A stretch of DNA of 44,588 nucleotides from IMG/VR virus record IMGVR_UViG_3300042355_000725, positions 1-44,588 of that record. The stretch is one strand, 5' to 3'. This stretch comes from a virus (lineage: Duplodnaviria; Caudoviricetes). Positions 1 to 44,588 of this stretch are shown one piece after another (within the stretch, counting starts at the first letter, position 1; each line of letters opens with the position of its first letter). Both the position numbers and the translations under genes were made by a program. Below the pieces are notes generated by a model. It was not told where the DNA came from. It made no database searches and saw only the letters and a list, made by a program, of their open reading frames with translations.

Positions 1-345
1 TACTAACTCTTGCCTTACTACTACCTCCAACCTGCAAGTTCATCAGCAGCGAACTAGCGTTGCTAGCGGTGTCGGTGACGTTGGCTAGAATCCCCGTGAA
101 CACCGTGCCCGCATTGTTCCACGTTTGCGTTGCGTTGATTAACGGCGTGCTAGCCGTGACCGTGCCGCCGGTGAGAGTCGTACCAAGGAACGTCGGTGTA
201 TTGCCAGACCCCAACCCAAGATTCGTCCGTGCCGTTGCTGCGTTGGTTACATCGCTTAGGTTGCTTGCCTTGACCAGCAGACTACTGAGATCCTGGTCGC
301 CGGTGTTCGTGCCACTTGAAGTGCCGCTAAACGTGCCGGATTGCG
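1..345. repeat. Terminal overlap, allele A of the tail-fibre segment
   Basis: Exact 55-bp blocks 1-55 and 291-345 recur at 44241-44295 and 44534-44588; the 235 bp between them differ from the 238 bp in the other copy. Confidence 0.95.
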
Positions 346-949
346 TTGCGAGTGTGCCGAGTCCCAGCGTTGTCCTCGCCGTTGATGCCGATGTCTCAGT
401 CAACAAACCTCGACCAAACGAAGTCGTTGCCAATGCCGCAATCGCGGTGAGATCGGAGTCAAGAGGTTGATAGCCAGAAAGATCAATCGTCTGCCAACTG
501 AAATCACCACGCAGAAAAGTTGATGCCGAAGGAGTTCCGGTCGGCGATTGCGTTGCCAACGTGCCCAACCCAATAACATCGGATACGTTGTGCGTGTGCG
601 ACAGGGGAGCCTTTCCGGCTAATGCCGTGGCCATAGTCGTCGCAAAATTTGGATCACTGCCCAATGCGTCGGCAAGTTCTTTGAGCGTGTCCAGCGTTGA
701 GGGAGCCGAATTGACTAATGCTGCCACCGCTGCCGACACACTGGCTGGCGTTGCCTTGCCATCGAGAGCAACTTGCAGTCCAGTTACGTCCGCAATGCTG
801 TGCGAGTGAGCAGACGGAGCAAACGTCGCCGGGATGCCGAGCAACGACAAATACTGCCCGTCGAAACTCGACTGCACGATCGGCCCGGACACTACGTTCA
901 CCGAATACGGTGCCGGGCTTTGTACGACTATCGAATACGAATCACTCAT
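1..949 (-). CDS. Tail fibre protein, 5' part (continues across the circular join to the stop at 43546; ~547 aa)
   Basis: Hand translation from ATG 949 (ATGA overlap with the upstream stop): MSDSYSIVV...AHSHSIADVTGLQVALDGK...SAPSTLDTLKELADALGSDPNFATTMATALAGK...SHTHNVSDV. These are typical fibre motifs. The ORF is open to position 1 and in frame with 43546..44240; it is absent from the ORF track because it has no stop in the window. Confidence 0.9.
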   Translation of the reverse strand, partial: MSDSYSIVVQSPAPYSVNVVSGPIVQSSFDGQYLSLLGIPATFAPSAHSHSIADVTGLQVALDGKATPASVSAAVAALVNSAPSTLDTLKELADALGSDPNFATTMATALAGKAPLSHTHNVSDVIGLGTLATQSPTGTPSASTFLRGDFSWQTIDLSGYQPLDSDLTAIAALATTSFGRGLLTETSASTARTTLGLGTLATQSGTFSGTSSGTNTGDQDLSSLLVKASNLSDVTNAATARTNLGLGSGNTPTFLGTTLTGGTVTASTPLINATQTWNNAGTVFTGILANVTDTASNASSLLMNLQVGGSSKARVS

Positions 950-1152
950 CGACATCGCAACCGTTGAAAAACTCTCACCACCGTTTTTGACCGCTGCCGA
1001 ACGCCTGCGACGACTGGCGAAGCTACTTTCTGAACCATCGTCCGCACCGGCTTTTGCGGAAGTGAGCAAACACTGCCAGAGCATACGGGCTCGTCACCCA
1101 TTGCGACTGATCCAACGCTTGCGATGACGATCGCCAACATCCATCTCTTCAT
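946..1152 (-). CDS. Small secreted protein (signal peptide, CxxxxC motif, basic tail), 68 aa
   Basis: MKRWMLAIVIASVGSVAMGDEPVCSGSVCSLP...; fills the gap between the flanking genes. Confidence 0.65.
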   Translation of the reverse strand: MKRWMLAIVIASVGSVAMGDEPVCSGSVCSLPQKPVRTMVQKVASPVVAGVRQRSKTVVRVFQRLRCR

Positions 1153-1162
1153 TGCACAATCC

Positions 1163-1531
1163 TTATCGAGTAACTTCCCGAGACAAAACCAACGCACCCT
1201 CCTGGATGCGATCCACCATGCCACTTGGCTTGGTCCATTCAATGTCGTAAACGTACTGGCTGGCTGGATCAACTTCCGTCTCTCCTGCTTGCATTGCGCT
1301 GGAGACGGCCCGCGCCAGCGAATACTGCACCGTATTCGTTGTGGTGTTCACTGAAAACGTGAACGAGGCTGCAACTACGGTGGTGCTTTTGGTCTTTCGG
1401 ATTTGCCCGCTGAACGAGGATCCCGTCAGAGCCACCACTGCGCCAGTCGCGTCCTTGATCTGAAACTCTGCGGCCCAGTCCGAACCCTGCTTGACGTAGA
1501 TTGCCACCTTTGACGCCTTGGAGCCGATCAT
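1163..1531 (-). CDS. Putative virion protein, BppU-N-like beta fold
   Basis: Pattern IYVKQGSDW...GQIRK...YVYDIEW...RIQEG...EVTR, commonly seen just upstream of fibre genes. Confidence 0.6.
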   Translation of the reverse strand: MIGSKASKVAIYVKQGSDWAAEFQIKDATGAVVALTGSSFSGQIRKTKSTTVVAASFTFSVNTTTNTVQYSLARAVSSAMQAGETEVDPASQYVYDIEWTKPSGMVDRIQEGALVLSREVTR

Positions 1532-1818
1532 GGGACTTTGCGTTCCTCCATGGATCGTGACATCTGGTCCACGTCGTCGCGGATCCCCTGCATCTGCTCG
1601 CTGATTACCTCGATGGACTTAGCAGTGCTTTCCAAACTCTCGCTTGTCGCGGTCATAAAAGCACTGATGCCGTGCAAGTGATCGACAAACGCATCCTTGA
1701 GAGGCGTAATGACGTTGACCGCCAGCCAACCAGCCGTCTTCCAGAGCCCGATACCGCCCGCAACGACGATCGCAACAGCCAGCCCATTATTTGCAATCCA
1801 TTGAGTTAGTTCCGTCAT
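1528..1818 (-). CDS. Holin-like membrane protein, 96 aa
   Basis: MTELTQWIANNGLAVAIVVAGGIGLW...: N-terminal TM helix then coiled coil; ATGA overlaps at both ends. Confidence 0.55.
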   Translation of the reverse strand: MTELTQWIANNGLAVAIVVAGGIGLWKTAGWLAVNVITPLKDAFVDHLHGISAFMTATSESLESTAKSIEVISEQMQGIRDDVDQMSRSMEERKVP

Positions 1819-2297
1819 TTTCCGCCAGCACTCCGATAGGATTCGAGGTTTAACTTGCCAGCCACCCTGAACCACTTTTCGCCGTCCCAAACGTCCCAAT
1901 AGGGCGTCGGCTCCGACGTTGTGCTTGTTTCGCGTCTCACTGCCCATCCGGCCAACCGCCACGGCTCGGCCTGCTCTCGCCACCATGTTTCGCATGGTCC
2001 GCATCCGTCCAGCGAGTACATGATGACGGTCGGCTTCATGGGCAATTTTGCTGCTTCAATCTTTTCCTTCTTTTGTTTCGCTAGGTCACGCTCGACTTCG
2101 AGTTTTTCGATACGAGACCCAAGACGAAACCATTGACGTTCTTGATCGCTGAATCGCTTTATCCAAGCGTCCACTTGCTCTAATCGCTCGGACACGGCTC
2201 GATAGACTCGGTAGCCCTGGTAAGTCACAAACGCGCCTGCGATGAGAACAGCAACCAGTACGAGTGTTTGGATCGCTGATAGGAACTTGGCAATCAT
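1815..2297 (-). CDS. Membrane-anchored thioredoxin/glutaredoxin-like protein
   Basis: N-terminal TM helix, coiled coil, then VIMYSLDGCGPC (CxxC) and a downstream TPYW (cis-Pro loop). Confidence 0.7.
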   Translation of the reverse strand: MIAKFLSAIQTLVLVAVLIAGAFVTYQGYRVYRAVSERLEQVDAWIKRFSDQERQWFRLGSRIEKLEVERDLAKQKKEKIEAAKLPMKPTVIMYSLDGCGPCETWWREQAEPWRLAGWAVRRETSTTSEPTPYWDVWDGEKWFRVAGKLNLESYRSAGGK

Positions 2298-3130
2298 GCC
2301 GATGCCTCCGCAACGGGAGGGTTATCCCCTTGGGAATCGTCGCTCGTTGATCGCACCAGATAAAACGCATGGTGCCGCGACGTGGATCGAAGATGCCGCG
2401 ACCAAGAGATCCAACCGCGCCCCTGTTGCCCGTACCGAAGACCCCAGGAGTTGAACATATCAAACTCAAACTCAGTGCCGGTCCATCGCAAGTCGTCTAC
2501 GCCTACAGCGTGATTACCCGGCCCATCGGTCGGATAGACCCGGCCCTCGGCATCGAGGGTGGTAAATGCGTTGGTCGCATGGACCGCCACCACGCCTACA
2601 AACCCGGCTGCAAGTCCGCTTTCCAGTTCGTCCGAGGTGTCAACTCGATAGCACTCGATAGCCTTGAACCGCGCCATCGCTTCGCGGGCTTCCTGAGAAA
2701 TGTTTTTCCATAGGTATTCTTGATGAGGCACCATCGACTCAGGAGGCACACCGCGTTCGGTAATCGCTTTCATGCCGTCATCGAGCATCGAGCCAACATC
2801 CCGCCCGCCGTTGATTTGTGCGTATAGCCCTTCACCTGAGAGCGGTATATGCCGAAGACCGCGTTTCACTCGCGCTCGCTCTAGCGCCTTGGCTCCCGCG
2901 TAGCCGTTGCAGCTTCCCCGCTGCCCCTGGCTCTTGATCCATTGGGAGGCCGGAAACCACAATCTTGCAGCCATCCGTCGAGGATCCTTGAGGATCTCGA
3001 TCTTCTGCTCCTTCGTGAACATCGGCATTCCCGAGTCCGCATAGGCTGTGAACGACTCTGGGCGATGGTCTGGAACCAGCGTCCCTAACGGAAACTCCAA
3101 CCCATCGATCTCGATATATGGCAGACTCAT
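2294..3130 (-). CDS. Papain-family (C1A) cysteine peptidase
   Basis: Catalytic motifs QGQRGSCNG, GNHAV and FNSWG..YG..G. Confidence 0.88.
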   Translation of the reverse strand: MSLPYIEIDGLEFPLGTLVPDHRPESFTAYADSGMPMFTKEQKIEILKDPRRMAARLWFPASQWIKSQGQRGSCNGYAGAKALERARVKRGLRHIPLSGEGLYAQINGGRDVGSMLDDGMKAITERGVPPESMVPHQEYLWKNISQEAREAMARFKAIECYRVDTSDELESGLAAGFVGVVAVHATNAFTTLDAEGRVYPTDGPGNHAVGVDDLRWTGTEFEFDMFNSWGLRYGQQGRGWISWSRHLRSTSRHHAFYLVRSTSDDSQGDNPPVAEASA

Positions 3131-3531
3131 TGGCCGGTCGCCTCCATGACGAGATCCCCAATCCCGGCTGTTGTTGCCGGGAGAGGGGCTGACTTGAGGA
3201 TCTCTCCCTTGGGACCGACGATCAAAACTGCCGGGATGCCGACCTTCTCGGCCTCGACTCGAAACGGCTTGGCGTCTGCGCTGTCAATGTCGTAGAACCG
3301 CCACTTTGTATTCCGCGATTCCAAGCCCAGCCAAAATTCCCCGTCTGCCAACACCCGCGCCACCGCTGGATTCCGCGCTGCGGTCTCTTCGACGACCACC
3401 ACCCAAGCGCCTTCCACTGGCTCAAACGGGCCGACAGGCAAGGGGATTAGCCTGCCGACCCATGGACCGATCGCAATGAGGGCTCCACCGATCAACATGA
3501 GAACGGCGGGCCATGGCGATCGGCCAATCAT
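3127..3531 (-). CDS. Membrane-anchored thioredoxin-fold protein without CxxC
   Basis: N-terminal TM helix; RFYDID...VGIPAVLIVGPKGEIL resembles the C-terminal half of thioredoxin. Confidence 0.55.
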   Translation of the reverse strand: MIGRSPWPAVLMLIGGALIAIGPWVGRLIPLPVGPFEPVEGAWVVVVEETAARNPAVARVLADGEFWLGLESRNTKWRFYDIDSADAKPFRVEAEKVGIPAVLIVGPKGEILKSAPLPATTAGIGDLVMEATGQ

Positions 3532-3824
3532 TTGCTGTCACCTTGCGAGAACACCGCCGCAACCACCGATGTGATTGCGGATTGCCCCGTAGCGTTCTTC
3601 GTCTTTTCAAAGTAGACCATCAAGGCATCGACATGCTGCAACGCCTCCAAGCGACTCGGCGTCTCCATGGGGCTTAGATACTTTTCCAGGTCTCCCGGAG
3701 TCAGTTGGTCCAACGTGCGAATGATCTGCCTGCTTGCTGGCTTCGCGGTCCATTGAAGCACCGTCCAAACCAACCCGCCGACGAAAACCAGAACACCAAA
3801 GACCGAGGTCAACACCGTAAGCAT
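3528..3824 (-). CDS. Small membrane protein
   Basis: N-terminal hydrophobic helix; start/stop coupled with neighbours. Confidence 0.65.
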   Translation of the reverse strand: MLTVLTSVFGVLVFVGGLVWTVLQWTAKPASRQIIRTLDQLTPGDLEKYLSPMETPSRLEALQHVDALMVYFEKTKNATGQSAITSVVAAVFSQGDSK

Positions 3825-4117
3825 TACTCATCCTCCTCTTTGGGATGATCGAGCCCGTACACCTGTGCCTCGGAAAACTCGAACTCAAACTCATCCGAGA
3901 ACTTGGGATCCTTGATAGCGTGAGGGTCATTCACGCCGGTCGCCATCCAGATTTGGAAGAGCATCAGACACAGCTTGACAATCAACTCGATTTGCCACGG
4001 CTGGAGCACTTTGACCCGTTCGTCGCAACGAACTTCGTGCTCGAAGATGTCGGGCGATCCCACAGCGCGGGCAAACGCATCGCACGCAACACACCAAACC
4101 GTCTCTTTGTCCAGCAT
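3824..4117 (-). CDS. Hypothetical protein
   Basis: SD AAGGGG upstream; coupled to the next gene. Confidence 0.65.
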   Translation of the reverse strand: MLDKETVWCVACDAFARAVGSPDIFEHEVRCDERVKVLQPWQIELIVKLCLMLFQIWMATGVNDPHAIKDPKFSDEFEFEFSEAQVYGLDHPKEEDE

Positions 4118-4212
4118 TTAGATCCCCTTACGACACGCGCGCGAGTCAGGCTCGCTCGATTCGCCTATGTCTATGGGATCCTACTGGATGAAAACGCTAA
4201 CCCTGCCTCCGA

Positions 4213-4413
4213 TTATCGCTCCGCGTCACCAACTGCCTCCAACTGCCTCCACCATTTGGAGATTTGAGCACTAGTCCAATATCGGCGATTGTTGGGCCTC
4301 ACGATCGAAGGTCGAGGCAACACGCCGTCCTTGTGCCATTTTCGGATCGTGCGATAGGACATGCCGGTAACTCGGGCAATCTGTTTCAGGTCGAATAGTT
4401 TTGGCTCTTGCAT
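4213..4413 (-). CDS. MerR/AlpA-type HTH DNA-binding protein
   Basis: LFDLKQIARVTGMSYRTIRKWHKDGVLPRP...RRYW. Confidence 0.8.
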   Translation of the reverse strand: MQEPKLFDLKQIARVTGMSYRTIRKWHKDGVLPRPSIVRPNNRRYWTSAQISKWWRQLEAVGDAER

Positions 4414-4769
4414 CCCTTCACCTTTGGTCCCGAAAACTCAATCCTTGCCACCATGCCGCGTCGAATGTCACAGGCCAAGCAACGCCGCGTTTTGATCTTC
4501 GCTCCGCAATCTGGGCACCTTTGTGTCGCCGATCGGCTGTTGACTCGCTGGCGGGCTTGGCGAACGTAAGCGTCCCATCGTTCTTTCCAACCCTCCTTCC
4601 CGAGCACCAACCATTGCGGGGTGTGTTTTCTGTGGCACCACCAAGTCGCAAACATGCCACCGAGGTCGGAGTCATGCTCGTCGTAACGGATCGCCCACTC
4701 GATCGCTTTAAGAATCTCAGCGTCAAAGTAGAGCTTCGAGGATTCTGATGGTGGTGTGTGGTTGTTCAT
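4386..4769 (-). CDS. Hypothetical protein with C-terminal Zn ribbon
   Basis: CPDCG...CLAC; start codon uncertain (overlaps the RusA 3' end). Confidence 0.55.
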   Translation of the reverse strand: MNNHTPPSESSKLYFDAEILKAIEWAIRYDEHDSDLGGMFATWWCHRKHTPQWLVLGKEGWKERWDAYVRQARQRVNSRSATQRCPDCGAKIKTRRCLACDIRRGMVARIEFSGPKVKGCKSQNYST

Positions 4770-5142
4770 GTCCGCTCGCAATCCATTTCTCGATAAGAAC
4801 CTGAGCCGCCTGCCCGTCATCGTGCCAGATCGCTTTGAGGGCGTCTAGCGCGGCTTTTGCTACGTTGTCCGCATCCGGTTTCGTTGCCTTGGGAACTCTC
4901 GGCATCGGCTTGGTTTTCCAGACCATGCTCTTCGGCCTTGGAAACACAAACATCATTTCGACACGCAATGCGCCTTCCAAGGGTGGTCCCGAGTACGCTT
5001 GCGAAGCCACTAAACGAATGCACTGTTTGAATGGCTCCGCGTCCGAGGGAGTGTAGACCCGGACAAACGCTCCTTGCTTGCGGCCCTTCGTTCTCGGCTG
5101 TGCGATCGGGATCCCTGGAATGTAGAGTTCAATCGGGGTCAT
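4723..5142 (-). CDS. rusA: RusA-family Holliday junction resolvase
   Basis: IPGIPIAQPR...KPDADNVAKAALDAL...WHDDGQ, matching the RusA catalytic Asp/Lys pattern. Confidence 0.9.
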   Translation of the reverse strand: MTPIELYIPGIPIAQPRTKGRKQGAFVRVYTPSDAEPFKQCIRLVASQAYSGPPLEGALRVEMMFVFPRPKSMVWKTKPMPRVPKATKPDADNVAKAALDALKAIWHDDGQAAQVLIEKWIASGHEQPHTTIRILEALL

Positions 5143-5202
5143 GTTATGTTGATTTCCATATAACGCCGTATTATGGTCAATTCAATATAATACTTGTTAT
5201 GG
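5141..5202 (+). other. Putative integron attI-like site at the head of the cassette array
   Basis: AT-rich ATAAC-gcc-GTATTAT-N12-ATAATAC-tt-GTTATGG. Its core GTTATGGC (5196-5203) is the exact complement of the next attC's R'' GCCATAAC (5942-5949). It lacks the attC L-box bulges. Confidence 0.55.
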
Positions 5203-5205
5203 CGA

Positions 5206-6006
5206 TTAGAACAGCATGTCCTGAGACAGACGTTCGACCGCTATTTCGCAATACTTCTCATCTAGCTCGATGCCAATTGCACGCCGCCCCATTTGCTTCG
5301 CCGCTACAAGCGTCGAACCACTTCCCATGAATGGGTCTAGCACAATCTGGCCTTCGTCTGTCGTTACGCGTATGATCTCCGCTATCAGCCCTACGGGCTT
5401 TTGTGTTTGGTGTTCCCTTTCGCTACTGTGCACTCGCTTTTCGTTGATTACGTTTGAGCCATCCAGGGCGTAGTATGTTGGCGTTCCGTTGCTGAAATGC
5501 ATAGCTAGTTCGTGCTGTGCCTTGAAACCATTGCCTAGCCCGGCGTTTGGTTTCGCCCAAACGATCAGCGATTGGTATCGCATCCCGCTTGACTCAATCG
5601 CTGGAACCAAAAACGGCACCATTCGCCAATCTGTAAACGCTGTGAATGTTCCGCCTGGTGGTATGTGTCTCGCACACCATCCGGCTACGTGTGACAGCAT
5701 CCAACCGATTCCGGCTGTTGTCATGTTGTCGTTTACAAACCATCCGACTTCACGGATGGTTTCGGACCGTAGGCCCATGCCTTTCGCCGCTCTCTTTCCT
5801 GCCTCGTTAAACCCGCCAGAGCAATATGGCGGATCTGTCACGACTGCGTTGACTGTTCCCAGTTGGTAGATGATTTCCCTGCAATCGCCATGATAAATGG
5901 TGATGCCCTTGTGATCGTAGTACGGTTTCAATGCAACTGATGCCATAACAATTGGATGCATCGAAGCCCCTGCAATGTCGTTTGGTGATTCCTTGAAATT
6001 TTCCAT
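5206..6006 (-). CDS. Orphan N6/N4 DNA methyltransferase (beta class), cassette 1
   Basis: VTDPPY, HQTQKP, VLDPFMGSGST, GIE. ATG and SD AAGGAAGG lie in the loop of attC1. Confidence 0.92.
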   Translation of the reverse strand: MENFKESPNDIAGASMHPIVMASVALKPYYDHKGITIYHGDCREIIYQLGTVNAVVTDPPYCSGGFNEAGKRAAKGMGLRSETIREVGWFVNDNMTTAGIGWMLSHVAGWCARHIPPGGTFTAFTDWRMVPFLVPAIESSGMRYQSLIVWAKPNAGLGNGFKAQHELAMHFSNGTPTYYALDGSNVINEKRVHSSEREHQTQKPVGLIAEIIRVTTDEGQIVLDPFMGSGSTLVAAKQMGRRAIGIELDEKYCEIAVERLSQDMLF

Positions 6007-6052
6007 TATTCAAACCTTCCTTGTTGGGGCTCGATGATCCCTATCGTTATCG
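5943..6052 (+). other. attC1 (110 bp)
   Basis: CCATAAC-aattg-GAT(G)CATC-GA(A)GCCCC...GGGGCTC-GATGATC-cctatc-GTTATCG. Confidence 0.85.
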
Positions 6053-6403
6053 TCAAATGTTTTTGCGACCCTGCTCGTTCTGGCCGCGTTGACCGAATGC
6101 TAGCGGGTAATAGTAGAACGCTCCGTCTCCATCGTCCTCAATGGTTCCCATGACACAATCATTCCAATAGACCTCCAGCTTCCCCTCGATGACGAGATCG
6201 TTACACCCCGTTTTCGCAGGCCACTGTCGCAGATACTCCAGAAGCTCACCAACTGCCTTGCATTCAGCGTCGTTGTGCTGAAAACGAACATTAGCGATTG
6301 CGTCGTTGAATCGCTCCTCCCATCCGTCCTGTAGCTTCTTTACGCAATCCAAACACCAGCCCGAATCCAAATGGTCGCAATTCATTAAATGCGGCATTGT
6401 CAT
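6053..6403 (-). CDS. Hypothetical protein with Cys/His motif, cassette 2
   Basis: MTMPHLMNCDHLDSGWCLDC...; SD GGGAG; fills the space between attC1 and attC2. Confidence 0.7.
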   Translation of the reverse strand: MTMPHLMNCDHLDSGWCLDCVKKLQDGWEERFNDAIANVRFQHNDAECKAVGELLEYLRQWPAKTGCNDLVIEGKLEVYWNDCVMGTIEDDGDGAFYYYPLAFGQRGQNEQGRKNI

Positions 6404-6415
6404 AATCCAATCTCC

Positions 6416-6504
6416 CGATAACAAAGCGGTGAACCGAAGTCGCCGGTCACCTAGTTCTCAATCCGAGTATCTTGGCGGCGACTCGGTTACCGCTGAGGTT
6501 CGTC
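6416..6504 (+). other. attC2 (89 bp)
   Basis: CGATAAC-aaagc-GGT(G)AACC-GA(A)GTCGCCG...CGGCGACTC-GGTTACC-gctgag-GTTCGTC. Confidence 0.88.
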
Positions 6505-6508
6505 TGAC

Positions 6509-6766
6509 CTAACGAATACCGTCTCGCTCAAAATCTCGCATTGCGGCCTCAAACAACTGATTTCCTACAGACCGTGGACGACTTCGCTCTGCTTCGGCCT
6601 TCAATGCCTTGTCTGCATCAATCGTCTTGTCCCGCACCATGCGAGCAAGAACTCGCAAGCACTGCCATAAAGTTTCTTCGTCAACATCGTAAACCTTCCT
6701 CAATTGGTCGTTAGCCAAAAGCCGACGAACAACGGATTGCACCGAAGCCTCATTCGTCTCGCTCAT
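6509..6766 (-). CDS. Hypothetical protein, cassette 3
   Basis: ATG and SD (GAGGT) lie in the loop of attC3. Confidence 0.7.
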   Translation of the reverse strand: MSETNEASVQSVVRRLLANDQLRKVYDVDEETLWQCLRVLARMVRDKTIDADKALKAEAERSRPRSVGNQLFEAAMRDFERDGIR

Positions 6767-6812
6767 TCTCGTTACCTCTTTCCTTTCGGCTCGGTGAATC
6801 CGAGCGTTCGCC
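6724..6812 (+). other. attC3 (89 bp)
   Basis: GACGAAC-aacgg-ATT(G)CACC-GA(A)GCC...GGCTC-GGTGAAT-ccgagc-GTTCGCC. Confidence 0.85.
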
Positions 6813-6841
6813 GTATCAACCCTTTGTCATGAAATTACGGA

Positions 6842-7045
6842 TTATTTAACAACTGACGCAAGGTAATCGACGGCAGACTGCAATCGATCCTTTCCAACGA
6901 GTGCTTGTATCAACCGCAAAACCTTTTTCGGGTTGTCTTGGAAGTTCCTAGCGATCCTGTAAACAAACACTTGCTCATCAGGTGACAAACCCGCCGAACA
7001 ATCGGATGAACCCAAGTGCTCGGTCGGCTGTTTTTCGTTGTCCAT
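6842..7045 (-). CDS. Hypothetical protein (67 aa), cassette 4
   Basis: ATG 7045 with SD GAGGAG inside the loop of attC4. Confidence 0.68.
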   Translation of the reverse strand: MDNEKQPTEHLGSSDCSAGLSPDEQVFVYRIARNFQDNPKKVLRLIQALVGKDRLQSAVDYLASVVK

Positions 7046-7082
7046 GTTTTCTCCTCGCACTGGGTTATCCTGTGCGTTAGGT
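6993..7082 (+). other. attC4 (90 bp)
   Basis: GCCGAAC-aatcg-GAT(G)AACC-CA(A)GTGC...GCACTG-GGTTATC-ctgtgc-GTTAGGT. Confidence 0.85.
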
Positions 7083-7505
7083 GGATTTTGCGTCCGCCAT
7101 TTCGCGGCGCGTTGCTTGCGGGGTTTGATCCGACACCCACAACAATCGTTTCTCTTGGACTTCGGGAGCCTTGTACCCAGAGAGTCGCAAGAAAATCTGT
7201 AGCGATTTCTTGATGAATCCTTCTAGGTCGTCACCAATCAAATGTAAAAACTGTTCTTCCGTTCGTTCGAGATCGTACTTACTACACCACTCTTCCATCA
7301 TGCGATGGCAAAACAACGCTTCCCCTTCGCCGCTGTCAATTTCCTCTTTGGTAGGGTTTGTTATTCGACCCTCAACGTACTCGGCTGTTCGTTCCCTAAT
7401 GTGCCGGTACACCTCGAACGCAAATTCAGAAATAAACTCGTCTACATCTCTTGCGTCCGTCTGCACTGCTTGATCGCGATTGGCGTCGTATTGAAACTTA
7501 ATCAT
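7077..7505 (-). CDS. Hypothetical acidic protein (142 aa), cassette 5
   Basis: MIKFQYDANRDQ...; SD AGGTGG overlaps R'' of attC5; the stop TAA is the TTA of the attC4 core. Confidence 0.7.
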   Translation of the reverse strand: MIKFQYDANRDQAVQTDARDVDEFISEFAFEVYRHIRERTAEYVEGRITNPTKEEIDSGEGEALFCHRMMEEWCSKYDLERTEEQFLHLIGDDLEGFIKKSLQIFLRLSGYKAPEVQEKRLLWVSDQTPQATRREMADAKST

Positions 7506-7511
7506 GAAACC

Positions 7512-7602
7512 ACCTAACAATTGCGTGAACCGAAGCCCCCGATTCGGCGTTTTTGAAATGGAGGCGTAACCGGCGGGGGCTCGGTTACGCATTGCGTTAT
7601 GG
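7512..7602 (+). other. attC5 (91 bp)
   Basis: ACCTAAC-aattg-CGT(G)AACC-GA(A)GCCCCCG...CGGGGGCTC-GGTTACG-cattgc-GTTATGG. Confidence 0.9.
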
Positions 7603-7905
7603 CAACTTCGCAGCTTCAGCCAAAGCACGTTGACAACATTCCAAAAACGACCAGTAGTCGCCAGAACCGTCTGCCTCTGGTTCTGGTGAAATCCATCCAG
7701 CCCTTGGGAGTCCGTTAGCCCGCACATGCTTTCCCCGATACCACAAATCGACCGATGGTTCGTCTTCATCCGTGTCTATAACGAGTGTGTGCCACTTGCT
7801 TTCTGCCACCAAATACAACAGCTTGCAAACAGCCTCTTTGACTTCAGTCGCATAACAACGCGATGGACTCGGAGGCGACTCACTGGCTGGTTTCTGTTCA
7901 CTCAT
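7597..7905 (-). CDS. Hypothetical protein (102 aa), cassette 6
   Basis: MSEQKPASESPPSPSRCYATE...; the stop TAA is the TTA of the attC5 core. Confidence 0.68.
   Translation of the reverse strand: MSEQKPASESPPSPSRCYATEVKEAVCKLLYLVAESKWHTLVIDTDEDEPSVDLWYRGKHVRANGLPRAGWISPEPEADGSGDYWSFLECCQRALAEAAKLP
7850..7880 (+). other. Degenerate attC6, left arm only
   Basis: GCATAAC-aacgc-GAT(G)GACT-CGGAGGCG has the same spacing as the other sites; no right arm found downstream. Confidence 0.55.
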
Positions 7906-7958
7906 TTGGTTTTTCTTTCTGGGGTTTTCCAAGGACACGCCATTACCGAAACTCCCCT

Positions 7959-8147
7959 CTACTGAAACTCTTTCATCACTTTCGCCCACGCATCTACGAG
8001 ATGCTGCGGTAGATTGCTTCGACCGTGCAACTCTCGCTGCACGTTGTACGCATGACGCACGGCCACATGCACCGGCTGCTCGCCGTCGATCGTCATCAAC
8101 GCAATACGCTCTTCAAATTTTTCGATGATGTCTTGCGGGTCAGCCAT
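7959..8147 (-). CDS. Conserved phage hypothetical protein
   Basis: FEERIALMTIDG motif (EERAAI..DG type) directly after the replication gene. Confidence 0.7.
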   Translation of the reverse strand: MADPQDIIEKFEERIALMTIDGEQPVHVAVRHAYNVQRELHGRSNLPQHLVDAWAKVMKEFQ

Positions 8148-9021
8148 GGATCACCGCCAGAGGTTTAGGTGGTGGTGTAGGAGAAGCCAGCTTCTTGATC
8201 GTGTCGTAATGCTCGCCATGAAGTTCGCAGGCTTTGCGCATTGCACCTTCGAGGTACGCAATCGCTTTCTTTGCCGTGCCGTTCCTGATCGCATCGCAGG
8301 AGTCAGCCACTACTTCGCGACAATCGAGCACAGTAGCCACAAAACACGCCCTCCACACTGCATCGCGGTTTTCAGGCGGTCTTGGCAATTTCGCGAAGCG
8401 ATTCGCTTCGGCTCTCACCCGTTCGATGAAATCCTCATCCACCACCACCCCCCACTTCACCAACCACTCAGCTTGGCTTGGCTTGGCTTGGCTTGGTTGG
8501 ATGTGGTTAGATGTGGTTAGATGTGGATAGGTAAGGATAGGTAAGGATAGACTTGGTAAGATCTGCGCGCGCGAAGACTCCCCCATAGCCCCCCCCATAG
8601 ACCCGGGCACAGGGTGGGTCTTAGGGTGGGTCTTAGGGTGGGTCTCAGGCTCAACAGTCGAAACAGTCGAAACAGTCGAAACGTCCGAGCGCCTCCCGAC
8701 GAACCCCCCCAATCGGTTGATATTAGCCTTGAGGTAGTTCGGGCAATGGTCGGCCCAATCGTGGACAACCAGACGGCACTGGTCGTCCTCGTCGAGCCAA
8801 CGACATTCGACGAGGGCTGCGACCAGATCGTCCGCGTTCCCGTCCCAGTCCACCATGACCGCGATGTCTTCGTTACAGAAGCGTCCTATATCGCCCCGAG
8901 GGCAATTCTTCGCGACGCCCGCCCAGAGCATTTCAAGCAGTCCCACAACGCCTCGGTTCGACTCCTTGAGTCGTCGCACCAATCGCTTGAACTTCAACAG
9001 ATCCATCGTGCCAACTTTCAT
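8140..9021 (-). CDS. Phage replication initiator protein
   Basis: wHTH-like N-domain (GLLEMLW...LVECRWLD...LVVHDWADH), repeat-rich linker, helical C-domain (AIAYLEGAMR); early-operon position. Confidence 0.75.
   Translation of the reverse strand: MKVGTMDLLKFKRLVRRLKESNRGVVGLLEMLWAGVAKNCPRGDIGRFCNEDIAVMVDWDGNADDLVAALVECRWLDEDDQCRLVVHDWADHCPNYLKANINRLGGFVGRRSDVSTVSTVSTVEPETHPKTHPKTHPVPGSMGGAMGESSRAQILPSLSLPILTYPHLTTSNHIQPSQAKPSQAEWLVKWGVVVDEDFIERVRAEANRFAKLPRPPENRDAVWRACFVATVLDCREVVADSCDAIRNGTAKKAIAYLEGAMRKACELHGEHYDTIKKLASPTPPPKPLAVIHG
8471..8682. repeat. Tandem-repeat cluster inside rep (candidate origin)
   Basis: GCTTG x5, ATGTGGWTAG x3, GTAAGGATAG x2, CCCCATAG x2, AGGGTGGGTCTY x3, AACAGTCGA x3. 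Confidence 0.85.
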
Positions 9022-9145
9022 GTTGTGCCTCGCTCCTACGGCGTTTCAACTAAAATGAAAAGTACCCGGTCAACAGGTAGTAGCCGGGCGCTACTGCGAT
9101 TTGTGGTGCCTGTCTCACCGTAAGGTGCCTGTCGGCTCGGGCCTT

Positions 9146-9457
9146 TTATGAGGCCGTCAAAAGCAACTGACGATCGGCAACGGACAAGTTATCCATCGCT
9201 TCCATCTTTGCCTTGAGACGATACGAACGCACTTCCATCTCAAGGTCCGCGATTCGAGCTTGATACTCGATGCACTTTCCTTGAGCTATTCGCGCCGCTT
9301 CGTTTGCTTCATGCAAGGCATCATTGAAGCTTGCTTCGGCTGCACGCACGGCATGAATCAGGCGACTAACGTCCTTCTGGGTTCGTCGCCCCATAGGCAA
9401 GGTGTTGTTTGAATCAATAACCACACCAGCCTTCTCGAAATGCTTGTCAATAGACAT
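9146..9457 (-). CDS. Hypothetical coiled-coil protein
   Basis: Same-strand ORF filling the operon. Confidence 0.65.
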   Translation of the reverse strand: MSIDKHFEKAGVVIDSNNTLPMGRRTQKDVSRLIHAVRAAEASFNDALHEANEAARIAQGKCIEYQARIADLEMEVRSYRLKAKMEAMDNLSVADRQLLLTAS

Positions 9458-9478
9458 AGCACACGTCCATTTCTCGGT

Positions 9479-10186
9479 CTAAGACCGCAGTAATCCTGCT
9501 AGTTCATCGCAAACCGTGGCTAAACGCTCAGCCAAACGCGGCTCAGATTTCTCTAGCAGCTTCCATCCATCTGCTGGCACGTCTGCCAACAACTCGATGA
9601 TTCCTTCAATCTGTCCAATCTTTTGCTTGAGATAGACAGGCAAATCGATACCGTAATCCTGTTTTGGTGCAGGCTCTCGTTTCTCCGGCTTAATGCCAAG
9701 CTCAGCGTTAACTGCTTGTCGGACAATATTGGCCGTTACCGGCTTGCCCTGCTCCTTGGCAATTTCAACGGCTGCTTTTGCGACTCGCTGAACGTCTTGC
9801 TTGCGTAGAGATTGCAAGTCTCGCGGAGAACCCGGCTTCGTCGTGTCCTCGACGGCTAACCTCGCAAACTCTTTTACGATTGTGGGCTTCCATTCGACTG
9901 GACTATTTCCCACTGCATTGGGTAATATTTTTGGGTCTGGTAGTTTCGGACGGATCGCCGCAGCAGCGATAAGATTCAATACTTGCTGCCGTTCGATGCC
10001 GAAATCGTATCCAACACGCTCTTTCAAATACGCATCCCAGCTTCCAAAACCATCTTCCTTGTACAACTCATCGTCGCGAATCTCTTTCAATGCGTTTCCG
10101 GTTTCAACAAACGCTTCCATCGTTCCGCGAATTGATTTTTCCAGCGTTCGCAACCGCTGCTTCCGATCTACTGATAGCTTTGCCAT
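9479..10186 (-). CDS. Conserved phage protein (DUF3102-like N-terminus)
   Basis: LEKSIRG...FVETGNALKEIRDDELYK..GFGSWDAYLKER; SD AAGGGTG before ATG 10186. Confidence 0.65.
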   Translation of the reverse strand: MAKLSVDRKQRLRTLEKSIRGTMEAFVETGNALKEIRDDELYKEDGFGSWDAYLKERVGYDFGIERQQVLNLIAAAAIRPKLPDPKILPNAVGNSPVEWKPTIVKEFARLAVEDTTKPGSPRDLQSLRKQDVQRVAKAAVEIAKEQGKPVTANIVRQAVNAELGIKPEKREPAPKQDYGIDLPVYLKQKIGQIEGIIELLADVPADGWKLLEKSEPRLAERLATVCDELAGLLRS

Positions 10187-10260
10187 CACTTCACCCTTCA
10201 CTTGAATGCCAGCGTTAAAACGGTGCTGGCTAACCGTTGCCTTTCGGCGATTCAAAAAAA

Positions 10261-10330
10261 ACCGAGCAGGACTTGCACCCGCGCGCAGTTGGGCTATGAG
10301 AGGCCCAGTCGCACCTCACTGTGAGTCGGT
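10261..10330 (-). ncRNA. Degenerate tRNA-like cloverleaf followed by a U-run
   Basis: ACCGA / CTCA-cag-TGAG / TGGGC-ctctcata-GCCCA / GCGGG-tgcaagt-CCTGC / TCGGT then a T-run. Confidence 0.4.
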
Positions 10331-10337
10331 CTTGCCG

Positions 10338-10661
10338 TCACACCTCGACCGGATGCGGCGCGTCGAGAAGTGACAAATCGGCTTCTGTTACCGTTACCTT
10401 TTGTCCAAGGACTGCGCGATCGTAGTACATCACCGCTCGGATGGGCCCAAGCGAACTTTCGACGGCTCCCACTTCTGGCGACGACAAGTTTTGAATTTCT
10501 CGCTTGTCACTAAACACATGCAATAGCGTGTGCAGTTCTTCGATCTTCGTTGCCTTATACCATCTGGCTTCCACTCGCAAACGATCTACAATCTCTTCAG
10601 GCAGCGTCTCAACCGCATCCGCTAGAGACCGCAACGCCACTACCAATTCTTCTCGTTTCAT
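10338..10661 (-). CDS. Hypothetical protein
   Basis: SD AAGGGGA; operon position. Confidence 0.7.
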   Translation of the reverse strand: MKREELVVALRSLADAVETLPEEIVDRLRVEARWYKATKIEELHTLLHVFSDKREIQNLSSPEVGAVESSLGPIRAVMYYDRAVLGQKVTVTEADLSLLDAPHPVEV

Positions 10662-10675
10662 ATTTCGTTATCCCC

Positions 10676-11071
10676 TTACGTTGTTGGTTGTTGTAAAAAT
10701 GCCCCGCTTCCCACGGGGCCGGGAGTTGTCGTTGTAGGTGTCTGTACTCCTAATGTTCCACCATGCTCGTAGACGGTCGCGCTGTGGCCACTGACGGAAC
10801 ACAGTCGCGATCCAACAGCCCGGATCAGACCGAGCTTTTCCAGTTCCTTTGCACGCTTGCGAATCGAATCGTGTAGCGTGATATTGCCGTTGGCGATCTG
10901 TGATGCTGCCTCTCGCGCCGTGGCCAATCCACCACACCGCGTCAAACCCTCAAGAAACTGTGATCTGCGAATCGCAACCGAAACTCTCGTCTCGATCGCC
11001 GCTTCCTTGGATGTCTCGGGATCCGAAGCCCTAGCACGTTTAGCCCAGTCAAACAGATCGCCAGTGCTCAT
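10676..11071 (-). CDS. Putative winged-HTH phage protein
   Basis: ARASDPETS motif plus SIRKRAKELEKLGLI...SG; ATGA-coupled to bet. Confidence 0.7.
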   Translation of the reverse strand: MSTGDLFDWAKRARASDPETSKEAAIETRVSVAIRRSQFLEGLTRCGGLATAREAASQIANGNITLHDSIRKRAKELEKLGLIRAVGSRLCSVSGHSATVYEHGGTLGVQTPTTTTPGPVGSGAFLQQPTT

Positions 11072-11766
11072 TCCTGGGCCTCCGCTTGCGGCTCGGTTTC
11101 CACCAAATCTGGATCCGCCTCGAAGACCACCGGGGCCGGAGTTATCACGCCGATCTTCTGCTTGAGCGATTCCGTTCGTGATGACGGAGCCACCGCGTCC
11201 ACAGTCAACGTCGTCTCGACCGCGATCATGCGCTCGTACTCGTCAGGCTCCATGATGCCCGCAAAGCCGAACGCATAGCGGATGCACTGGATCGCGGCCT
11301 TGTGGCGTAGCATCCTGGCAGGCCACTGACGCCACACGTCGGTATTCCGCTTGCACTCAGCAAGGTACTCCGTCACCTTGCTTGCGTGCCTGCGATCCTT
11401 GCGGTAGATCACCGCTGTTACCGCGATCAACGTCCCGGCGTCAAAGTGGTCCTCGAACTCCATGCCGTCCATCATCGGATGGGAGTTCGCCAAGTTAAGC
11501 CAGCCGTCCACGCTAACTATGGGTTGGATCCCGCCACCCTTGGTAGGGAAAGCGTAGATTTCCTTCGTCAATGGGTTCAGGTTGTACTCCTTAGCCACAA
11601 GCATAAACGCCGCTAGTTGCTCCCGAGTGCATTCCTTGGGGACCACCGTCGCCCGGATCGTCGCCTCGAACGCCTCTGGCTCCATGCCGTACTGGTGAGC
11701 CAAATCCCTCAGAACGCTTTTGCGTTCGGTGCTCTTGGCAATTCCGACTTCTTCAACTGCACTCAT
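11068..11766 (-). CDS. bet: Single-strand annealing recombinase (lambda Bet/RecT family)
   Basis: YNLNPLTKEIYAFP...IVSVDGW...WRQWPARMLRHKAAIQCIRYAFGFAGI. Confidence 0.92.
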   Translation of the reverse strand: MSAVEEVGIAKSTERKSVLRDLAHQYGMEPEAFEATIRATVVPKECTREQLAAFMLVAKEYNLNPLTKEIYAFPTKGGGIQPIVSVDGWLNLANSHPMMDGMEFEDHFDAGTLIAVTAVIYRKDRRHASKVTEYLAECKRNTDVWRQWPARMLRHKAAIQCIRYAFGFAGIMEPDEYERMIAVETTLTVDAVAPSSRTESLKQKIGVITPAPVVFEADPDLVETEPQAEAQE

Positions 11767-12650
11767 TTCTTCACCTTCGCCTTCGCAATTCGCAGGACTC
11801 GGTAACTGGACGGCTCCACCGTGTAGCCCTTCCGATGCTGTTCGAGGTACGACACCTTGGTGCCATCGGCGAACATGCCAACCTCGGCATCACCGAGAGC
11901 CAACAGGAGTTGCTTATCGCATTCCTCCTGACGCTCCTTGATGGCCTTGGCTTCGGCTGCGAGACTCTCCCGCGTGGCCAGCAAGACATTCAGATCGTCG
12001 CCAAGATCGACGACCTTCTCAGGCACACGCCGGAACCGCTTCACGATGTCCAGACTGGCCTTCTCCCGCGACGGTTCTTCGCCGTGGACAATATGGCGAT
12101 CCCACCATTCCAACAGCGTGTTGGCTAGCGTCTCGCACAGATCGTCATCGCGTGGGATCTCGTAGCGGACAATCCCGCGACCACCGAGCAGAGCGTACAG
12201 AAACGCCATATCGGCCCCAGTGCAAAGCAGTTGCGTATGCACTTGGCAAAGATAGTGCTCGGGGATTTGGTCCGTTCCCGCGTCACCCCAGTAAGGTGCC
12301 AACGGTCCCGTCATTCCCGCCGTCTTGATTTCGACGGGATTCCCATCCTCAGTCAACGCATCGAGCGTTGCCACAACCGGATGCCCACCGAGATAGGGCA
12401 CTCGCACATTGCGGGCGAGCGATCCCAACTCCGCTTCCGCGTAATCGATCACTGCCCGTTCGAGGTACTGACCAATCTTGGTCGCCTCATTCCCCTTCCA
12501 GGGTTCGGCGAGCCCCCGCTTGTCGGCCCACACATCCCATGCGGAACGCCATGGATCGACACCGAGGATCCCGGCCACGTCCGAGGCTCCAATCCCCTTG
12601 CGACGTTCATCCAACGCTTCGTCCGAAAGTCCGATAGATGCGACACTCAT
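11763..12650 (-). CDS. YqaJ/lambda-exonuclease family protein
   Basis: RRKGIGASDVAGILG, ATLDA, VEIKT, YLCQVHTQL; start at ATG 12650. Confidence 0.92.
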   Translation of the reverse strand: MSVASIGLSDEALDERRKGIGASDVAGILGVDPWRSAWDVWADKRGLAEPWKGNEATKIGQYLERAVIDYAEAELGSLARNVRVPYLGGHPVVATLDALTEDGNPVEIKTAGMTGPLAPYWGDAGTDQIPEHYLCQVHTQLLCTGADMAFLYALLGGRGIVRYEIPRDDDLCETLANTLLEWWDRHIVHGEEPSREKASLDIVKRFRRVPEKVVDLGDDLNVLLATRESLAAEAKAIKERQEECDKQLLLALGDAEVGMFADGTKVSYLEQHRKGYTVEPSSYRVLRIAKAKVKK

Positions 12651-12970
12651 GCCACACCTCGCTTTCCGGCCTCGTACTGAGCCAGATCGCAGGACGGCAC
12701 ATAGACGCCATCCTTTGCCCGAGCGAACATCAACACCTCGGCGTAGTCCGCCATGAACTTGGCGTCTACTTCGCACATGGTTCGATCCATGCGCATCACA
12801 CTGACCTTTCGAGGCGAAGCGTCACGATCGACAGCATCGGCTCTCAAGATCACTTGACCCGGCGCGGTGATACCGATCCGAGCCTTGTCCCTGCGAGTAT
12901 TCAACAGCGTGATTTCCACGTTGTCGCCTACGCGCACACTCTCCCCGCACTTGCGAGTAAGTACAAGCAT
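12647..12970 (-). CDS. csrA: CsrA/RsmA-family RNA-binding protein with C-terminal extension (107 aa)
   Basis: MLVLTRKCGESVRVGDNVEITLL...ARIGITAP..VILR; SD AGGAG. Confidence 0.85.
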   Translation of the reverse strand: MLVLTRKCGESVRVGDNVEITLLNTRRDKARIGITAPGQVILRADAVDRDASPRKVSVMRMDRTMCEVDAKFMADYAEVLMFARAKDGVYVPSCDLAQYEAGKRGVA

Positions 12971-13082
12971 TTCATTGCTCCTGGTTAAAGCCACCACCTA
13001 TGGCTCGTCGAGGGAGCACCCCTCAAGAAGCCGTTGTTACTACCGATCAGGCTCGCGTCTTACTTCTCGCCTGACCGGGGTA

Positions 13083-13111
13083 AATGTAGCAACGTCAGCT
13101 ACATTATTCAA
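13083..13111 (-). promoter_or_regulatory. Early-operon sigma70 promoter overlapped by a palindromic operator
   Basis: TTGAAT-17-TACATT with TGn extension; perfect inverted repeat AATGTAGC-N7-GCTACATT at 13083-13105. Confidence 0.7.
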
Positions 13112-13116
13112 GTCAT

Positions 13117-13332
13117 CTATCGAATTTTTTTCGGTTTGCCTTTAGGCAGCTTTTCGAGGTTGTAGCGTTCACACTCTTTCTTGGGAAAAACGAGTGTTTG
13201 GCCTACTCGCATCGGATGCAACTTCCCCCTTTGCACATAGGTGCGAATGGTTCTTTCCGATAAACCAAGAAACTGCGCGGCCTCGGCAGTTGAAAAAAGA
13301 ACGTCAGATTTTCCTTGAAGTGTCATGACCAT
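13117..13332 (-). CDS. HTH_17/excisionase-like DNA-binding protein (candidate repressor or Xis)
   Basis: LFSTAEAAQFLGLSERTIRTYVQRGKLHPMRVG...F; next to attP and int. Confidence 0.82.
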   Translation of the reverse strand: MVMTLQGKSDVLFSTAEAAQFLGLSERTIRTYVQRGKLHPMRVGQTLVFPKKECERYNLEKLPKGKPKKIR

Positions 13333-13338
13333 GCTCGT

Positions 13339-13366
13339 ATTGTAGCTTGTGTTGATACATTTACAA
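13339..13366 (-). promoter_or_regulatory. Promoter of the HTH gene with a second operator copy; probably leaderless
   Basis: TTGTAA-16-TACAAT, then 6 nt to the ATG at 13332; operator TGTAGC-N7-GATACA at 13341-13359. Confidence 0.6.
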
Positions 13367-13436
13367 CGCAAAGAAAACCTAAGTGCGGGTAAGACTGATC
13401 CACAACGGAGGACCAACCGCACTCAGGCTTTCTTGA

Positions 13437-13501
13437 CGGAGAGGACAGGATTCGAACCTGCGGTAAGGAATTAACCCTACGCCGAATTAGCAATCCGGTG
13501 C
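13437..13501 (-). other. attP core: 3' part of tRNA-Ser(GCT)
   Basis: CCGGA-TTGCTAA-TTCGG anticodon arm, long variable arm, GCAGG-TTCGAAT-CCTGT T arm and 3' acceptor CCTCTCCG. The 5' acceptor strand and D arm are missing; the fragment lies just upstream of the integrase. Confidence 0.88.
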
Positions 13502-13583
13502 TTTTTTCTCGCCTTTCACTTTGCTTTTGCTTGGAAATGACCTACCTATCTTTAACGCCAAGTCTAAACCTATCCGCCCTGTC

Positions 13584-14453
13584 ATGTACCTCAGCGATCT
13601 CGTCCAGAAGATCGCGATGGAACGCGATCTCGAATCGGCCACGATCGGCCAATACCACCGCGCTTGCTCGAAGCTAGGATCCTTTCTCGGGAAAATTCCG
13701 AAGGTAGACGATTTGTCGGAAGAAAACGTCAATGGGTTTTTGTCTAGCCTCAAGGAATCTGGAAAGTCGGCAACGACCATCATCAATTACCGGGTCGCAC
13801 TAACGGTGATATGGAACTACGCAGTAGCCCGCGATCTGTGCCAGCCCTTTAATGCTCGCAAGCTGAAACGACCAAAGCAAGAGCAGCGGGTTGTCCGATC
13901 GTGGTCATTGAGCCAGATCAAGATTCTGATTGATGCGTGTGCCAAGGTGCCAGGGCGATTGCAGTGCGGCGTCGCGACCGGTGCGTTTCTCGCGGCCTGG
14001 GTGCGTGTCGGCTACGACACCGGACTGAGGCCATCGGACCTGCGGCTGCTGCGATGGGCAGATGTCGATTTCTGCCAAGGGACGATCACATTGACCCAGC
14101 ACAAAACAAAACGAGCCCACACGGCTCGGCTGTCACCAGCGGCCATGGGGCTGCTGACAGAGATCGAACGCCCACCGAGGGATAAGGTGTTTCCGCTAAG
14201 CAAATCTGGCGTGCGGCGGATCGAGTTGATCTTGTTTTCCACCGCCGCAAAACTCGGATTTCGGCGCATGCGTGGCCAAGGGCTCGGATGCCTTCGCAAA
14301 AGCCACGCCACCCAGGTCTACACTGCCGAGGGGGAGTCGGCAGCGGCAGAGTCATTGGGACATGTGTCAGGCACCAGAACAGTCAGGAGGCACTACATCG
14401 ACTCAAGGTCGATCAAGTCGGGTAGGTTGCCACCCGAACCGCCTGCGGCTTAG
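13584..14453 (+). CDS. int: Tyrosine recombinase/phage integrase (~289 aa; start uncertain)
   Basis: SAM-like N-domain, DTGLRPSDL, K in QHKTK, LRKSHAT, LGH, HY. Confidence 0.92.
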   Translation: MYLSDLVQKIAMERDLESATIGQYHRACSKLGSFLGKIPKVDDLSEENVNGFLSSLKESGKSATTIINYRVALTVIWNYAVARDLCQPFNARKLKRPKQEQRVVRSWSLSQIKILIDACAKVPGRLQCGVATGAFLAAWVRVGYDTGLRPSDLRLLRWADVDFCQGTITLTQHKTKRAHTARLSPAAMGLLTEIERPPRDKVFPLSKSGVRRIELILFSTAAKLGFRRMRGQGLGCLRKSHATQVYTAEGESAAAESLGHVSGTRTVRRHYIDSRSIKSGRLPPEPPAA

Positions 14454-14513
14454 TGAAAACGACAAACGTCCCGACAATGTGTCGGAAATGCGTCGGAACC
14501 GCCTGCGGCTTAG
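14436..14513. repeat. 18-bp direct repeat flanking a short hairpin between convergent genes
   Basis: GAACCGCCTGCGGCTTAG at 14436-14453 and 14496-14513; CCGACA-atg-TGTCGG lies between them. Confidence 0.85.
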
Positions 14514-16738
14514 GGCGGTGGCGGTGGCAAGACGTTCACCGTGACGGCCACGGGATCGCTGTATTCGTAACCGTCGAAAACTCGAATTGAGAAATAAAAA
14601 CTGCCTGGAGATGTGACCGCTGAATGTTCGACGTGCAAACCGAACGCACCCCCGAATGTATTAGTGAATCTCACTAGTAAATTTGCAGGGTAGAATCCAT
14701 TGGACGCGCTGACCCTCGAAGACACAAACCACCCTCGGCCCGACGAATGCGTTGCCGTCAATGGAACAAACGCCGAGGTGGAAGGACTGGTAATAGTAGC
14801 GACGATCGGATTGGGAGTTACGACTGGTTTTGTGGAAGGGTTGTACCCCTCGACCGCTACAGGGAACTTACCAACTGGCGGCAGTCGATTTCCGTCGTCG
14901 AACATCATCCAGTAAATGTAATGCGAAGCAAGGCCGGTCGCTATCAGAGCGGGCACCGTTCCCCATGGCAGTTCTCGAAAACCCCCGTCAGCTTGACCGT
15001 ATGGCCCGTACACTCGCGAAAGTCGAAGACGTGGTTGAACCGTTGCGTATTGATTGAGGATACCTTGCCGCGTTTGATAGCCAATCCACGGCCACAGAGG
15101 GCTCGTAGTGCTCGGGCTTATAGACAACCCGGCACAACTCGTTTGCGTGACCACTCGCTTGCGGTGTCGATCGTACACTTCCGTCTGATTGATGTCTGGC
15201 ACGTCTGCCATGGGGTGAGTCGTAAAATTCGCTACGGTCAACCCCTGAGATTCGAACGCGGTTGTAGGAGCGGTGCGTAATGTGGGATTCAGACGAATGC
15301 TTTCGCCAAAGTGTGTCGCTGTCAATGTTTCGCGCTCTCGCAACTGCACTGGCACTGATTTTTCGTAAGTGATTTCGTAATCGTCGGACGCCGAGGTCGT
15401 GAAGTTTCGAGCATTCCAACCTAACGGGCAAAAAATAGCTCCAGCCTGGGAGAAAACTCGCTCTGAATATCCTGTGAGTCTTTGCTTTGCGGCACCCCAC
15501 GTCGGCGAAACTGGTATCCAGCGAAATTGATGCCACCTGTATTGCGACTGCGTGGGAAGCGAATACCAAGTTCCCGGCCAGTTGGCCGTTATGTTGGCGA
15601 TCGCATCTAGGTCGCCACTGTCGATGGCACTTTCAAACACTGATAGATCGACCACGGGGTGCCCTGGATATTCGCCATACATCCAAGATACGAACGGCAG
15701 CGATAGGTCTGTGTCTCCACCAAAGCTGTCCGTGCTGCTTGTGCGATGTTGAACTGCGAATGCACCATTTGGAATTGCCATTGCGGCTCCTGCGCCGTTG
15801 TCAAGCCATTGCCTGCGCTGTGTTTGCACCACAAACGTAGAGAACAGACACGGTTTTCGCCGAGCCATCATCCGCTGTTCTTTCACCCCGCCAAGGCTGT
15901 CCACCCAAGCCCATCGATTTGATACATAGCTGGTACCGGCATCATGCTCGATAAAAAACTGATAGCACCGAGTTTCAGTCTCGTTCACCCACGGTCCAAA
16001 GTGATCGAAGACGCGATGTATCCAATACCGGCCAGTCCTGCGTAAAACATCGCTGGTAGGCGTCTGGCTAGATGCTGACTCCAATGTGTGAACATGGAGA
16101 AGCGAGGAAAACGACTTGTCTCTGTGGATATTAGGCGACCAAAATTTAGTGCTGTCAAACGTAGACGTGTCCGTAAAGCTGTGCCCAATCGTGGCCACGC
16201 CTAAAAGATCGTCGCGAACTACAGGAGCCGATGCCTTTTCGCTTGCGTTTATGTAAATCGCTTGCGAACCGCCCTCATAATCAAATTCGATTACCGAATT
16301 TGGTCTTGCGTCGTAGGAGTCTGCTGGCGAAGCGAACCAATACGAATTTGGGTACGTCCCTTGGAGCGTGCTCCCTCTCCACGGAACGTCTTTTGTATTA
16401 GGCGAAAACGACGTATACGTCCGGGTCGCTGTCCCTGCTCGGGCGCAGGCGGTCTGCACTCCATCTGGTCGCGTCCAGGGTTCTTGCGGCTCGAAGGTGG
16501 GCGTCACTTGCGAGCTTGAGGCCGAGGGATACTGCAAAGTTTTTGAAGTGAAAGTTGAGTATCCTTGAGTCTGAATGAGGCGATTGTGTGGTCGCGGTAG
16601 GTTGAGAGTACCGAACCGAATACCCCGAGCCGATATAGGGACTCGAAGGTGCTGGCGATTGGTTTTTGCTTCTTCGTCGTACTCCAACGGCGAAACGTCG
16701 TATATGTCTTTCGACAGATTGAGACCAATTCGCGTCAT
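14510..16738 (-). CDS. Putative tail-tip/receptor-binding virion protein
   Basis: 742 aa, rich in S/T and aromatic residues; C-terminus FSIRVFDGYEYSDPVAVTVNV resembles a cadherin/Ig-like strand pattern; last gene of the late operon. Confidence 0.55.
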   Translation of the reverse strand: MTRIGLNLSKDIYDVSPLEYDEEAKTNRQHLRVPISARGIRFGTLNLPRPHNRLIQTQGYSTFTSKTLQYPSASSSQVTPTFEPQEPWTRPDGVQTACARAGTATRTYTSFSPNTKDVPWRGSTLQGTYPNSYWFASPADSYDARPNSVIEFDYEGGSQAIYINASEKASAPVVRDDLLGVATIGHSFTDTSTFDSTKFWSPNIHRDKSFSSLLHVHTLESASSQTPTSDVLRRTGRYWIHRVFDHFGPWVNETETRCYQFFIEHDAGTSYVSNRWAWVDSLGGVKEQRMMARRKPCLFSTFVVQTQRRQWLDNGAGAAMAIPNGAFAVQHRTSSTDSFGGDTDLSLPFVSWMYGEYPGHPVVDLSVFESAIDSGDLDAIANITANWPGTWYSLPTQSQYRWHQFRWIPVSPTWGAAKQRLTGYSERVFSQAGAIFCPLGWNARNFTTSASDDYEITYEKSVPVQLRERETLTATHFGESIRLNPTLRTAPTTAFESQGLTVANFTTHPMADVPDINQTEVYDRHRKRVVTQTSCAGLSISPSTTSPLWPWIGYQTRQGILNQYATVQPRLRLSRVYGPYGQADGGFRELPWGTVPALIATGLASHYIYWMMFDDGNRLPPVGKFPVAVEGYNPSTKPVVTPNPIVATITSPSTSAFVPLTATHSSGRGWFVSSRVSASNGFYPANLLVRFTNTFGGAFGLHVEHSAVTSPGSFYFSIRVFDGYEYSDPVAVTVNVLPPPPP

Positions 16739-18276
16739 ATCAACTCCACGTCTGCACTGAGTGTTGTTTGCAGGATTACCGCGCGATCGCCGTCATGTAA
16801 CGCCAATACGAAGTCGCCAACGTCCAGCCATGGGAACAAACCTAGTTTGTCTTCGACCAGTACCGGCCTCGCGTTTATCGCTTGGCTGTATACGCCAGAA
16901 GCATTGACATAGTTAGCCGCTTTCCAGCGTCCGCTATGAGGAGCCGAATAGGCTCCGATATAGAGTCCAGCCGTGCTTGTCTTGTCGGTGATCTGCACCA
17001 GCATCGCTCCCCATTGCGGGCTGGAGGCAGAAGGGATCCGAGGCCACATGGGCAAGGATTCGTCGCGAAGATCAACAAAGGTTCGCCCTTGCTTGTAAGT
17101 TACGGCTGCTGCCTCGGAGCCCAAGGGTATCGAAAAGTAGCCAGCCATCTCAATACGCTCGGTCCTGCGTGATGCGCGAAAGTAGCCCTTGATGGTTCGC
17201 TCGACGGCCCGAACGCATCGCTCGTAGGTGGCTGCTTGCGTGTCCAGCATGGATTGAGCGGCTGCGAGTCCCAGTCCTGCGAGTGTGCGTATCACGATCG
17301 GAGGCATCACCAACGAGGAAAAGTGCATCATTCCGCCAGAGCCCGATTGCGTCGGCTGGTAAAACGTCGGCTGCGTCAGCCCAAGATTGCCGATGCTGTT
17401 TTGAGGAAACTGAACGAACGGAGAAATGTAATCGGGACGCATTCGGAATCCATATCGATCCAAATACGGAACCGTCCACGTCCATTCCAAGTCTTCATAC
17501 CTTTTGATGATGTACCGCTTTGCCGGAGTGCCGACATTGAGGGCTGCTTGCAAGTTGACTTGCGGTTCGCCTGCTAATTCCATTCTCCATCGGCCAGGGT
17601 ACGAGTCCAAGTCGGCCCATATCACCGTCCCTGTCATTGCCGCAAGGGTGCGGAGGCGGTTCGGAATGTGCGAGTTGCGAGTGTACTGATGGAAACCTAT
17701 TGATGCTGCCTGTCGCACCGAGGCGGGAACGTCGGCATGTAGCCGAAATTCGCCGACTTGAAATGGATCACCACCCGACGCCAAGGTCGGGTCGATCGTC
17801 TCGGCGACGTGATACTCCGCCAGCAAGTTTTCGTCTTGCTCCTGGTTTGTGATGCCTTGGTTTTCGTAGATCGATTCGGCGTCTGTAACGGACGACCATG
17901 TGGATGGCGGGTTGTTTATGTCGGCAAAGTTGAGCGTGCCGACAATAAACTCGATTTTTACGATTTGCAAATCCTGGATACCAAGAAACTCAACTCTGCG
18001 TGGCACCAAAGGGTAGAGACGAATTTCGGTGTCCGGCCCGCCATCGTTCGCGCGCGATGTGTCCCGAACAATGCACTCTAACGAGCCGCTAAAGTCACGC
18101 TTTAGCAGTTTCTTCGCATCATCCTTCTTCATGCAGACATGCACTTCGTGAAACGCATGTCGCTTGAGCAGGACTTGGTTGTGGGCTGATTTACCAACCG
18201 CCGAAAAGACAGGGTATTCTTTTTTGGCTCCCGTAGATTCGCGAATGATGATGCGTTGCTGTGCTGGGTCAGGCAT
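16735..18276 (-). CDS. Putative tail/baseplate protein
   Basis: 513 aa, coupled to both neighbours; function inferred from position only. Confidence 0.5.
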   Translation of the reverse strand: MPDPAQQRIIIRESTGAKKEYPVFSAVGKSAHNQVLLKRHAFHEVHVCMKKDDAKKLLKRDFSGSLECIVRDTSRANDGGPDTEIRLYPLVPRRVEFLGIQDLQIVKIEFIVGTLNFADINNPPSTWSSVTDAESIYENQGITNQEQDENLLAEYHVAETIDPTLASGGDPFQVGEFRLHADVPASVRQAASIGFHQYTRNSHIPNRLRTLAAMTGTVIWADLDSYPGRWRMELAGEPQVNLQAALNVGTPAKRYIIKRYEDLEWTWTVPYLDRYGFRMRPDYISPFVQFPQNSIGNLGLTQPTFYQPTQSGSGGMMHFSSLVMPPIVIRTLAGLGLAAAQSMLDTQAATYERCVRAVERTIKGYFRASRRTERIEMAGYFSIPLGSEAAAVTYKQGRTFVDLRDESLPMWPRIPSASSPQWGAMLVQITDKTSTAGLYIGAYSAPHSGRWKAANYVNASGVYSQAINARPVLVEDKLGLFPWLDVGDFVLALHDGDRAVILQTTLSADVELI

Positions 18277-19909
18277 GCACCACCCCGCGTTGGCCGAAGG
18301 TTGGGTTGGGGGTCACTTGCTTTAAGACCTCGTTGATTCGCCACTCAGGCTGAAACGGTGGCTTGCCTGTTCGGAGCCACTCCTTGGCTTCGCGAACTCC
18401 CGCGCGGGCTGCTGCCTCCACGGTCATGGGATTGACTCCGCAACGACAGTTGTAGTCCCATGGGGGGGTGAAGTAGTCCCATACGGGATCGTCTCGGCGG
18501 TAGACGTTGGTGCCATCGAGCCCGAGGGACTCCATCTCTAGGTGATCGTGGCGCACTCGCGTGTCTCGGATCGCGTCGTAGGCTTGGTAGGGAAACGCGG
18601 CTGCGACGATCGGGTTTGATGCCAAGGTCTCCCTCCCATCGCGGAATGCTGCCTGGAGGTTGGTTCGGTAGACGTTCTCCAAGTGGGCCCGTCCGATGGG
18701 GGAGCCATCGAGAGCCTCACTGACGGCCTTCTCGAATCCCTTGCGGCTCGTCCCCTCGTCCACGTCGTAGACCAGGACGTTTCGGATGCGGTCGATGGTG
18801 TCGGTCGAAATCGGAGCCGTGATGAAGAACGCTCGCTCCTGCGCGTATTTGTCCACCGCCTCCCATTGCTGGCGGGTCATAATGTTTCGCTCGGCAAGTC
18901 GCTTGGCTGCTATCTCAATGAGCGGGAACCGCAATGCGTCGTCTGACTCGTCGAAGAACGTGAAACGCGGGAATGGTGGTTTCGGTGGCTTTTGGGGCGG
19001 TGTTTGCCGGATGGTGGTTTCGAACTCCTTCGCCAGCCATGGCGGGAAGTTGCGGTAGAGGTAATCCATCCCCGCCGTCCACGAGTATAGGAACGAGTCG
19101 CGGATATGGCGGTATACAAAGGTGCGGAATCGCCCGAGTGGTGTTGGTAGCCACGCCAGGATTTGCGGGATCGGAAGGGATCGCTTCTTCCAGAGCGAGT
19201 CCATGATCCGCGTTCGGACGGTCTGTGCGGCTCCCTCGGAGGCGATCAGGCTGCGTCCGATGATGCGGTCGAGGATGCTGCCCTTGGTTTGGCGGGGTGC
19301 GGTGGACAGTAAGATGTTGCTAGTAGACGGATCGAACGTGCCTCGGTTGCCGGTGGCGGATTTGATCTGGTTCGGCTCGAACGCCGCGTACACGGTTGCC
19401 CTTGCAGTGTTACCGTCTTTTGCGTTTACGAAAATTACCCCGTCGTGCCCTTCGTCTTTTGCGTCCCACAATTCCGCGTGATCGGGAGCGTCATCGCTGT
19501 AAGACATATCGATTACTTTTGGGTTCTTCATGCTGACATACAATGGAAAAACCCGGCCTTTCCCGCTGGCTTGTCGTTCAGCATGCAGGTTTGCCATATC
19601 TGGACTGCTTGTTGTCCATATTGCCCCTGGAGCTTTTTTTGAAGTTGCGCCAGATGGCTTAAATTCGTCGAAATCGAGTTGGCTTCCAGTCCCGTGATAT
19701 ACCACCAGCGGCTTCCCGTTCTCATCAACCACCCTCGAATCACCAAACCACGCCTTGAACTGCGGAGTCTCGGTGACGTGAGGCTTGGCGGGTTTCGAGG
19801 CTGTGCGACGAGCCGCGACCGATTGCGCGGACTCGACCAACTCCCAACGATGATTCTCATTGAGGCGGTAGGTCTTGCCGTTTTGGGTCTTTGTCTGGCC
19901 GGGTTGCAT
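18269..19909 (-). CDS. MuF/SPP1 gp7 head morphogenesis protein with N-terminal ART-PolyVal ADP-ribosyltransferase domain
   Basis: N-terminal FKAWFGDSRVVDENGKPLVVYHGT...AFEPNQIKSATGNRGTFD; C-terminal LENVYRTN...DTRVRHDH...PPWDYNCRC; SD AGAGGA before ATG 19909. Confidence 0.88.
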   Translation of the reverse strand: MQPGQTKTQNGKTYRLNENHRWELVESAQSVAARRTASKPAKPHVTETPQFKAWFGDSRVVDENGKPLVVYHGTGSQLDFDEFKPSGATSKKAPGAIWTTSSPDMANLHAERQASGKGRVFPLYVSMKNPKVIDMSYSDDAPDHAELWDAKDEGHDGVIFVNAKDGNTARATVYAAFEPNQIKSATGNRGTFDPSTSNILLSTAPRQTKGSILDRIIGRSLIASEGAAQTVRTRIMDSLWKKRSLPIPQILAWLPTPLGRFRTFVYRHIRDSFLYSWTAGMDYLYRNFPPWLAKEFETTIRQTPPQKPPKPPFPRFTFFDESDDALRFPLIEIAAKRLAERNIMTRQQWEAVDKYAQERAFFITAPISTDTIDRIRNVLVYDVDEGTSRKGFEKAVSEALDGSPIGRAHLENVYRTNLQAAFRDGRETLASNPIVAAAFPYQAYDAIRDTRVRHDHLEMESLGLDGTNVYRRDDPVWDYFTPPWDYNCRCGVNPMTVEAAARAGVREAKEWLRTGKPPFQPEWRINEVLKQVTPNPTFGQRGVVHA

Positions 19910-20150
19910 TGGTATTCCTCTTTGCTGCATGCGCCGCGTCTCGTATCGCTTGCTTGGCCTCTAATTCCTTGAGGACGGCTTGTTCTCTGGGATTCAGGAC
20001 TTCACCAAATCGAATTGCCTCATGCAATTCATCGAGGTTGATCGAATCGATTAGGTGTTGCTGATCGTCGGAAAGTCCTTCCTGTGTCGTCAACGGGAAT
20101 TGCAATGGGTCTATGGTTGAGTTTGCTGGGTTGGGTATGGGGGTATCCAT
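19857..20150 (-). CDS. Small acidic protein, candidate antitoxin/immunity protein
   Basis: SD GAGG; starts inside the last codons of the zeta-like domain and overlaps the MuF start. Confidence 0.55.
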   Translation of the reverse strand: MDTPIPNPANSTIDPLQFPLTTQEGLSDDQQHLIDSINLDELHEAIRFGEVLNPREQAVLKELEAKQAIRDAAHAAKRNTNATRPDKDPKRQDLPPQ

Positions 20151-23100
20151 TTCTTTGCCTCTTCAATGTACTCAGGGCTAGTCAACCCCTTGGCGATTGC
20201 CTCGGGTATGTCGCCAGCAAGATACCTGTGAGCTACGTTCCTATGCAACCTGTCTTCCAGTCCGTTTGCCGCGTTTTGATCCTCTTCAGCAACTCGCTGC
20301 TCCAGATATTTAATGGCCTCATTTCGGTCGGTGATTAGGCGCTTTTCCCCGCGATTATCGCTGCGATTGTCCACAACGTGAACCTCGACATCATGTCGCC
20401 TCTTCAAAAGTTCTAATGTTGCCTTTCTGGCCTTGATGTTGGCTTCAAAAGCAATGTTGGCGGGTACGGTACGCGGTAATTCTCCCCGCTTGTGCAAACC
20501 CATGGCTCGCTTGGCGATGCCGGTAAGTGCGGATTCGGGTCCGCGATCGATGAACACATGCAGAGGTTTGTATCCATTCGCGATCGCATCATCTAGTTTT
20601 TGTTCCAGTTTTGGATAGCTATCGGATGCTTGATCCAGAACGATCGGGTATTCCTGTTGATTGTAGTAAAGCCCGGTTGCTGTTCCCTTCCCTGAGCCAC
20701 CGCCACCAGCAAGAATCAGCATTCGATTATTGCCCTTGCCTTTCATGCCGGACAACGCCTCCGAATACAACCGTTTGTTCAAATAGCTACTCGCTTCGTG
20801 AACATCGGCAGCGTTCGTACCGACGTACTGCGGGAAGTTGGTGCGCCATTCGTCGGTGTTTAGCACTACTCCTTGTAGATTTCCTTGGGCATCATACATG
20901 CCGTTGGATTGCAAATACTTGGCCTTGTGTTGTTCGTAGTTTTCCGCCGCGTCTCGTTGCGTAATCTGGTCAATCGTCTCTAGTTGCGACTCCATCGAAG
21001 GCGTCTGCGATTGAGGCTGGCTCGGCGAAGACTGGGGATGCGGTGATACCGTCGAAGACGTAGGTTTCGGCGGTTGCGGTTGCGAAGGCTTTGGGGTTGC
21101 CGAGGAAGTCTGTGCATCGCCGGGTTGTCGTGCCGAAGCGTGCGCAGATTGCGTAGCATGACCTACAGGTAGCTTTTGCCCTGTCCCTGGGTCAAACGTC
21201 GGCATCGGTCGTCCAGGCTGCGCCATCGGATGCTGTTGCGTTTGCGCCGGTGCTTGTTGAACATGCTGGGGATGGGGTGACGGCTGTGGACGATCGGATC
21301 GTTGCCATCGGTGATGCTGGTTGAGCGTGTATTGCCGACCATTGAACGTGCGAACGGTTCCAGGTGCAAGATTCATCAATGCAGGATCCTCTTGTTCGAG
21401 TTCTGCAAGTCGCCTGCGCAATCGTTCCGCCTCTTCGAGCTTTGCAGTCGATTGAACGATCTTTGGCGCATTGTCCTCGGATTCGGGCTGGTTTCCGGTC
21501 AGTGCCGCTTCGACTTCTCGGAGTCGCTGTTGCTTTTTCTCCAACTCTTCTTGCTTGGCGAACTTTTGCCCGATCTTGGCTTGCAAGGATGCTTTGTTGG
21601 CTTCCTGGGCAGAAATAGCCTGAATCTGATCGTCGGCTCGCTTCTGCATGTTGGCCGAGTATTCGATCGACTTCAAAGACGGTTGCGAACTAGAATGGAT
21701 TTTGTCGCCGCTCGGAAGATCGAGAAAGAGACGCCGCGTCTCATGGTCTATCGGTGACAATTTCCATTTTTCCGTCCATGGCTCCTTACCATAGGAACGC
21801 GATCGCCAGCTAGGAAAGTATTCTGCTGGCTTGTAGTGCAACGGAACGCCTCGATATTCTCCGATGTGGATTGGCTCGATGTTTCCGCGATCCCATTCGT
21901 CCGAGTTCGCTGCTTCGTGATCGATTTCCGTCATTCGCGACGCAAGGGCTTCCTCGGCGGCTTTTCGTTCGTTGTAGGTGGTTTCACCTATCTTCATCTC
22001 GAAGTCTGGACGGCTGGCAAAATGAGCCAAGTCGGCTTTATGCCGTTCCAGTTGCGATTGCATTTCTGGTAGCGACTTGTCCGCTTGAGAAAGCAATTCT
22101 CGTGTCTTGGTTTGCTCGCGTATGTGACGTTGCTGGCCCTGTCGCAGACGCTTGATTGCGTCCTCTAGCTCCACTTTTTCCATCGTCAGAGGATTACCCG
22201 ATGCGATCGCCATCAACTGGTCGGGGGTAACGGTTTCCGTGTCTGCGTCCGCGACTTCTCTTGCATCGCTCTTGCCAGCCATGACTTGGTTGATGAATTT
22301 GGCCTTGGTAGATACGGTTTGCCAGAAGAAAGAATCCAACGAACCTTCTTGAATGTACGGGATGTTCAACAATGGCTTGCCCAGCTTGGCCAGTTCGTTG
22401 CCGTGCCGGAAACCGCGTCCGACACGTTGCTCTAGCGCTGATGGGGTCCAGGGAACGTCCAAATGGTGCATGGCCATGACCTTGTTCTGGACATTGCATC
22501 CCGTGCCCAGTTTCTTCGTCGATCCAATCGCGACAAGGATTTCTCCGCGTCGCATCTTGTCCATGGCGTCTTCTTTGGCTTGACCCTTGAGCGCCGAAAA
22601 ATCGGCAATCTTCTCTCGGGGAATCCCACCCGCTACCAGCTTGTCGATGATGTCGTCGTACAATCGGAAGGATCCTGTGCTTCCGAGGTTTGCGTCGGCA
22701 AACTCTTCATTGAACGTGATGTCTTCATCTTCTTCCTGGCGTTCTTCGCTTTCTGCATCGTCACTGACGACCGCCTCGGCTGCTCGCGATGTGGTGGTAG
22801 ACGGATTGACACCCACATCCGAAAAGATCAGTTGCGTGAACCCTGGGTTTTCCCTTGAGAGCCGTAGGACGTTGCGAACGCATTGATTTGTTTTGCTGTT
22901 AGGTAGATCCGGCGCGTTGTCGTCTAGCAGACGCAAATCGACGGCTCCCTTGCGGCCATCGGTACAAATGACCAGCATGTTGTCTTCGCCCTTTTCGGCC
23001 TGACCACGTTTTCCGCTGAGTGCCTTGGCTCGCTCTTGCAGATTGCCCATGAGGGCTTCGATTGCAGGATGCTTTGGAGAGACGGTTTCTTGATCGACCT

Positions 23101-26100
23101 TCTTTGGCCTTAGAATTACCGGGGATCCAGCCGGACGCGACGGATCGTTTATTTCCGCCGCTTGCGCAGGTGTTAGCTTGAGATCGTCCGCCCGTTGCAC
23201 GTCGATCACTTGTCGAGCCATCGCCATCAGCTCGGGAACATTGACAAACTTCGAGAATCGATCCGTAGGCTTGTATTCGCCAGCCACGTTAAAGTTATGC
23301 CGCGTTTCGATCGATCCGAAGACGCTTGCCCAATCATCGAAATTGGAGATTCCACGTTCTGCAAGTGCGTTCGGCTGCAAATACCGCTGCATCGTGTACA
23401 GTTCGGCCATGGTGTTATCCAAAGGCGTTCCTGTGGCAAACACAACACCACGGCCACCGTTGTGTTCTTGCAAGTATCTGCAACGCATCAGCATCGTGGT
23501 TGCTCGCTGGCTTCGGCCTTGCGGGATACCCTTGACTCGGTTTTGCTTGCTGTAGGTCGGTAGAGTCTTGTAGTAGTGGGCTTCGTCCACAAACAGTTGA
23601 TCGATTCCTGTGTCCTCGAACGCTACCGCATCATCCTTGCCCGCAGCCGTCAAGATGCGTTCCAGTTTTACTTTGAGGTTTTTGATTGCGGTTTCGATTT
23701 GCTTGGCGCGATTGCGGCCATCTTTTCCGCCCTCACCCTCTGCGGCATTTTTTGCCGATTCCATTTCCGCGATTTCATCTCGCATGTACTGCGCTTCCAC
23801 CTCGGGGCGCATTTTGAGCATGTTCAAATTGTCATGCGTCATAATGACCAGATCGTAGTCGCCCGTCGCCATGCGTGAGACAAGCTCCTTGCGCTTCTTG
23901 GCTGTCATGTTCCCCTGGGTACTGAGGATTCGAGCGCCAGGATAGAGCAGTTGAGCATCTCGGGTAATTTGCTCGATATTGGCCTTGAGACACGCGATGC
24001 ACGGCTTTTTAGCCAAGCCTAGACGCCTCAATTCCATGGCGCTTGCGATCATGGCATAGGTTTTGCCCATTCCCACTTCGTGGGCAGCTAAAGCCGTACC
24101 GTTGGTAACGACTTGCCAGACGAAATTGGGAATGTGCGGATGCAACTTGATCGCCGGGTTCATTCCTGGGAATGTTTGGTGCGATCCGTCGATTTGCAAA
24201 TCGCGAATGTTGTTGAAGTTGTCGTTGAAGTATCGCGCAAGACGAATCGCGCGATCGTCGTCTGACCAAACCCAATCCCCGAACTTGTCCTTCAACTCTT
24301 GGACTTTGGCCGCAACATCGTTGGTCGCCTTGCGATTGACGACTTCATTTCCGTCAGCATCGACGGCCCGTATTTGATGCGTTCCGGTTTCGTCTGTGTA
24401 TTCGTCGATCCCTCCCTTTACTTCGATTTTTCGGCCTGTCAGTGCCGCTTCAAGTAACTTGATGAACCCGACTCCATGCGTGTCCCATTGTTGCGTTTGA
24501 TATATTCGGCCACTACTGTACCGCCTTTGCCCCTCGGAAGACCATTTGGCTTTCCAGCCTCCGAGCCCTCCTGCAAGAGTAGAGTGCGAAATCTGGAAGT
24601 AGCGAGATTCCGTATTGAGAGTGTCGGCTGCAAATTGAGCAACATCCGAAGGTGGAAGCCATGCAGCGCCGAGGTTGACAGAGATTTCGCTGATGTCCTT
24701 ATCCTCGGGTTGTACCTTGGAAAGAGCATCGACGTTTACCTGGAACTTTGGATCGGCTTCGGCTGCGGCCTTGGCTGCAATCAACTTTTGTCGAACATTA
24801 CCCGACAAGTAGACCGCTGCCTGTTGCCATCCCGCGCTGGGATCCTCGAAAGCAATGCCTGATTGCGACAGTTCTCGCCCCGCTTGCTCAATCGTCTTCC
24901 CTGTGATCTTTGCAATGTGCTCGATGTTAACTCCACCGAACTCATGGAACGATACTCCGATGGCATCCGACACGTTGTCTACTTTGTCCAAGCTCGGAGT
25001 GTGCCGTACTGTATCCTTGAAAAAGATGTCTGCCTTCTTTGCTTGTTTGGTTCCAGCGTTGTAGTTCTCAAGAGATCGCAAAAAGAACTGGTCGTCTCCC
25101 GAATCTTGCATCGCGCGAGTATTAGCACGATCGTTAATAGGTCCAAATTGGGCGACGAACTTGTCGTATGCTTGGTTCAACGCTTCGCGATCCTTTGAGG
25201 CATCTTCTCCCTTGAGCTGCGTATTGATTGCGGCTCGACCGGCTGCAAGAATCGCGAGTTGCCCTTCGATGCGGGCTAGCTGCGTCTTGTTGGCCTCTCG
25301 CTGTACCAGTCCGCCTCCCACTCGCTGAAATAGCTTGCCATCGATAATCCGATAGCCACCTTCGCGAACATCATCAGGCGCTGGCATCGACTCAGGAATG
25401 AATGCCTGCTTCGAGTTTTGGACTGGGTGATACACACCTTCGGGTAGGTTGTCGATAAACTTTGCCAGCTTAGTGCGTAGCTGGTCGCGACCGACCCGAC
25501 GCCGATCCTCTGCGGACACTGGGGTTCCGTCTTCGAATACTAACCGGCGTTTTTTCGATACTGGATCGACATCGACTCTGACGGGTCGCCCTAAAGCCTC
25601 AGACAACTCTTCCGGCGATGCCGCAGACACTCCCTTTTCTTCCGCCGATCGCATGGTCGCGCTGCGATCCAATCGACCAAGAATGTTTTCTGGGTGTTCG
25701 GCAAAATACTTGTTGATCGTGATTGGTTCACCGCCGTCAGGATCGGGGACTTGTGTCGTTTGGGTCCAATCCGGCCCTGGGACACGTTTGCCATCTTTCC
25801 AGTGATAGAGTCGGCCAAGCGAATCAACCGTGATTCCGGTGAAACCTGGTTGTTTTGGATCGGCTTCGCTAGGCGTGTTTTCAAGTGTGACAGGTTGTTC
25901 CCCAGGTATTCTCTTGCGCAGGATCACCATGTCGGTGACTACCGAAGTACCCGCGTTCTCTTGGTGCATTCCAGTCGGAAACCGAACGGCTGCAACAAAC
26001 TCGCACTTGTCAGCAAGCAATTTACGAATCTTGTCGTCCGGTTTGTCCATTGTGCCGGTGCTGGTGATGTGCATGATGAGCCCGCCCGGCTGTGCAACAT

Positions 26101-28954
26101 CCGCCGACTTCAAGAAAAAGTAATCGTGTATGTACGCTTGATGCCTGTCATAGCGAGGATCGGCAACTTGATATGCGCCGAACGGCACGTTGGATCCAAC
26201 CAAACCAAAAAAGTTGTCTGGCGATTGAAACTTTTCGAACCCTTTGATTTGCACGTTCGTTGACGGGTACAGTTGCTTGAGCATTGCTCCCGTCGTTTTC
26301 TCCAGTTCGACCGCTGTTGTGTGCGTTCGGCCCGCTAGGTCGCTTGGCATCATGCCGAGGTAGTATCCGATCCCGGCAGAAGTTTCGAGGAATCGTCCTC
26401 CGTTGAACCCTAGCTTTCGAGCGATGTCCCAGTGCGCCTGAACCACATCCGGGTGCGTGTAGTGGGCATTGAGAATCGAACCCTTGGTTGTTTCAAACTC
26501 TTCGTCCGTCAAGATAGAACGCAATAGCTTGCGTTCTTTGTCCCAGTCCTGCTTCTTGAAGTCAGGATCGTATTTGAGTTGTTCTTCATCACGCTCCTGC
26601 GACTCGTCGTCGTAAGCTCGCGGATTGTTGAACAAGGCAGGAAATTGGCCCCATCCAACGAACTTGGAAAGAGTCTCAGCTTCCTCCGGGGTAGGTTGAC
26701 GCCCCTCTTCCTGCAACATTCGCATCGTTTGCAGGGCTGCAATGTTTTGACGAAACTTCGTCTTGAGTCCGCCTTTAAGAAACTCGTTCGTTGTGTAGCG
26801 GAAATTCCCAGCCGCAAGATCGGTAGGGGTTTCTGGGGTCGGAGGCGAAGTGACGATCGCCTCGACGTTAGAGGCTACTCCTCGGGAATCGCGAAGAGTT
26901 GATCGTTGACCAGTTCCCGAATCACTTCCTTCGGAGTCCCCTGATCGATTAGCGTCTGCTCCAGTCTTTGAGCGGAGTCTACCATCATCGTCAGATAACC
27001 CGGAGTCTGATCCCCCAGTTCCTCCAGTAATTCCGGCCTGTTCGCTTCCAGGTGATCCAGAAGGGCTTCTTCCAGATATGGACTTCGGCTCTCGGGGTCC
27101 ACTGTCTTTGCTCTCTCGTTCCAGTCCATCTTTGGCCTCCGCATCCAGTTTACCACGATTCAAATGATGATGTAGGAGTTTCGCCGCAAAATCCGACGCT
27201 TCTTCAATCGATCCAAACTTTTCCTCGTAATCGGTTCGTTCCTTGGTCGGGGAATAATGCCGTATTGTATGCTCGTATTTACCGCCTGCTTTGCGAGCGA
27301 TGTTGATCTGCACTTTGTGTCCATTTTTCAGAACCAACTTGTGCGCCCGCCGCAATGTGTCTGCCCATCGATTGTGATTGGTGTTCCGCTCCTGCAAATC
27401 CGGGGCTTTCTGCTTGGAATCGGCGGTTCCAGTTTTTTTGCCGCTTTCAATCTCTTGGCGTTGCTGCTCCGAGGCTTTTGCAAGAACTTCGCCCGGAATG
27501 AACATTCCGCCGTAATACTCATGTCCGTCGATAACGAGTGGGTTTTCCTTCGTATAGCCTTTCGGGGCATGTTTTGCCGACATGAATTGCGGTTGCTGTA
27601 AAGCGACCTTTGCCGCTTTTACTAGCTCCGCAGCCGACAACACTCCCTCTCCAACGGCTGCGGCTACGTCTAGGCCCATCATCGTTGGATCTTGTCCCAT
27701 GCTGGGATCGCTGCCATCGTTCATGCCTCCCATGGGATCTGCGTTGGGATCCATGCCCATTCCGCCGTCCATGCCTCCCATGCCGGGATCCATGCCCATC
27801 GCTTGCGGTTGACGCTGAGCTTCGAGCGCCTGCTTGGCTAGTGGCTTGTGCTTCACGTCGAACGGGATCATGCGTCCGAAGATATTGATGATGCCGGGCT
27901 CTAGTAGCTGCTCTCGCATGTCGTTGATGATCGTCCGCACCCACGGGTCGAGGTTCGCGTAGAGGATCCCCATGGGAATCAATCGGCCTTGCCAAGAGCC
28001 TGCGTCGTCGGCCTTGAGAACGCCATCGGGAACGAACATCCCGCGTAGCATCTCCCCATCGAGATCCCCAGGGTACTGGAGGATGTGCGACGGGTTCGCC
28101 GGGACGGTGGCGCGTGTGAGGTTCCACATCGGGTTGCCTTTGTCGTCGTACTGGGCTGGAGTGGTCGTTACCCCTCCGGCTTCAATCTGCTCGACGATTT
28201 CGCGGGCCAGTTCCCGGTTGGCGACTTCGTGCGGGTTGTCTACGGTCCCGATGTCGGTCGATCCCTCGGGGTAGCGCAGGTCGGCCCCACCATACGCGTC
28301 TTTGTGCATGAACAATCGCCGAACATCCACAGCACCGCCATCGAGGTGCTTGTCGGCCCAAGCGCGATACGAGCCTTGCAATACGGTTGTGCCGTAGTGT
28401 TCGCCAGGAAAAGCGTTGTAGGAATGGAACAGACACTCGGGATGCCGCAAATCCAAGTAGCCTTCGGGGGCTCCCTTCACTCGTCCAAACCGAATGCCAC
28501 AGGATCGCCCGGTGTCGGGATCGAGCAGCATTCGAACATCGTTTGCGTGTCGCTGTTCGATGGTGGAGATTTCCCACGTCCCAAACTCGTCAGAACGCTC
28601 CCAGATGACTTCGCACCCGGCCCAGCCATAGATTTGAGCGGACGCGAGATGCTCGATGGCACAGTCCCATAGCTTGCGAATCTGACGCATCACCCAAGCG
28701 CCGACGGCCTCGTCCTGGCACATCACGCCCACTTGCCATTGGCCGTTGACCTCGTAGCCAAACTCGACGCCTTGGACGATCGCCCGCCGGGCTGCTAGTC
28801 CGATCTGAATCGTCTCGTCCAGAAGCATTTGCTCGATGATCTGAAACGTGAGCGGTGGTAGCTTTTGGTGCCGTCGCAGCCACCATGTTTGGATCGGCGC
28901 GTAGCCTTTGGTCTTCGCGGTCGGTCGTTTCAGTGCGTCGTTGATCTGGTTCAT
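20111..28954 (-). CDS. Giant polyprotein (2,947 aa): Mu gp29/DUF935-like portal + DarB-like N6-adenine methyltransferase + SNF2 helicase + zeta-toxin-like P-loop domain
   Basis: Portal motifs (DETIQIGLAARR, AQIYGWAGCEVIW, HYGTTVLQGSYRAWADK); MTase FLETSAGIG and NVPF; helicase AHEVGMGKT, FVDEAH, ATGTP, QRVGRGFR; C-terminal LILAGGGGSGKGT...RGELPRTVP. SD GGAGG before ATG 28954; no other portal candidate in the genome. Confidence 0.87.
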   Translation of the reverse strand: MNQINDALKRPTAKTKGYAPIQTWWLRRHQKLPPLTFQIIEQMLLDETIQIGLAARRAIVQGVEFGYEVNGQWQVGVMCQDEAVGAWVMRQIRKLWDCAIEHLASAQIYGWAGCEVIWERSDEFGTWEISTIEQRHANDVRMLLDPDTGRSCGIRFGRVKGAPEGYLDLRHPECLFHSYNAFPGEHYGTTVLQGSYRAWADKHLDGGAVDVRRLFMHKDAYGGADLRYPEGSTDIGTVDNPHEVANRELAREIVEQIEAGGVTTTPAQYDDKGNPMWNLTRATVPANPSHILQYPGDLDGEMLRGMFVPDGVLKADDAGSWQGRLIPMGILYANLDPWVRTIINDMREQLLEPGIINIFGRMIPFDVKHKPLAKQALEAQRQPQAMGMDPGMGGMDGGMGMDPNADPMGGMNDGSDPSMGQDPTMMGLDVAAAVGEGVLSAAELVKAAKVALQQPQFMSAKHAPKGYTKENPLVIDGHEYYGGMFIPGEVLAKASEQQRQEIESGKKTGTADSKQKAPDLQERNTNHNRWADTLRRAHKLVLKNGHKVQINIARKAGGKYEHTIRHYSPTKERTDYEEKFGSIEEASDFAAKLLHHHLNRGKLDAEAKDGLERESKDSGPREPKSISGRSPSGSPGSEQAGITGGTGGSDSGLSDDDGRLRSKTGADANRSGDSEGSDSGTGQRSTLRDSRGVASNVEAIVTSPPTPETPTDLAAGNFRYTTNEFLKGGLKTKFRQNIAALQTMRMLQEEGRQPTPEEAETLSKFVGWGQFPALFNNPRAYDDESQERDEEQLKYDPDFKKQDWDKERKLLRSILTDEEFETTKGSILNAHYTHPDVVQAHWDIARKLGFNGGRFLETSAGIGYYLGMMPSDLAGRTHTTAVELEKTTGAMLKQLYPSTNVQIKGFEKFQSPDNFFGLVGSNVPFGAYQVADPRYDRHQAYIHDYFFLKSADVAQPGGLIMHITSTGTMDKPDDKIRKLLADKCEFVAAVRFPTGMHQENAGTSVVTDMVILRKRIPGEQPVTLENTPSEADPKQPGFTGITVDSLGRLYHWKDGKRVPGPDWTQTTQVPDPDGGEPITINKYFAEHPENILGRLDRSATMRSAEEKGVSAASPEELSEALGRPVRVDVDPVSKKRRLVFEDGTPVSAEDRRRVGRDQLRTKLAKFIDNLPEGVYHPVQNSKQAFIPESMPAPDDVREGGYRIIDGKLFQRVGGGLVQREANKTQLARIEGQLAILAAGRAAINTQLKGEDASKDREALNQAYDKFVAQFGPINDRANTRAMQDSGDDQFFLRSLENYNAGTKQAKKADIFFKDTVRHTPSLDKVDNVSDAIGVSFHEFGGVNIEHIAKITGKTIEQAGRELSQSGIAFEDPSAGWQQAAVYLSGNVRQKLIAAKAAAEADPKFQVNVDALSKVQPEDKDISEISVNLGAAWLPPSDVAQFAADTLNTESRYFQISHSTLAGGLGGWKAKWSSEGQRRYSSGRIYQTQQWDTHGVGFIKLLEAALTGRKIEVKGGIDEYTDETGTHQIRAVDADGNEVVNRKATNDVAAKVQELKDKFGDWVWSDDDRAIRLARYFNDNFNNIRDLQIDGSHQTFPGMNPAIKLHPHIPNFVWQVVTNGTALAAHEVGMGKTYAMIASAMELRRLGLAKKPCIACLKANIEQITRDAQLLYPGARILSTQGNMTAKKRKELVSRMATGDYDLVIMTHDNLNMLKMRPEVEAQYMRDEIAEMESAKNAAEGEGGKDGRNRAKQIETAIKNLKVKLERILTAAGKDDAVAFEDTGIDQLFVDEAHYYKTLPTYSKQNRVKGIPQGRSQRATTMLMRCRYLQEHNGGRGVVFATGTPLDNTMAELYTMQRYLQPNALAERGISNFDDWASVFGSIETRHNFNVAGEYKPTDRFSKFVNVPELMAMARQVIDVQRADDLKLTPAQAAEINDPSRPAGSPVILRPKKVDQETVSPKHPAIEALMGNLQERAKALSGKRGQAEKGEDNMLVICTDGRKGAVDLRLLDDNAPDLPNSKTNQCVRNVLRLSRENPGFTQLIFSDVGVNPSTTTSRAAEAVVSDDAESEERQEEDEDITFNEEFADANLGSTGSFRLYDDIIDKLVAGGIPREKIADFSALKGQAKEDAMDKMRRGEILVAIGSTKKLGTGCNVQNKVMAMHHLDVPWTPSALEQRVGRGFRHGNELAKLGKPLLNIPYIQEGSLDSFFWQTVSTKAKFINQVMAGKSDAREVADADTETVTPDQLMAIASGNPLTMEKVELEDAIKRLRQGQQRHIREQTKTRELLSQADKSLPEMQSQLERHKADLAHFASRPDFEMKIGETTYNERKAAEEALASRMTEIDHEAANSDEWDRGNIEPIHIGEYRGVPLHYKPAEYFPSWRSRSYGKEPWTEKWKLSPIDHETRRLFLDLPSGDKIHSSSQPSLKSIEYSANMQKRADDQIQAISAQEANKASLQAKIGQKFAKQEELEKKQQRLREVEAALTGNQPESEDNAPKIVQSTAKLEEAERLRRRLAELEQEDPALMNLAPGTVRTFNGRQYTLNQHHRWQRSDRPQPSPHPQHVQQAPAQTQQHPMAQPGRPMPTFDPGTGQKLPVGHATQSAHASARQPGDAQTSSATPKPSQPQPPKPTSSTVSPHPQSSPSQPQSQTPSMESQLETIDQITQRDAAENYEQHKAKYLQSNGMYDAQGNLQGVVLNTDEWRTNFPQYVGTNAADVHEASSYLNKRLYSEALSGMKGKGNNRMLILAGGGGSGKGTATGLYYNQQEYPIVLDQASDSYPKLEQKLDDAIANGYKPLHVFIDRGPESALTGIAKRAMGLHKRGELPRTVPANIAFEANIKARKATLELLKRRHDVEVHVVDNRSDNRGEKRLITDRNEAIKYLEQRVAEEDQNAANGLEDRLHRNVAHRYLAGDIPEAIAKGLTSPEYIEEAKKWIPPYPTQQTQP
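26875..27129 (-). CDS. Nested out-of-frame gene (84 aa, acidic helical, weak TnpV-like pattern)
   Basis: GGAGG-6 nt-ATG at 27129; MDWNERAK...HLEANRPELLEEL...YLTMMVDSAQRLEQTL...IRELVNDQLF; the host frame here is a G/S/D-rich linker. Confidence 0.65.
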   Translation of the reverse strand: MDWNERAKTVDPESRSPYLEEALLDHLEANRPELLEELGDQTPGYLTMMVDSAQRLEQTLIDQGTPKEVIRELVNDQLFAIPEE

Positions 28955-29220
28955 ATTTTTCCTCCGCAAGCCTTGTCAACGTAAAGTTGCACGGCCTTGG
29001 ATTTCGCTTGTTGTGCTAGTTCTTCGTCACCGTAGGCTCGGAGCCAAAGTTCGTACACTTGTTGGTAGTTGGTCGCGTCGTAGTTCCCCTCGTCAATCTT
29101 CCGCTTTGCCTGGAGCGCTGGAAGCATCTCCTGCAGCGCCACGATCTGCTCGGCGTGCAGATCGAACGGGTTTAGCCCGTACTCCCATCCGACTCGGATC
29201 CTTCGTTCGTATTTTTTTTT
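28951..29220 (-). CDS. -1 frameshift extension of the tail assembly chaperone (gpGT-like; fusion ~182 aa)
   Basis: The -1 frame is open from the A9 run (29212-29220): KYERRIRVGWEYGLNPFDLHAEQIVALQEML... to the stop at 28951. Confidence 0.7.
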   Translation of the reverse strand, partial: KKKYERRIRVGWEYGLNPFDLHAEQIVALQEMLPALQAKRKIDEGNYDATNYQQVYELWLRAYGDEELAQQAKSKAVQLYVDKACGGKI

Positions 29221-29498
29221 ACCGCTTCGGCAACTTCACCGAGTCGGCTCCACAGTTGGAACGCCATGGTCGGAGTCGCGTCGGTGACTCCCATCTCTTT
29301 AAGTTCGTTTGCGGCTGCGCGAAGGAAATCGCGCGATGCGTAGACCAGTCCGTCACGCCGTTCGAGCGGGAACCGCTTCTCCATGTCTTCGAACATTAAC
29401 CGCGTCTCCAAGAGATCGACCGCCACCGTCACCGGCTCGGCTCCCGTCTTTTGGATGACGACTGAAAACGATTCGTCTTTCAGGTCGATGTGTGCCAC
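29172..29498 (-). CDS. Tail assembly chaperone (gpG-like)
   Basis: 108 aa ending AVKKN... over GTA AAA AAA AAT; SD AAGGA, GTG start. Confidence 0.65.
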   Translation of the reverse strand: MAHIDLKDESFSVVIQKTGAEPVTVAVDLLETRLMFEDMEKRFPLERRDGLVYASRDFLRAAANELKEMGVTDATPTMAFQLWSRLGEVAEAVKKNTNEGSESDGSTG

Positions 29499-29516
29499 TT
29501 CGATTCGATCCTTTCA

Positions 29517-31187
29517 CTAGGGGTTGTTTGGCGGTTGATTACCCGGACTGCCCGAGTAACTCGATGAACCGCCTTTTCCAGTTCCGTCGGTCAAAATGCC
29601 TGCCGAATGACTTTCGGCCAAATCCCGGCAAACGTATTCGATTTCCCATTTCGCTGCGAATACGGGTTGGCAATAGAACGTGCCGAGGTAGGCAGGCTTG
29701 AAACTTTTTTCAATCATCTTCAACTGCACGTTGCCAATGACGAGCTTCGGCATCGGGATCTCGTACCCGACGCGCACGGCCATGCCTCGGTAGATAATCT
29801 TGGTAGCGGCTCCTGGGTACACGGGAAGTATCGATGGAATTTCCGCGCGGCTCCCGCGTCCGGCCTGTTGCAGTTCATTTAGGTTAATCACGCCATCCTC
29901 TACCACTTCTGGCCCTAATGGGATCCACTGGTCTTTTTCTAAGGCGGACTGTTTGATGTCGAAGTACGCCTCAAAGTGTGCCCAACTAGCGTTCGGTGGC
30001 GGTAGCGGGTTGCAAAGGGCTCCAGCCAATGGCGTCGTTCGGTCGTAGACGATTTGCAAATCTTTCACCTCTGGGATTTCAGGGTGTTCGTGATTTACCA
30101 ATCGGTCCTGATTCACTGGGTCGGGAGTGAGTTGCGATATACCTCGGCAATGCTCCATGCCGTGCATCGAGTCTTCCCATTCGTCCCAAGTGACCCATAA
30201 TTGACTAAATAAACCCGACGCCCCGAGCCAGTTCGACATATCGCCCAGGGTGCGGTAAGAAATCGATGCCGACACTCCTGTGCCGAAGATGTCTTCCTCC
30301 ACATCAATCTGATCGACCAGTATTTGTGATCCGCTCCCGCGAGCGTACTCAATTCTGCGTAGTGCAATTTGCTGAAAAATAAACCACGCATACGACATGG
30401 GTTGATCGGCTGCAATCTCTACTCGCATCGACAGCGAGTGCTTGGTAGTCGCCATTTGAGAGCGAGATTTTGTAACTCGATGCGATGCCTCGATATGCAC
30501 CACGCCGGGCGGGTAGGGGTTCCGGGTCGGAATTTGCGTGTCGGTGACAGTGAATCCCAACGTCGCCTTGTCCGCACTGAGTTCGTATCGCTGCGACCGC
30601 TCGTAGCCAACAGGTTTGGTAAAATCAAGCTTGTCTCGATAGAAGTCGGCGTTATGGTCTATTTTGTTTGGTCCATCAAACGTCTTAGCTACCGTCAACT
30701 GCCCGGATATGGTGCGAGTGGTCCATCCACCTGGATCCAACGAGTAGGATTGGGAGTAACTAAACGAGCCAATATGCTCCAGTTCCGATCCCGAACTTTC
30801 GGCAATAAAAATGCAAACCTCTACCGACCAACGAACCTCGACGGCGGTGGGTGCGTTTGCCGCTGCCATGGGCCGCAATGCGAGAAGTTTTGGGAACGGG
30901 CCTCCCTCCACGTCCGTCATGCTGGCGCTGCCGCCTACATTCAAATCAAACCCGATCCCGATCCCTGTTGCTTTGAGGTTGCCACCGTTGCGGGTCAATA
31001 TGCGTCGTATGTCTTCGATCGTGTCGCCGACGCTTGGAACAACGACGGCATCTACCTCGATCTTGATTCGATGGTATTGTGTTTGCCTACGGTCGGGTGT
31101 TGGAACAACCTCAATCTCGACGGTGCGTTTTTGCCCCATGCCGAGCGAGATTCCTTCGTAGGTAAGTTCATCGAATGCGGCTGGCAT
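29517..31187 (-). CDS. Putative distal tail/hub protein
   Basis: 556 aa, beta-rich, directly downstream of the TMP-like gene. Confidence 0.55.
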   Translation of the reverse strand: MPAAFDELTYEGISLGMGQKRTVEIEVVPTPDRRQTQYHRIKIEVDAVVVPSVGDTIEDIRRILTRNGGNLKATGIGIGFDLNVGGSASMTDVEGGPFPKLLALRPMAAANAPTAVEVRWSVEVCIFIAESSGSELEHIGSFSYSQSYSLDPGGWTTRTISGQLTVAKTFDGPNKIDHNADFYRDKLDFTKPVGYERSQRYELSADKATLGFTVTDTQIPTRNPYPPGVVHIEASHRVTKSRSQMATTKHSLSMRVEIAADQPMSYAWFIFQQIALRRIEYARGSGSQILVDQIDVEEDIFGTGVSASISYRTLGDMSNWLGASGLFSQLWVTWDEWEDSMHGMEHCRGISQLTPDPVNQDRLVNHEHPEIPEVKDLQIVYDRTTPLAGALCNPLPPPNASWAHFEAYFDIKQSALEKDQWIPLGPEVVEDGVINLNELQQAGRGSRAEIPSILPVYPGAATKIIYRGMAVRVGYEIPMPKLVIGNVQLKMIEKSFKPAYLGTFYCQPVFAAKWEIEYVCRDLAESHSAGILTDGTGKGGSSSYSGSPGNQPPNNP

Positions 31188-33283
31188 TACAGGTTCCTCA
31201 TCGCTGCGATCCAGTTCTGCACGTCCGCCGGGTTGATCTGGCCACCCGCGTTCGGTCCAAACGCCTGAGTCAGCATTTGGAACATTGGATCCCTAGAGGT
31301 GTCGGTATGGTCTTCCTTCATCAACTCGGTCTGGAACGTCAACAATTTCGTCATGCGTTCCTGGAGTTGTTGTTGCGCTTTCGCGACCGCTGCATCCTCC
31401 GCTGCTTCGTTCTCATTCCAACTGATGTAGTCTCGAATCATGGCGTCGATGACGTTCAATACGGCACCTATCACGTCAATAGATTGGCCGCTTTTTTCGA
31501 TTGCCCACGTCGCCCCGGTGAGGACCATAATGATTTGGTCCGCTCGGTCAACGAACAAATCGGTAACGGCATCCCCTAGCTTTGCGATTGCCTCCTCTAC
31601 TTTGTCCTGTGCTTCTCCTAGCTTGGCCAGCTTGTCGCCTCGCTCCTCTGCTCGATCGACCAATCGCATTTGCCGACGCACGTCGGTTTGCGAGCGTTGA
31701 ATGGCGATTGCTGCCGAATACTGTTCCAGTTCATCCGCCTGACGTCTGGACGCTTTGTATAGTGCATCGAGTGCCATCACCGTGCCCACGGCTGCGGCTG
31801 CGACAAGCAGCAAAGGACCGGCTGCTGCGCCTGCTGCGACAGCCGCTTCGGTCATGCCTGCTGCGGCTGCGGTAGACGCTTCGGCGACTGCGGCCCCCTC
31901 GGCGACCGCCGCACCTTCGGTCACTGCGGCTTCTGTTGCAACTGCCTCGGTGGTTGCAACGCTTGCTGCCGGTTCAATTGGAGGGGGAGATTTTTTTGGT
32001 GCCCCAGAATAGTCAATTGAGTCATTCGATGCTTTTTGTTTTCTGGAGGTTTCTTTAGCAAATTCGGTTTCTTTCGACACCTGTTGCATTCGCTTTAATC
32101 GGTGTTGCGATTCGTCCGCTTTCCCGATTTTGTTTTCCTCTTTCCCGTGCGGCTGCGATCTTTCGATCGCGGCAACAATCTGAACCGCTCCGTCCTCGAT
32201 TGCGGCTACGGTTGCGTTGGCGCTGGTCGTTACTGCACTAACTAGCGATTCGTCTTTAGTCGATGTGGGTTTTGCTTTTGTTTCACTGCTGGCCGCAACT
32301 TGGTGTCTGTCCGGCTTTGCGTCAGTCTTTGGCGTTGCGGTTAGCTTTGTCGCTTCTGTTCTCGCTGGCTGCAACGAACGGAAAAGCGATCGCATCCACT
32401 CCAACGACTTCTCTAGCACTCCCGGCTCTGCTCTGGTGGTTTCAGTCAACTTCGCGGGTGGCGGTGTTGCTGGTTTCGATGGTGGTTCTGGCTTGGCCGT
32501 TGGAGGGTCAAATAACTGTGCAATACCATCGGTGATACGATCGAACAGCGTATCAACGCGATCTTCCGGCTTAGCTGCCAATGGTGGCGAAGAGACTTTT
32601 GGTTGCGGTAGCGGTGGTGGCGGTGAAGAGTTGGGAGATGGTAGCGGTGGCGGTAGAGACTCTGCATCCAGCTTGCGTTTTTGCGCCCTTTTTGCAAGCC
32701 ATTCGTCTGGCGCGGAATAGCCAAATATATCTTCCGTTCGAACCGGCTTAGATTCAGGCGATTCACTTACAGGCTCAGTCTCGGCAACAGGTTCCGGTTT
32801 CGCGGCTGGCTCTGGTGGTGGAGTCTCGGCAACGGGCTCCGTCTTCGCAACTGGCTCCGCTTCGGTCTTTTTGGGCGTCTCTTGTTTTTGCGGTGTTGCT
32901 TTCTCTGCTGGTCTAGCAAACAGCATCTTGTAGAGAGCAACGCCACCCTCCACAATCGTCTTGGATCGCGCAATCACGTCAGATAGAGTGTTTATCGCGC
33001 GAGTGAAATGTGCCAAGTCTACGATTTCGAGCGCAGCATGTTTGATTTTGTCCGCATCGCTCTTTTCGGTTTTGTGCGTCCGATCGGCCCCTGATTTTGC
33101 CGGGGTGGCACGGGTATCGGCTCCGTCAGTGGGCCGATCGGCTTTTTTCGTTGCACCAGTGGGTTCCGTGTCTGGCTTCGCGGTAGGTGGAGGCGCGGAG
33201 GTAGTTGCTTCCGGCTTGGCCGGATTCGCTACACTCGCGTTTGTGTCGTCAACGAGGACGATGTGAAACTGTGCGCCATCCAT
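31187..33283 (-). CDS. Tape-measure-like protein with long Pro/Ala/Thr-rich disordered N-terminal region
   Basis: Follows the tail tube; hydrophobic AAGPLLLVAAAAVG segment, then an Ala-rich helical C-terminus. Confidence 0.6.
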   Translation of the reverse strand: MDGAQFHIVLVDDTNASVANPAKPEATTSAPPPTAKPDTEPTGATKKADRPTDGADTRATPAKSGADRTHKTEKSDADKIKHAALEIVDLAHFTRAINTLSDVIARSKTIVEGGVALYKMLFARPAEKATPQKQETPKKTEAEPVAKTEPVAETPPPEPAAKPEPVAETEPVSESPESKPVRTEDIFGYSAPDEWLAKRAQKRKLDAESLPPPLPSPNSSPPPPLPQPKVSSPPLAAKPEDRVDTLFDRITDGIAQLFDPPTAKPEPPSKPATPPPAKLTETTRAEPGVLEKSLEWMRSLFRSLQPARTEATKLTATPKTDAKPDRHQVAASSETKAKPTSTKDESLVSAVTTSANATVAAIEDGAVQIVAAIERSQPHGKEENKIGKADESQHRLKRMQQVSKETEFAKETSRKQKASNDSIDYSGAPKKSPPPIEPAASVATTEAVATEAAVTEGAAVAEGAAVAEASTAAAAGMTEAAVAAGAAAGPLLLVAAAAVGTVMALDALYKASRRQADELEQYSAAIAIQRSQTDVRRQMRLVDRAEERGDKLAKLGEAQDKVEEAIAKLGDAVTDLFVDRADQIIMVLTGATWAIEKSGQSIDVIGAVLNVIDAMIRDYISWNENEAAEDAAVAKAQQQLQERMTKLLTFQTELMKEDHTDTSRDPMFQMLTQAFGPNAGGQINPADVQNWIAAMRNL

Positions 33284-33292
33284 CGCTGTCGC

Positions 33293-33772
33293 TTATGCCG
33301 ACTGGAACGCTCCGGTACTCAGATCGGGATACGCTCGCAAGCGAATTGGAACTTCGCGGAGGTCTGGCGCTTGCAACAGCGTGACCGGGAAGTTTTCATG
33401 CAAGATCGTGCGAGGGAATGTGATCGTCGCAGGGAGCGGCCCAGGGTTCGTTTGCAGTGCGGTCAGCACCAACTGCTTGCAGAAAGCACCCGCACCGCCA
33501 GCGCCGACATCAAGGCGTCCGATCTGGCCTGCGGTGTAACCCGTCCCGTAAGGGTTCATTAGGGTCTGTACCGCTGCGCCGTCGAACTCAATCAGCGTGA
33601 ACTCGATGGTCACATCGATCCCGCGAACGATCGCGTCTTGCGGGGTGTCGCCCCACTTGTCGCCAGTAATCAGACGCTTCATAAATTGATGGCTGATCCG
33701 GTATCCGTCTTTCGACTGTCCGCAAGCCAAATTGTTCCACGTCGCCGAATAGGCACCGCTTGTGAATCCCAT
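33293..33772 (-). CDS. Major tail tube protein
   Basis: 159 aa; GQSKDGY...ITGDKWGDTPQD...VTIEFTLIE pattern; lies after the neck genes. Confidence 0.65.
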   Translation of the reverse strand: MGFTSGAYSATWNNLACGQSKDGYRISHQFMKRLITGDKWGDTPQDAIVRGIDVTIEFTLIEFDGAAVQTLMNPYGTGYTAGQIGRLDVGAGGAGAFCKQLVLTALQTNPGPLPATITFPRTILHENFPVTLLQAPDLREVPIRLRAYPDLSTGAFQSA

Positions 33773-33777
33773 GGTTT

Positions 33778-34164
33778 CTATCTCCTAAAAAAAGTTCCCG
33801 CCTTTCGGCGTTGATCTTCGTCCCACTTCAAACACCCTGGGCAGTTCACAAGGTCCAGGACTTTGGTTGCCGCTTCAAGATTCGTAAACGTGGCCAAATA
33901 CGCACGTTTGTCATCGCAAGCGAGTTTGAACCGCAAACCGCCTCCGTCTTCAATGGGACCGTTCTTTGCCGGTACAAACCAATGCGTCAGGACCAATAGT
34001 CCGACAATCGGTGGCTTGCTGGCTCCGCACTTCGGACACGCGAATCGATCGTGCTTGACCTCGAACTCATAACGCTGGTTGTCCACTGCGCATTCTGGGT
34101 TGAGGCAGTAACCAGTAGGTGGTTGTTTGTCCGTTCGGTCCCGAGGAATGACGATGCCGCTCAT
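33778..34164 (-). CDS. Zn-finger hypothetical protein (128 aa)
   Basis: CLNPEC, CPKC, H...C...CPGC; start at ATG 34164 (ATGA overlap). Confidence 0.7.
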   Translation of the reverse strand: MSGIVIPRDRTDKQPPTGYCLNPECAVDNQRYEFEVKHDRFACPKCGASKPPIVGLLVLTHWFVPAKNGPIEDGGGLRFKLACDDKRAYLATFTNLEAATKVLDLVNCPGCLKWDEDQRRKAGTFFRR

Positions 34165-34718
34165 AGCGTTTCCATCCTCCGCAATCGACCAAAGACCGCG
34201 CCGCGAGTGATGCCCGCGTAGACATCGACGCCAGTCCCGCCTTGGTTTGCGGCTCCGTACACGTCTGAGACGACGCCTCTCGGCTTGGCATCGACGGAAA
34301 CCAATCGCAGATACCCAATGAAGCCCTTGGCGTTGGGTTCCTGAACCTTCAGCGCCGTGTTGGTTGATACGGTGATGGAGGGGTTCCAGTCCACTGCCTT
34401 GATGATCTTGTCGAGATGCGCGTTGATGCCTTTGACTTGATCCAAAAAGAGAGTCCGTCTCAAATCGCGTGGGACGCTGCGAGACCGCAAGAACGCCGCA
34501 ACTCGGCATCCGAACTCCATGTCTCTGGTAGTTCCTGACGTTTGATGCACGGGCCCAAGGTTGAGCGATGCAGGAGTGACCGTAACGTACAGATCGCCAG
34601 CCCATTGAGGAACAAAGTCGTCGTCGGACTCGATCGAGCATTGCTGATCGGTCAGTCCCATGGCGGTCTGCACCGCATCGAGAACGGTTTCGAGAAGGTA
34701 GGGTTCAGCGTTAAGCAC
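34161..34718 (-). CDS. Putative tail terminator/neck protein
   Basis: Size and position between the gpG-like gene and the tube gene. Confidence 0.55.
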   Translation of the reverse strand: MLNAEPYLLETVLDAVQTAMGLTDQQCSIESDDDFVPQWAGDLYVTVTPASLNLGPVHQTSGTTRDMEFGCRVAAFLRSRSVPRDLRRTLFLDQVKGINAHLDKIIKAVDWNPSITVSTNTALKVQEPNAKGFIGYLRLVSVDAKPRGVVSDVYGAANQGGTGVDVYAGITRGAVFGRLRRMETL

Positions 34719-35538
34719 TGGCCCCCCCTTGGATCATTCGAGAGAGTCCAATTTCCAATGCGTTGCTTAATGCGTTGCTCCAGCGCCCCCACCAAAGATC
34801 GGGGACTTTGGCTGGCAAATAGGGTCTGGCCGGGATCCTGCGTTTTGAATCGCCGTATTGGTGCGTTGCCGCGTACTTGACGTTCGTTCCGACGATCACG
34901 CCGTTTGCGAGTGCCGCAAAGATTTGGTTGTCGCCTCCGTCCCCTGTCGGCTTGCGATAGGAAACCCCATAGCCACCTAGTTCGCCGGGAGAGAGGGAGT
35001 TGAGGAGGACGCCCGTGTCTCGGAGAATTTCATGCGGTCGGTTGCCGAAGACTTGGAGTTTGGTTTTTCCACCTTCGGCCTTGATGCGATTCCACGCCAT
35101 GCCAGCCGCAATCGACTTGGCGGTTTCTGGATCGTACTTGGTGATGAGCCATGCGAGGTTGCGACGAAAGTAAAGTCGCCATTGCCGCAACTGTGCCGCC
35201 GATAGCAATCCCGTTCCGACGGGTGCGTACTTGTGACCTCTGCCGAGCCCGTGAGCCCGCTTGAGCCGTGTCTGCTCCCCTGGCCCAAATCGCCGCGAGT
35301 AGGCTAGCGTCTTGGGGGATAGCGGTGGCCACTTCACGCCGTCTTCGCCGGTTCCGCCTCGGGCCTTACGAACGAAGTCCGCATGGATGTCGGATAGCGC
35401 CGCAAACCCAAGAGACAGGAAAACACCCTTGGCAACGCCGGTGGAATCGATAGCCTTGCCGGTGAGCGACAACCGGACTTGGTTAATCACTTCCCGCGCT
35501 TGATCGCGCGTGCCTCGAAAATAAACTCTAGTAGTCAA
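34711..35538 (-). CDS. Mu gpG-like virion morphogenesis (tail completion) protein
   Basis: WPPLSPKT, LRDTGVLLNSL, VGTNVKYAATHQYG, IPARPYLP. Confidence 0.85.
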   Translation of the reverse strand: MTTRVYFRGTRDQAREVINQVRLSLTGKAIDSTGVAKGVFLSLGFAALSDIHADFVRKARGGTGEDGVKWPPLSPKTLAYSRRFGPGEQTRLKRAHGLGRGHKYAPVGTGLLSAAQLRQWRLYFRRNLAWLITKYDPETAKSIAAGMAWNRIKAEGGKTKLQVFGNRPHEILRDTGVLLNSLSPGELGGYGVSYRKPTGDGGDNQIFAALANGVIVGTNVKYAATHQYGDSKRRIPARPYLPAKVPDLWWGRWSNALSNALEIGLSRMIQGGASA

Positions 35539-36019
35539 ACTGGGTCAACTCCGAGTCTTGAGGCCGCTGCTTGGGCATGTTGGTCGAATTGATCGCGACC
35601 CGTTGTTGGCGTCGAACGTATCGCCGATCGATGTGCATGTTCGAGAACATCGGGACGTTGAGTCCCTTGAGCGGGACGCCGGGGATACGCATTTCGTCTC
35701 GCATGATGAGCGGGAGTTTTTCCGCAATCCGCTGATACTCTGCGACGAGAGACTCAGGTACCGGGTTCCCTCGACGTTCGCACAAGTAGACGGTGGCCAT
35801 GACAACGCACCATTGACGGAGCATTCTGGAGGTTTTTACCCCAGCCTCGTCATACCGCCTCAGAACGTACAGATTGATCTCGTCCGTTGCCTGCGCGATA
35901 CAGTCGTCTACGGTAGCCTCGGACCCTCGCAGATCGTGAGACGCGAACGCCGCAACACCCGTAGCTCCGAAGAAGTTCTCTACGTCTTCGGCTGTGCAGT
36001 AAGTCCAGGTAATTGCCAC
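35528..36019 (-). CDS. Mu gp36/DUF1320-like head-tail adaptor
   Basis: YCTAEDV...IAQATDEINLYVLRRY...LRQWCVVMATVYL..RR; GTG start. Confidence 0.78.
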   Translation of the reverse strand: MAITWTYCTAEDVENFFGATGVAAFASHDLRGSEATVDDCIAQATDEINLYVLRRYDEAGVKTSRMLRQWCVVMATVYLCERRGNPVPESLVAEYQRIAEKLPLIMRDEMRIPGVPLKGLNVPMFSNMHIDRRYVRRQQRVAINSTNMPKQRPQDSELTQFDY

Positions 36020-36036
36020 GTCCACCCCGCATGATG

Positions 36037-37188
36037 CTAGAACACGCAAGTGCCGATGGCCAAGTTCGAAGGAACTTGATGGACCATCAGCGCGTTGTCG
36101 AGAACAAACAGTTCGGTCGAGGTTGGGTTCGCGATCTCCCGCGACCAAGCATTCAAGCCGAACTTCTCGCTCTTGGGACCGCCATCGTATTCGGCGATCG
36201 GTTCGCCACCGATGTAGCACTCGATGTCCGATCCGTTCGACACTGCGTCGGACGCAATGAAGAACGCCGTGTTGTCGGGGACGTGTGGCGTCCAGGTTTC
36301 GGAGCCGGGCTCGCCGATCTCCAAGCCTTCATCGTTGATGCACCACTCGACCCAAGGCATGAACGAGAGTCTCGCCTTAAAGTTCTGAATGGGTCGTCCG
36401 TCAGGCCCGGATCCGCTATCCTTGCTGATGATCTCGTAAGGAGTGTTCGCCGTACCGTGTGCCTCTTGCACTGCGTCGTTCTTGATGACCAGAGACCAAA
36501 TCGACGACTTGGTGACGATCTTCGACAGCCCCGAGCCTGTGAGGCGCTGGAAGGCTGCATGAATCGCGTAGAGGTTGGATGGGATGTCCGCCGACGCGGT
36601 GGTGGCCCACGATGTCGAGAGAATGTTCCCGCCTCCCGTCATGTTCAACTGGCTCTTGTTGCCAGCCGGAACGCGCGTTGGGAGTTGCCCCGCCGCACCA
36701 GACGAACTGTAGGTCCAGTACCAAGAATCGCCCACGATCTTGTAGTATAAGGAGTCTCGCATCAGCCCGACGAGCATTGCTGTTCGCCAGTTGGCTGCGA
36801 GTTGTGCGAGGTATCCGGTCTGCATGGCAATCATCTTCGCCCCGGCTTTGTCGCGCGTGGCTGGATCGTCGATGCGACCGATGTTGTTGACTTGCTCGGC
36901 TAGGAGCGGAATCGAACTGTGCATTCGCGGATACTCGAAGGGGATGCGGGAGGCGATCTGCATCTGCATTCGACCCGCTGCCGTACCAGGAGCGCGACCT
37001 TGCGCCGTCTTCAACGTGTTGTTGAAAACGTGGTAGGCTCCGAGGCGACCATGCCCCATGTTGGTTTCGTTGTTTCCGCCGGGTTGCAATCCAAACTCCT
37101 TGAGTAGAGAGCCAGTGGCCTCGACTCGCTCGCTGATAACCTTGGTAAGTACCTGCGGCTTGAATACGTCCTGGAATAAATTTGGCAT
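36037..37188 (-). CDS. Major capsid protein (HK97 fold, lambda gpE-like)
   Basis: 383 aa after protease and decoration genes; QGRAPG, W...ADIPSNL and C-terminal ELFVLDNALMV patterns. Confidence 0.8.
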   Translation of the reverse strand: MPNLFQDVFKPQVLTKVISERVEATGSLLKEFGLQPGGNNETNMGHGRLGAYHVFNNTLKTAQGRAPGTAAGRMQMQIASRIPFEYPRMHSSIPLLAEQVNNIGRIDDPATRDKAGAKMIAMQTGYLAQLAANWRTAMLVGLMRDSLYYKIVGDSWYWTYSSSGAAGQLPTRVPAGNKSQLNMTGGGNILSTSWATTASADIPSNLYAIHAAFQRLTGSGLSKIVTKSSIWSLVIKNDAVQEAHGTANTPYEIISKDSGSGPDGRPIQNFKARLSFMPWVEWCINDEGLEIGEPGSETWTPHVPDNTAFFIASDAVSNGSDIECYIGGEPIAEYDGGPKSEKFGLNAWSREIANPTSTELFVLDNALMVHQVPSNLAIGTCVF

Positions 37189-37244
37189 CTCTTCAAATCC
37201 TCAGTGCCACCCTCGGAATTGAAATTGGTTTGTTTGCGAGCCGC

Positions 37245-37691
37245 TTAGGCTGCAATCTCGTCGTCAAACAGGAAGCACTTGCCAACGGCCTTGAGTGCCG
37301 TTCGCGCTGCGGCTTCGTTGGTGTGGCCGACAAAGGCTGCACCCTTGATAAGCAGTTGGCTAGCTCGAACGTCACCGCTCATCAGCACTCGCACGGGTTG
37401 GTCTTGGTCCTCACCGTTCTCGTTGACGACTCGCGTATCATCGAGCAGGATCCCGACAATCGTTTGCGAGCCATCGGATGCCCCAGCGTCATACTGGACC
37501 AGCTTCTTGCTGGCGGTGATCTGTCCGAGCACCATCCCAGCGCGAAGAGTCGTTGTCGGTGTATTGACCGCATCGCGAGCCGCTCCGCTCAGGATCCGCG
37601 TCACAATGGTTGCGCGAACGCGACCATCCGACACGAACAGAATGGGACGGGTTGCGAGTGCGTCTGCTCTGGTTCCTACGCCTAATGGCAT
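37245..37691 (-). CDS. Head decoration protein (lambda gpD-like)
   Basis: LRAGMVLGQITASKKLVQYDAGASDGSQTIVGIL. Confidence 0.85.
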   Translation of the reverse strand: MPLGVGTRADALATRPILFVSDGRVRATIVTRILSGAARDAVNTPTTTLRAGMVLGQITASKKLVQYDAGASDGSQTIVGILLDDTRVVNENGEDQDQPVRVLMSGDVRASQLLIKGAAFVGHTNEAAARTALKAVGKCFLFDDEIAA

Positions 37692-37734
37692 GATTTCGTT
37701 CCTCTGGTGCCACCCTTAGAAACGATGACTGGGG

Positions 37735-38898
37735 TTAGTTGGTTTTCTTGCCGTTGATGAGTCCGACCCAATACTTTTCCTTGGCTTCGGCGTCTTCGGA
37801 GTTTGGTGGTTCGGCCACCGACATACGAGCGAGTTTGGACCCGCCTCCCTTGCGGAAGGTGGCTGTCTTGAACGTGCCCTCGGGGATCACTTCGCGCGAT
37901 CGCATGAACTTTTCGGTTTCCCCTTCTCGGGGCTTGTTGTAGGCATCGAGGGAAAGCCGCTGGGCTGCGATGCGAGCGCTGTAGCGTGCGAACTCTTCGT
38001 CCATGATGCGACCGCTATCTCGAAGGGACTCCAGTCGCCCAAGTAGATCGCGATGGTAGGCTGTCTCGGCAAACGCTCTTGCCGATCGGACTTGGGCCGA
38101 CATGGTTTGAATCTCGGGAGAAGTCACCATGGGAGACCCTGCACCGCTACCCGCTGCGCCCTGGCCTCCGTTGCCCATGACTTGTTTGATGTTATCGACG
38201 ATGTTGGATGCGTCGGTTCCCTCGGGAAGTGCAATGCCGCACTCTTGGAGCGCGTCCACAATCAAGGCAACAACATCGCTTCCTTGATCGTTCCCGCCGT
38301 CAGACGGTGGAGCCATGTCCATGCCTGCGTCTTGGCCTGCTGCCATGTCCATACGCTTAATCCTCGGTGTGTAGTAGTTAGGGGAAACGCCCATGCGGAT
38401 GACGCATCCCATGGTGATCGGCTCGGCGGGTACAAACGGCCCTTGGCTGTGATCGACCGGGTAATCAACGAGGTCTACCGAGGTAATCACGTCCGCGTAG
38501 GTGTGCCCGTGCCCGTCGCGAAATTCAGGGAATATCACAGGGCTGACGAAGATGGAGTTGTGCTCCACCTTCTCGATGGCGCTTGGCGTCAGAACCTCCA
38601 CCGTGATCTCTGCGGATTGCCCGTCGGGAGTCACTTGGAAGTCCACCATCCGGCCTTCGGTGTTGTGCGCTCCGCGCGTATCGCGTTTGGAGAGGCTGTC
38701 CATGGTGATCGGACTGAGCATCTCCAAGTCGTCGAGTTCTGCGTGGTTGAAGTGCATCGGAACGACATAGCCCGCGTCGGACAGTCGCCGAAACTCTTGC
38801 TCCCAGTGCTTCAATCGATCAGGAGTGACAGTGACGCTTCCGTCACCGCTTTGGTACTCGTTGACCGATAGAACCGCTTTGCGAAACACCTTGCCCAT
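37735..38898 (-). CDS. Mu gpI-like prohead protease/scaffold
   Basis: VPMHFNH, FVSPVI, ITSVDLVDYP, then a low-complexity and helical scaffold C-terminus. Confidence 0.78.
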   Translation of the reverse strand: MGKVFRKAVLSVNEYQSGDGSVTVTPDRLKHWEQEFRRLSDAGYVVPMHFNHAELDDLEMLSPITMDSLSKRDTRGAHNTEGRMVDFQVTPDGQSAEITVEVLTPSAIEKVEHNSIFVSPVIFPEFRDGHGHTYADVITSVDLVDYPVDHSQGPFVPAEPITMGCVIRMGVSPNYYTPRIKRMDMAAGQDAGMDMAPPSDGGNDQGSDVVALIVDALQECGIALPEGTDASNIVDNIKQVMGNGGQGAAGSGAGSPMVTSPEIQTMSAQVRSARAFAETAYHRDLLGRLESLRDSGRIMDEEFARYSARIAAQRLSLDAYNKPREGETEKFMRSREVIPEGTFKTATFRKGGGSKLARMSVAEPPNSEDAEAKEKYWVGLINGKKTN

Positions 38899-38972
38899 GA
38901 GTGCAGGCTAGAGTGGTGCTTCGCCGTCTCAAAACCGCTAGTTTCGCTGCTTACGCTACTTGCGAAACTTTC

Positions 38973-39218
38973 TCAATCTTCTCTCAGATATTCCGGTTCG
39001 CCGTTAGCAACGATCTCTTCGCGAATGCGATCGACGACGCTTTGGCGGACGCGCCTTCGACCGCCGGGCAGACGGCAATACGCTAATCGCCCTGTCTCGG
39101 CCCATTGAGCCACCGCCGTTCTCGTCACTCCAAGCTGCTGCCCTACCTCCGAGAATGACAACAGTGGATCCTCGGAGTGAGTCTTCAACGCTCGAATCTT
39201 GCGTTCTTTGTCTGTCAT
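38973..39218 (-). CDS. MerR/Xis-type HTH protein (candidate late regulator)
   Basis: LLSFSEVGQQLGVTRTAVAQWAETGRL...LPGGRRRV; ATGA-coupled to terL. Confidence 0.8.
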   Translation of the reverse strand: MTDKERKIRALKTHSEDPLLSFSEVGQQLGVTRTAVAQWAETGRLAYCRLPGGRRRVRQSVVDRIREEIVANGEPEYLRED

Positions 39219-40675
39219 GATCCGTGCCTCCCAACAATGACGCCGCCCCATTGCGCGGCCTGCAATTCCTTCGAAACGAAACAAGCGTAAGACGTACCGT
39301 CAATTTGATCTGCAACTTCATCTGGCCTCCCCTGCCATGCCGAGTGTTCGCCAATGTAGGTTCGCACCCAAAGGTCCATTGAGTCGGGGACTCGGACCAA
39401 GCCATCCTCGACCCGAGAAATTGCCCCGGCTGCGACCGCGCGTTCAAGTTTCGCCCCTCGATGGCTCTCTGCCATGCCAGGAAGTTTGGGGCCGATGAGC
39501 CGTGTCTTTCGGCCTTTGATCTCTTTCGCCAGTGCGGGCCCGAAGTGTGCGTTCTCGATGTAGGCGATCGGCACGTCCATCGACTCCATGTGGTCGTTGA
39601 ACCGGGACTTTAGGTCTGGCCATTCAACTTGGATCCGGCATATCGACCGAAGGAAAAGAGTGTGCCGAGGCCGATAGTAGTCCCACACTTCGCAGACGCT
39701 CCAAGACGCGGGCTTGCCTCGATCTTGGTCCGCGCGATCGCGGGATGTCCCCGCCGTGTCGATCACCGCAAACCGACGTAGCTGGTGCTTTGCTGCCTCG
39801 CAGACTTCGCCGTGGTGGAGCCATTGAAGACCGCCATCAGGCAGGACCGTGTAAGTCTTGAACCACTCCCGATCGAAGACGCCCGCTGCTTGGAAGAGCC
39901 AGTTGCCACCAAGGAGCGATTCCCGCTCGGCTCTCGGAAGTGCTCGCAATCGGTTGGCGTAATCGGGATCCCGCTCTAGCAACGCGGGGTTGTCGGCCAA
40001 GGTAGCCGGGATGAACGTGAACGATAAAGGTTTTCCTTCGTAGCCCGACAACTCTTCCCGCGTATCGGCCCACACTAGCTGATCGTCACCGCCTCGGACC
40101 ATCCAACGAATCTTGCCCGCGCGTTCCGGGATCGGAGTGCCCGCCATGGGATCGATCCACCATTCGAGCATCTTCGCGACCCAGGAGCCCGGCTCCGGGT
40201 TGCACGTCGCGCGGACGTAGGGTTCGATGCTCCCGGTCGATCGGGCTCGGGATACCAGATACCAAAATTGACCCTCCGAAAAGTGAGTCAGTTCATCCCA
40301 GCCAATGAGGGCGATCGCGGTCCCTTGCCAGTTGAGTTTATCCGCCTCGTTCTCCATGTGACTGAACATGATTCGGCAACCGCTCGGGAACACCGCGTCC
40401 ATGCTGGCCTGTCGCATCCGACCGCCGAACATGGGGTACAGTTCGCACGCCTTGTCCCAAAGACCCTGCGCGGCCGTGATCTGCTTGTACGTTCTCCTGA
40501 ACAACACCGGGGACCATTCACGTTCGTCGATCCCCCTGAGTGCGTCGAGCAGAAGCGCGTAGGTCTTGCCCCCGCCCGCCGCACCGCCGTAAATCGCAAT
40601 ATCCGCGTTGGTACGCAATATCGACTCTTGCGGGCCTTCCTGGGGACCAATCTCGATAATCGCTTGCTCGGTCAC
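39215..40675 (-). CDS. terL: Terminase large subunit
   Basis: YGGAAGGGKT (Walker A), IGWDELTHF (Walker B), RATCNP, nuclease residues VIDTA and DQIDG. Confidence 0.95.
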   Translation of the reverse strand: MTEQAIIEIGPQEGPQESILRTNADIAIYGGAAGGGKTYALLLDALRGIDEREWSPVLFRRTYKQITAAQGLWDKACELYPMFGGRMRQASMDAVFPSGCRIMFSHMENEADKLNWQGTAIALIGWDELTHFSEGQFWYLVSRARSTGSIEPYVRATCNPEPGSWVAKMLEWWIDPMAGTPIPERAGKIRWMVRGGDDQLVWADTREELSGYEGKPLSFTFIPATLADNPALLERDPDYANRLRALPRAERESLLGGNWLFQAAGVFDREWFKTYTVLPDGGLQWLHHGEVCEAAKHQLRRFAVIDTAGTSRDRADQDRGKPASWSVCEVWDYYRPRHTLFLRSICRIQVEWPDLKSRFNDHMESMDVPIAYIENAHFGPALAKEIKGRKTRLIGPKLPGMAESHRGAKLERAVAAGAISRVEDGLVRVPDSMDLWVRTYIGEHSAWQGRPDEVADQIDGTSYACFVSKELQAAQWGGVIVGRHGS

Positions 40676-41502
40676 GCAATCGCCTGATTAACTGGTGTCG
40701 CAAAATCGATAACGCCTGCCGCTAGATGCCACACCGCGTTGGGAGATGTGTCGTACCGTCTCAGATCCCAATAGAATCGACCGGCTGCGATGGTCGATAG
40801 ACCGCGTGCCTTCATGGTCAGTCGGACTTGGCGAACGGGATCGGTGCCGTTGACGAGTCCGACGATCGACCCGTCTCCGGCTACGATGCTCCCGCCCGTT
40901 GGAGTCACCAAGCCGGAAGACGAATCGACCTGTACCGCAATCGTGTTCTGTGCTCCCGCCACCGTCGGCTTTGCAGTCCACACCAAACGCCCCGTGGCGT
41001 TCTTGGCGCTCGGGTGAATGGTAATGACGATCTCGTTGTCGGTTTTCAAATACTGATTGAAGTCCGCCACATAAAAAGGCCCAAGGGACTGGCGTTCTTC
41101 GCGCGTCACTACCGGCGTGATCGCTTGAACGGATCCCGATGTCGATGTGCTGATCTGGAACCGGCCAACTAATTCGCTGATTATGGCCTGCGATACCGTG
41201 GTGCTTAAGCTTTGGAGCGTGTCCCTTGTGTAACGAGCGTGCTCGATGGGAATGACCTGGACGTTCGCCGTGCTGGACTCGGGAAAGAAGTCCGCTGTCG
41301 TTCCGTTGTTCTCCGATTGCTGGACGTCGAAGAGGTAGTATCCATCTTCGAGTTCGACCGGGTTTGTGTCGTTGAGAGCGGTTCGGGCACCACCGTTCAC
41401 CGACACCTTGCATGTGATGTTGTCTGCGTCACCGAGCACCGGCTGCGAGGTGTTGCGGTTGAATGCGTAGACCTTGAGTGTAGCGTTGGTGTTTTTGTAC
41501 AT
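40672..41502 (-). CDS. Putative virion structural protein (two beta domains)
   Basis: VELEDGYY N-domain; C-terminal GRFYWDLRR...LAAG resembles BppU-like proteins. Confidence 0.55.
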   Translation of the reverse strand: MYKNTNATLKVYAFNRNTSQPVLGDADNITCKVSVNGGARTALNDTNPVELEDGYYLFDVQQSENNGTTADFFPESSTANVQVIPIEHARYTRDTLQSLSTTVSQAIISELVGRFQISTSTSGSVQAITPVVTREERQSLGPFYVADFNQYLKTDNEIVITIHPSAKNATGRLVWTAKPTVAGAQNTIAVQVDSSSGLVTPTGGSIVAGDGSIVGLVNGTDPVRQVRLTMKARGLSTIAAGRFYWDLRRYDTSPNAVWHLAAGVIDFATPVNQAIA

Positions 41503-42279
41503 CTATTCGATCCCTGTACCGATGACCAAGGGGAGGTAAAGCGAGTTTCTAGGCGGTGGCGTCGAAGCTGCACTCACAGAGGCCGTTGTGGCTAGGGTTC
41601 GCGCTAGATTTGCCGCCATCCCTGCCGTTACCGTCGCCGTGGACACTCTCGATACCGACGCCAATGTTTTGACGACTGAACCCGTCATCCCTGCCGCTAT
41701 CGTGGCCGTAGCCGACATCGTGGCTGCACCGAATGCTTTGGTAACTCGCCCCACTGGATCGGTTGCTACCGTGGCCGTGGCCGATGTAGTGACGGCTCCG
41801 AGCGTCTTGGATAGAGTTGCCGTGTTGTCGCCGACAACCGTCGCTTCGCCCTGGATGAACAATCCATCGAGTGAGATTACCACACTCGCTTGAGATCCGA
41901 GCGTCGATGCCCCTGTCGCTGTTGCTGCATCGAGCGTTCGCGTAACCGATCCATACTGCGACTCTGCCACAGTAGCGGTGCCGGAAAACGTAGCGCTGGC
42001 CAAAGTCGATTGAAGGGTCGATGGCGCACCCCATGTCGCTGTGCCTGAGGCGGTTAAATCATCAAGAACGTAGCCTTCCGGTGTACCCAATAGTTTTACT
42101 GGATAAGTCTCTTTCAGCTTCGCTATATACCCTGGAACCGTAGCCGTTGCATTACACGTCGTCGCTGCAAGGGTTTTGCTCGAAGAACCACTTAGACCGA
42201 GCGTTGCCGTGCTGGAACACGTCGCTGCCCCTAGCGTGATCGATAGCGTTGCTTCGGGATCAATAATGGGCCCAGGCAC
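41503..42279 (-). CDS. Thr/Ala/Ser-rich repeat (fibre-like) virion protein
   Basis: About nine ~22-aa repeats of the type SxTLxAxTxxATATV. Confidence 0.65.
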   Translation of the reverse strand: MPGPIIDPEATLSITLGAATCSSTATLGLSGSSSKTLAATTCNATATVPGYIAKLKETYPVKLLGTPEGYVLDDLTASGTATWGAPSTLQSTLASATFSGTATVAESQYGSVTRTLDAATATGASTLGSQASVVISLDGLFIQGEATVVGDNTATLSKTLGAVTTSATATVATDPVGRVTKAFGAATMSATATIAAGMTGSVVKTLASVSRVSTATVTAGMAANLARTLATTASVSAASTPPPRNSLYLPLVIGTGIE

Positions 42280-42683
42280 TATGCGTTACCGTCAGTGAGG
42301 GTAAACGTGTTGACGGTAAAACTCTGGCCGGAAGTGACAGAGGCGTTTGGTGATATTTCCATATCACCACCGCTACCTGTGGCGCTGCACGTTCCTTGAA
42401 TGTGACACGTCGCCCCGGCCTTTATGCGAAAGTGTCCAGCGGTGCCGGTGGCGTCGGCACTGAGATCCTGCCACGTCCCGCTCAACGACTTTGCTCCCGA
42501 GGATGCTGCGCCCATCCAGTCTGATGGCAGGGTTAGAGTCGCGACGACCGTGCCAGTGTCCGCTGAACTGCAATTCGCCGGTGGGGAGCCTGTTCGAATC
42601 TCCAGCGTTGGAGCCGTACCGATCGATGTTTCGATCTGGTCTAGTCTCGCGTTGCGCACGGTGGTTGAGAGTTGGATTGCCAT
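42279..42683 (-). CDS. Conserved phage structural protein
   Basis: MAIQLSTTVRNARLD...ADATGTAGHFRI...; SD AGGAG. Confidence 0.7.
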   Translation of the reverse strand: MAIQLSTTVRNARLDQIETSIGTAPTLEIRTGSPPANCSSADTGTVVATLTLPSDWMGAASSGAKSLSGTWQDLSADATGTAGHFRIKAGATCHIQGTCSATGSGGDMEISPNASVTSGQSFTVNTFTLTDGNA

Positions 42684-42694
42684 GATTGTTGCTC

Positions 42695-43057
42695 CTATTG
42701 GGGTTTACGTTTCCTCCCGTTATCGGGGAGGTACAAAATGACTTGTGGCTTCGACAGGGAATCGCTTTCGATTTGTAGTTCTCGACCGAATCCTCTTGTC
42801 TTACCTTTGCGCTCCAAGTACCACATCGTGGCCTTGAGGTTTCCGGCTTGGAGGGCTGCGCTAATGTTGGCCTCGGCTAGATCAAGCGATTGTTCGGTTG
42901 TCTCTTTGAACACCGCATCGAGCCAAGCGTGCTTTTTTCGGTGCTCCCAAATCGTTTGGCGACTCAGGCAGAGCTTCGCGGCCACCAATGCGACCACACC
43001 GGCAGCATTTCGCACCGCCTCGATCCATTCGTCTTGCGTGATTCTAGGCTTCGGCAT
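42695..43057 (-). CDS. terS: Terminase small subunit
   Basis: N-terminal HTH, GNLKATMWYLERKG..RGF, C-terminal YLPDNGR. Confidence 0.78.
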   Translation of the reverse strand: MPKPRITQDEWIEAVRNAAGVVALVAAKLCLSRQTIWEHRKKHAWLDAVFKETTEQSLDLAEANISAALQAGNLKATMWYLERKGKTRGFGRELQIESDSLSKPQVILYLPDNGRKRKPQ

Positions 43058-43205
43058 TCTCTTGTTCGGCGTCGTCCTTCAATGCTTGGATCTTCGCTGC
43101 CAACGGCAACAGCACACTTGCGGCTTGTAGGCCACCTTGCTTGACTGCGAGGTCAAGGCAAGCCATCAGTTGCTGCTGTTCTTCTTTGGTGATTTCGAGG
43201 TTCAT
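43044..43205 (-). CDS. Small protein (53 aa, below the ORF-track cut-off)
   Basis: MNLEITKEEQQQLMACLDLAVKQGGLQAASVLLPLAAKIQALK...; SD GGAG; fills the gap exactly. Confidence 0.7.
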   Translation of the reverse strand: MNLEITKEEQQQLMACLDLAVKQGGLQAASVLLPLAAKIQALKDDAEQENAEA

Positions 43206-43207
43206 GA

Positions 43208-43534
43208 TTACTCCGGTAAAACGTCAGGAATCTGCAACTGGGCTACGAGTGCCGCTTGTTGCTCTGGGGTAAGGGAATCAAACATTTGCAACGCCGACTT
43301 CTTCTTGAAATCGACGAGTTGTTTGTAATACGAATCGCAAGCCGACCGCATCACCGACTCAAGATAGCTTTGCGAAGTGAACAGTTCCTTCAGCGGTTTC
43401 TGCTCCGAGACTGGAAGACTCGCATTGCTTGCGGTGATCTGTTCGTTCTCGGTGACAATAGGCTTGTTCGCTTCGAGCGTCGCGAAGTCTACGCCCCATC
43501 GTTGTTCTTGAGTAAGTTGGGAAATGTCTATCAT
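43208..43534 (-). CDS. Hypothetical protein downstream of the tail fibre (possible fibre chaperone)
   Basis: SD AGGA; position. Confidence 0.65.
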   Translation of the reverse strand: MIDISQLTQEQRWGVDFATLEANKPIVTENEQITASNASLPVSEQKPLKELFTSQSYLESVMRSACDSYYKQLVDFKKKSALQMFDSLTPEQQAALVAQLQIPDVLPE

Positions 43535-43545
43535 GGTATGGGTTC

Positions 43546-44588
43546 CTATGTTGCGATCAATCCGAGGGTACGCATACGACTAAGCAGTGCGTTGAGTTGA
43601 GTTATCACGCTAGCTGCATCGGTTGCGTCTGCGACTGCGGTTGGCTGTACCACTGGCGTAGCGTTGAAAAAGCCGAGTTTCTGCGTTGTCGCTGTGCCGA
43701 TTTTGGTGCCGGTAGTTGTGCCAACTGCAATGTCTAGTGCATCGGCAATCGTAAACAAACCAGCGGTCCCAATCGTCAACCTCGTCGTCCCATCCGTCTG
43801 CAACTCCAGTGCCCTAGCACTGCCTGTGCCAGCTTTCTCTGTGCCGATGCGGTATGCCGTGCCAGTGGTGTTGTACTCCAAGAACATGCGTTCGTAGTTC
43901 GAGGAGTTGGTAAACGTTCCATAAAGGTTGAAACGCTGTGCATTTCCGGCATTTCTCTGGGCGAGGGTTTGGGCGGCATCACGATAGAGGAATAGATCCG
44001 ACGTGGCATTCTGATTAACTTGTGTGTCACTCGACCAGAAAAAGGCCCCGCTTGAAATTACCTGTACACCGTTAGTGCCCAGCTTGACCCGCTGCAAATT
44101 ATTTATCACAGCAGTCGGAAAACCATTACCATCTATACCAAATCCATACCCGTCAAAACCCATTTCGAGTGATAATCCGGTAGTTCCGACACCGCCAGCA
44201 GTAGCTAATAATCCTGCCTCTGTCCTGACAGTACCTGTTTTACTAACTCTTGCCTTACTACTACCTCCAACCTGCAAGTTCATCAGCAGCGAACTGGACG
44301 ACGAAGCAGTGTCGGTGACGTTGAGCTTGAACGCTGTCGGAATGCCGGTTGTGTTCCAGGTAGCCGATGCATCAATTAAAGATGTAGCTTGCGATCCAGT
44401 CAGCGATTGACCAGAAAGAGCGAGAGCAAGAAACGTCGGTGTATTGCCAGACCCCAACCCGAGATTCGTGCGTGCCGTTGCTGCGTTGGTGACATCGCTC
44501 AGGTTGCTTGCCTTAACCAACAGACCGCTCAAGTCCTGGTCGCCGGTGTTCGTGCCACTTGAAGTGCCGCTAAACGTGCCGGATTGCG
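43546..44588 (-). CDS. Tail fibre protein, 3' part (includes allele B)
   Basis: KASNLSDVTNAATARTNLGL...KLGFFNATPVVQ...LNALLSRMRTLGLIAT; continuous with 949..346. Confidence 0.9.
   Translation of the reverse strand, partial: QSGTFSGTSSGTNTGDQDLSGLLVKASNLSDVTNAATARTNLGLGSGNTPTFLALALSGQSLTGSQATSLIDASATWNTTGIPTAFKLNVTDTASSSSSLLMNLQVGGSSKARVSKTGTVRTEAGLLATAGGVGTTGLSLEMGFDGYGFGIDGNGFPTAVINNLQRVKLGTNGVQVISSGAFFWSSDTQVNQNATSDLFLYRDAAQTLAQRNAGNAQRFNLYGTFTNSSNYERMFLEYNTTGTAYRIGTEKAGTGSARALELQTDGTTRLTIGTAGLFTIADALDIAVGTTTGTKIGTATTQKLGFFNATPVVQPTAVADATDAASVITQLNALLSRMRTLGLIAT
44241..44588. repeat. Terminal overlap, allele B of the tail-fibre segment
   Basis: Counterpart of 1-345; 3 nt longer, frame preserved. 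Confidence 0.95.

Follow-up and report, generated by a model that had tools for sequence, protein, structure and literature searches.

A phage-borne attC cassette array without an integron integrase, with genes antisense to their recombination sites and an attI-like platform

The window analysed here, the whole stretch of 44,588 nucleotides of IMG/VR record IMGVR_UViG_3300042355_000725 (Caudoviricetes, a lake phage; estimated to be 95% complete), carries six gene cassettes between two fixed genes, one for a replication initiator (Rep) upstream of the array and one for a RusA-like Holliday junction resolvase after it. The accessory nin region of lambdoid phages occupies the same position, between Rep and RusA. 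The features on which the argument draws are the following.

4723..5142, - strand: RusA-like Holliday junction resolvase, encoded by a fixed gene that follows the array (Pfam RusA, 5e-25; 99% identical in phage L007)
5141..5198, + strand: attI-like platform (family A), 58 bp, also conserved in other phages, where it precedes the first cassette
5197..6046, + strand: cassette 1 (gene and attC 1); R'/R'' pairing 4/4; absent from L007
5206..6006, - strand: orphan N6/N4 DNA methyltransferase, 266 aa (Pfam N6_N4_Mtase, 5e-36; PADLOC MTase_II, 1e-41)
5943..6052, + strand: attC 1, 110 bp (geometry scan, fold, covariance 39 bits)
6047..6498, + strand: cassette 2; body 100% identical in L015, 91% in L151
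6053-6403, - strand: cassette 2 gene, 116 aa, no family; protein 100% identical in L016, behind platform B
6416..6504, + strand: attC 2, 89 bp (geometry scan, fold, covariance 67 bits)
6499..6806, + strand: cassette 3; 97% identical in L155, 89% in L170, with different neighbours
6509-6766, - strand: cassette 3 gene, 85 aa, start within attC 3
6724..6812, + strand: attC 3, 89 bp (geometry scan, fold, covariance 49 bits)
6807..7076, + strand: cassette 4; 96% identical in L015
6842-7045, - strand: cassette 4 gene, 67 aa, start within attC 4
6993..7082, + strand: attC 4, 90 bp (geometry scan, covariance 65 bits)
7077..7596, + strand: cassette 5; present unchanged behind a different site in lake runs X3 and X7
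7077-7505, - strand: cassette 5 gene, 142 aa, no family, stop codon within the core
7512..7602, + strand: attC 5, 91 bp (geometry scan, fold, covariance 72 bits)
7597..7905, - strand: cassette 6 gene, 102 aa, start beyond the half site, stop codon within the core
7850..7877, + strand: half attC (R'' and L'' only), from sequence; comparable half sites in L007 and L008
8140..9021, - strand: replication initiator (PHROG 9474, 5e-16), with short tandem repeats at about 8613-8683
11068..12776, - strand: Bet/RecT annealase and YqaJ exonuclease (profile matches)
13521..14453, + strand: tyrosine integrase of ordinary phage type, not IntI (21.9 bits on TIGR02249, cut-off 265)

The first 20 codons of the methyltransferase gene lie within attC 1, and its homologues carry different leaders or none; the enzyme likely guards the phage against host restriction. 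It was the only cassette product matched in annotated GenBank phages (7 records). Searches of Pfam, PHROGs and PADLOC yielded no function for cassette genes 2-6 (the cassette 6 gene had no match in any of them), the ESM Atlas yielded none for genes 2 and 5, and a homologue search with genes 2-6 returned a single near-identical match, to gene 5. Read in its antisense frame, the cassette 2 gene shows 20 synonymous versus 5 non-synonymous codon changes; the corresponding comparison for cassette 3 gives only 10 versus 12.

A scan of the whole window for attC geometry (AAC, 5 nt, an 8-nt L'' with an extra base at position 4, a 7-nt L', 6 nt and GTT) found the five full sites, all on the + strand; the pattern matched neither the - strand of the window nor any of 30 third-order Markov copies of it. 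Exactly the same five sites were recovered by a covariance model trained on 60 bacterial sites from planctomycete hosts, all of which fail the geometry search pattern. Scores ranged from 39 to 72 bits (E 3e-19 to 2e-9) on the + strand and reached 15 bits at most on the - strand. The sequence-only reading, which had described five full sites of canonical geometry and proposed a covariance-model check, is thus borne out by two separate searches. Applied to TJE1 and MW202573, the host-built model gave no match and is therefore taxon-specific; an Rfam search found nothing in the array and one sub-threshold match outside it.

In the full sites of the array the boxes follow the R''-L''-L'-R' spacing and the R'' arm bears extrahelical bases; the five bottom strands fold with z-scores of -1.7 to -4.4. 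In four of them the long attC hairpin is the fold of lowest energy, while attC 4 prefers another. The half site starting at 7850 has no fold (z +1.0), and cassette 6 is probably locked in place by it. When each left core is compared with the R'' at the right end of its own cassette, 22 of 24 variable positions pair, against only 10 of 20 in the control comparison of each R' with the R'' of the same site; in a permutation test, 22 was reached in 2 of 720 arrangements. The same holds in a wider viral set, where 62 of 85 cassettes show 4/4 pairing versus 13 for own-site pairing. Both this pairing and the cassette boundaries had been claimed from the letters alone, and the crossover points (G5196|T, G6046|, G6498|, G6806|, G7076| and G7596|) match those boundaries. 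In two lake runs, one of which may be the source sample, overlapping contig pieces together cover the array, none of them spanning it alone; the long ones show 0-1 differences.

Five full sites found by the host-built model (at least two clustered attC being required) and the lack of an adjacent integron integrase agree with the CALIN of Cury 2016. A complete integron would comprise an intI gene, an attI at the head of the array and a Pc promoter reading into an array of genes in the sense of attC. The sequence-only statement that intI is absent proved correct for the record, in which the best TIGR02249 score is about 20 bits versus the cut-off of 265. All six array genes lie on the - strand, antisense to attC, and four of them start inside the hairpin. 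That reading had recognized the sites and proposed their exchange; it had missed the antisense genes, the start signals inside attC and the attI-like platform.

Orientation was scored on both strands over the same span of each cassette. Among 72 short viral cassettes, 23 were open in antisense only, 1 in sense only and 4 in neither direction, and both strands were open in 44, which weakens the orientation evidence. Among 208 bacterial cassettes, 124 were sense-only, 13 antisense-only, 24 open on both strands and 47 on neither. A bottom-strand ribosome-binding site with a start codon is present in 56 of 117 viral sites versus 29 of 395 bacterial ones. We found one and the same attC body in frame with many unrelated genes, and a single gene under different bodies. 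The attC loop would supply the ribosome-binding site, often together with a leader of 12-20 residues, and each cassette would therefore bring its own translation start. A weak scan of 4700-14600 detected no sigma-70-like site on the + strand. The phage early transcript would read the cassette genes from the far end of the array, so that no Pc is needed and a newly inserted cassette would land last in the accessory block of the operon, the reverse of the situation in bacterial integrons.

The platform ahead of cassette 1 adjoins the start codon of the RusA-like gene. Its core-like boxes start at 5143, 5170 and 5196, at intervals of 27 and 26 bp; an inverted pair with a 5-nt spacer lies upstream at 5158-5176, and the core occupies 5185-5198, with the crossover at G5196|T5197. 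The platform has 14 viral matches. Behind 13 of them comes an attC with 4/4 pairing of its R'', and in the fourteenth the contig breaks off; counting that of the window, 11 different cassettes occupy the first place. A platform pattern lacking the core had 7 matches in metagenomes: all 7 have GTT behind them at a constant distance, and 6 have a paired attC. On these grounds the platform likely acts as an attI, and we found no phage-specific attI in the literature consulted. The AT-rich core geometry of host attI sites resembles that of the platform core. The platform was found neither in 401 Pirellulales genomes, searched at three mismatches, nor beside about 40 host intI loci, most of the 42 such loci giving no attI call owing to short flanks and four lacking the motif. 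The literature consulted describes attI sites as poor partners of non-cognate integrases (PMC8946536). Recognition of the platform by a host IntI is therefore only putative.

The most direct view of exchange comes from phage L007, which is 95-97% identical to the window on both flanks (terminase 100%) and carries three cassettes unrelated to those of the window; identity ends at 5201, just inside the first core (first G|TT), and resumes at 7961. L008 is 92% identical on the Rep side and has a different cassette set, in which the body of attC 4 heads an unrelated gene (96.6% over 87 bp). Cassettes 2-4 recur in other phages at 89-100% identity, bounded by G|TT; L015 lacks cassette 3 between cassettes 2 and 4, and cassette 3 together with the platform is present in a complete 73-kb phage without a detectable homologue of the window's terminase. 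Identity begins at G|TT in 12 of 13 shared viral cassette pairs, the thirteenth also sharing its left neighbour; the cassette's own attC, up to the next GTT, is near-identical within the pair in 8 cases, diverged in 3 and replaced in 2. Lake contigs contain a joint that skips cassette 4 (6803>7074); joints 6048>6491, 6495>6749 and others with sides of <30 nt were counted as between-site similarity. Collectively, these alignments show that phages exchange cassettes as units that begin at G|TT and end with the following G; relatives gain, lose and reorder them with breaks at G|TT, so that the comparison proposed beforehand comes out in favour of the sequence-only reading. Other breaks lie at R'' or inside sites, and bottom-strand IntI chemistry alone does not explain them. 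The search for excised circles, likewise proposed beforehand, gave no circle in the contigs of 8 lake runs, contigs being prone to drop rare forms. The joint 6495>6045 (runs X1, X3, X4 and X7) was considered as a self-closed cassette 2 and rejected, its extra letter matching linear L015. Contig depth indicates that cassettes are also present in other genomes of the same sample.

As the phage has no integron enzyme of its own, it likely borrows that of its host. Similarity of the attC sites suggests a planctomycete host; no prophage or spacer linking the phage to a host was found. In bacteria the site pattern occurs at 127 loci, 119 of them Planctomycetota by title and five beside an IntI above the cut-off, and 79 of 151 Pirellulaceae genomes encode IntI. 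We therefore consider it probable that the array is an integron without an integrase, in which the platform likely serves as attI and antisense attC cassettes are inserted, excised and reordered by an IntI that a planctomycete host supplies in trans. The substrate of the enzyme would be the bottom (minus) strand in its folded form, recombined at G|TT. A fork from an origin in Rep would place the bottom strands of the array, lying between Rep and RusA, on the lagging template, an arrangement that favours recombination (PMC5371416). Beyond this, we tentatively raise the possibility that planctomycete phages run a mirror-image integron of their own, with a phage-specific attI, a cassette pool shared across unrelated phages and attC hairpins as portable translation-start modules. 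Now and then, recombination of top strands at R'' would place a new attC body at the head of a gene and bring in ordinary phage genes.

The same sites and chemistry could instead be served by an enzyme from other phages or prophages, so that the system would be phage-run rather than host-borrowed. The complete phage G005 encodes a 343-aa IntI-like protein (259 bits versus the cut-off of 265) in its early operon beside Rep and RusA, with antisense cassettes nearby. This protein and its best-matching host IntIs are 36-40% identical; between the latter and one sampled host IntI, identity is 44-57%. The platforms are, moreover, phage-specific. Nevertheless, such a protein occurs in 1 of 41 viral records, a scan for its close relatives returned only itself, G005 carries neither platform A nor platform B, and host IntI is common, all of which makes this source unlikely. 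Homologous swapping, in which Bet/RecT and the exonuclease would exchange genes through short similarity between attC copies with IntI playing a minor part today, we rate as less probable still. The phage has the bet and yqaJ genes, attC bodies form families of up to 11 near-identical copies, and some joints and loose ends fall within sites; but in 12 of 13 pairs the left break lies at G|TT, where the sites are dissimilar, insertions at the platform share the core only, and R'/R'' pairing is maintained.

That a host array was captured once and is now a relic would fit the host-type sites, the GC content of the array (50% vs 55%) and the broken last site. It is, however, largely refuted by near-identical phages with different arrays and by identical cassettes in different contexts; host cassettes are moreover mostly sense, and only 1 of 72 viral cassette proteins has a homologue among 259 host cassettes (a small sample), versus 24 of 72 in other viral loci. 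We regard it as very improbable. Hardly credible is a role for the tyrosine integrase of the phage itself; no other site-specific recombinase was found in the window, but it scores 21.9 bits on the IntI model and several complete array-bearing phages have no match to that model at all.

An integrase-less integron worked by a host enzyme would move phage attC clusters from possible debris to a working gene-exchange system and offer a site-specific route to mosaicism of phage accessory regions. With its reversed layout, the array turns the expression logic of integrons round. The creation of cassettes is stated as unknown in the part of the literature consulted (PMC4889954); one attC body on many genes, and one gene under different bodies, provide concrete and testable substrates for this question. 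If the mirror-image scheme were true, phage early regions would be a place where new cassettes are born.

Several known systems resemble the array in part; for the published ones, the comparison draws on portions of the cited texts. Integrase-less attC clusters in phage genomes have been published by Qi et al. 2023 (PMC9892861), who found that IntI1 recombined 5 of 6 phage attC sites tested and described a cryptic Shewanella prophage with a CALIN and a host-type attI. The present array shares with those clusters the absence of intI and an orphan DNA methyltransferase as cargo; its genes are antisense, unlike those of the TJE1 phage CALIN, which are sense to attC. In the sections consulted, that paper reports no antisense layout, attC start signals, phage-specific attI or cassette exchange between phages, and we did not find the reversed layout in print for phage attC arrays. 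Chromosomal and mobile integrons (Cury 2016, PMC4889954; Nivina 2016, PMC5027507) have the same attC geometry, strand asymmetry, G|TT crossover, chimeric sites and fixed insertion site, and attI1, like the platform, has accessory direct repeats (PMC8946536); in contrast to them, the phage array has no intI, no Pc-like promoter was found, and its genes face the insertion site. CALINs and SALINs at attG sites (bioRxiv 10.1101/2022.09.11.507474; PMC11389934) likewise are hitchhiker arrays with an integrase in trans, and the half sites fit the loss of folded attC by slippage; here, however, insertion is at a conserved 58-bp platform of many phages and not at an arbitrary GWT. The chromosomal integrons of Pirellulaceae have the same attC family (39-72 bits) and a similar attI core geometry, although most of the host genes run sense to attC and exceed the phage ones in length (median body 585 vs 304 bp), host loops rarely carry bottom-strand start signals and the platform repeats differ.

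The predicted attC array of this phage is real, is actively exchanged and lacks an integrase of its own. Its carrier is a temperate tailed phage; the linear window, an entire IMG/VR record with an estimated completeness of 95%, encodes terminase, head and portal domains, a tyrosine integrase, Bet/YqaJ, a CsrA-like regulator (12647-12997), a replication initiator and RusA. Its DNA is present in 24 of 24 listed lake-water metagenome runs, with half of its words or more in six of them. Two genes of the early operon flank the array:

Flanks of the array in the window
8140-9021, leftward: Rep, early operon, one flank
4723-5142, leftward: RusA, early operon, other flank

Lambdoid phages have their nin accessory region in this position. 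The sole sigma-70-like site found in window 4700-14600 (13339-13366) points leftward into the early operon. Elsewhere in the genome, a 2952-aa protein (20111-28969) combines a Mu-type portal domain with DarB-like helicase/methyltransferase and Zeta-toxin-like domains, in the adjoining gene (18269-19930) an ADP-ribosyltransferase (ART-PolyVal) is fused to a MuF domain, and a papain-like C1 peptidase (2294-3130) possibly has a role in lysis.

The sequence-only reading had described five full attC sites, left cores that pair with the R'' of their own cassette, and no intI; all three points were borne out. An attC-geometry scan of the window found five full sites on the + strand, none on the − strand and none in 30 random windows, and a covariance model trained on 60 bacterial sites (drawn from 103 eligible ones outside the search pattern) recovered the same five and no others above 16 bits; the sixth site is a half site. 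Cores match the R'' of their own cassette at 22 of 24 variable positions, a count reached by 2 of 720 permutations, as opposed to 10 of 20 within their own site. Since this pairing is symmetric and carries no polarity information, the + strand is assigned as top strand because of the bulge geometry and the strand preference of the covariance model. A search of the window phage with an IntI model detected no encoded IntI.

Breaks at G|TT among relatives, expected if IntI exchanges the cassettes, were found. A relative, L007, is 94.7-97.5% identical to the window on either side of the array, identity stopping at 5201 and restarting at 7961; in between it has three cassettes unrelated to those of the window, one with the unusual but likewise paired core GTTCCCC. 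The L007 form, deeply covered in lake run X16, has loose ends there at those same two positions. Individual window cassettes recur in other viral loci: cassette 2 in L015 (100%) and L151 (91%), cassette 3 in L155 (97%) and L170 (89%), and cassette 4 in L015 (96%), where it directly follows cassette 2. L155 is part of a complete 73-kb phage in which no homologue of the window terminase is detectable. In lake contigs, further joints pass over cassette 3 or 4, and loose ends fall both at G|TT and at R''. Among 13 shared cassette pairs, identity starts at G|TT in 12, and the right-hand attC is near-identical in eight, diverged in three and replaced in two. The exchanged unit is therefore a gene with its downstream attC and with G|TT at its borders, which agrees with the prediction from bottom-strand IntI chemistry (PMC5027507). 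The GTTCCCC cassette (L007:9485-9968), with its non-purine core and perfect pairing, comprises a small gene plus a non-coding, AT-rich stretch, possibly a promoter of its own.

A second class of breaks lies at R''. It is typical of bacterial arrays, too, that unrelated genes share an attC body. Comparison of 118 viral site records gave 174 pairs with unrelated genes but attC bodies at least 90% identical; for 169 of these pairs, the identity stops no more than 8 nt from the R'' AAC. The reverse case, the same gene with a different body, occurs in two pairs, with the leader frame retained. The two nearest homologues of the cassette 1 methyltransferase have differing attC-like leaders, while relatives at 77-87%, known from proteins alone so that gene-calling could explain the difference, start at the usual methionine. 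Top-strand excision followed by normal reinsertion may have produced these breaks: a gene would thereby gain the body of its left neighbor and keep R'/R'' pairing. Low-frequency top-strand cleavage at R'' is described for some sites (PMC5027507); the alternative is exchange driven by Bet. In L008, another relative, loss of an attC right half (5456-6118) fused two cassette genes into a single 220-aa frame whose second half is HNH nuclease-like by eye. The last array site is truncated in the window (7850-7961) and in L007 (9040-9070), where the L'' box runs into the end of a fixed 62-aa gene and adds five residues. One low-depth contig of run X16 joins a full site end to position 7933 (joint 6810>7933), perhaps the older array end.

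The sequence-only reading missed two features, the first being a probable insertion platform. The 58 bp ahead of the first core (platform A) are 85% conserved in otherwise dissimilar phages and consist of core-like boxes spaced 26-27 bp, an inverted partner box preceding each of the last two. The pattern, drawn from nine examples, matches 14 viral stretches; in 13, an attC whose R'' pairs with the core at 4/4 positions comes next, and the fourteenth stops at a contig edge. Behind it stand 11 distinct first cassettes including that of the window, several rows being duplicates or near-duplicates of one phage. Two pairs of these loci, and likewise the window and L007, have the same left-hand gene and a different first cassette. 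When the pattern was searched in metagenomes without its core, GTT lay at equal distance in 7/7 matches, with a paired attC next in 6/7. From this behavior, platform A appears to act as an attI site. Host attI cores recovered next to intI share its layout of AT-rich L-box, short spacer and GTT, and one has the same seven bases before GTT as the window; attI1 has accessory direct repeats favoring attI x attC reactions (PMC8946536). Other arrays are headed by platform B, with a 33-bp period (periodic palindromes at L008:7154-7256, also in L014, L016, L151, L160, L161, L168, L174 and L176); L008 has a different cassette set behind it, whereas in L016 and runs X3, X5 and X7 it is followed by window cassette 2. 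When profiles of both platforms were run over 1.3 Mb, about 40 host intI loci among it, every match at E <0.01 was viral, and the platform A pattern was not found in 401 Pirellulales genomes. At L155:4722-5100 and L164:2133-2500, platform A neighbors the gene of a phage integrase and a possible attP that resembles a tRNA 3' end by eye; the platform thus occurs at differing genomic positions.

The second missed feature is the antisense layout of the predicted genes. All six array ORFs lie on the − strand, antisense to attC; genes 1, 3, 4 and 6 start within or beyond an attC hairpin, and the stop codons of genes 5 and 6 lie inside a core. Viral contigs yielded 15 and 45 stretches with sites of this attC family, and bacterial genomes at least 128; 119 of 127 bacterial loci among the matches listed are Planctomycetota by title. 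Orientation was scored over an equal span on each strand, in cassettes with at least 3/4 pairing. Of 72 viral cassettes, 23 were open in antisense only, one in sense only, 44 in both and four in neither, the longer frame being antisense in 57, sense in 11 and tied in four; the 208 bacterial cassettes among the matches listed gave 13, 124, 24 and 47, respectively. A ribosome-binding-site-like run with a start codon occurred on the bottom strand at 56 and on the top strand at three of 117 viral sites, and at 29 and 42, respectively, of 395 bacterial sites among the matches listed. Where the antisense frame at a viral site has at least 40 codons (105 sites), in-frame leaders use two frames of three (28/44, 28/41 and 0/20) and terminate in repeated peptides such as ASVQSVV and GSSDCS. 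The antisense frame of cassette 2 differs from its 91% copy by 20 synonymous and five non-synonymous changes; for cassette 3 the comparison is weak (10 to 12). The lone viral cassette protein with a host-cassette homologue (L158 and L050; 48% over 42 aa) has a counterpart that is likewise antisense in the host cassette.

The recombinase is most likely IntI supplied by the candidate host. Six IntI candidates were tested, and above-cut-off enzymes stood beside window-type sites in five bacterial loci; 79 of 151 Pirellulaceae genomes encode IntI, a frequency that speaks against the second-placed explanation, an IntI-like enzyme supplied by a phage. That explanation draws on the complete phage G005 (IMGVR_UViG_3300044712_001170), whose early operon encodes an IntI-like protein (259 bits against a cut-off of 265) that shares 36-40% identity with the nearest host enzymes and for which no close viral relative was found. 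G005 is one of 41 array-bearing viral records, just 10 of them at least 90% complete, and none of the 41 has an above-cut-off IntI. The G005 gene (L182:149-1180) is co-oriented with and directly before Rep and RusA; a short hairpin comes after its stop codon, and upstream of it, beyond the genome end, lie antisense cassettes.

That phages carry integrase-less attC arrays, the headline of the sequence-only reading, was already known: Qi et al. 2023 (PMC9892861) report 17 phage CALINs, methyltransferase genes among the cargo, and sites of phage origin on which IntI1 acts. Neither phage arrays of antisense layout nor attI sites specific to phages turned up in the literature searched, which lacked most subscription papers. 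By definition, the window array is a CALIN; it appears to work like an integron, yet is not a complete one. Unlike in the window, the genes in the array of phage TJE1 are in sense orientation; other layouts are possible among the CALINs of that study (Qi et al. 2023, PMC9892861).

Follow-up and report, generated by a model that had tools for sequence, protein, structure and literature searches.

An inverted cassette array in a temperate phage, with attC sites that probably supply translation starts

Relation to described integrons and phage arrays

The attC sites of sedentary chromosomal integrons in Planctomycetota and those of the phage array described here are alike in anatomy, sequence family, length (median 90-91 nt) and crossover at R', and the host attI beside intI is similar in build to an attI-like site of the phage. 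A search pattern taken from the attC sites of the window, which is the whole 44,588-nt stretch of DNA analysed, gave matches mainly in Planctomycetota genomes. The phage array differs from those of Planctomycetota in that its genes lie on the bottom strand with each attC preceding its gene, and in that approximately one third of phage sites have an SD and ATG with a predicted translated left arm. Expression would also differ, as the Planctomycetota arrays have Pc while the phage operon appears to be transcribed from the far end, which would place the oldest cassette nearest the promoter.

Isolated cassettes that are inverted and bring a promoter of their own, for example toxin-antitoxin cassettes, also occur in chromosomal integrons. 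These share with the phage cassettes a gene that runs against the direction of the array, and 14 of the 170 bacterial cassettes in this study were inverted, however in the phage the entire array follows the inverted pattern and its genes seem to be promoterless.

Arrays of attC sites in phages are already known from the published work of Qi et al. 2023 (PMC9892861). The accessible parts of that paper describe phage CALINs, clusters of attC without intI that often contain DNA methyltransferase cassettes, and report that IntI1 recombined five of the six phage sites tested. The same parts present typical same-direction arrays and contain neither the word 'opposite' nor the term 'start codon'. On re-check the published array of phage TJE1 was conventional; the annotated genes of PH101 were on the strand called bottom by Qi et al. 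(PMC9892861), with no loop starts. Inversion is therefore present in one published array, unremarked in the accessible parts of that paper. The published sites of TJE1, PH101, P12002L and MW202573 were not recovered by our strict scanner, which thus misses short or variant attC. A 2009 study, as cited in the accessible part of PMC11511950, described translation of attC sequence with an effect on the expression of cassettes; in that case a top-strand ORF acts on the next cassette, whereas the phage start lies on the bottom strand and would be joined in frame to the gene of its own cassette. No report of inverted polarity or of loop starts was found in the literature searched.

Anatomy and polarity of the array

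The array belongs to a temperate phage of 44.6 kb and consists of six minus-strand genes with five intact attC sites and one half site between them, located between a replication gene and rusA. The flanking backbone is also on the minus strand, with rusA (4723-5142, PF05866) downstream and a 62-aa gene and the replication initiator (7959-9021, phrog_9474) upstream; the upstream pair is common to the close relatives L001 and G003, which have different arrays at the same place. The repeats at 8646-8681 are our guess for the replication origin; cumulative GC skew failed to locate it.

The window was scanned with the anatomy pattern AAC+5+L''8 (base 4 bulged) ... L'7+6+GTT, which returned exactly five sites, attC1 (5943-6052), attC2 (6416-6504), attC3 (6724-6812), attC4 (6993-7082) and attC5 (7512-7602), all with the plus strand as top strand. 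These sites scored 12-16, and ten Markov-resampled windows gave two matches with a best score of 12. When its fourth base was left out, L'' was complementary to the L' of the same site at 7/7 positions in all five sites, though the boxes vary among sites, and the bulges on the left arm of each attC were G followed by A on the top strand. One weaker mirror call was made on the minus strand at attC5. The R'' core was complementary to the first bases of its own cassette at 7, 7, 7, 6, 7 and 6 of 7 positions for cassettes 1-6, as counted by eye. Complementarity between R'' and the previous R' was rejected as a test of polarity, since it is predicted by both polarities. The half attC (7850-7877, plus strand) retains R'' and the left arm but has lost the right arm, which may fix the oldest cassette at the cassette 6 end; half sites also close the L001 and L413 arrays. 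By our own scanner, rather than IntegronFinder, the window falls within the CALIN definition of at least two clustered attC with no nearby intI.

Usual cassettes have their ORF on the top strand and attC at its 3' end, whereas all six genes here are on the bottom strand. An earlier note on this DNA had read the plus strand as the attC top strand and the six ORFs as minus-strand genes, and the scan and the ORFs agree with it; the range it gave was too short, as the array begins further left, at an attI-like site (5143-5202) that it overlooked. Cassette 1 (5206-6006) encodes an N6/N4 DNA methyltransferase (PF01555) matching phrog_67 from residue 26, with a predicted start in the attC1 loop and approximately 21 attC-encoded amino acids at its N-terminus. 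Of 34 viral loci with methyltransferase homologues, 33 gave no attC call, and several begin at the MxPYY position. Cassette 2 (6053-6403) encodes 116 aa of no family and has its SD beside R''. Cassettes 3 (6509-6766, 85 aa) and 4 (6842-7045, 67 aa) have predicted starts in the loops of attC3 and attC4. The gene of cassette 5 (7077-7505, 142 aa) has an SD that overlaps R'' and a stop TAA in the attC4 core, and that of cassette 6 (7597-7905, 102 aa) has a leader running through the half site and a stop TAA in the attC5 core; a viral locus search with cassette 6 matched nine stretches, none of which was confirmed. Each of these two stops is the TTA that immediately follows G7076 or G7596, respectively, at two of the five sites. 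The stop in the core, which the note listed for cassettes 5 and 6, is positioned as stated but mirrors a trait of ordinary cassettes; TAA cores were used as stops in 66 of 106 viral and 70 of 157 bacterial sites.

The polarity of cassettes of the same attC family was assigned by a codon model, which gave 88 inverted, 4 conventional and 8 ambiguous among 100 viral cassettes, and 14 inverted, 127 conventional and 29 ambiguous among 170 bacterial cassettes. Assignment by longest ORF gave 53, 8 and 39 for the viral and 13, 113 and 44 for the bacterial cassettes. Counted by contig group, in the comparison of phage and host arrays proposed in the note, 39 of 40 viral groups were inverted and 34 of 38 bacterial groups conventional. 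Its claim of a class distinct from host cassettes does not hold absolutely, as the bacterial array L227 mixes both kinds.

The position of the crossover was derived from co-inheritance. In 19 viral pairs sharing the left flank only, attC was shared (median identity 0.92), whereas in 20 pairs sharing the right flank only it was at background (0.57 compared with 0.57). As attC follows the left flank and not the right, the break is at the R' G|TT as in ordinary integrons, and because attC moves with the gene on its left the crossover is standard and the genes are truly inverted. The note had named recombination of the opposite strand as an outcome that would overturn its reading. In that case the cassettes would be conventional and each start signal would come from the attC of the neighbouring cassette; with the minus strand taken as top, a stop in the TAAC core or an ATG in GTTATG does resemble the conventional arrangement, C stands at the first bulge of the bottom strand where the accessible text of PMC5027507 gives usually G, and the same leader occurs on many genes. 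The co-inheritance test and the exact ends at which cassettes are shared contradict this. Bacterial arrays that have these bulges come out as conventional when the strand rule is applied to them, and the leaders, which fall into two frames (31 and 30), are always in frame, a pattern that shuffling at R'' would break, making the opposite strand extremely improbable. Comparison of the sequences thus established the attC anatomy and strand, the inverted genes, the shared G|TT-to-G|TT units and the fixed insertion point at 5196. The whole is, probably, a mirror-image array with a standard G|TT, bottom-strand genes, attC sites that likely give the starts and an integrase likely acting in trans.

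Probable start signals within the attC loops

The SD and ATG that the note placed in the loops of attC1, attC3 and attC4 (ATG 6006, 6766 and 7045) have the best SD among the candidate starts of their ORFs (4, 5 and 5 nt), in agreement with that assignment, and the loop of attC3 is unpaired. In cassette 3 an alternative GTG at 6742 also has a 4-nt SD. The peptides listed for these arms and the half site (ASMHPIVM, ASVQSVVR, LGSSDCSA and PSPSRCYA) were correct. The start appears to be built into three of the five intact sites; attC2 and attC5, the latter with a host-like paired loop, have no loop start, and their genes start outside attC at 6403 and 7505.

A loop SD and ATG open for at least 40 codons was present on 61 of 197 viral bottom strands and 0 of 191 viral top strands, and on 4 of 278 bacterial bottom and 1 of 281 bacterial top strands. 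All 61 of the viral starts were in frame with the gene (29.3 expected), compared with 4 of 13 at bacterial sites, and by distinct gene family the in-frame count was 53/53 (26.0 expected). The N-terminal peptides, which the note proposed as a means of detection, would mark about one third of viral sites (61/197), the other two thirds having no loop start. The note's other refuting outcome was that true starts lie outside attC. The inverted cassettes could have real starts at or after R'', with the loop ATGs a by-product of a purine-rich attC bottom strand: the accessible text of PMC5027507 reports attC bottom strands as purine-skewed, the methyltransferase has an in-frame ATG at 5946 in the R'' core, near the start of free-standing homologues, and the N-termini of homologues come from gene callers rather than experiments. 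That ATG has no SD, however, cassette 4 has no other Met, and an alternative ATG with SD in the next 25 codons was found for just one of 64 leaders; together with the in-frame counts this makes starts at or after R'' very unlikely.

Among 15 homologues of cassette 3 the leader was at the N-terminus in 13, behind an upstream extension in one and absent in one. In the cassette 6 family SRCYA was invariant in 11 of 11 members, with Met at the same column in 10. Leader loops were 71% purine with an inner dG of -4.1, compared with 53-54% and -8.8 to -9.7 for comparison loops, suggesting that leader-bearing loops have turned purine-rich and unpaired. The MFE RNA fold of attC4 is an alternative structure with the SD partly paired (mean unpaired 0.5). 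As the note proposed, the hairpin in the mRNA may tune translation. Leaders were reused, with eight gene families on one leader and 11 on another.

On the preferred reading, mirror-image cassettes with loop starts, each attC heads its own gene and likely gives that gene its ribosome-binding site, its start codon and its first 12-20 amino acids. In an inverted cassette the attC ahead of the gene is part of the same cassette, so that a start signal placed in its loop would accompany the gene and function in any position.

Putative insertion site, integrase and exchange of cassettes

The site at 5143-5202 (plus strand) consists of two imperfect direct repeats of period 27 followed by G|TT at 5196/5197, and has no homology to attC. 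A phage 95-97% identical has a different array beginning at the same G|TT (5196), the backbone common to L001 stops at 5201 with the break after GTTATG (5196-5201), and a lake contig likewise diverges from the window after 5201. Attached to the head of arrays in G006, G045 and G004 are attI-like sites that are 85% identical. The site is thus a fixed junction and is similar to sites found next to intI in both hosts and phages, and it may function as an attI-like insertion site. The segment 5158-5202 could be read as a small attC on the minus strand, but it is conserved backbone and not cassette-specific, and this reading was discarded. The usual Pc upstream of attI would not serve these cassettes, as all cassette genes face the attI-like site and a Pc placed there would read the cassettes antisense.

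No IntI was found in the window and hence no complete integron with intI beside the array; the phage's own integrase is not IntI, scoring 21.9 of 265 bits, lacking the IntI-specific insertion and lying 5.6 kb from the array. Four of 50 viral records contained an IntI over the TIGR02249 cut-off and one more reached 259 of 265 bits. All five have the IntI-specific insertion and occupy the canonical position, on the bottom strand to the left of the array, and they form one clade (95/95) with long branches, in a comparison with 23 Planctomycetia IntI only. A near-full IntI was absent from the other 45 of the 50 records, many of which are fragments. One of these, G039, has an IntI-like gene beside a conventional array. 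Of the genomes of the host class, 20 of 61 contained IntI.

The cassettes were likely moved by an integron integrase acting in trans, which may come from the Planctomycete host or from phages with their own intI. The attI-like site beside rusA, at the promoter-distal end, would be the point of entry for new cassettes, while older ones would move gradually closer to the replication gene and become fixed there on losing the non-coding right arm; the phage operon transcript would replace Pc. As for why the cassettes are inverted, we can only speculate that inversion allows genes that run in the direction of replication to have their recombining strand on the lagging-strand template, giving fast shuffling, and that it leaves host cassettes in a phage array, and likewise phage cassettes in a host array, in antisense orientation. 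A wider reading, serious but tentative, is that Planctomycete phages have a mirror-image system of their own, with an IntI clade, attI and a cassette pool drawn from ordinary phage genes, in which attC is a portable start module and inversion provides both faster shuffling and a wall against host cassettes. If true, integrons, studied as bacterial tools, would have a phage-side counterpart of reversed logic, with natural attC sites encoding peptides and starts, and part of phage mosaicism, namely the small variable genes that separate replication genes from rusA, or int from xis, would have a site-specific mechanism. To our knowledge the genesis of cassettes is an open question. The joining of few attC leaders in frame to ordinary phage genes makes it testable, and in-frame fusions at R'' would be a tractable record of cassette making. 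Pipelines that assume attC to be 3' of the gene will mis-assign inverted phage cassettes.

Cassettes 2-5 were found in other phages with exact G|TT-to-G|TT (R'-to-R') ends: cassette 2 in L115 (98.7%), L118 (100%) and L007 (90%), cassette 3 in L014 (97%), cassette 4 in L115 (91%, with a different loop) and cassette 5 in L153, 100% identical over 528 nt between different neighbours. In L115 cassette 2 is followed directly by cassette 4. This recurrence in differing orders points to a gene-swapping pool among phages. None of 50,697 records of cultured phages shared the array, with short methyltransferase matches only, and metagenome contigs searched with rusA yielded 14 loci, all distant (36-47%), and no close relative.

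Such exchange could instead reflect hairpins of host attC descent now shuffled by homologous recombination, through phage RecE/RecT, and not by an integron integrase. The window has RecT and YqaJ genes and no IntI, and the half site of L001 meets the backbone at a shared ACTGAAAC. Sites that are chimeric or that differ in loop between copies of one gene (L417, L420; L009/L078; P0017) indicate that homologous recombination also acts. However, junctions fall at G|TT between attC of background similarity only (0.57) and also at the attI-like site, where attC homology is absent, and five phages have intact IntI genes beside such arrays, so that homologous recombination in place of an integrase is unlikely.

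None of 24 listed sequencing runs was an RNA data set containing this DNA. A 270-nt skip of cassette 4 and a 6495-to-6045 back-joint were not accepted as excision circles, as the joint sides were shorter than 30 letters and related phages with other orders explain them. In three of eight lake runs, a contig joint passed over 308 nt, which equals the length of cassette 3.

Array, sites and phage context

The window spans an entire virus record of 44,588 nt and carries the gene set of a temperate tailed phage (terminase, Mu-type portal, integrase, RecE/RecT, replication initiator and RusA). The annotated backbone genes from 13422 down to 1163 are all on the minus strand, as are the six cassette genes, which lie between the replication gene and rusA. 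All 24 listed sequencing runs containing this stretch were lake-water metagenomes, and the attC family points to a Planctomycete host.

A scanner for the standard top-strand attC anatomy located five sites in the window (attC1–attC5, 5943–7602), all on the plus strand, besides one weaker mirror call of attC5; as a control for chance, ten Markov-resampled windows gave two hits. L-box pairing was perfect at each site, with two bulged bases, both on the left arm. By the rule that the cleaved AAC is on one arm and the extrahelical bases are on the other (accessible text of PMC5027507), the bottom strand that recombines is the minus strand, which also encodes all six genes. A further site at 7850 retained R'' and the left arm and nothing more of attC.

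Within the replication gene, pentamer and decamer repeats, a 30-nt inverted repeat (8575–8645) and 9-nt tandem repeats (8646–8681) form a candidate origin at 8475–8681. A 2952-aa protein (20111–28969, minus strand) fuses a Mu-type portal domain with DarB-like methyltransferase/helicase and zeta-toxin-like domains, and its neighbour (18269–19930) encodes a MuF protein with an ART-PolyVal domain.

Cassette polarity and exchange

An attC-derived pattern returned 154 viral loci from about 190 stored stretches and 132 genome stretches from about 2,200, with 4 of 64 parts of the genome sample scanned; long flanks covered the first 80 of each. After duplicates and scores below 12 were dropped, 202 viral, 289 bacterial and 5 window attC were kept, giving 100 viral, 170 bacterial and 3 window cassettes (an identical copy stood in for window cassette 5). 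The earlier note held that the phage genes reverse the usual cassette polarity, and the comparison bore this out: a codon model assigned 88 of the 100 viral cassettes as inverted (gene on the attC bottom strand), 4 as conventional and 8 as ambiguous, against 14, 127 and 29 of the 170 bacterial ones. By contig group, inverted to conventional was 39:1 for viruses and 2:34 with 2 ties for bacteria (Fisher P = 5e-18, the groups not being phylogenetically independent). The cruder longest-ORF rule gave 53/8/39 viral and 13/113/44 bacterial cassettes (inverted/conventional/ambiguous). The inverted array is real and a general feature of phages that share this attC family. Exceptions were a viral array of conventional polarity (L039), a provirus record (G039) whose conventional array adjoins an intI-like gene, and a Planctomycetaceae MAG contig (L227), in which inverted, phage-like leader-type cassettes, one with a loop start, precede conventional ones; this mixed array suggests flow between phage and host cassette pools.

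Judged by sequence, the crossover is standard and each attC goes with the gene at whose 5' end it lies, because viral pairs with the left flank alone in common also shared the attC (n = 19, median 0.92), those with the right flank alone in common did not (n = 20, 0.57; background 0.57), and other phages carry window cassettes 2, 3, 4 and 5 with G|TT at the cassette boundaries. Seven more viral pairs reached neither flank-test threshold. At one viral locus (L115) cassette 2 is joined directly to cassette 4, with cassette 3 absent; the same 308-nt skip occurs in contigs from 3 of 8 lake runs, which represent related phages and are no proof of excision within one clone. Two loci (L417, L420) contain chimeric attC that pair the left arm of one family with a right arm from another.

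A close relative (L001) matches the window at 95–97% identity in both flanks of the array, yet carries three different cassettes; identity stops at 5201, right after G|TTATG, and restarts at 7961. Another relative (G003) has the same replication gene and a third array of five sites. The element at 5143–5202, 85% identical copies of which head arrays in other phages, is a putative attI. Head sites of other families also exist at phage array starts, and at four host loci the interval from intI to the first cassette contains a simple site of this kind, preceded by repeats. In L316 (G006), an array at 6111–11736 with a near-identical attI-like site is flanked by a phage integrase on one side and an excisionase-like gene on the other; the head site is therefore not tied to one place in the genome.

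L001 differs from the window a second time, upstream of the replication gene (1135–3562 versus 9146–10255), where 597-aa helicase-like and 216-aa genes replace two window genes. At 4424–4640 in L001, a conserved 62-aa gene ends within a half attC, which encodes its final residues and stop (KEFQCNQLL); the window copy ends KEFQ. A cassette recurring in unrelated phages (L001 5000–5530; L312 15730–16350) combines a small protein (TNERK.../PPANRPPK type) with a long promoter-like spacer; it is possibly a regulator that drives its own expression, or a unit resembling a toxin-antitoxin pair.

Probable start signals in the attC loop

The sequence check reproduced the loop starts of attC1, attC3 and attC4 (ATG at 6006, 6766 and 7045), the N-terminal peptides and the two stops in the core site that the earlier note had described; attC2 and attC5 are without a loop start. 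Loop starts, taken as an ATG preceded by at least 4 nt of SD match and opening a frame of at least 40 codons past R'', occurred on 61 of 197 viral and 4 of 278 bacterial bottom strands, and on 0 of 191 viral and 1 of 281 bacterial top strands. When loop SD and ATG of any frame were counted, 61 of 61 viral (29.3 expected) and 4 of 13 bacterial cases were in the gene frame. The 64 leaders (attC-encoded N termini), the window's three included, represent 53 protein families, all in frame (26.0 expected, log10 P -18); at two-in-three odds for each family the probability is still about 5e-10 by hand arithmetic. Two leader frames are in near-equal use (31 and 30) and the third is unused. Only 1 of 64 leaders had an alternative ATG with SD within the next 25 codons.

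The loops that contain leaders are rich in purines and fold weakly, and RNA folding predicts a more open SD-AUG region for them (median unpaired 0.59 versus 0.35); refolding is predicted for the attC4 transcript. Searching with a left-arm motif yielded 18 distinct matches (14 full, 1 half and 2 chimeric sites and 1 contig-end fragment), and all 14 full sites had a leader, 13 open for at least 40 codons and 1 cut by the locus end. On these comparative grounds, translation at such sites probably starts in the attC loop. The leader of the N6/N4 DNA methyltransferase in cassette 1 appears to be an addition to an ordinary phage gene, since free-standing homologues had no attC call at 33 of 34 loci and several start about 25 residues later.

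Recombinase, mechanism and published arrays

The window integrase is not an IntI, and the phage would for this reason borrow one. Among 50 viral records with such attC, four IntI scored above the cut-off and one more reached 259 of 265 bits; the IntI insertion and the catalytic residues are present in all five. Each of these genes is on the bottom strand to the left of its array (in G021, assuming a circular contig). This is the canonical placement with respect to attC, but it makes them read in the same direction as the cassette genes. In a tree restricted to hits of 230 aa or more, the five form one clade (95/95) with long branches, apart from 23 host IntI. Of 61 host-class genomes, 20 had IntI.

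By definition the window array is a CALIN, which appears to work like an integron with reversed gene logic. At the level of sequence, attC structure, polarity, cassette units and a fixed junction are established. IntI would insert circles at the attI-like site, the promoter-distal end of the array, and the operon transcript would read the array from its oldest end. Old cassettes could become fixed by loss of the non-coding right arm with retention of the coding left arm; half sites occur in the window, L001 and L413, and SRCYA is invariant in 11 of 11 cassette-6 proteins. Homologous-recombination swaps within loops might add variation. According to the accessible text of PMC5371416, folding and recombination increase when the bottom strand is the lagging template, an arrangement avoided by 25 of 30 chromosomal integrons. 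Speculatively, given an origin at the replication-gene repeats, cassettes whose genes are co-directional with the fork would gain this arrangement only if inverted. Opposite polarity might also silence host cassettes inside phage arrays.

A literature search for phage attC arrays, with subscription journals and bioRxiv supplements outside its reach, found only Qi et al. (2023), the accessible text of which gave no discussion of cassette polarity or starts; further sources consulted in part were PMC11511950, PMC8352920 and 10.1101/2023.11.21.568050. Inverted phage arrays appear to be a form of the integron cassette system not described in the text consulted. By the strand assignment of Qi et al. 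(2023), TJE1 is conventional and PH101 is inverted without loop starts, so the inversion may be visible in a figure of that paper. PH101 makes inverted polarity open to test in a cultured phage. In phage H101 (L403, KR534323; 1890–2557), both published PH101 attC have their bottom strand as the coding strand of the neighbouring genes.

Follow-up and report, generated by a model that had tools for sequence, protein, structure and literature searches.

A Mu-type phage portal whose 2,500-residue tail carries a DarB-like methylase-ATPase and a zeta-type kinase and is probably removed in the prohead

Fusions of phage portal proteins to single-domain effectors are already published: the available text of two papers on polyvalent proteins describes portal fusions of PBECR, 2H, InPase, Nudix and ART domains and proposes their injection (Iyer 2017, PMC5512222; Iyer 2022, PMC9503650), and the processing of polyvalent proteins is ascribed to built-in zincin peptidases (PMC5512222). 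The portal-cargo gene analysed here resembles polyvalent proteins in that a single late-gene polypeptide joins disparate enzyme domains, and its chain, encoded among virion genes, unites at least two disparate conflict domains. Likenesses extend to its dyad of LPD36-methyltransferase and SNF2 modules and to the cargo types of zeta-like kinase, ART, 2H, PBECR and InPase. The portal fusions in the available text of both papers carry single small domains, whereas the tail described here has 2,500 aa, and where polyvalent proteins use zincin peptidases this tail appears to use the prohead protease. No HExxH or HExxxH signature occurs in the present protein (P0001), and HExxH is found in the tail of 10 of 141 relatives.

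The head of phage Mu (gp29 (H), gpI, gpZ and gp30) is similar in its Portal_Mu family portal, its Mu-like protease-scaffold and a portal gene adjoining MuF, as well as in a motif, of Leu/Ser type in Mu, that is common to portal tail and protease-scaffold. The Mu portal tail is absent from the virion structure; its last 124 residues are missing from the cryo-EM model, which is ascribed to protease I (PMC11915804). The Mu tail, in contrast, comprises just these 124 aa, carries no enzyme and has a different motif, and the phage studied here is unlike Mu in its integrase, its lambda-D-like decoration protein, the absence of a sheath match and the position of the portal gene after the tail genes. 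P1 DarB is a protein of its own, bears a capsid-targeting sequence at the N-terminus and needs other Dar proteins (PMC9024508), whereas the DarB-like module here is a portal tail. MuF polymorphic toxins likewise combine a head protein of temperate phages with a variable C-terminal toxin and a small downstream gene, but their carrier is MuF in one or two copies and not an essential 12-copy portal (Jamet 2017, PMC5576092). The T4 internal proteins (CTS) and the SPN3US ejection proteins are further examples of head proteins that have short targeting peptides, are processed by the prohead protease and are ejected; in them N-terminal propeptides are removed from separate proteins, while here modules would be freed from a portal polyprotein (PMC3012670, PMC10052503). 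A portal-DarB fusion, or cut-site grammar of this kind, was not found in the open-access literature; the figures and FTP supplement of PMC5512222, outside the scope of that search, may list a portal-DarB protein. With respect to that literature, the size of the tail and the cut-site grammar are apparently new.

The window, meaning the whole stretch of 44,588 nucleotides that was analysed, is a whole Caudoviricetes virus record (IMG/VR IMGVR_UViG_3300042355_000725) rated 95% complete. It encodes an integrase, a terminase, a protease-scaffold, a decoration protein, a Mu-gp36-like adaptor and MuF (Pfam, PHROG, Atlas). The portal-cargo gene (20111..28954, minus strand) has an ATG at 28954 with an SD-like word upstream and is one stop-free frame of 2,947 aa, against 57–113 stops in each of the remaining five frames. 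The uninterrupted ORF claimed in the initial annotation therefore stands, as does its estimate of a fifth of the genome (19.8% of the window). Twenty of 22 listed runs contain the stretch, all of them lake or freshwater metagenomes stored as contigs; six (X3–X8) were examined, as assembled contigs and not raw reads, and the two runs flagged as possible sources were set aside. An 18.5-kb contig of run X8 covers 27000–28500 unbroken with 13 substitutions and no gap, and the 11 listed substitutions create no stop. Run X5 spans 19510–27658 with 3 substitutions and no gap, and 19500–30000 is not covered in one piece by any of four runs compared. Continuity across 27500–27900, proposed earlier as a check on the gene, is thus seen in assembled contigs, and no stop or frameshift after the portal domain lies in the window's frame or among the 11 listed X8 substitutions. 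The portal-cargo fusion is real.

The portal core (aa 1–385; 27800..28954) is of the Mu gp29/Portal_Mu type. Pfam places Portal_Mu over aa 38–203 (E 3e-8), with Helicase_C and Zeta_toxin as further matches on the 2,947-aa protein. The AlphaFold2 portal model (pLDDT 83.5; 51-row alignment) has the P23-45 portal as its best match among 48,161 solved chains (Z 20.1, rmsd 8.3, 335 aligned), and all 50 matches listed are portal, neck, connector, tail-complex or virion entries; a PDB sequence search with the portal profile gave weak portal matches alone (E 0.15–0.99). The DUF935-like portal of about 385 aa that had been read from the sequence is borne out by family and fold, and the contrary outcome named at the time, an N-terminal domain without a portal fold, was not what structure prediction returned. 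Residues 4–385 of the model align with residues 3–378 of the Mu portal (Z 16.1), so the cargo tail starts where the resolved Mu portal stops. No second portal gene was found among 41 ORFs (Pfam, PHROGs) or 13 (NCBIfam), several ORFs still being without a family, and the portal has one match in its own virus record; the product is the sole detected portal of a terminase-bearing genome. The portal had no match among 50,697 records of cultured phages. By its family, the portal would form a dodecamer at the head vertex, and portal architecture suggests that the tail faces the head interior.

Behind the core lies a low-complexity G/M/D/P linker (27665..27820), as reported in the initial annotation, ending in predicted cut site 1 (Met426/Gly). 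It is followed by a conserved short helix-like segment (aa 431–457; 27584..27664), within which sample contigs branch into two cargo alleles at 27629–27658, by predicted cut site 2 (Met458/Ser; 27575..27589) and by tag 1 of the APxG...GGxF type (27491..27571), which also opens the MuF-fused DarB cargo in loci L020 and L027. A small domain at aa ~520–610 (27125..27397) is common to relatives by tblastn; aa 459–640 had no usable match in Atlas.

The DarB-like module comprises LPD36-like helices with an N6-adenine methyltransferase bearing NVPF as motif IV (25910..26794) and an SNF2-type ATPase (22085..24184) with intact Walker A/B and motifs III and VI. Both the LPD36-MTase-SWI2/SNF2 domain order and full-length similarity to annotated DarB-like proteins are present, with a PHROG "DarB-like antirestriction" match at E 0. 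Over 88–98% of its length, the 1,821-aa module shares 31–34% identity with the annotated DarB-like proteins of Bcep22, SopranoGao and VvAW1; like these and P1 DarB, it has intact ATPase motifs. The DarB-like cargo proposed earlier is thus upheld, and its motifs fall where they had been placed: the methyltransferase motifs at 26392 and 26194–26177 (earlier 26392–26180) and the SNF2 motifs at 24082–22406 (earlier 24086–22405). The published DarB-like motifs NPP(Y/F), TP and GxG(G/A/S) are here NVPF, TH and GWGQ; NVPF is found in 15/16 and TH in 12/16 sequences, and GWGQ in the window, so these are conserved variants and differ from the motifs as printed. A PDB sequence search with the module gave no match. 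The module may shield incoming DNA from restriction.

Predicted cut site 3 (Met2527/Asn) and tag 2 of the NxxHRW type (21305..21382) precede a Q/P/S low-complexity linker (20975..21298), which corresponds to the Q/P linker noted earlier, and the zeta-type kinase (20165..20974). Tag 2 also opens the ART-MuF gene and, in relatives, stand-alone kinase genes, among them those in L004 and L006. The zeta-like nature first ascribed to the last domain is confirmed by Pfam (Zeta_toxin), by a P-loop at 20713 and by the model (pLDDT 93.7), which matches gonococcal zeta_1 (6epg) with Z 23.1, rmsd 4.2 and 13% identity over 261 aligned residues, against Z 12.5 for streptococcal zeta; a PDB sequence search with the kinase profile gave no match. 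As in gonococcal epsilon_1/zeta_1, a UDP-sugar kinase with rewired order, the catalytic-type Asp precedes the P-loop (PMC5923241), and the idea that the rearranged kinase is new was dropped in view of this subclass. The Asp segment stands before the P-loop in 90 of 149 matches and none has the streptococcal order, 59 being unscored. Asp2701 and Asn2714 show no variation and 25/27 retain Lys2756, with residue equivalence to zeta_1 taken from order and spacing and not from residue-level alignment. The window kinase differs from zeta_1 in having no OB domain and a candidate antitoxin downstream. It may phosphorylate UDP-sugar wall precursors.

That candidate is a 97-aa ORF (19857..20150, minus strand) overlapping the fusion stop. 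Relatives of it lie directly behind the kinase in L068, L080, L081 (= L010) and L082, and, with an ATG and a purine-rich upstream word, entirely inside the polyprotein linker just past the kinase domain, in its +1 frame, in L083 (2237–2494), L086 and L087 (both 2249–2488, and identical at the overprinted ORF). The partner gene co-travels in 6 of the 8 strongest kinase loci and in L068; no relative was found in L084, L085 or 17 weaker kinase loci, and the 97-aa ORF itself, used as a query against viral contigs, gave no match, the relatives having come from kinase loci. Its recurrence makes the ORF a good antitoxin candidate, and a toxin-antitoxin pair with the kinase is probable. Small acidic ORFs also stand behind zeta-like genes at L004:18860–19010, L006:15040–15300, L013:20660–20900 and L027:13987–14230; they are unrelated to the 97-aa ORF (tblastn) and possibly represent further antitoxin families.

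Reading of the linkers of relatives revealed a recurring motif, [R/K]-[M/L]-[S/G/A], of which the scaffold half in the 38898–37735 product also has five conserved sites. Counted in a set of relatives that are not independent, and with motif and tags picked by eye from the sequences counted, [RK]M[SGA] reaches 6.3 per 1,000 aa across the 160 aa that follow the portal core (126 sites, spread over 95 of 141 non-redundant proteins, against a shuffle mean of 20 and maximum of 32) and 10.1 per 1,000 aa in the scaffold (34 sites in 12 of 13 proteins; shuffle 4), values attained by no shuffle. Its frequency is 0.29 per 1,000 aa in portal cores (15 sites, against 33 by shuffle), 0.30 in 18 capsid proteins, 0.21 in 13 other window genes and zero in 19 neck and 22 g556 proteins. 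Six short tag types open cargo modules, and 77 of 112 occurrences have a motif site in the 16 aa upstream, the background being 299 of 4,300 random positions. A tag is present in 75/98 long tails, against 3/35 short ones, and tags are also found at the start of MuF-fused and stand-alone cargo ORFs. In place of Arg/Lys, the three sites of the window show Met, Phe and Leu ahead of the Met; relatives have Arg in 43/94 and Lys in 6/94 at that position. DarB bodies show no depletion of the motif, which occurs there at chance rate (28 sites, with 22 expected from shuffling), and within the enzyme two [RK]LG sites persist in 16/16 and 13/16 sequences, so cut specificity would have to rest on accessibility.

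The gene at 37735..38898 (minus strand) encodes a Mu-like prohead protease (aa 1–155) fused to this scaffold. The protease part has an Atlas feature score of 0.95 and a TM of 0.74 to Mu-like_Pro clusters, and its His52 and Ser119 are invariant in 13 sequences; a Pfam scan of the product found no match to the Mu-like protease. In Mu, taken as a control, AALSA occurs at portal 427–431, in the unresolved tail, and three times in the protease-scaffold, and is absent from the capsid protein. The distribution of [R/K]-[M/L]-[S/G/A] suggests a scissile site, Met/Leu followed by Ser/Gly/Ala, at which the Mu-like prohead protease likely cuts. Since linker and scaffold share the motif, the same logic is found in Mu, and the Mu portal tail is missing from the virion, the cargo is probably cut off in the prohead.

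The reading that we favour, to which we assign a probability of about 0.6, is that the sole detected portal carries a 2,500-residue tail that is cut off in the prohead by the Mu-like head protease, and that the DarB-like methylase-ATPase and the zeta-type kinase are ejected with the DNA. The portal would be made as the front end of the 2,947-residue chain, with its tail facing the head interior and tags keeping or placing the cargo in the head. Cuts at 426, 458 and 2527 would yield a portal of ~47.5 kDa, a DarB-like piece of 230 kDa and a kinase piece of 46.5 kDa. Both enzymes would leave the head with the DNA and enter the host, where the DarB-like module would protect the entering DNA from restriction and the kinase would act on UDP-sugar wall precursors, the 97-aa protein restraining it in the producer or lysogen. 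The initial annotation, which had up to 12 copies of the cargo loaded through the portal and injected, is partly supported: the copy number is plausible, but the cargo, as the C-terminal tail of the portal itself, could leave only once it had been cut off, and the likely release step, the swappable tails and the kinase partner gene had been missed. Twelve tails amount by calculation to ~3.3 MDa, or 3.5–4.6% of an assumed 55–60 nm head, less than the ~40 copies of 250-kDa DarB in the P1 virion (PMC9024508). Twelve tails of 274 kDa each may prove burdensome: in T4, portal with GFP fused C-terminally takes up at most about half of the ring and changes expansion (PMC9958956).

Alternatively, the tail could be cut or degraded and then leave with the scaffold, or a host protease could cut it before assembly, its enzymes acting late in the producing cell and not in the next host, by methylating progeny DNA and weakening the wall before lysis. 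Pieces of the scaffold, with the same motif, are expected to exit the head, which is in keeping with such a fate, as are the stand-alone tagged kinase genes in L004 and L006. A zeta kinase would also fit lysis (PMC5512222, PMC5923241). We nevertheless regard action in the producing cell as unlikely: at 230 kDa the piece far exceeds scaffold peptides in size, different lineages would have no reason to fuse such cargo to portal or MuF, P1 DarB is a virion protein (PMC9024508), and a separate phage DNA methylase gene is already present at 5206–6006.

Less likely still is cargo that stays on the portal and works in or at the head, for example by methylating DNA during packaging, with no ejection. 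A DNA translocase-methylase would be well placed beside the DNA channel, and the window's cut sites are non-canonical; against this, each module is flanked by motif sites, and the 2H/Acb1-like, PBECR RNase, ART, InPase and zeta kinase tails of relatives need cytoplasmic targets.

Translation of the cargo from in-frame internal starts, as for Mu gpZ, which begins inside gene I according to the record annotation, would make the fusion a by-product of cassette insertion, with most portal short or trimmed. Met followed by Ser/Gly/Ala is a common protein start, and the cargo genes of many relatives are separate ORFs. An SD-like word precedes 0/66 motif Met codons, however, against 39/57 gene starts and 19/242 internal Met codons. 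Met458, the internal Met of MSAKHAPKG, has none, as first stated, in a genome where several clear genes also have none. Leu at the motif Met position is encoded by a codon other than TTG in 27/34 cases, and codons flanking the motif vary synonymously, so the motif behaves as protein and appears to act at that level. Internal starts were thus not supported, and we consider this route to the cargo quite improbable. A programmed -1 shift giving a short portal was likewise not supported: a slippery heptamer occurs in the linker of 5/28 loci, at different places and never in the window, and since none is conserved, no route to a short portal is seen. That the long ORF is an assembly artefact joining the portal gene to a neighbouring cargo gene is highly improbable and largely refuted, for in spite of the repetitive linker at which sample graphs branch, a stop at aa 386 in L009 and a frameshift in L014, the junction is spanned by the X8 contig and the same single-frame fusion recurs in relatives down to 40% portal identity.

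This portal is present in 32 viral loci, of which 11 continue in a single frame into DarB-like sequence (tblastn) and another continues likewise as far as a frameshift; two have the DarB-like module further downstream, fused to MuF. The unit of site, tag and DarB rides on MuF in L020 and L027. DarB-type Pfam modules are found in 11/16 portal proteins of 1,620–5,158 aa (10/15 without the window's own cluster), and P0148 repeats the whole window architecture at 69% portal identity. Median tail length among the 141 non-redundant relatives is 358 aa, and 56 of them have tails of more than 500 aa; the length windows of the searches and cut contigs bias this survey. The NVPF methylase appears in just 5/141 because the set stops at 2,000 aa for database proteins. 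Other tails bear 2H/Acb1-like, PBECR3, LPD1, LPD3, ART, InPase, topoisomerase I and zeta domains. A recurring Pfam-less tail domain, which by eye looks ParB-like (DdrB-type), is found at aa ~690–980 of the L006 portal ORF and in L010–L013, P0149 and P0152. Sixteen of 18 genome matches are titled Planctomycetota, one being a complete Pirellulaceae chromosome, and the other two are 2–3 kb contigs in other bins. That chromosome (L068) holds a prophage with a tailed portal and the same kinase and partner, and Novipirellula galeiformis holds one with an ART tail (P0109), which makes the proposal testable.

Identity between locus L004 and the window is 97% over 38864–27434 and 88% from 19303 onwards; between 27434 and 19303, just two short patches align, at 67–72%. 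The portals share 99% identity and the DarB-like proteins 36%. In trees, the window portal groups with P0144 (support 100/99) and its methylase-ATPase with P0148 (100/100); grouping the methylase-ATPase with P0144 was rejected at p-AU 9e-53, in a test of 9 of 15 rows for a group named after the first trees were seen. In runs X5, X6 and X7 one portal contig joins window-type cargo at 27629–27658, and in X7 a second contig departs there with letters that read as an L003-type linker, so both cargo alleles seem to co-occur in samples, with the qualification that unitig graphs do not prove phase. These comparisons indicate that near-identical phages have exchanged the 8-kb cargo. The portal ORF also varies at L009:9950–11110, which has the stop at portal aa 386 where L006 reads on, and in L015, L016 and L017, which have a common portal in ORFs of 474, >911 and 496 aa; these differences are assembly errors or natural cargo loss. 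A second swappable cargo is present in the gene at 18269..19930 (minus strand), which carries tag 2, an ART-PolyVal domain at the N-terminus and MuF (Pfam); in the sister phages L003, L004 and L005 the MuF part is 99% identical and the ART domain is absent.

A broader interpretation, offered tentatively and with some doubt, is that in a clade of Planctomycetota phages the portal tail would serve as a programmable 12-copy delivery dock of protease site, tag and enzyme, with cassettes of up to 8 kb swapped between co-occurring strains. The present allele would eject a 230-kDa anti-restriction motor and a wall toxin, its antitoxin gene kept adjacent even if overprinted, and particles shed by lysogens would therefore act as a weapon against non-lysogens. 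The favoured reading, release by the prohead protease followed by ejection, would turn the general idea of injected portal- or MuF-fused effectors into exact predictions of cut positions, fragment sizes and cutting enzyme. The tails of this portal family would provide an inventory of likely anti-defence proteins, many of which belong to no named family, and a portal that tolerates a tail seven times its size, as is suggested here, would be useful for phage protein delivery.

The order of terminase, protease, capsid and tail genes, then portal and MuF, is unusual and is kept in relatives (window 14510–43057). The regions 29517–31187, 31187–33283, 16735–18276 and 14510–16738 have no family match in Pfam, PHROG or NCBIfam. 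Just before the portal, a 108-aa ORF (29498–28951, minus strand) has a run of nine A near its end, and its -1 frame continues without interruption as far as a stop that overlaps the ATG of the portal. L003, L006, L007, L010, L012 and L013 retain the A run, and the arrangement looks like a G/GT frameshift of tail-assembly chaperones. The product of 2294–3130 (minus strand), among late or lysis genes, has a weak papain-family peptidase match (Pfam E 2e-4). Tail- or head-fibre-like genes (PHROG) occupy both ends of the window (2–1084 and 43546–44586), and the record is therefore probably broken inside one fibre gene.

Follow-up and report, generated by a model that had tools for sequence, protein, structure and literature searches.

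The window, that is, the whole 44,588-nt stretch of viral DNA that was analysed, carries on its minus strand a giant gene that encodes domains of several kinds in one polypeptide, with a small open reading frame (ORF) lying inside it in another frame and a second small ORF overlapping the end of its zeta domain. The features are as follows.

20111..28969, minus strand: host gene, 2,952 aa, polyvalent (portal, linker, DarB-like methylase/SNF2 helicase, zeta kinase)
28346..28843, minus strand: match to a Mu-type portal, host aa 43-208 (Pfam PF06074, E 3.2e-8)
27134..27367, minus strand: small domain preceding the linker, host aa about 535-612, with no family match
27136..27140, minus strand: Shine-Dalgarno (SD) sequence GGAGG, 6 nt 5' of the nested ATG
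26875..27129, minus strand: nested gene of 84 aa in the +1 frame, for a DUF1896/TnpV-like protein predicted to be helical
26873..27130, minus strand: host-frame G/S/D/R linker, host aa 614-699, overlapping the nested gene; open, poorly conserved sequence
25895..26845, minus strand: methylase region of the DarB-like module, host aa about 709-1025 (PHROG 1685, PHROG 37568, tblastn)
21368..25483, minus strand: DarB-like middle and SNF2 helicase region, host aa 1163-2534 (PHROG 10089; PF00176, PF00271)
20357..20656, minus strand: match to a zeta-toxin-like kinase, host aa 2772-2871 (PF06414, E 1.7e-7)
19857..20150, minus strand: 97-aa ORF overlapping the end of the zeta domain

Within the methylase region, PHROG 1685 matches at aa 732-1020 and PHROG 37568 at aa 730-1025, and tblastn of the region leads to genes annotated as DNA methylase or DarB-like. 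With several conflict domains in one polypeptide of a portal-terminase phage, the host gene fits the class of polyvalent proteins known from phages and conjugative elements; Iyer et al. 2017 (PMC5512222) describe both zeta-like kinases and fusions to portals among them.

The nested ORF runs from an ATG at 27129 to a TAG at 26877-26875 (84 codons), so that its start, its SD and its stop all lie within another open frame of the same strand. This is the arrangement, perfect GGAGG included, that the original prediction had described, and the acidic product that it had placed over a low-complexity host stretch is also found: the 84-aa protein has a net charge of -13, and the 86 residues of the linker include G18, S18, D10 and R9. 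The ORF begins directly after the segment HNRWAD...LNRGK and ends 29 nt before a conserved motif at the beginning of the methylase region, in agreement with the expected placement; the preceding domain, which had been called basic, is only mildly so (net +4 over 78 aa, with 7 His). Across four runs a single variant turned up within the ORF, 26894 A>T in one contig; by codon reading it is silent in the host frame and F79Y in the nested frame, a point to set against the nested gene.

An open frame alone is weak evidence for a gene here. When the host gene was synonymously recoded (n = 2,000), the +1 frame was open over these codons in 53% of cases, as would be expected if it were an untranslated by-product or relic of the low-complexity linker, a reading that can also point to four related loci in which the ORF is missing from this place. 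An ATG with a strong SD arose at the spot of the nested gene in 3% of the same recodings and anywhere in the gene in 11%, and in the real host gene the nested ORF is the sole +1 ORF of at least 80 aa that has both. We count it as a gene because it is conserved, not because its frame is open. In the distant set, which consists of the best 80 of 239 viral loci chosen by their DarB-like methylase, 79 of the 80 hold a homologue (E<1e-3), every one in +1 and placed -15 to 630 nt before the methylase match, as scored with a profile trained on 57 of these 79 loci. Frame, start and position are retained in all 79, and SD-like motifs occur in 72 of them. Built without this phage's clade, the same profile recovers the close clade with E values from 1e-5 down to 1e-11; the phage's own nested protein scores only E 0.49 and so joins the distant family by way of its close relatives.

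Those relatives come from 30 loci retrieved by a methylase-start profile, this phage included. In eleven, 10 of them distinct, a close homologue lies intact in +1, and one more has it frameshifted; five have a more distant homologue, and another five a weakly similar +1 ORF, with AGGAGG in 4 of the 4 examined. The nested gene is absent before the methylase in four loci, and the remainder are two incomplete loci, one spurious match and this phage itself. Intactness in homologues had been proposed as a check, and apart from the frameshifted locus both frames are open in the 10 distinct close loci and in 79 of the 80 distant ones. Identity to 10 relatives is 23-40% for the nested gene versus 18-26% for the host frame, in an alignment built in the nested frame.

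The comparison of substitutions in both frames, also suggested at the outset, favours the nested frame. Across 45 close pairs of the distant set, which are not mutually independent, pN/pS is 0.16 in the nested frame, 1.88 in the host frame and 0.07 in the methylase control, indicating that the nested frame is under purifying selection in this set; within the phage's own clade the test is saturated and tells nothing, with 0.92 for the nested frame, 1.16 for the host frame and 0.88 for the third. Over the overlap, the host frame contains 0 stops in 73 distinct loci, against 3.3 expected per locus, and 0 against 4.8 expected in this phage, as had been anticipated for a gene nested such that the polyprotein stays open. 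GC content by codon position in the overlap is 0.68/0.33/0.62 in the nested reading and 0.62/0.68/0.33 in the host reading; the former fits, since it resembles the gene-wide pattern of 0.61/0.42/0.58. The retention of frame, start, position and SD-like motifs in the distant set, the low nested pN/pS and a confident fold prediction all stand against an untranslated by-product or relic, which we consider very improbable, and we regard the nested ORF as almost certainly a real gene. Moreover, since stand-alone homologues exist and selection falls on the nested frame, the small gene is probably the older of the two and the host linker the later, overprinted frame, so that the original description of the small gene as overprinted likely had the direction reversed.

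The model predicted for the nested protein is all-helical with a pLDDT of 91. The protein resembles DUF1896 and TnpV, below the cut-off of either family: it has no Pfam match to TnpV (PF14198) at E<=10, and none to DUF1896 (PF08989). A close relative (L010) scores 18.7 bits against PF14198, below the cut-off of 27, and PF14198 matches at E<=0.1 in 38 of 82 family members (best 2.2e-5), and the TnpV lead given in the original prediction appears apt, as a possible remote similarity. With the family profile all 10 viral TnpV loci are detected, with E values of 0.002-1.8, and hhalign of the family against a 2-row TnpV alignment gives P 0.6% and 11%. PF08989 matches at E<=1 in 3 of 21 relatives (best 0.0042). 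DUF1896 proteins, to which PG0816 (PDB 2APL) belongs, are about 145 aa long and stand alone, and TnpV of Tn4451-type elements is about 117 aa and often stands alone, whereas here the protein has 84 aa and its gene is nested. Bona fide TnpV genes also lie in +1 within long ORFs (L037, L038; 3 of the 10 viral TnpV loci), and we found no published account of TnpV-like nesting. The other 7 of 10 are not nested, and the fold thus also works away from this enzyme, the methylase-helicase.

Could the protein then act independently, say as an excision factor or an acidic DNA mimic against host restriction, being nested merely for co-expression with the giant gene? The non-nested TnpV loci and the net charge of -13 would suit this, as would the excision role of TnpV of Tn4451, although that role is only postulated, from homology with lambda Xis (PMC3158075). 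The family cores, however, are only mildly acidic (net charge median -5, range -11 to +4), and there are three distinct layouts in which a homologue adjoins the enzyme gene. Xis has a winged-helix fold, unlike the all-helical model obtained here. We consider independent action unlikely, if worth keeping in mind.

The three layouts relative to the methylase-helicase are stand-alone upstream, nested as here, and stand-alone downstream. A Bacteroides fragilis plasmid has upstream a stand-alone DUF1896 gene (hhalign P 60%, E 8.6e-5) that overlaps the helicase gene at its start, and DUF1896 next to a methylase-helicase is seen in this one plasmid example and at the present locus. A close relative (L009) has a stand-alone 124-aa homologue (E 4e-10) downstream of the giant gene, with a TGATG overlap. 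The family occurs in phages and in plasmid/ICE-like elements, which have the enzyme in common and not the delivery machine. Among 15 annotated methylase-helicase regions, six had no candidate small gene; of four such records searched whole, three held no homologue and the fourth had as its only match a distant TnpV-like gene 31 kb off.

Across layouts the small gene follows the methylase-helicase and not the small basic domain. The original prediction had linked it to that domain, which adjoins it in this genome, and the zeta domain with its small ORF offers a precedent for the order of domain then partner in such genes. Immunity to the basic domain fails as an explanation because the two do not co-occur: the domain is present in L006, L007, L009 and P0010, where there is neither nested gene nor linker before the methylase, and it is absent from all other fetched loci with the nested gene. 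Moreover, it matches no toxin family and carries a net charge of only +4. The distribution largely refutes this explanation, which we find scarcely credible.

We propose, with a probability of roughly 65% and on the strength of gene linkage, that the small protein serves the methylase-helicase as a partner of one kind or another; that its specific role is to restrain the enzyme is a possibility we would place slightly short of even. The nested gene would be translated from the giant gene's message via its own ribosome-binding site, and its small helical product would probably bind the DarB-like methylase/SNF2 module and restrain it in the producing cell, the enzyme being released once it travels with the portal in the virion and enters the next cell. 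Small gene and enzyme may once have been operon neighbours; the N-terminal modules, here the portal, would have been fused to the enzyme when the small gene came to be read through in its -1 frame, leaving the low-complexity spacer.

The same gene linkage would be expected of a chaperone that, without inhibiting anything, keeps the giant protein soluble or passes it to the capsid in phages and to the conjugation machine in plasmids and ICEs. A small, acidic, helical protein would suit such a task, and the host is a portal fusion of the polyvalent kind, whose phage members have been proposed to be packaged (PMC5512222). However, a single family would then have to serve two unrelated delivery machines, and several elements have the enzyme without a detectable homologue; we hold this to be rather improbable.

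The parallel with the zeta kinase and its small ORF, drawn in the original prediction, is real. The 97-aa ORF is likely the cognate small partner of the zeta domain, and its homologue is nested behind an internal zeta domain in a Gemmataceae relative (L027). More tentatively, giant polyvalent proteins may gain modules by extending their frame across the small partner genes that come with them. Low-complexity linkers would then often be off-frame shadows of hidden antitoxin-like genes, of the DUF1896/TnpV superfamily for the DarB-like methylase-helicase and another for the zeta kinase, both nested in one Gemmataceae gene, and each cargo enzyme would have an out-of-frame inhibitor left behind at injection.

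Phages, plasmids and ICEs widely carry DarB-like methylase-helicases, and a small gene that accompanies these enzymes, whether before, within or after their own gene, is an obvious candidate for their regulator. Isolated phages, too, have the small gene without its being listed in their records (Bcep22, POI1126, VvAW1), and as a rule for annotation we suggest inspecting the +1 frame of G/R/D/S-rich linkers in giant phage genes. One enzyme is linked here to DUF1896 and TnpV, both families of unknown function, in what appears to be a clear case of the nested gene being the older one.

In joining portal, methylase, SNF2 and zeta domains, the host gene is like the polyvalent proteins already described (PMC5512222); the main text of that paper contains no occurrence of TnpV, DUF1896, overlap or low complexity, and no nested partner gene appears in its passages cited here. 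The present window adds the link to DUF1896, the set of three layouts, and a nested partner for the zeta domain. Rz1, a lysis lipoprotein, is embedded on the same strand within Rz, and the intragenic antitoxins of Rpn proteins are in-frame C-terminal fragments. These systems are alike in that one gene lies entirely within another and encodes a partner of the latter's product, whereas here the candidate partner is out of frame and has stand-alone homologues, and the host side of the overlap is a spacer.

The 84-aa ORF nested in the linker of the giant gene is a real gene, and the features on which our analysis turns are the following.

28969-20111, minus strand: giant host gene, 2,952 aa, with Mu-type portal, linker, DarB-like methylase plus SNF2 helicase, and zeta-like kinase
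27129-26875, minus strand (that of the host gene): nested ORF, 84 aa, in the +1 frame over host residues 614-699
20150-19857, minus strand: 97-aa ORF, the small neighbour of the giant gene's zeta domain, whose end it overlaps

The 44.6-kb virus record carries terminase, head, integrase and RecE/T-like genes and occurs in lake-water metagenomes; since its nearest relative among named genomes is a Gemmataceae MAG (L027), the phage host is likely a planctomycete. Of 30 ORFs scanned in the window, the giant gene alone matches a portal, at the N-terminal end of its product. Downstream of the portal the host frame encodes an M/G/D/P-rich repeat (GMDPGMGGMD, about 27650-27810), on which contigs from other organisms pile up. 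The gene next after the giant gene is an ART-PolyVal plus MuF fusion (18269-19930), and a papain-family peptidase is weakly matched at 2294-3130, minus strand (PF00112, E 2e-4).

The original observation of an other-frame ORF with a GGAGG in a G/S/D/R-rich host stretch is confirmed: the motif lies 6 nt upstream of the nested ATG, and the 86 host residues beneath include 18 G, 18 S, 10 D and 9 R. Judged by chance alone this is modest evidence, the +1 frame still being open over these codons in 53% of synonymous recodings of the host gene, while an ATG with a strong SD arises at the start site in 3%.

Protein searches returned an 84-aa homologue with 69% identity and, at E<1e-3, seven further homologues of short length; matches to two long repeat proteins were set aside and not counted. 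A methylase-start profile led us to 30 loci, the window phage being one. An intact +1 homologue lies just upstream of the methylase in 11 of 30 loci (10 distinct), and in one more (L016) a frameshift, likely an assembly error, disrupts nested and host frames alike. A more distant homologue is present in five acidobacterial-type loci, a +1 ORF of weak similarity in five others, and four (L006, L007, L009, L013) have neither linker nor ORF before the methylase; of the rest, two are truncated and the last is spurious. In each of 10 comparisons the window copy is more alike in the nested frame (23-40% identity) than in the host frame (18-26%), in an alignment built in the nested frame.

Two giant genes bear short +1 ORFs with SD-like motifs 5' of the main nested gene (L004 947-1126, 59 aa; L005 470-652, 60 aa), which may be further nested partners or chance. 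Acidobacterial-type methylase-helicase genes (L025, L026, L029, L030, L031) open with a short leader just before the nested gene, about 128-135 codons upstream of the methylase match, bearing QLSLF, which we take to be a beta-clamp-binding motif.

Selection in both frames, proposed as a check, is saturated for pN/pS within the phage's own clade, and the informative set is more distant: 80 viral loci, the best 80 of 239, for which a DarB-like methylase was the sole ground of choice, searched with a family profile trained on 57 candidate ORFs. A homologue was found in 79 of the 80, in frame +1 and upstream of the methylase in every one; the host frame is open across the overlap and the start codon is where expected in 79/79, with an SD-like motif in 72. 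With the distant-set profile, E values for the close clade run from 1e-5 to 1e-11, but the window phage's own protein, the one match in the window, reaches no better than E 0.49. For 45 pairs below 15% divergence, pN/pS (uncorrected, pairs not independent) is 0.16 in the nested frame vs 1.88 in the host frame, and 0.07 for the methylase control; host-frame stops number zero in 73 distinct overlaps vs 3.3 expected per locus (4.8 for the window copy). Therefore it is the nested frame that bears the protein constraint, with the host frame simply kept free of stops.

What does the nested gene travel with? The small basic domain just upstream, to which it had been tied, is not the answer: L006, L007, L009 and P0010 have the domain without the nested gene, and within flanks of 3 kb no other locus carrying the nested gene has the domain. 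Its companion is instead the methylase-helicase, and three arrangements occur: upstream, where a DUF1896 gene on a B. fragilis plasmid runs 11 nt into the start of the helicase gene; nested, as in the window phage; and downstream, where a stand-alone 124-aa homologue (E 4e-10) shares a TGATG overlap with the giant-gene stop in the record of L009 (L141, G406 contig, about 24954-25325), the relative that has the small upstream domain and no nested copy. Genuine TnpV genes lie nested in +1 in L037, in L038 and in 3 of 10 viral TnpV loci, the other 7 of these being non-nested. Among four records lacking a nested copy, a search of the whole record found no homologue in three, so the small partner is not universal.

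The records of phages POI1126, VvAW1 and Bcep22 contain such +1 ORFs, unlisted there, that of Bcep22 matching the family profile at E 0.002. Two plasmids have the small ORF annotated, with weak similarity to the family, and the helicase gene called from a later start despite an open frame upstream. No candidate ORF showed up in 6 of 15 annotated methylase-helicase regions. The main text of PMC5512222 makes no mention of TnpV, DUF1896 or overlap. A Campylobacter jejuni plasmid (L043 2516-2992, cpp14-like gene) has an unlisted 158-aa +1 ORF with AGGAG, ending 8 nt before the methylase match and weakly similar to the family (E 1.6). In Sinorhizobium phage PBC5 (gp22, L139 1958-8500) a frame change, either a sequencing error or real, joins the front of a DarB-like gene to the nested frame; as a result PHROG 938 'endolysin' includes nested-protein sequence, and the methylase start goes unannotated.

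The suggested parallel with zeta and its small ORF finds support in L027, where a zeta domain (52% identical) internal to the giant gene is directly followed by a 66-aa +1 ORF with GGAGG (1460-1660, plus strand), homologous to the 97-aa ORF (32%, E 3e-8, score 99 vs a shuffle maximum of 54). Two ORFs are thus nested in this giant gene, each adjoining an enzyme module; though a single example, it supports the idea of nested ORFs as cognate partners. The small ORF behind zeta has no family match and is a candidate for a new zeta antitoxin.

That the small gene is the older frame is favoured by its stand-alone homologues, by selection and by codon-position GC; the linker is poorly conserved, and no stand-alone counterpart of it was found. 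In the simplest history, small gene and enzyme would first have shared an operon, with N-terminal fusion by read-through afterwards.

We propose, with a probability of about 0.45, that the nested protein is a putative binding partner that would bind the methylase-helicase and restrain it in the producing cell. Independent action of the small protein is a less probable rival, and a loading chaperone, one of the roles originally suggested alongside immunity, seems to us slightly less probable again. The family spans both phages and conjugative elements, which points to the enzyme, rather than the delivery machine, as the target. Among known systems, Rz/Rz1, Rpn, the DUF1896 structure 2APL and the Xis fold provide the background for comparison.
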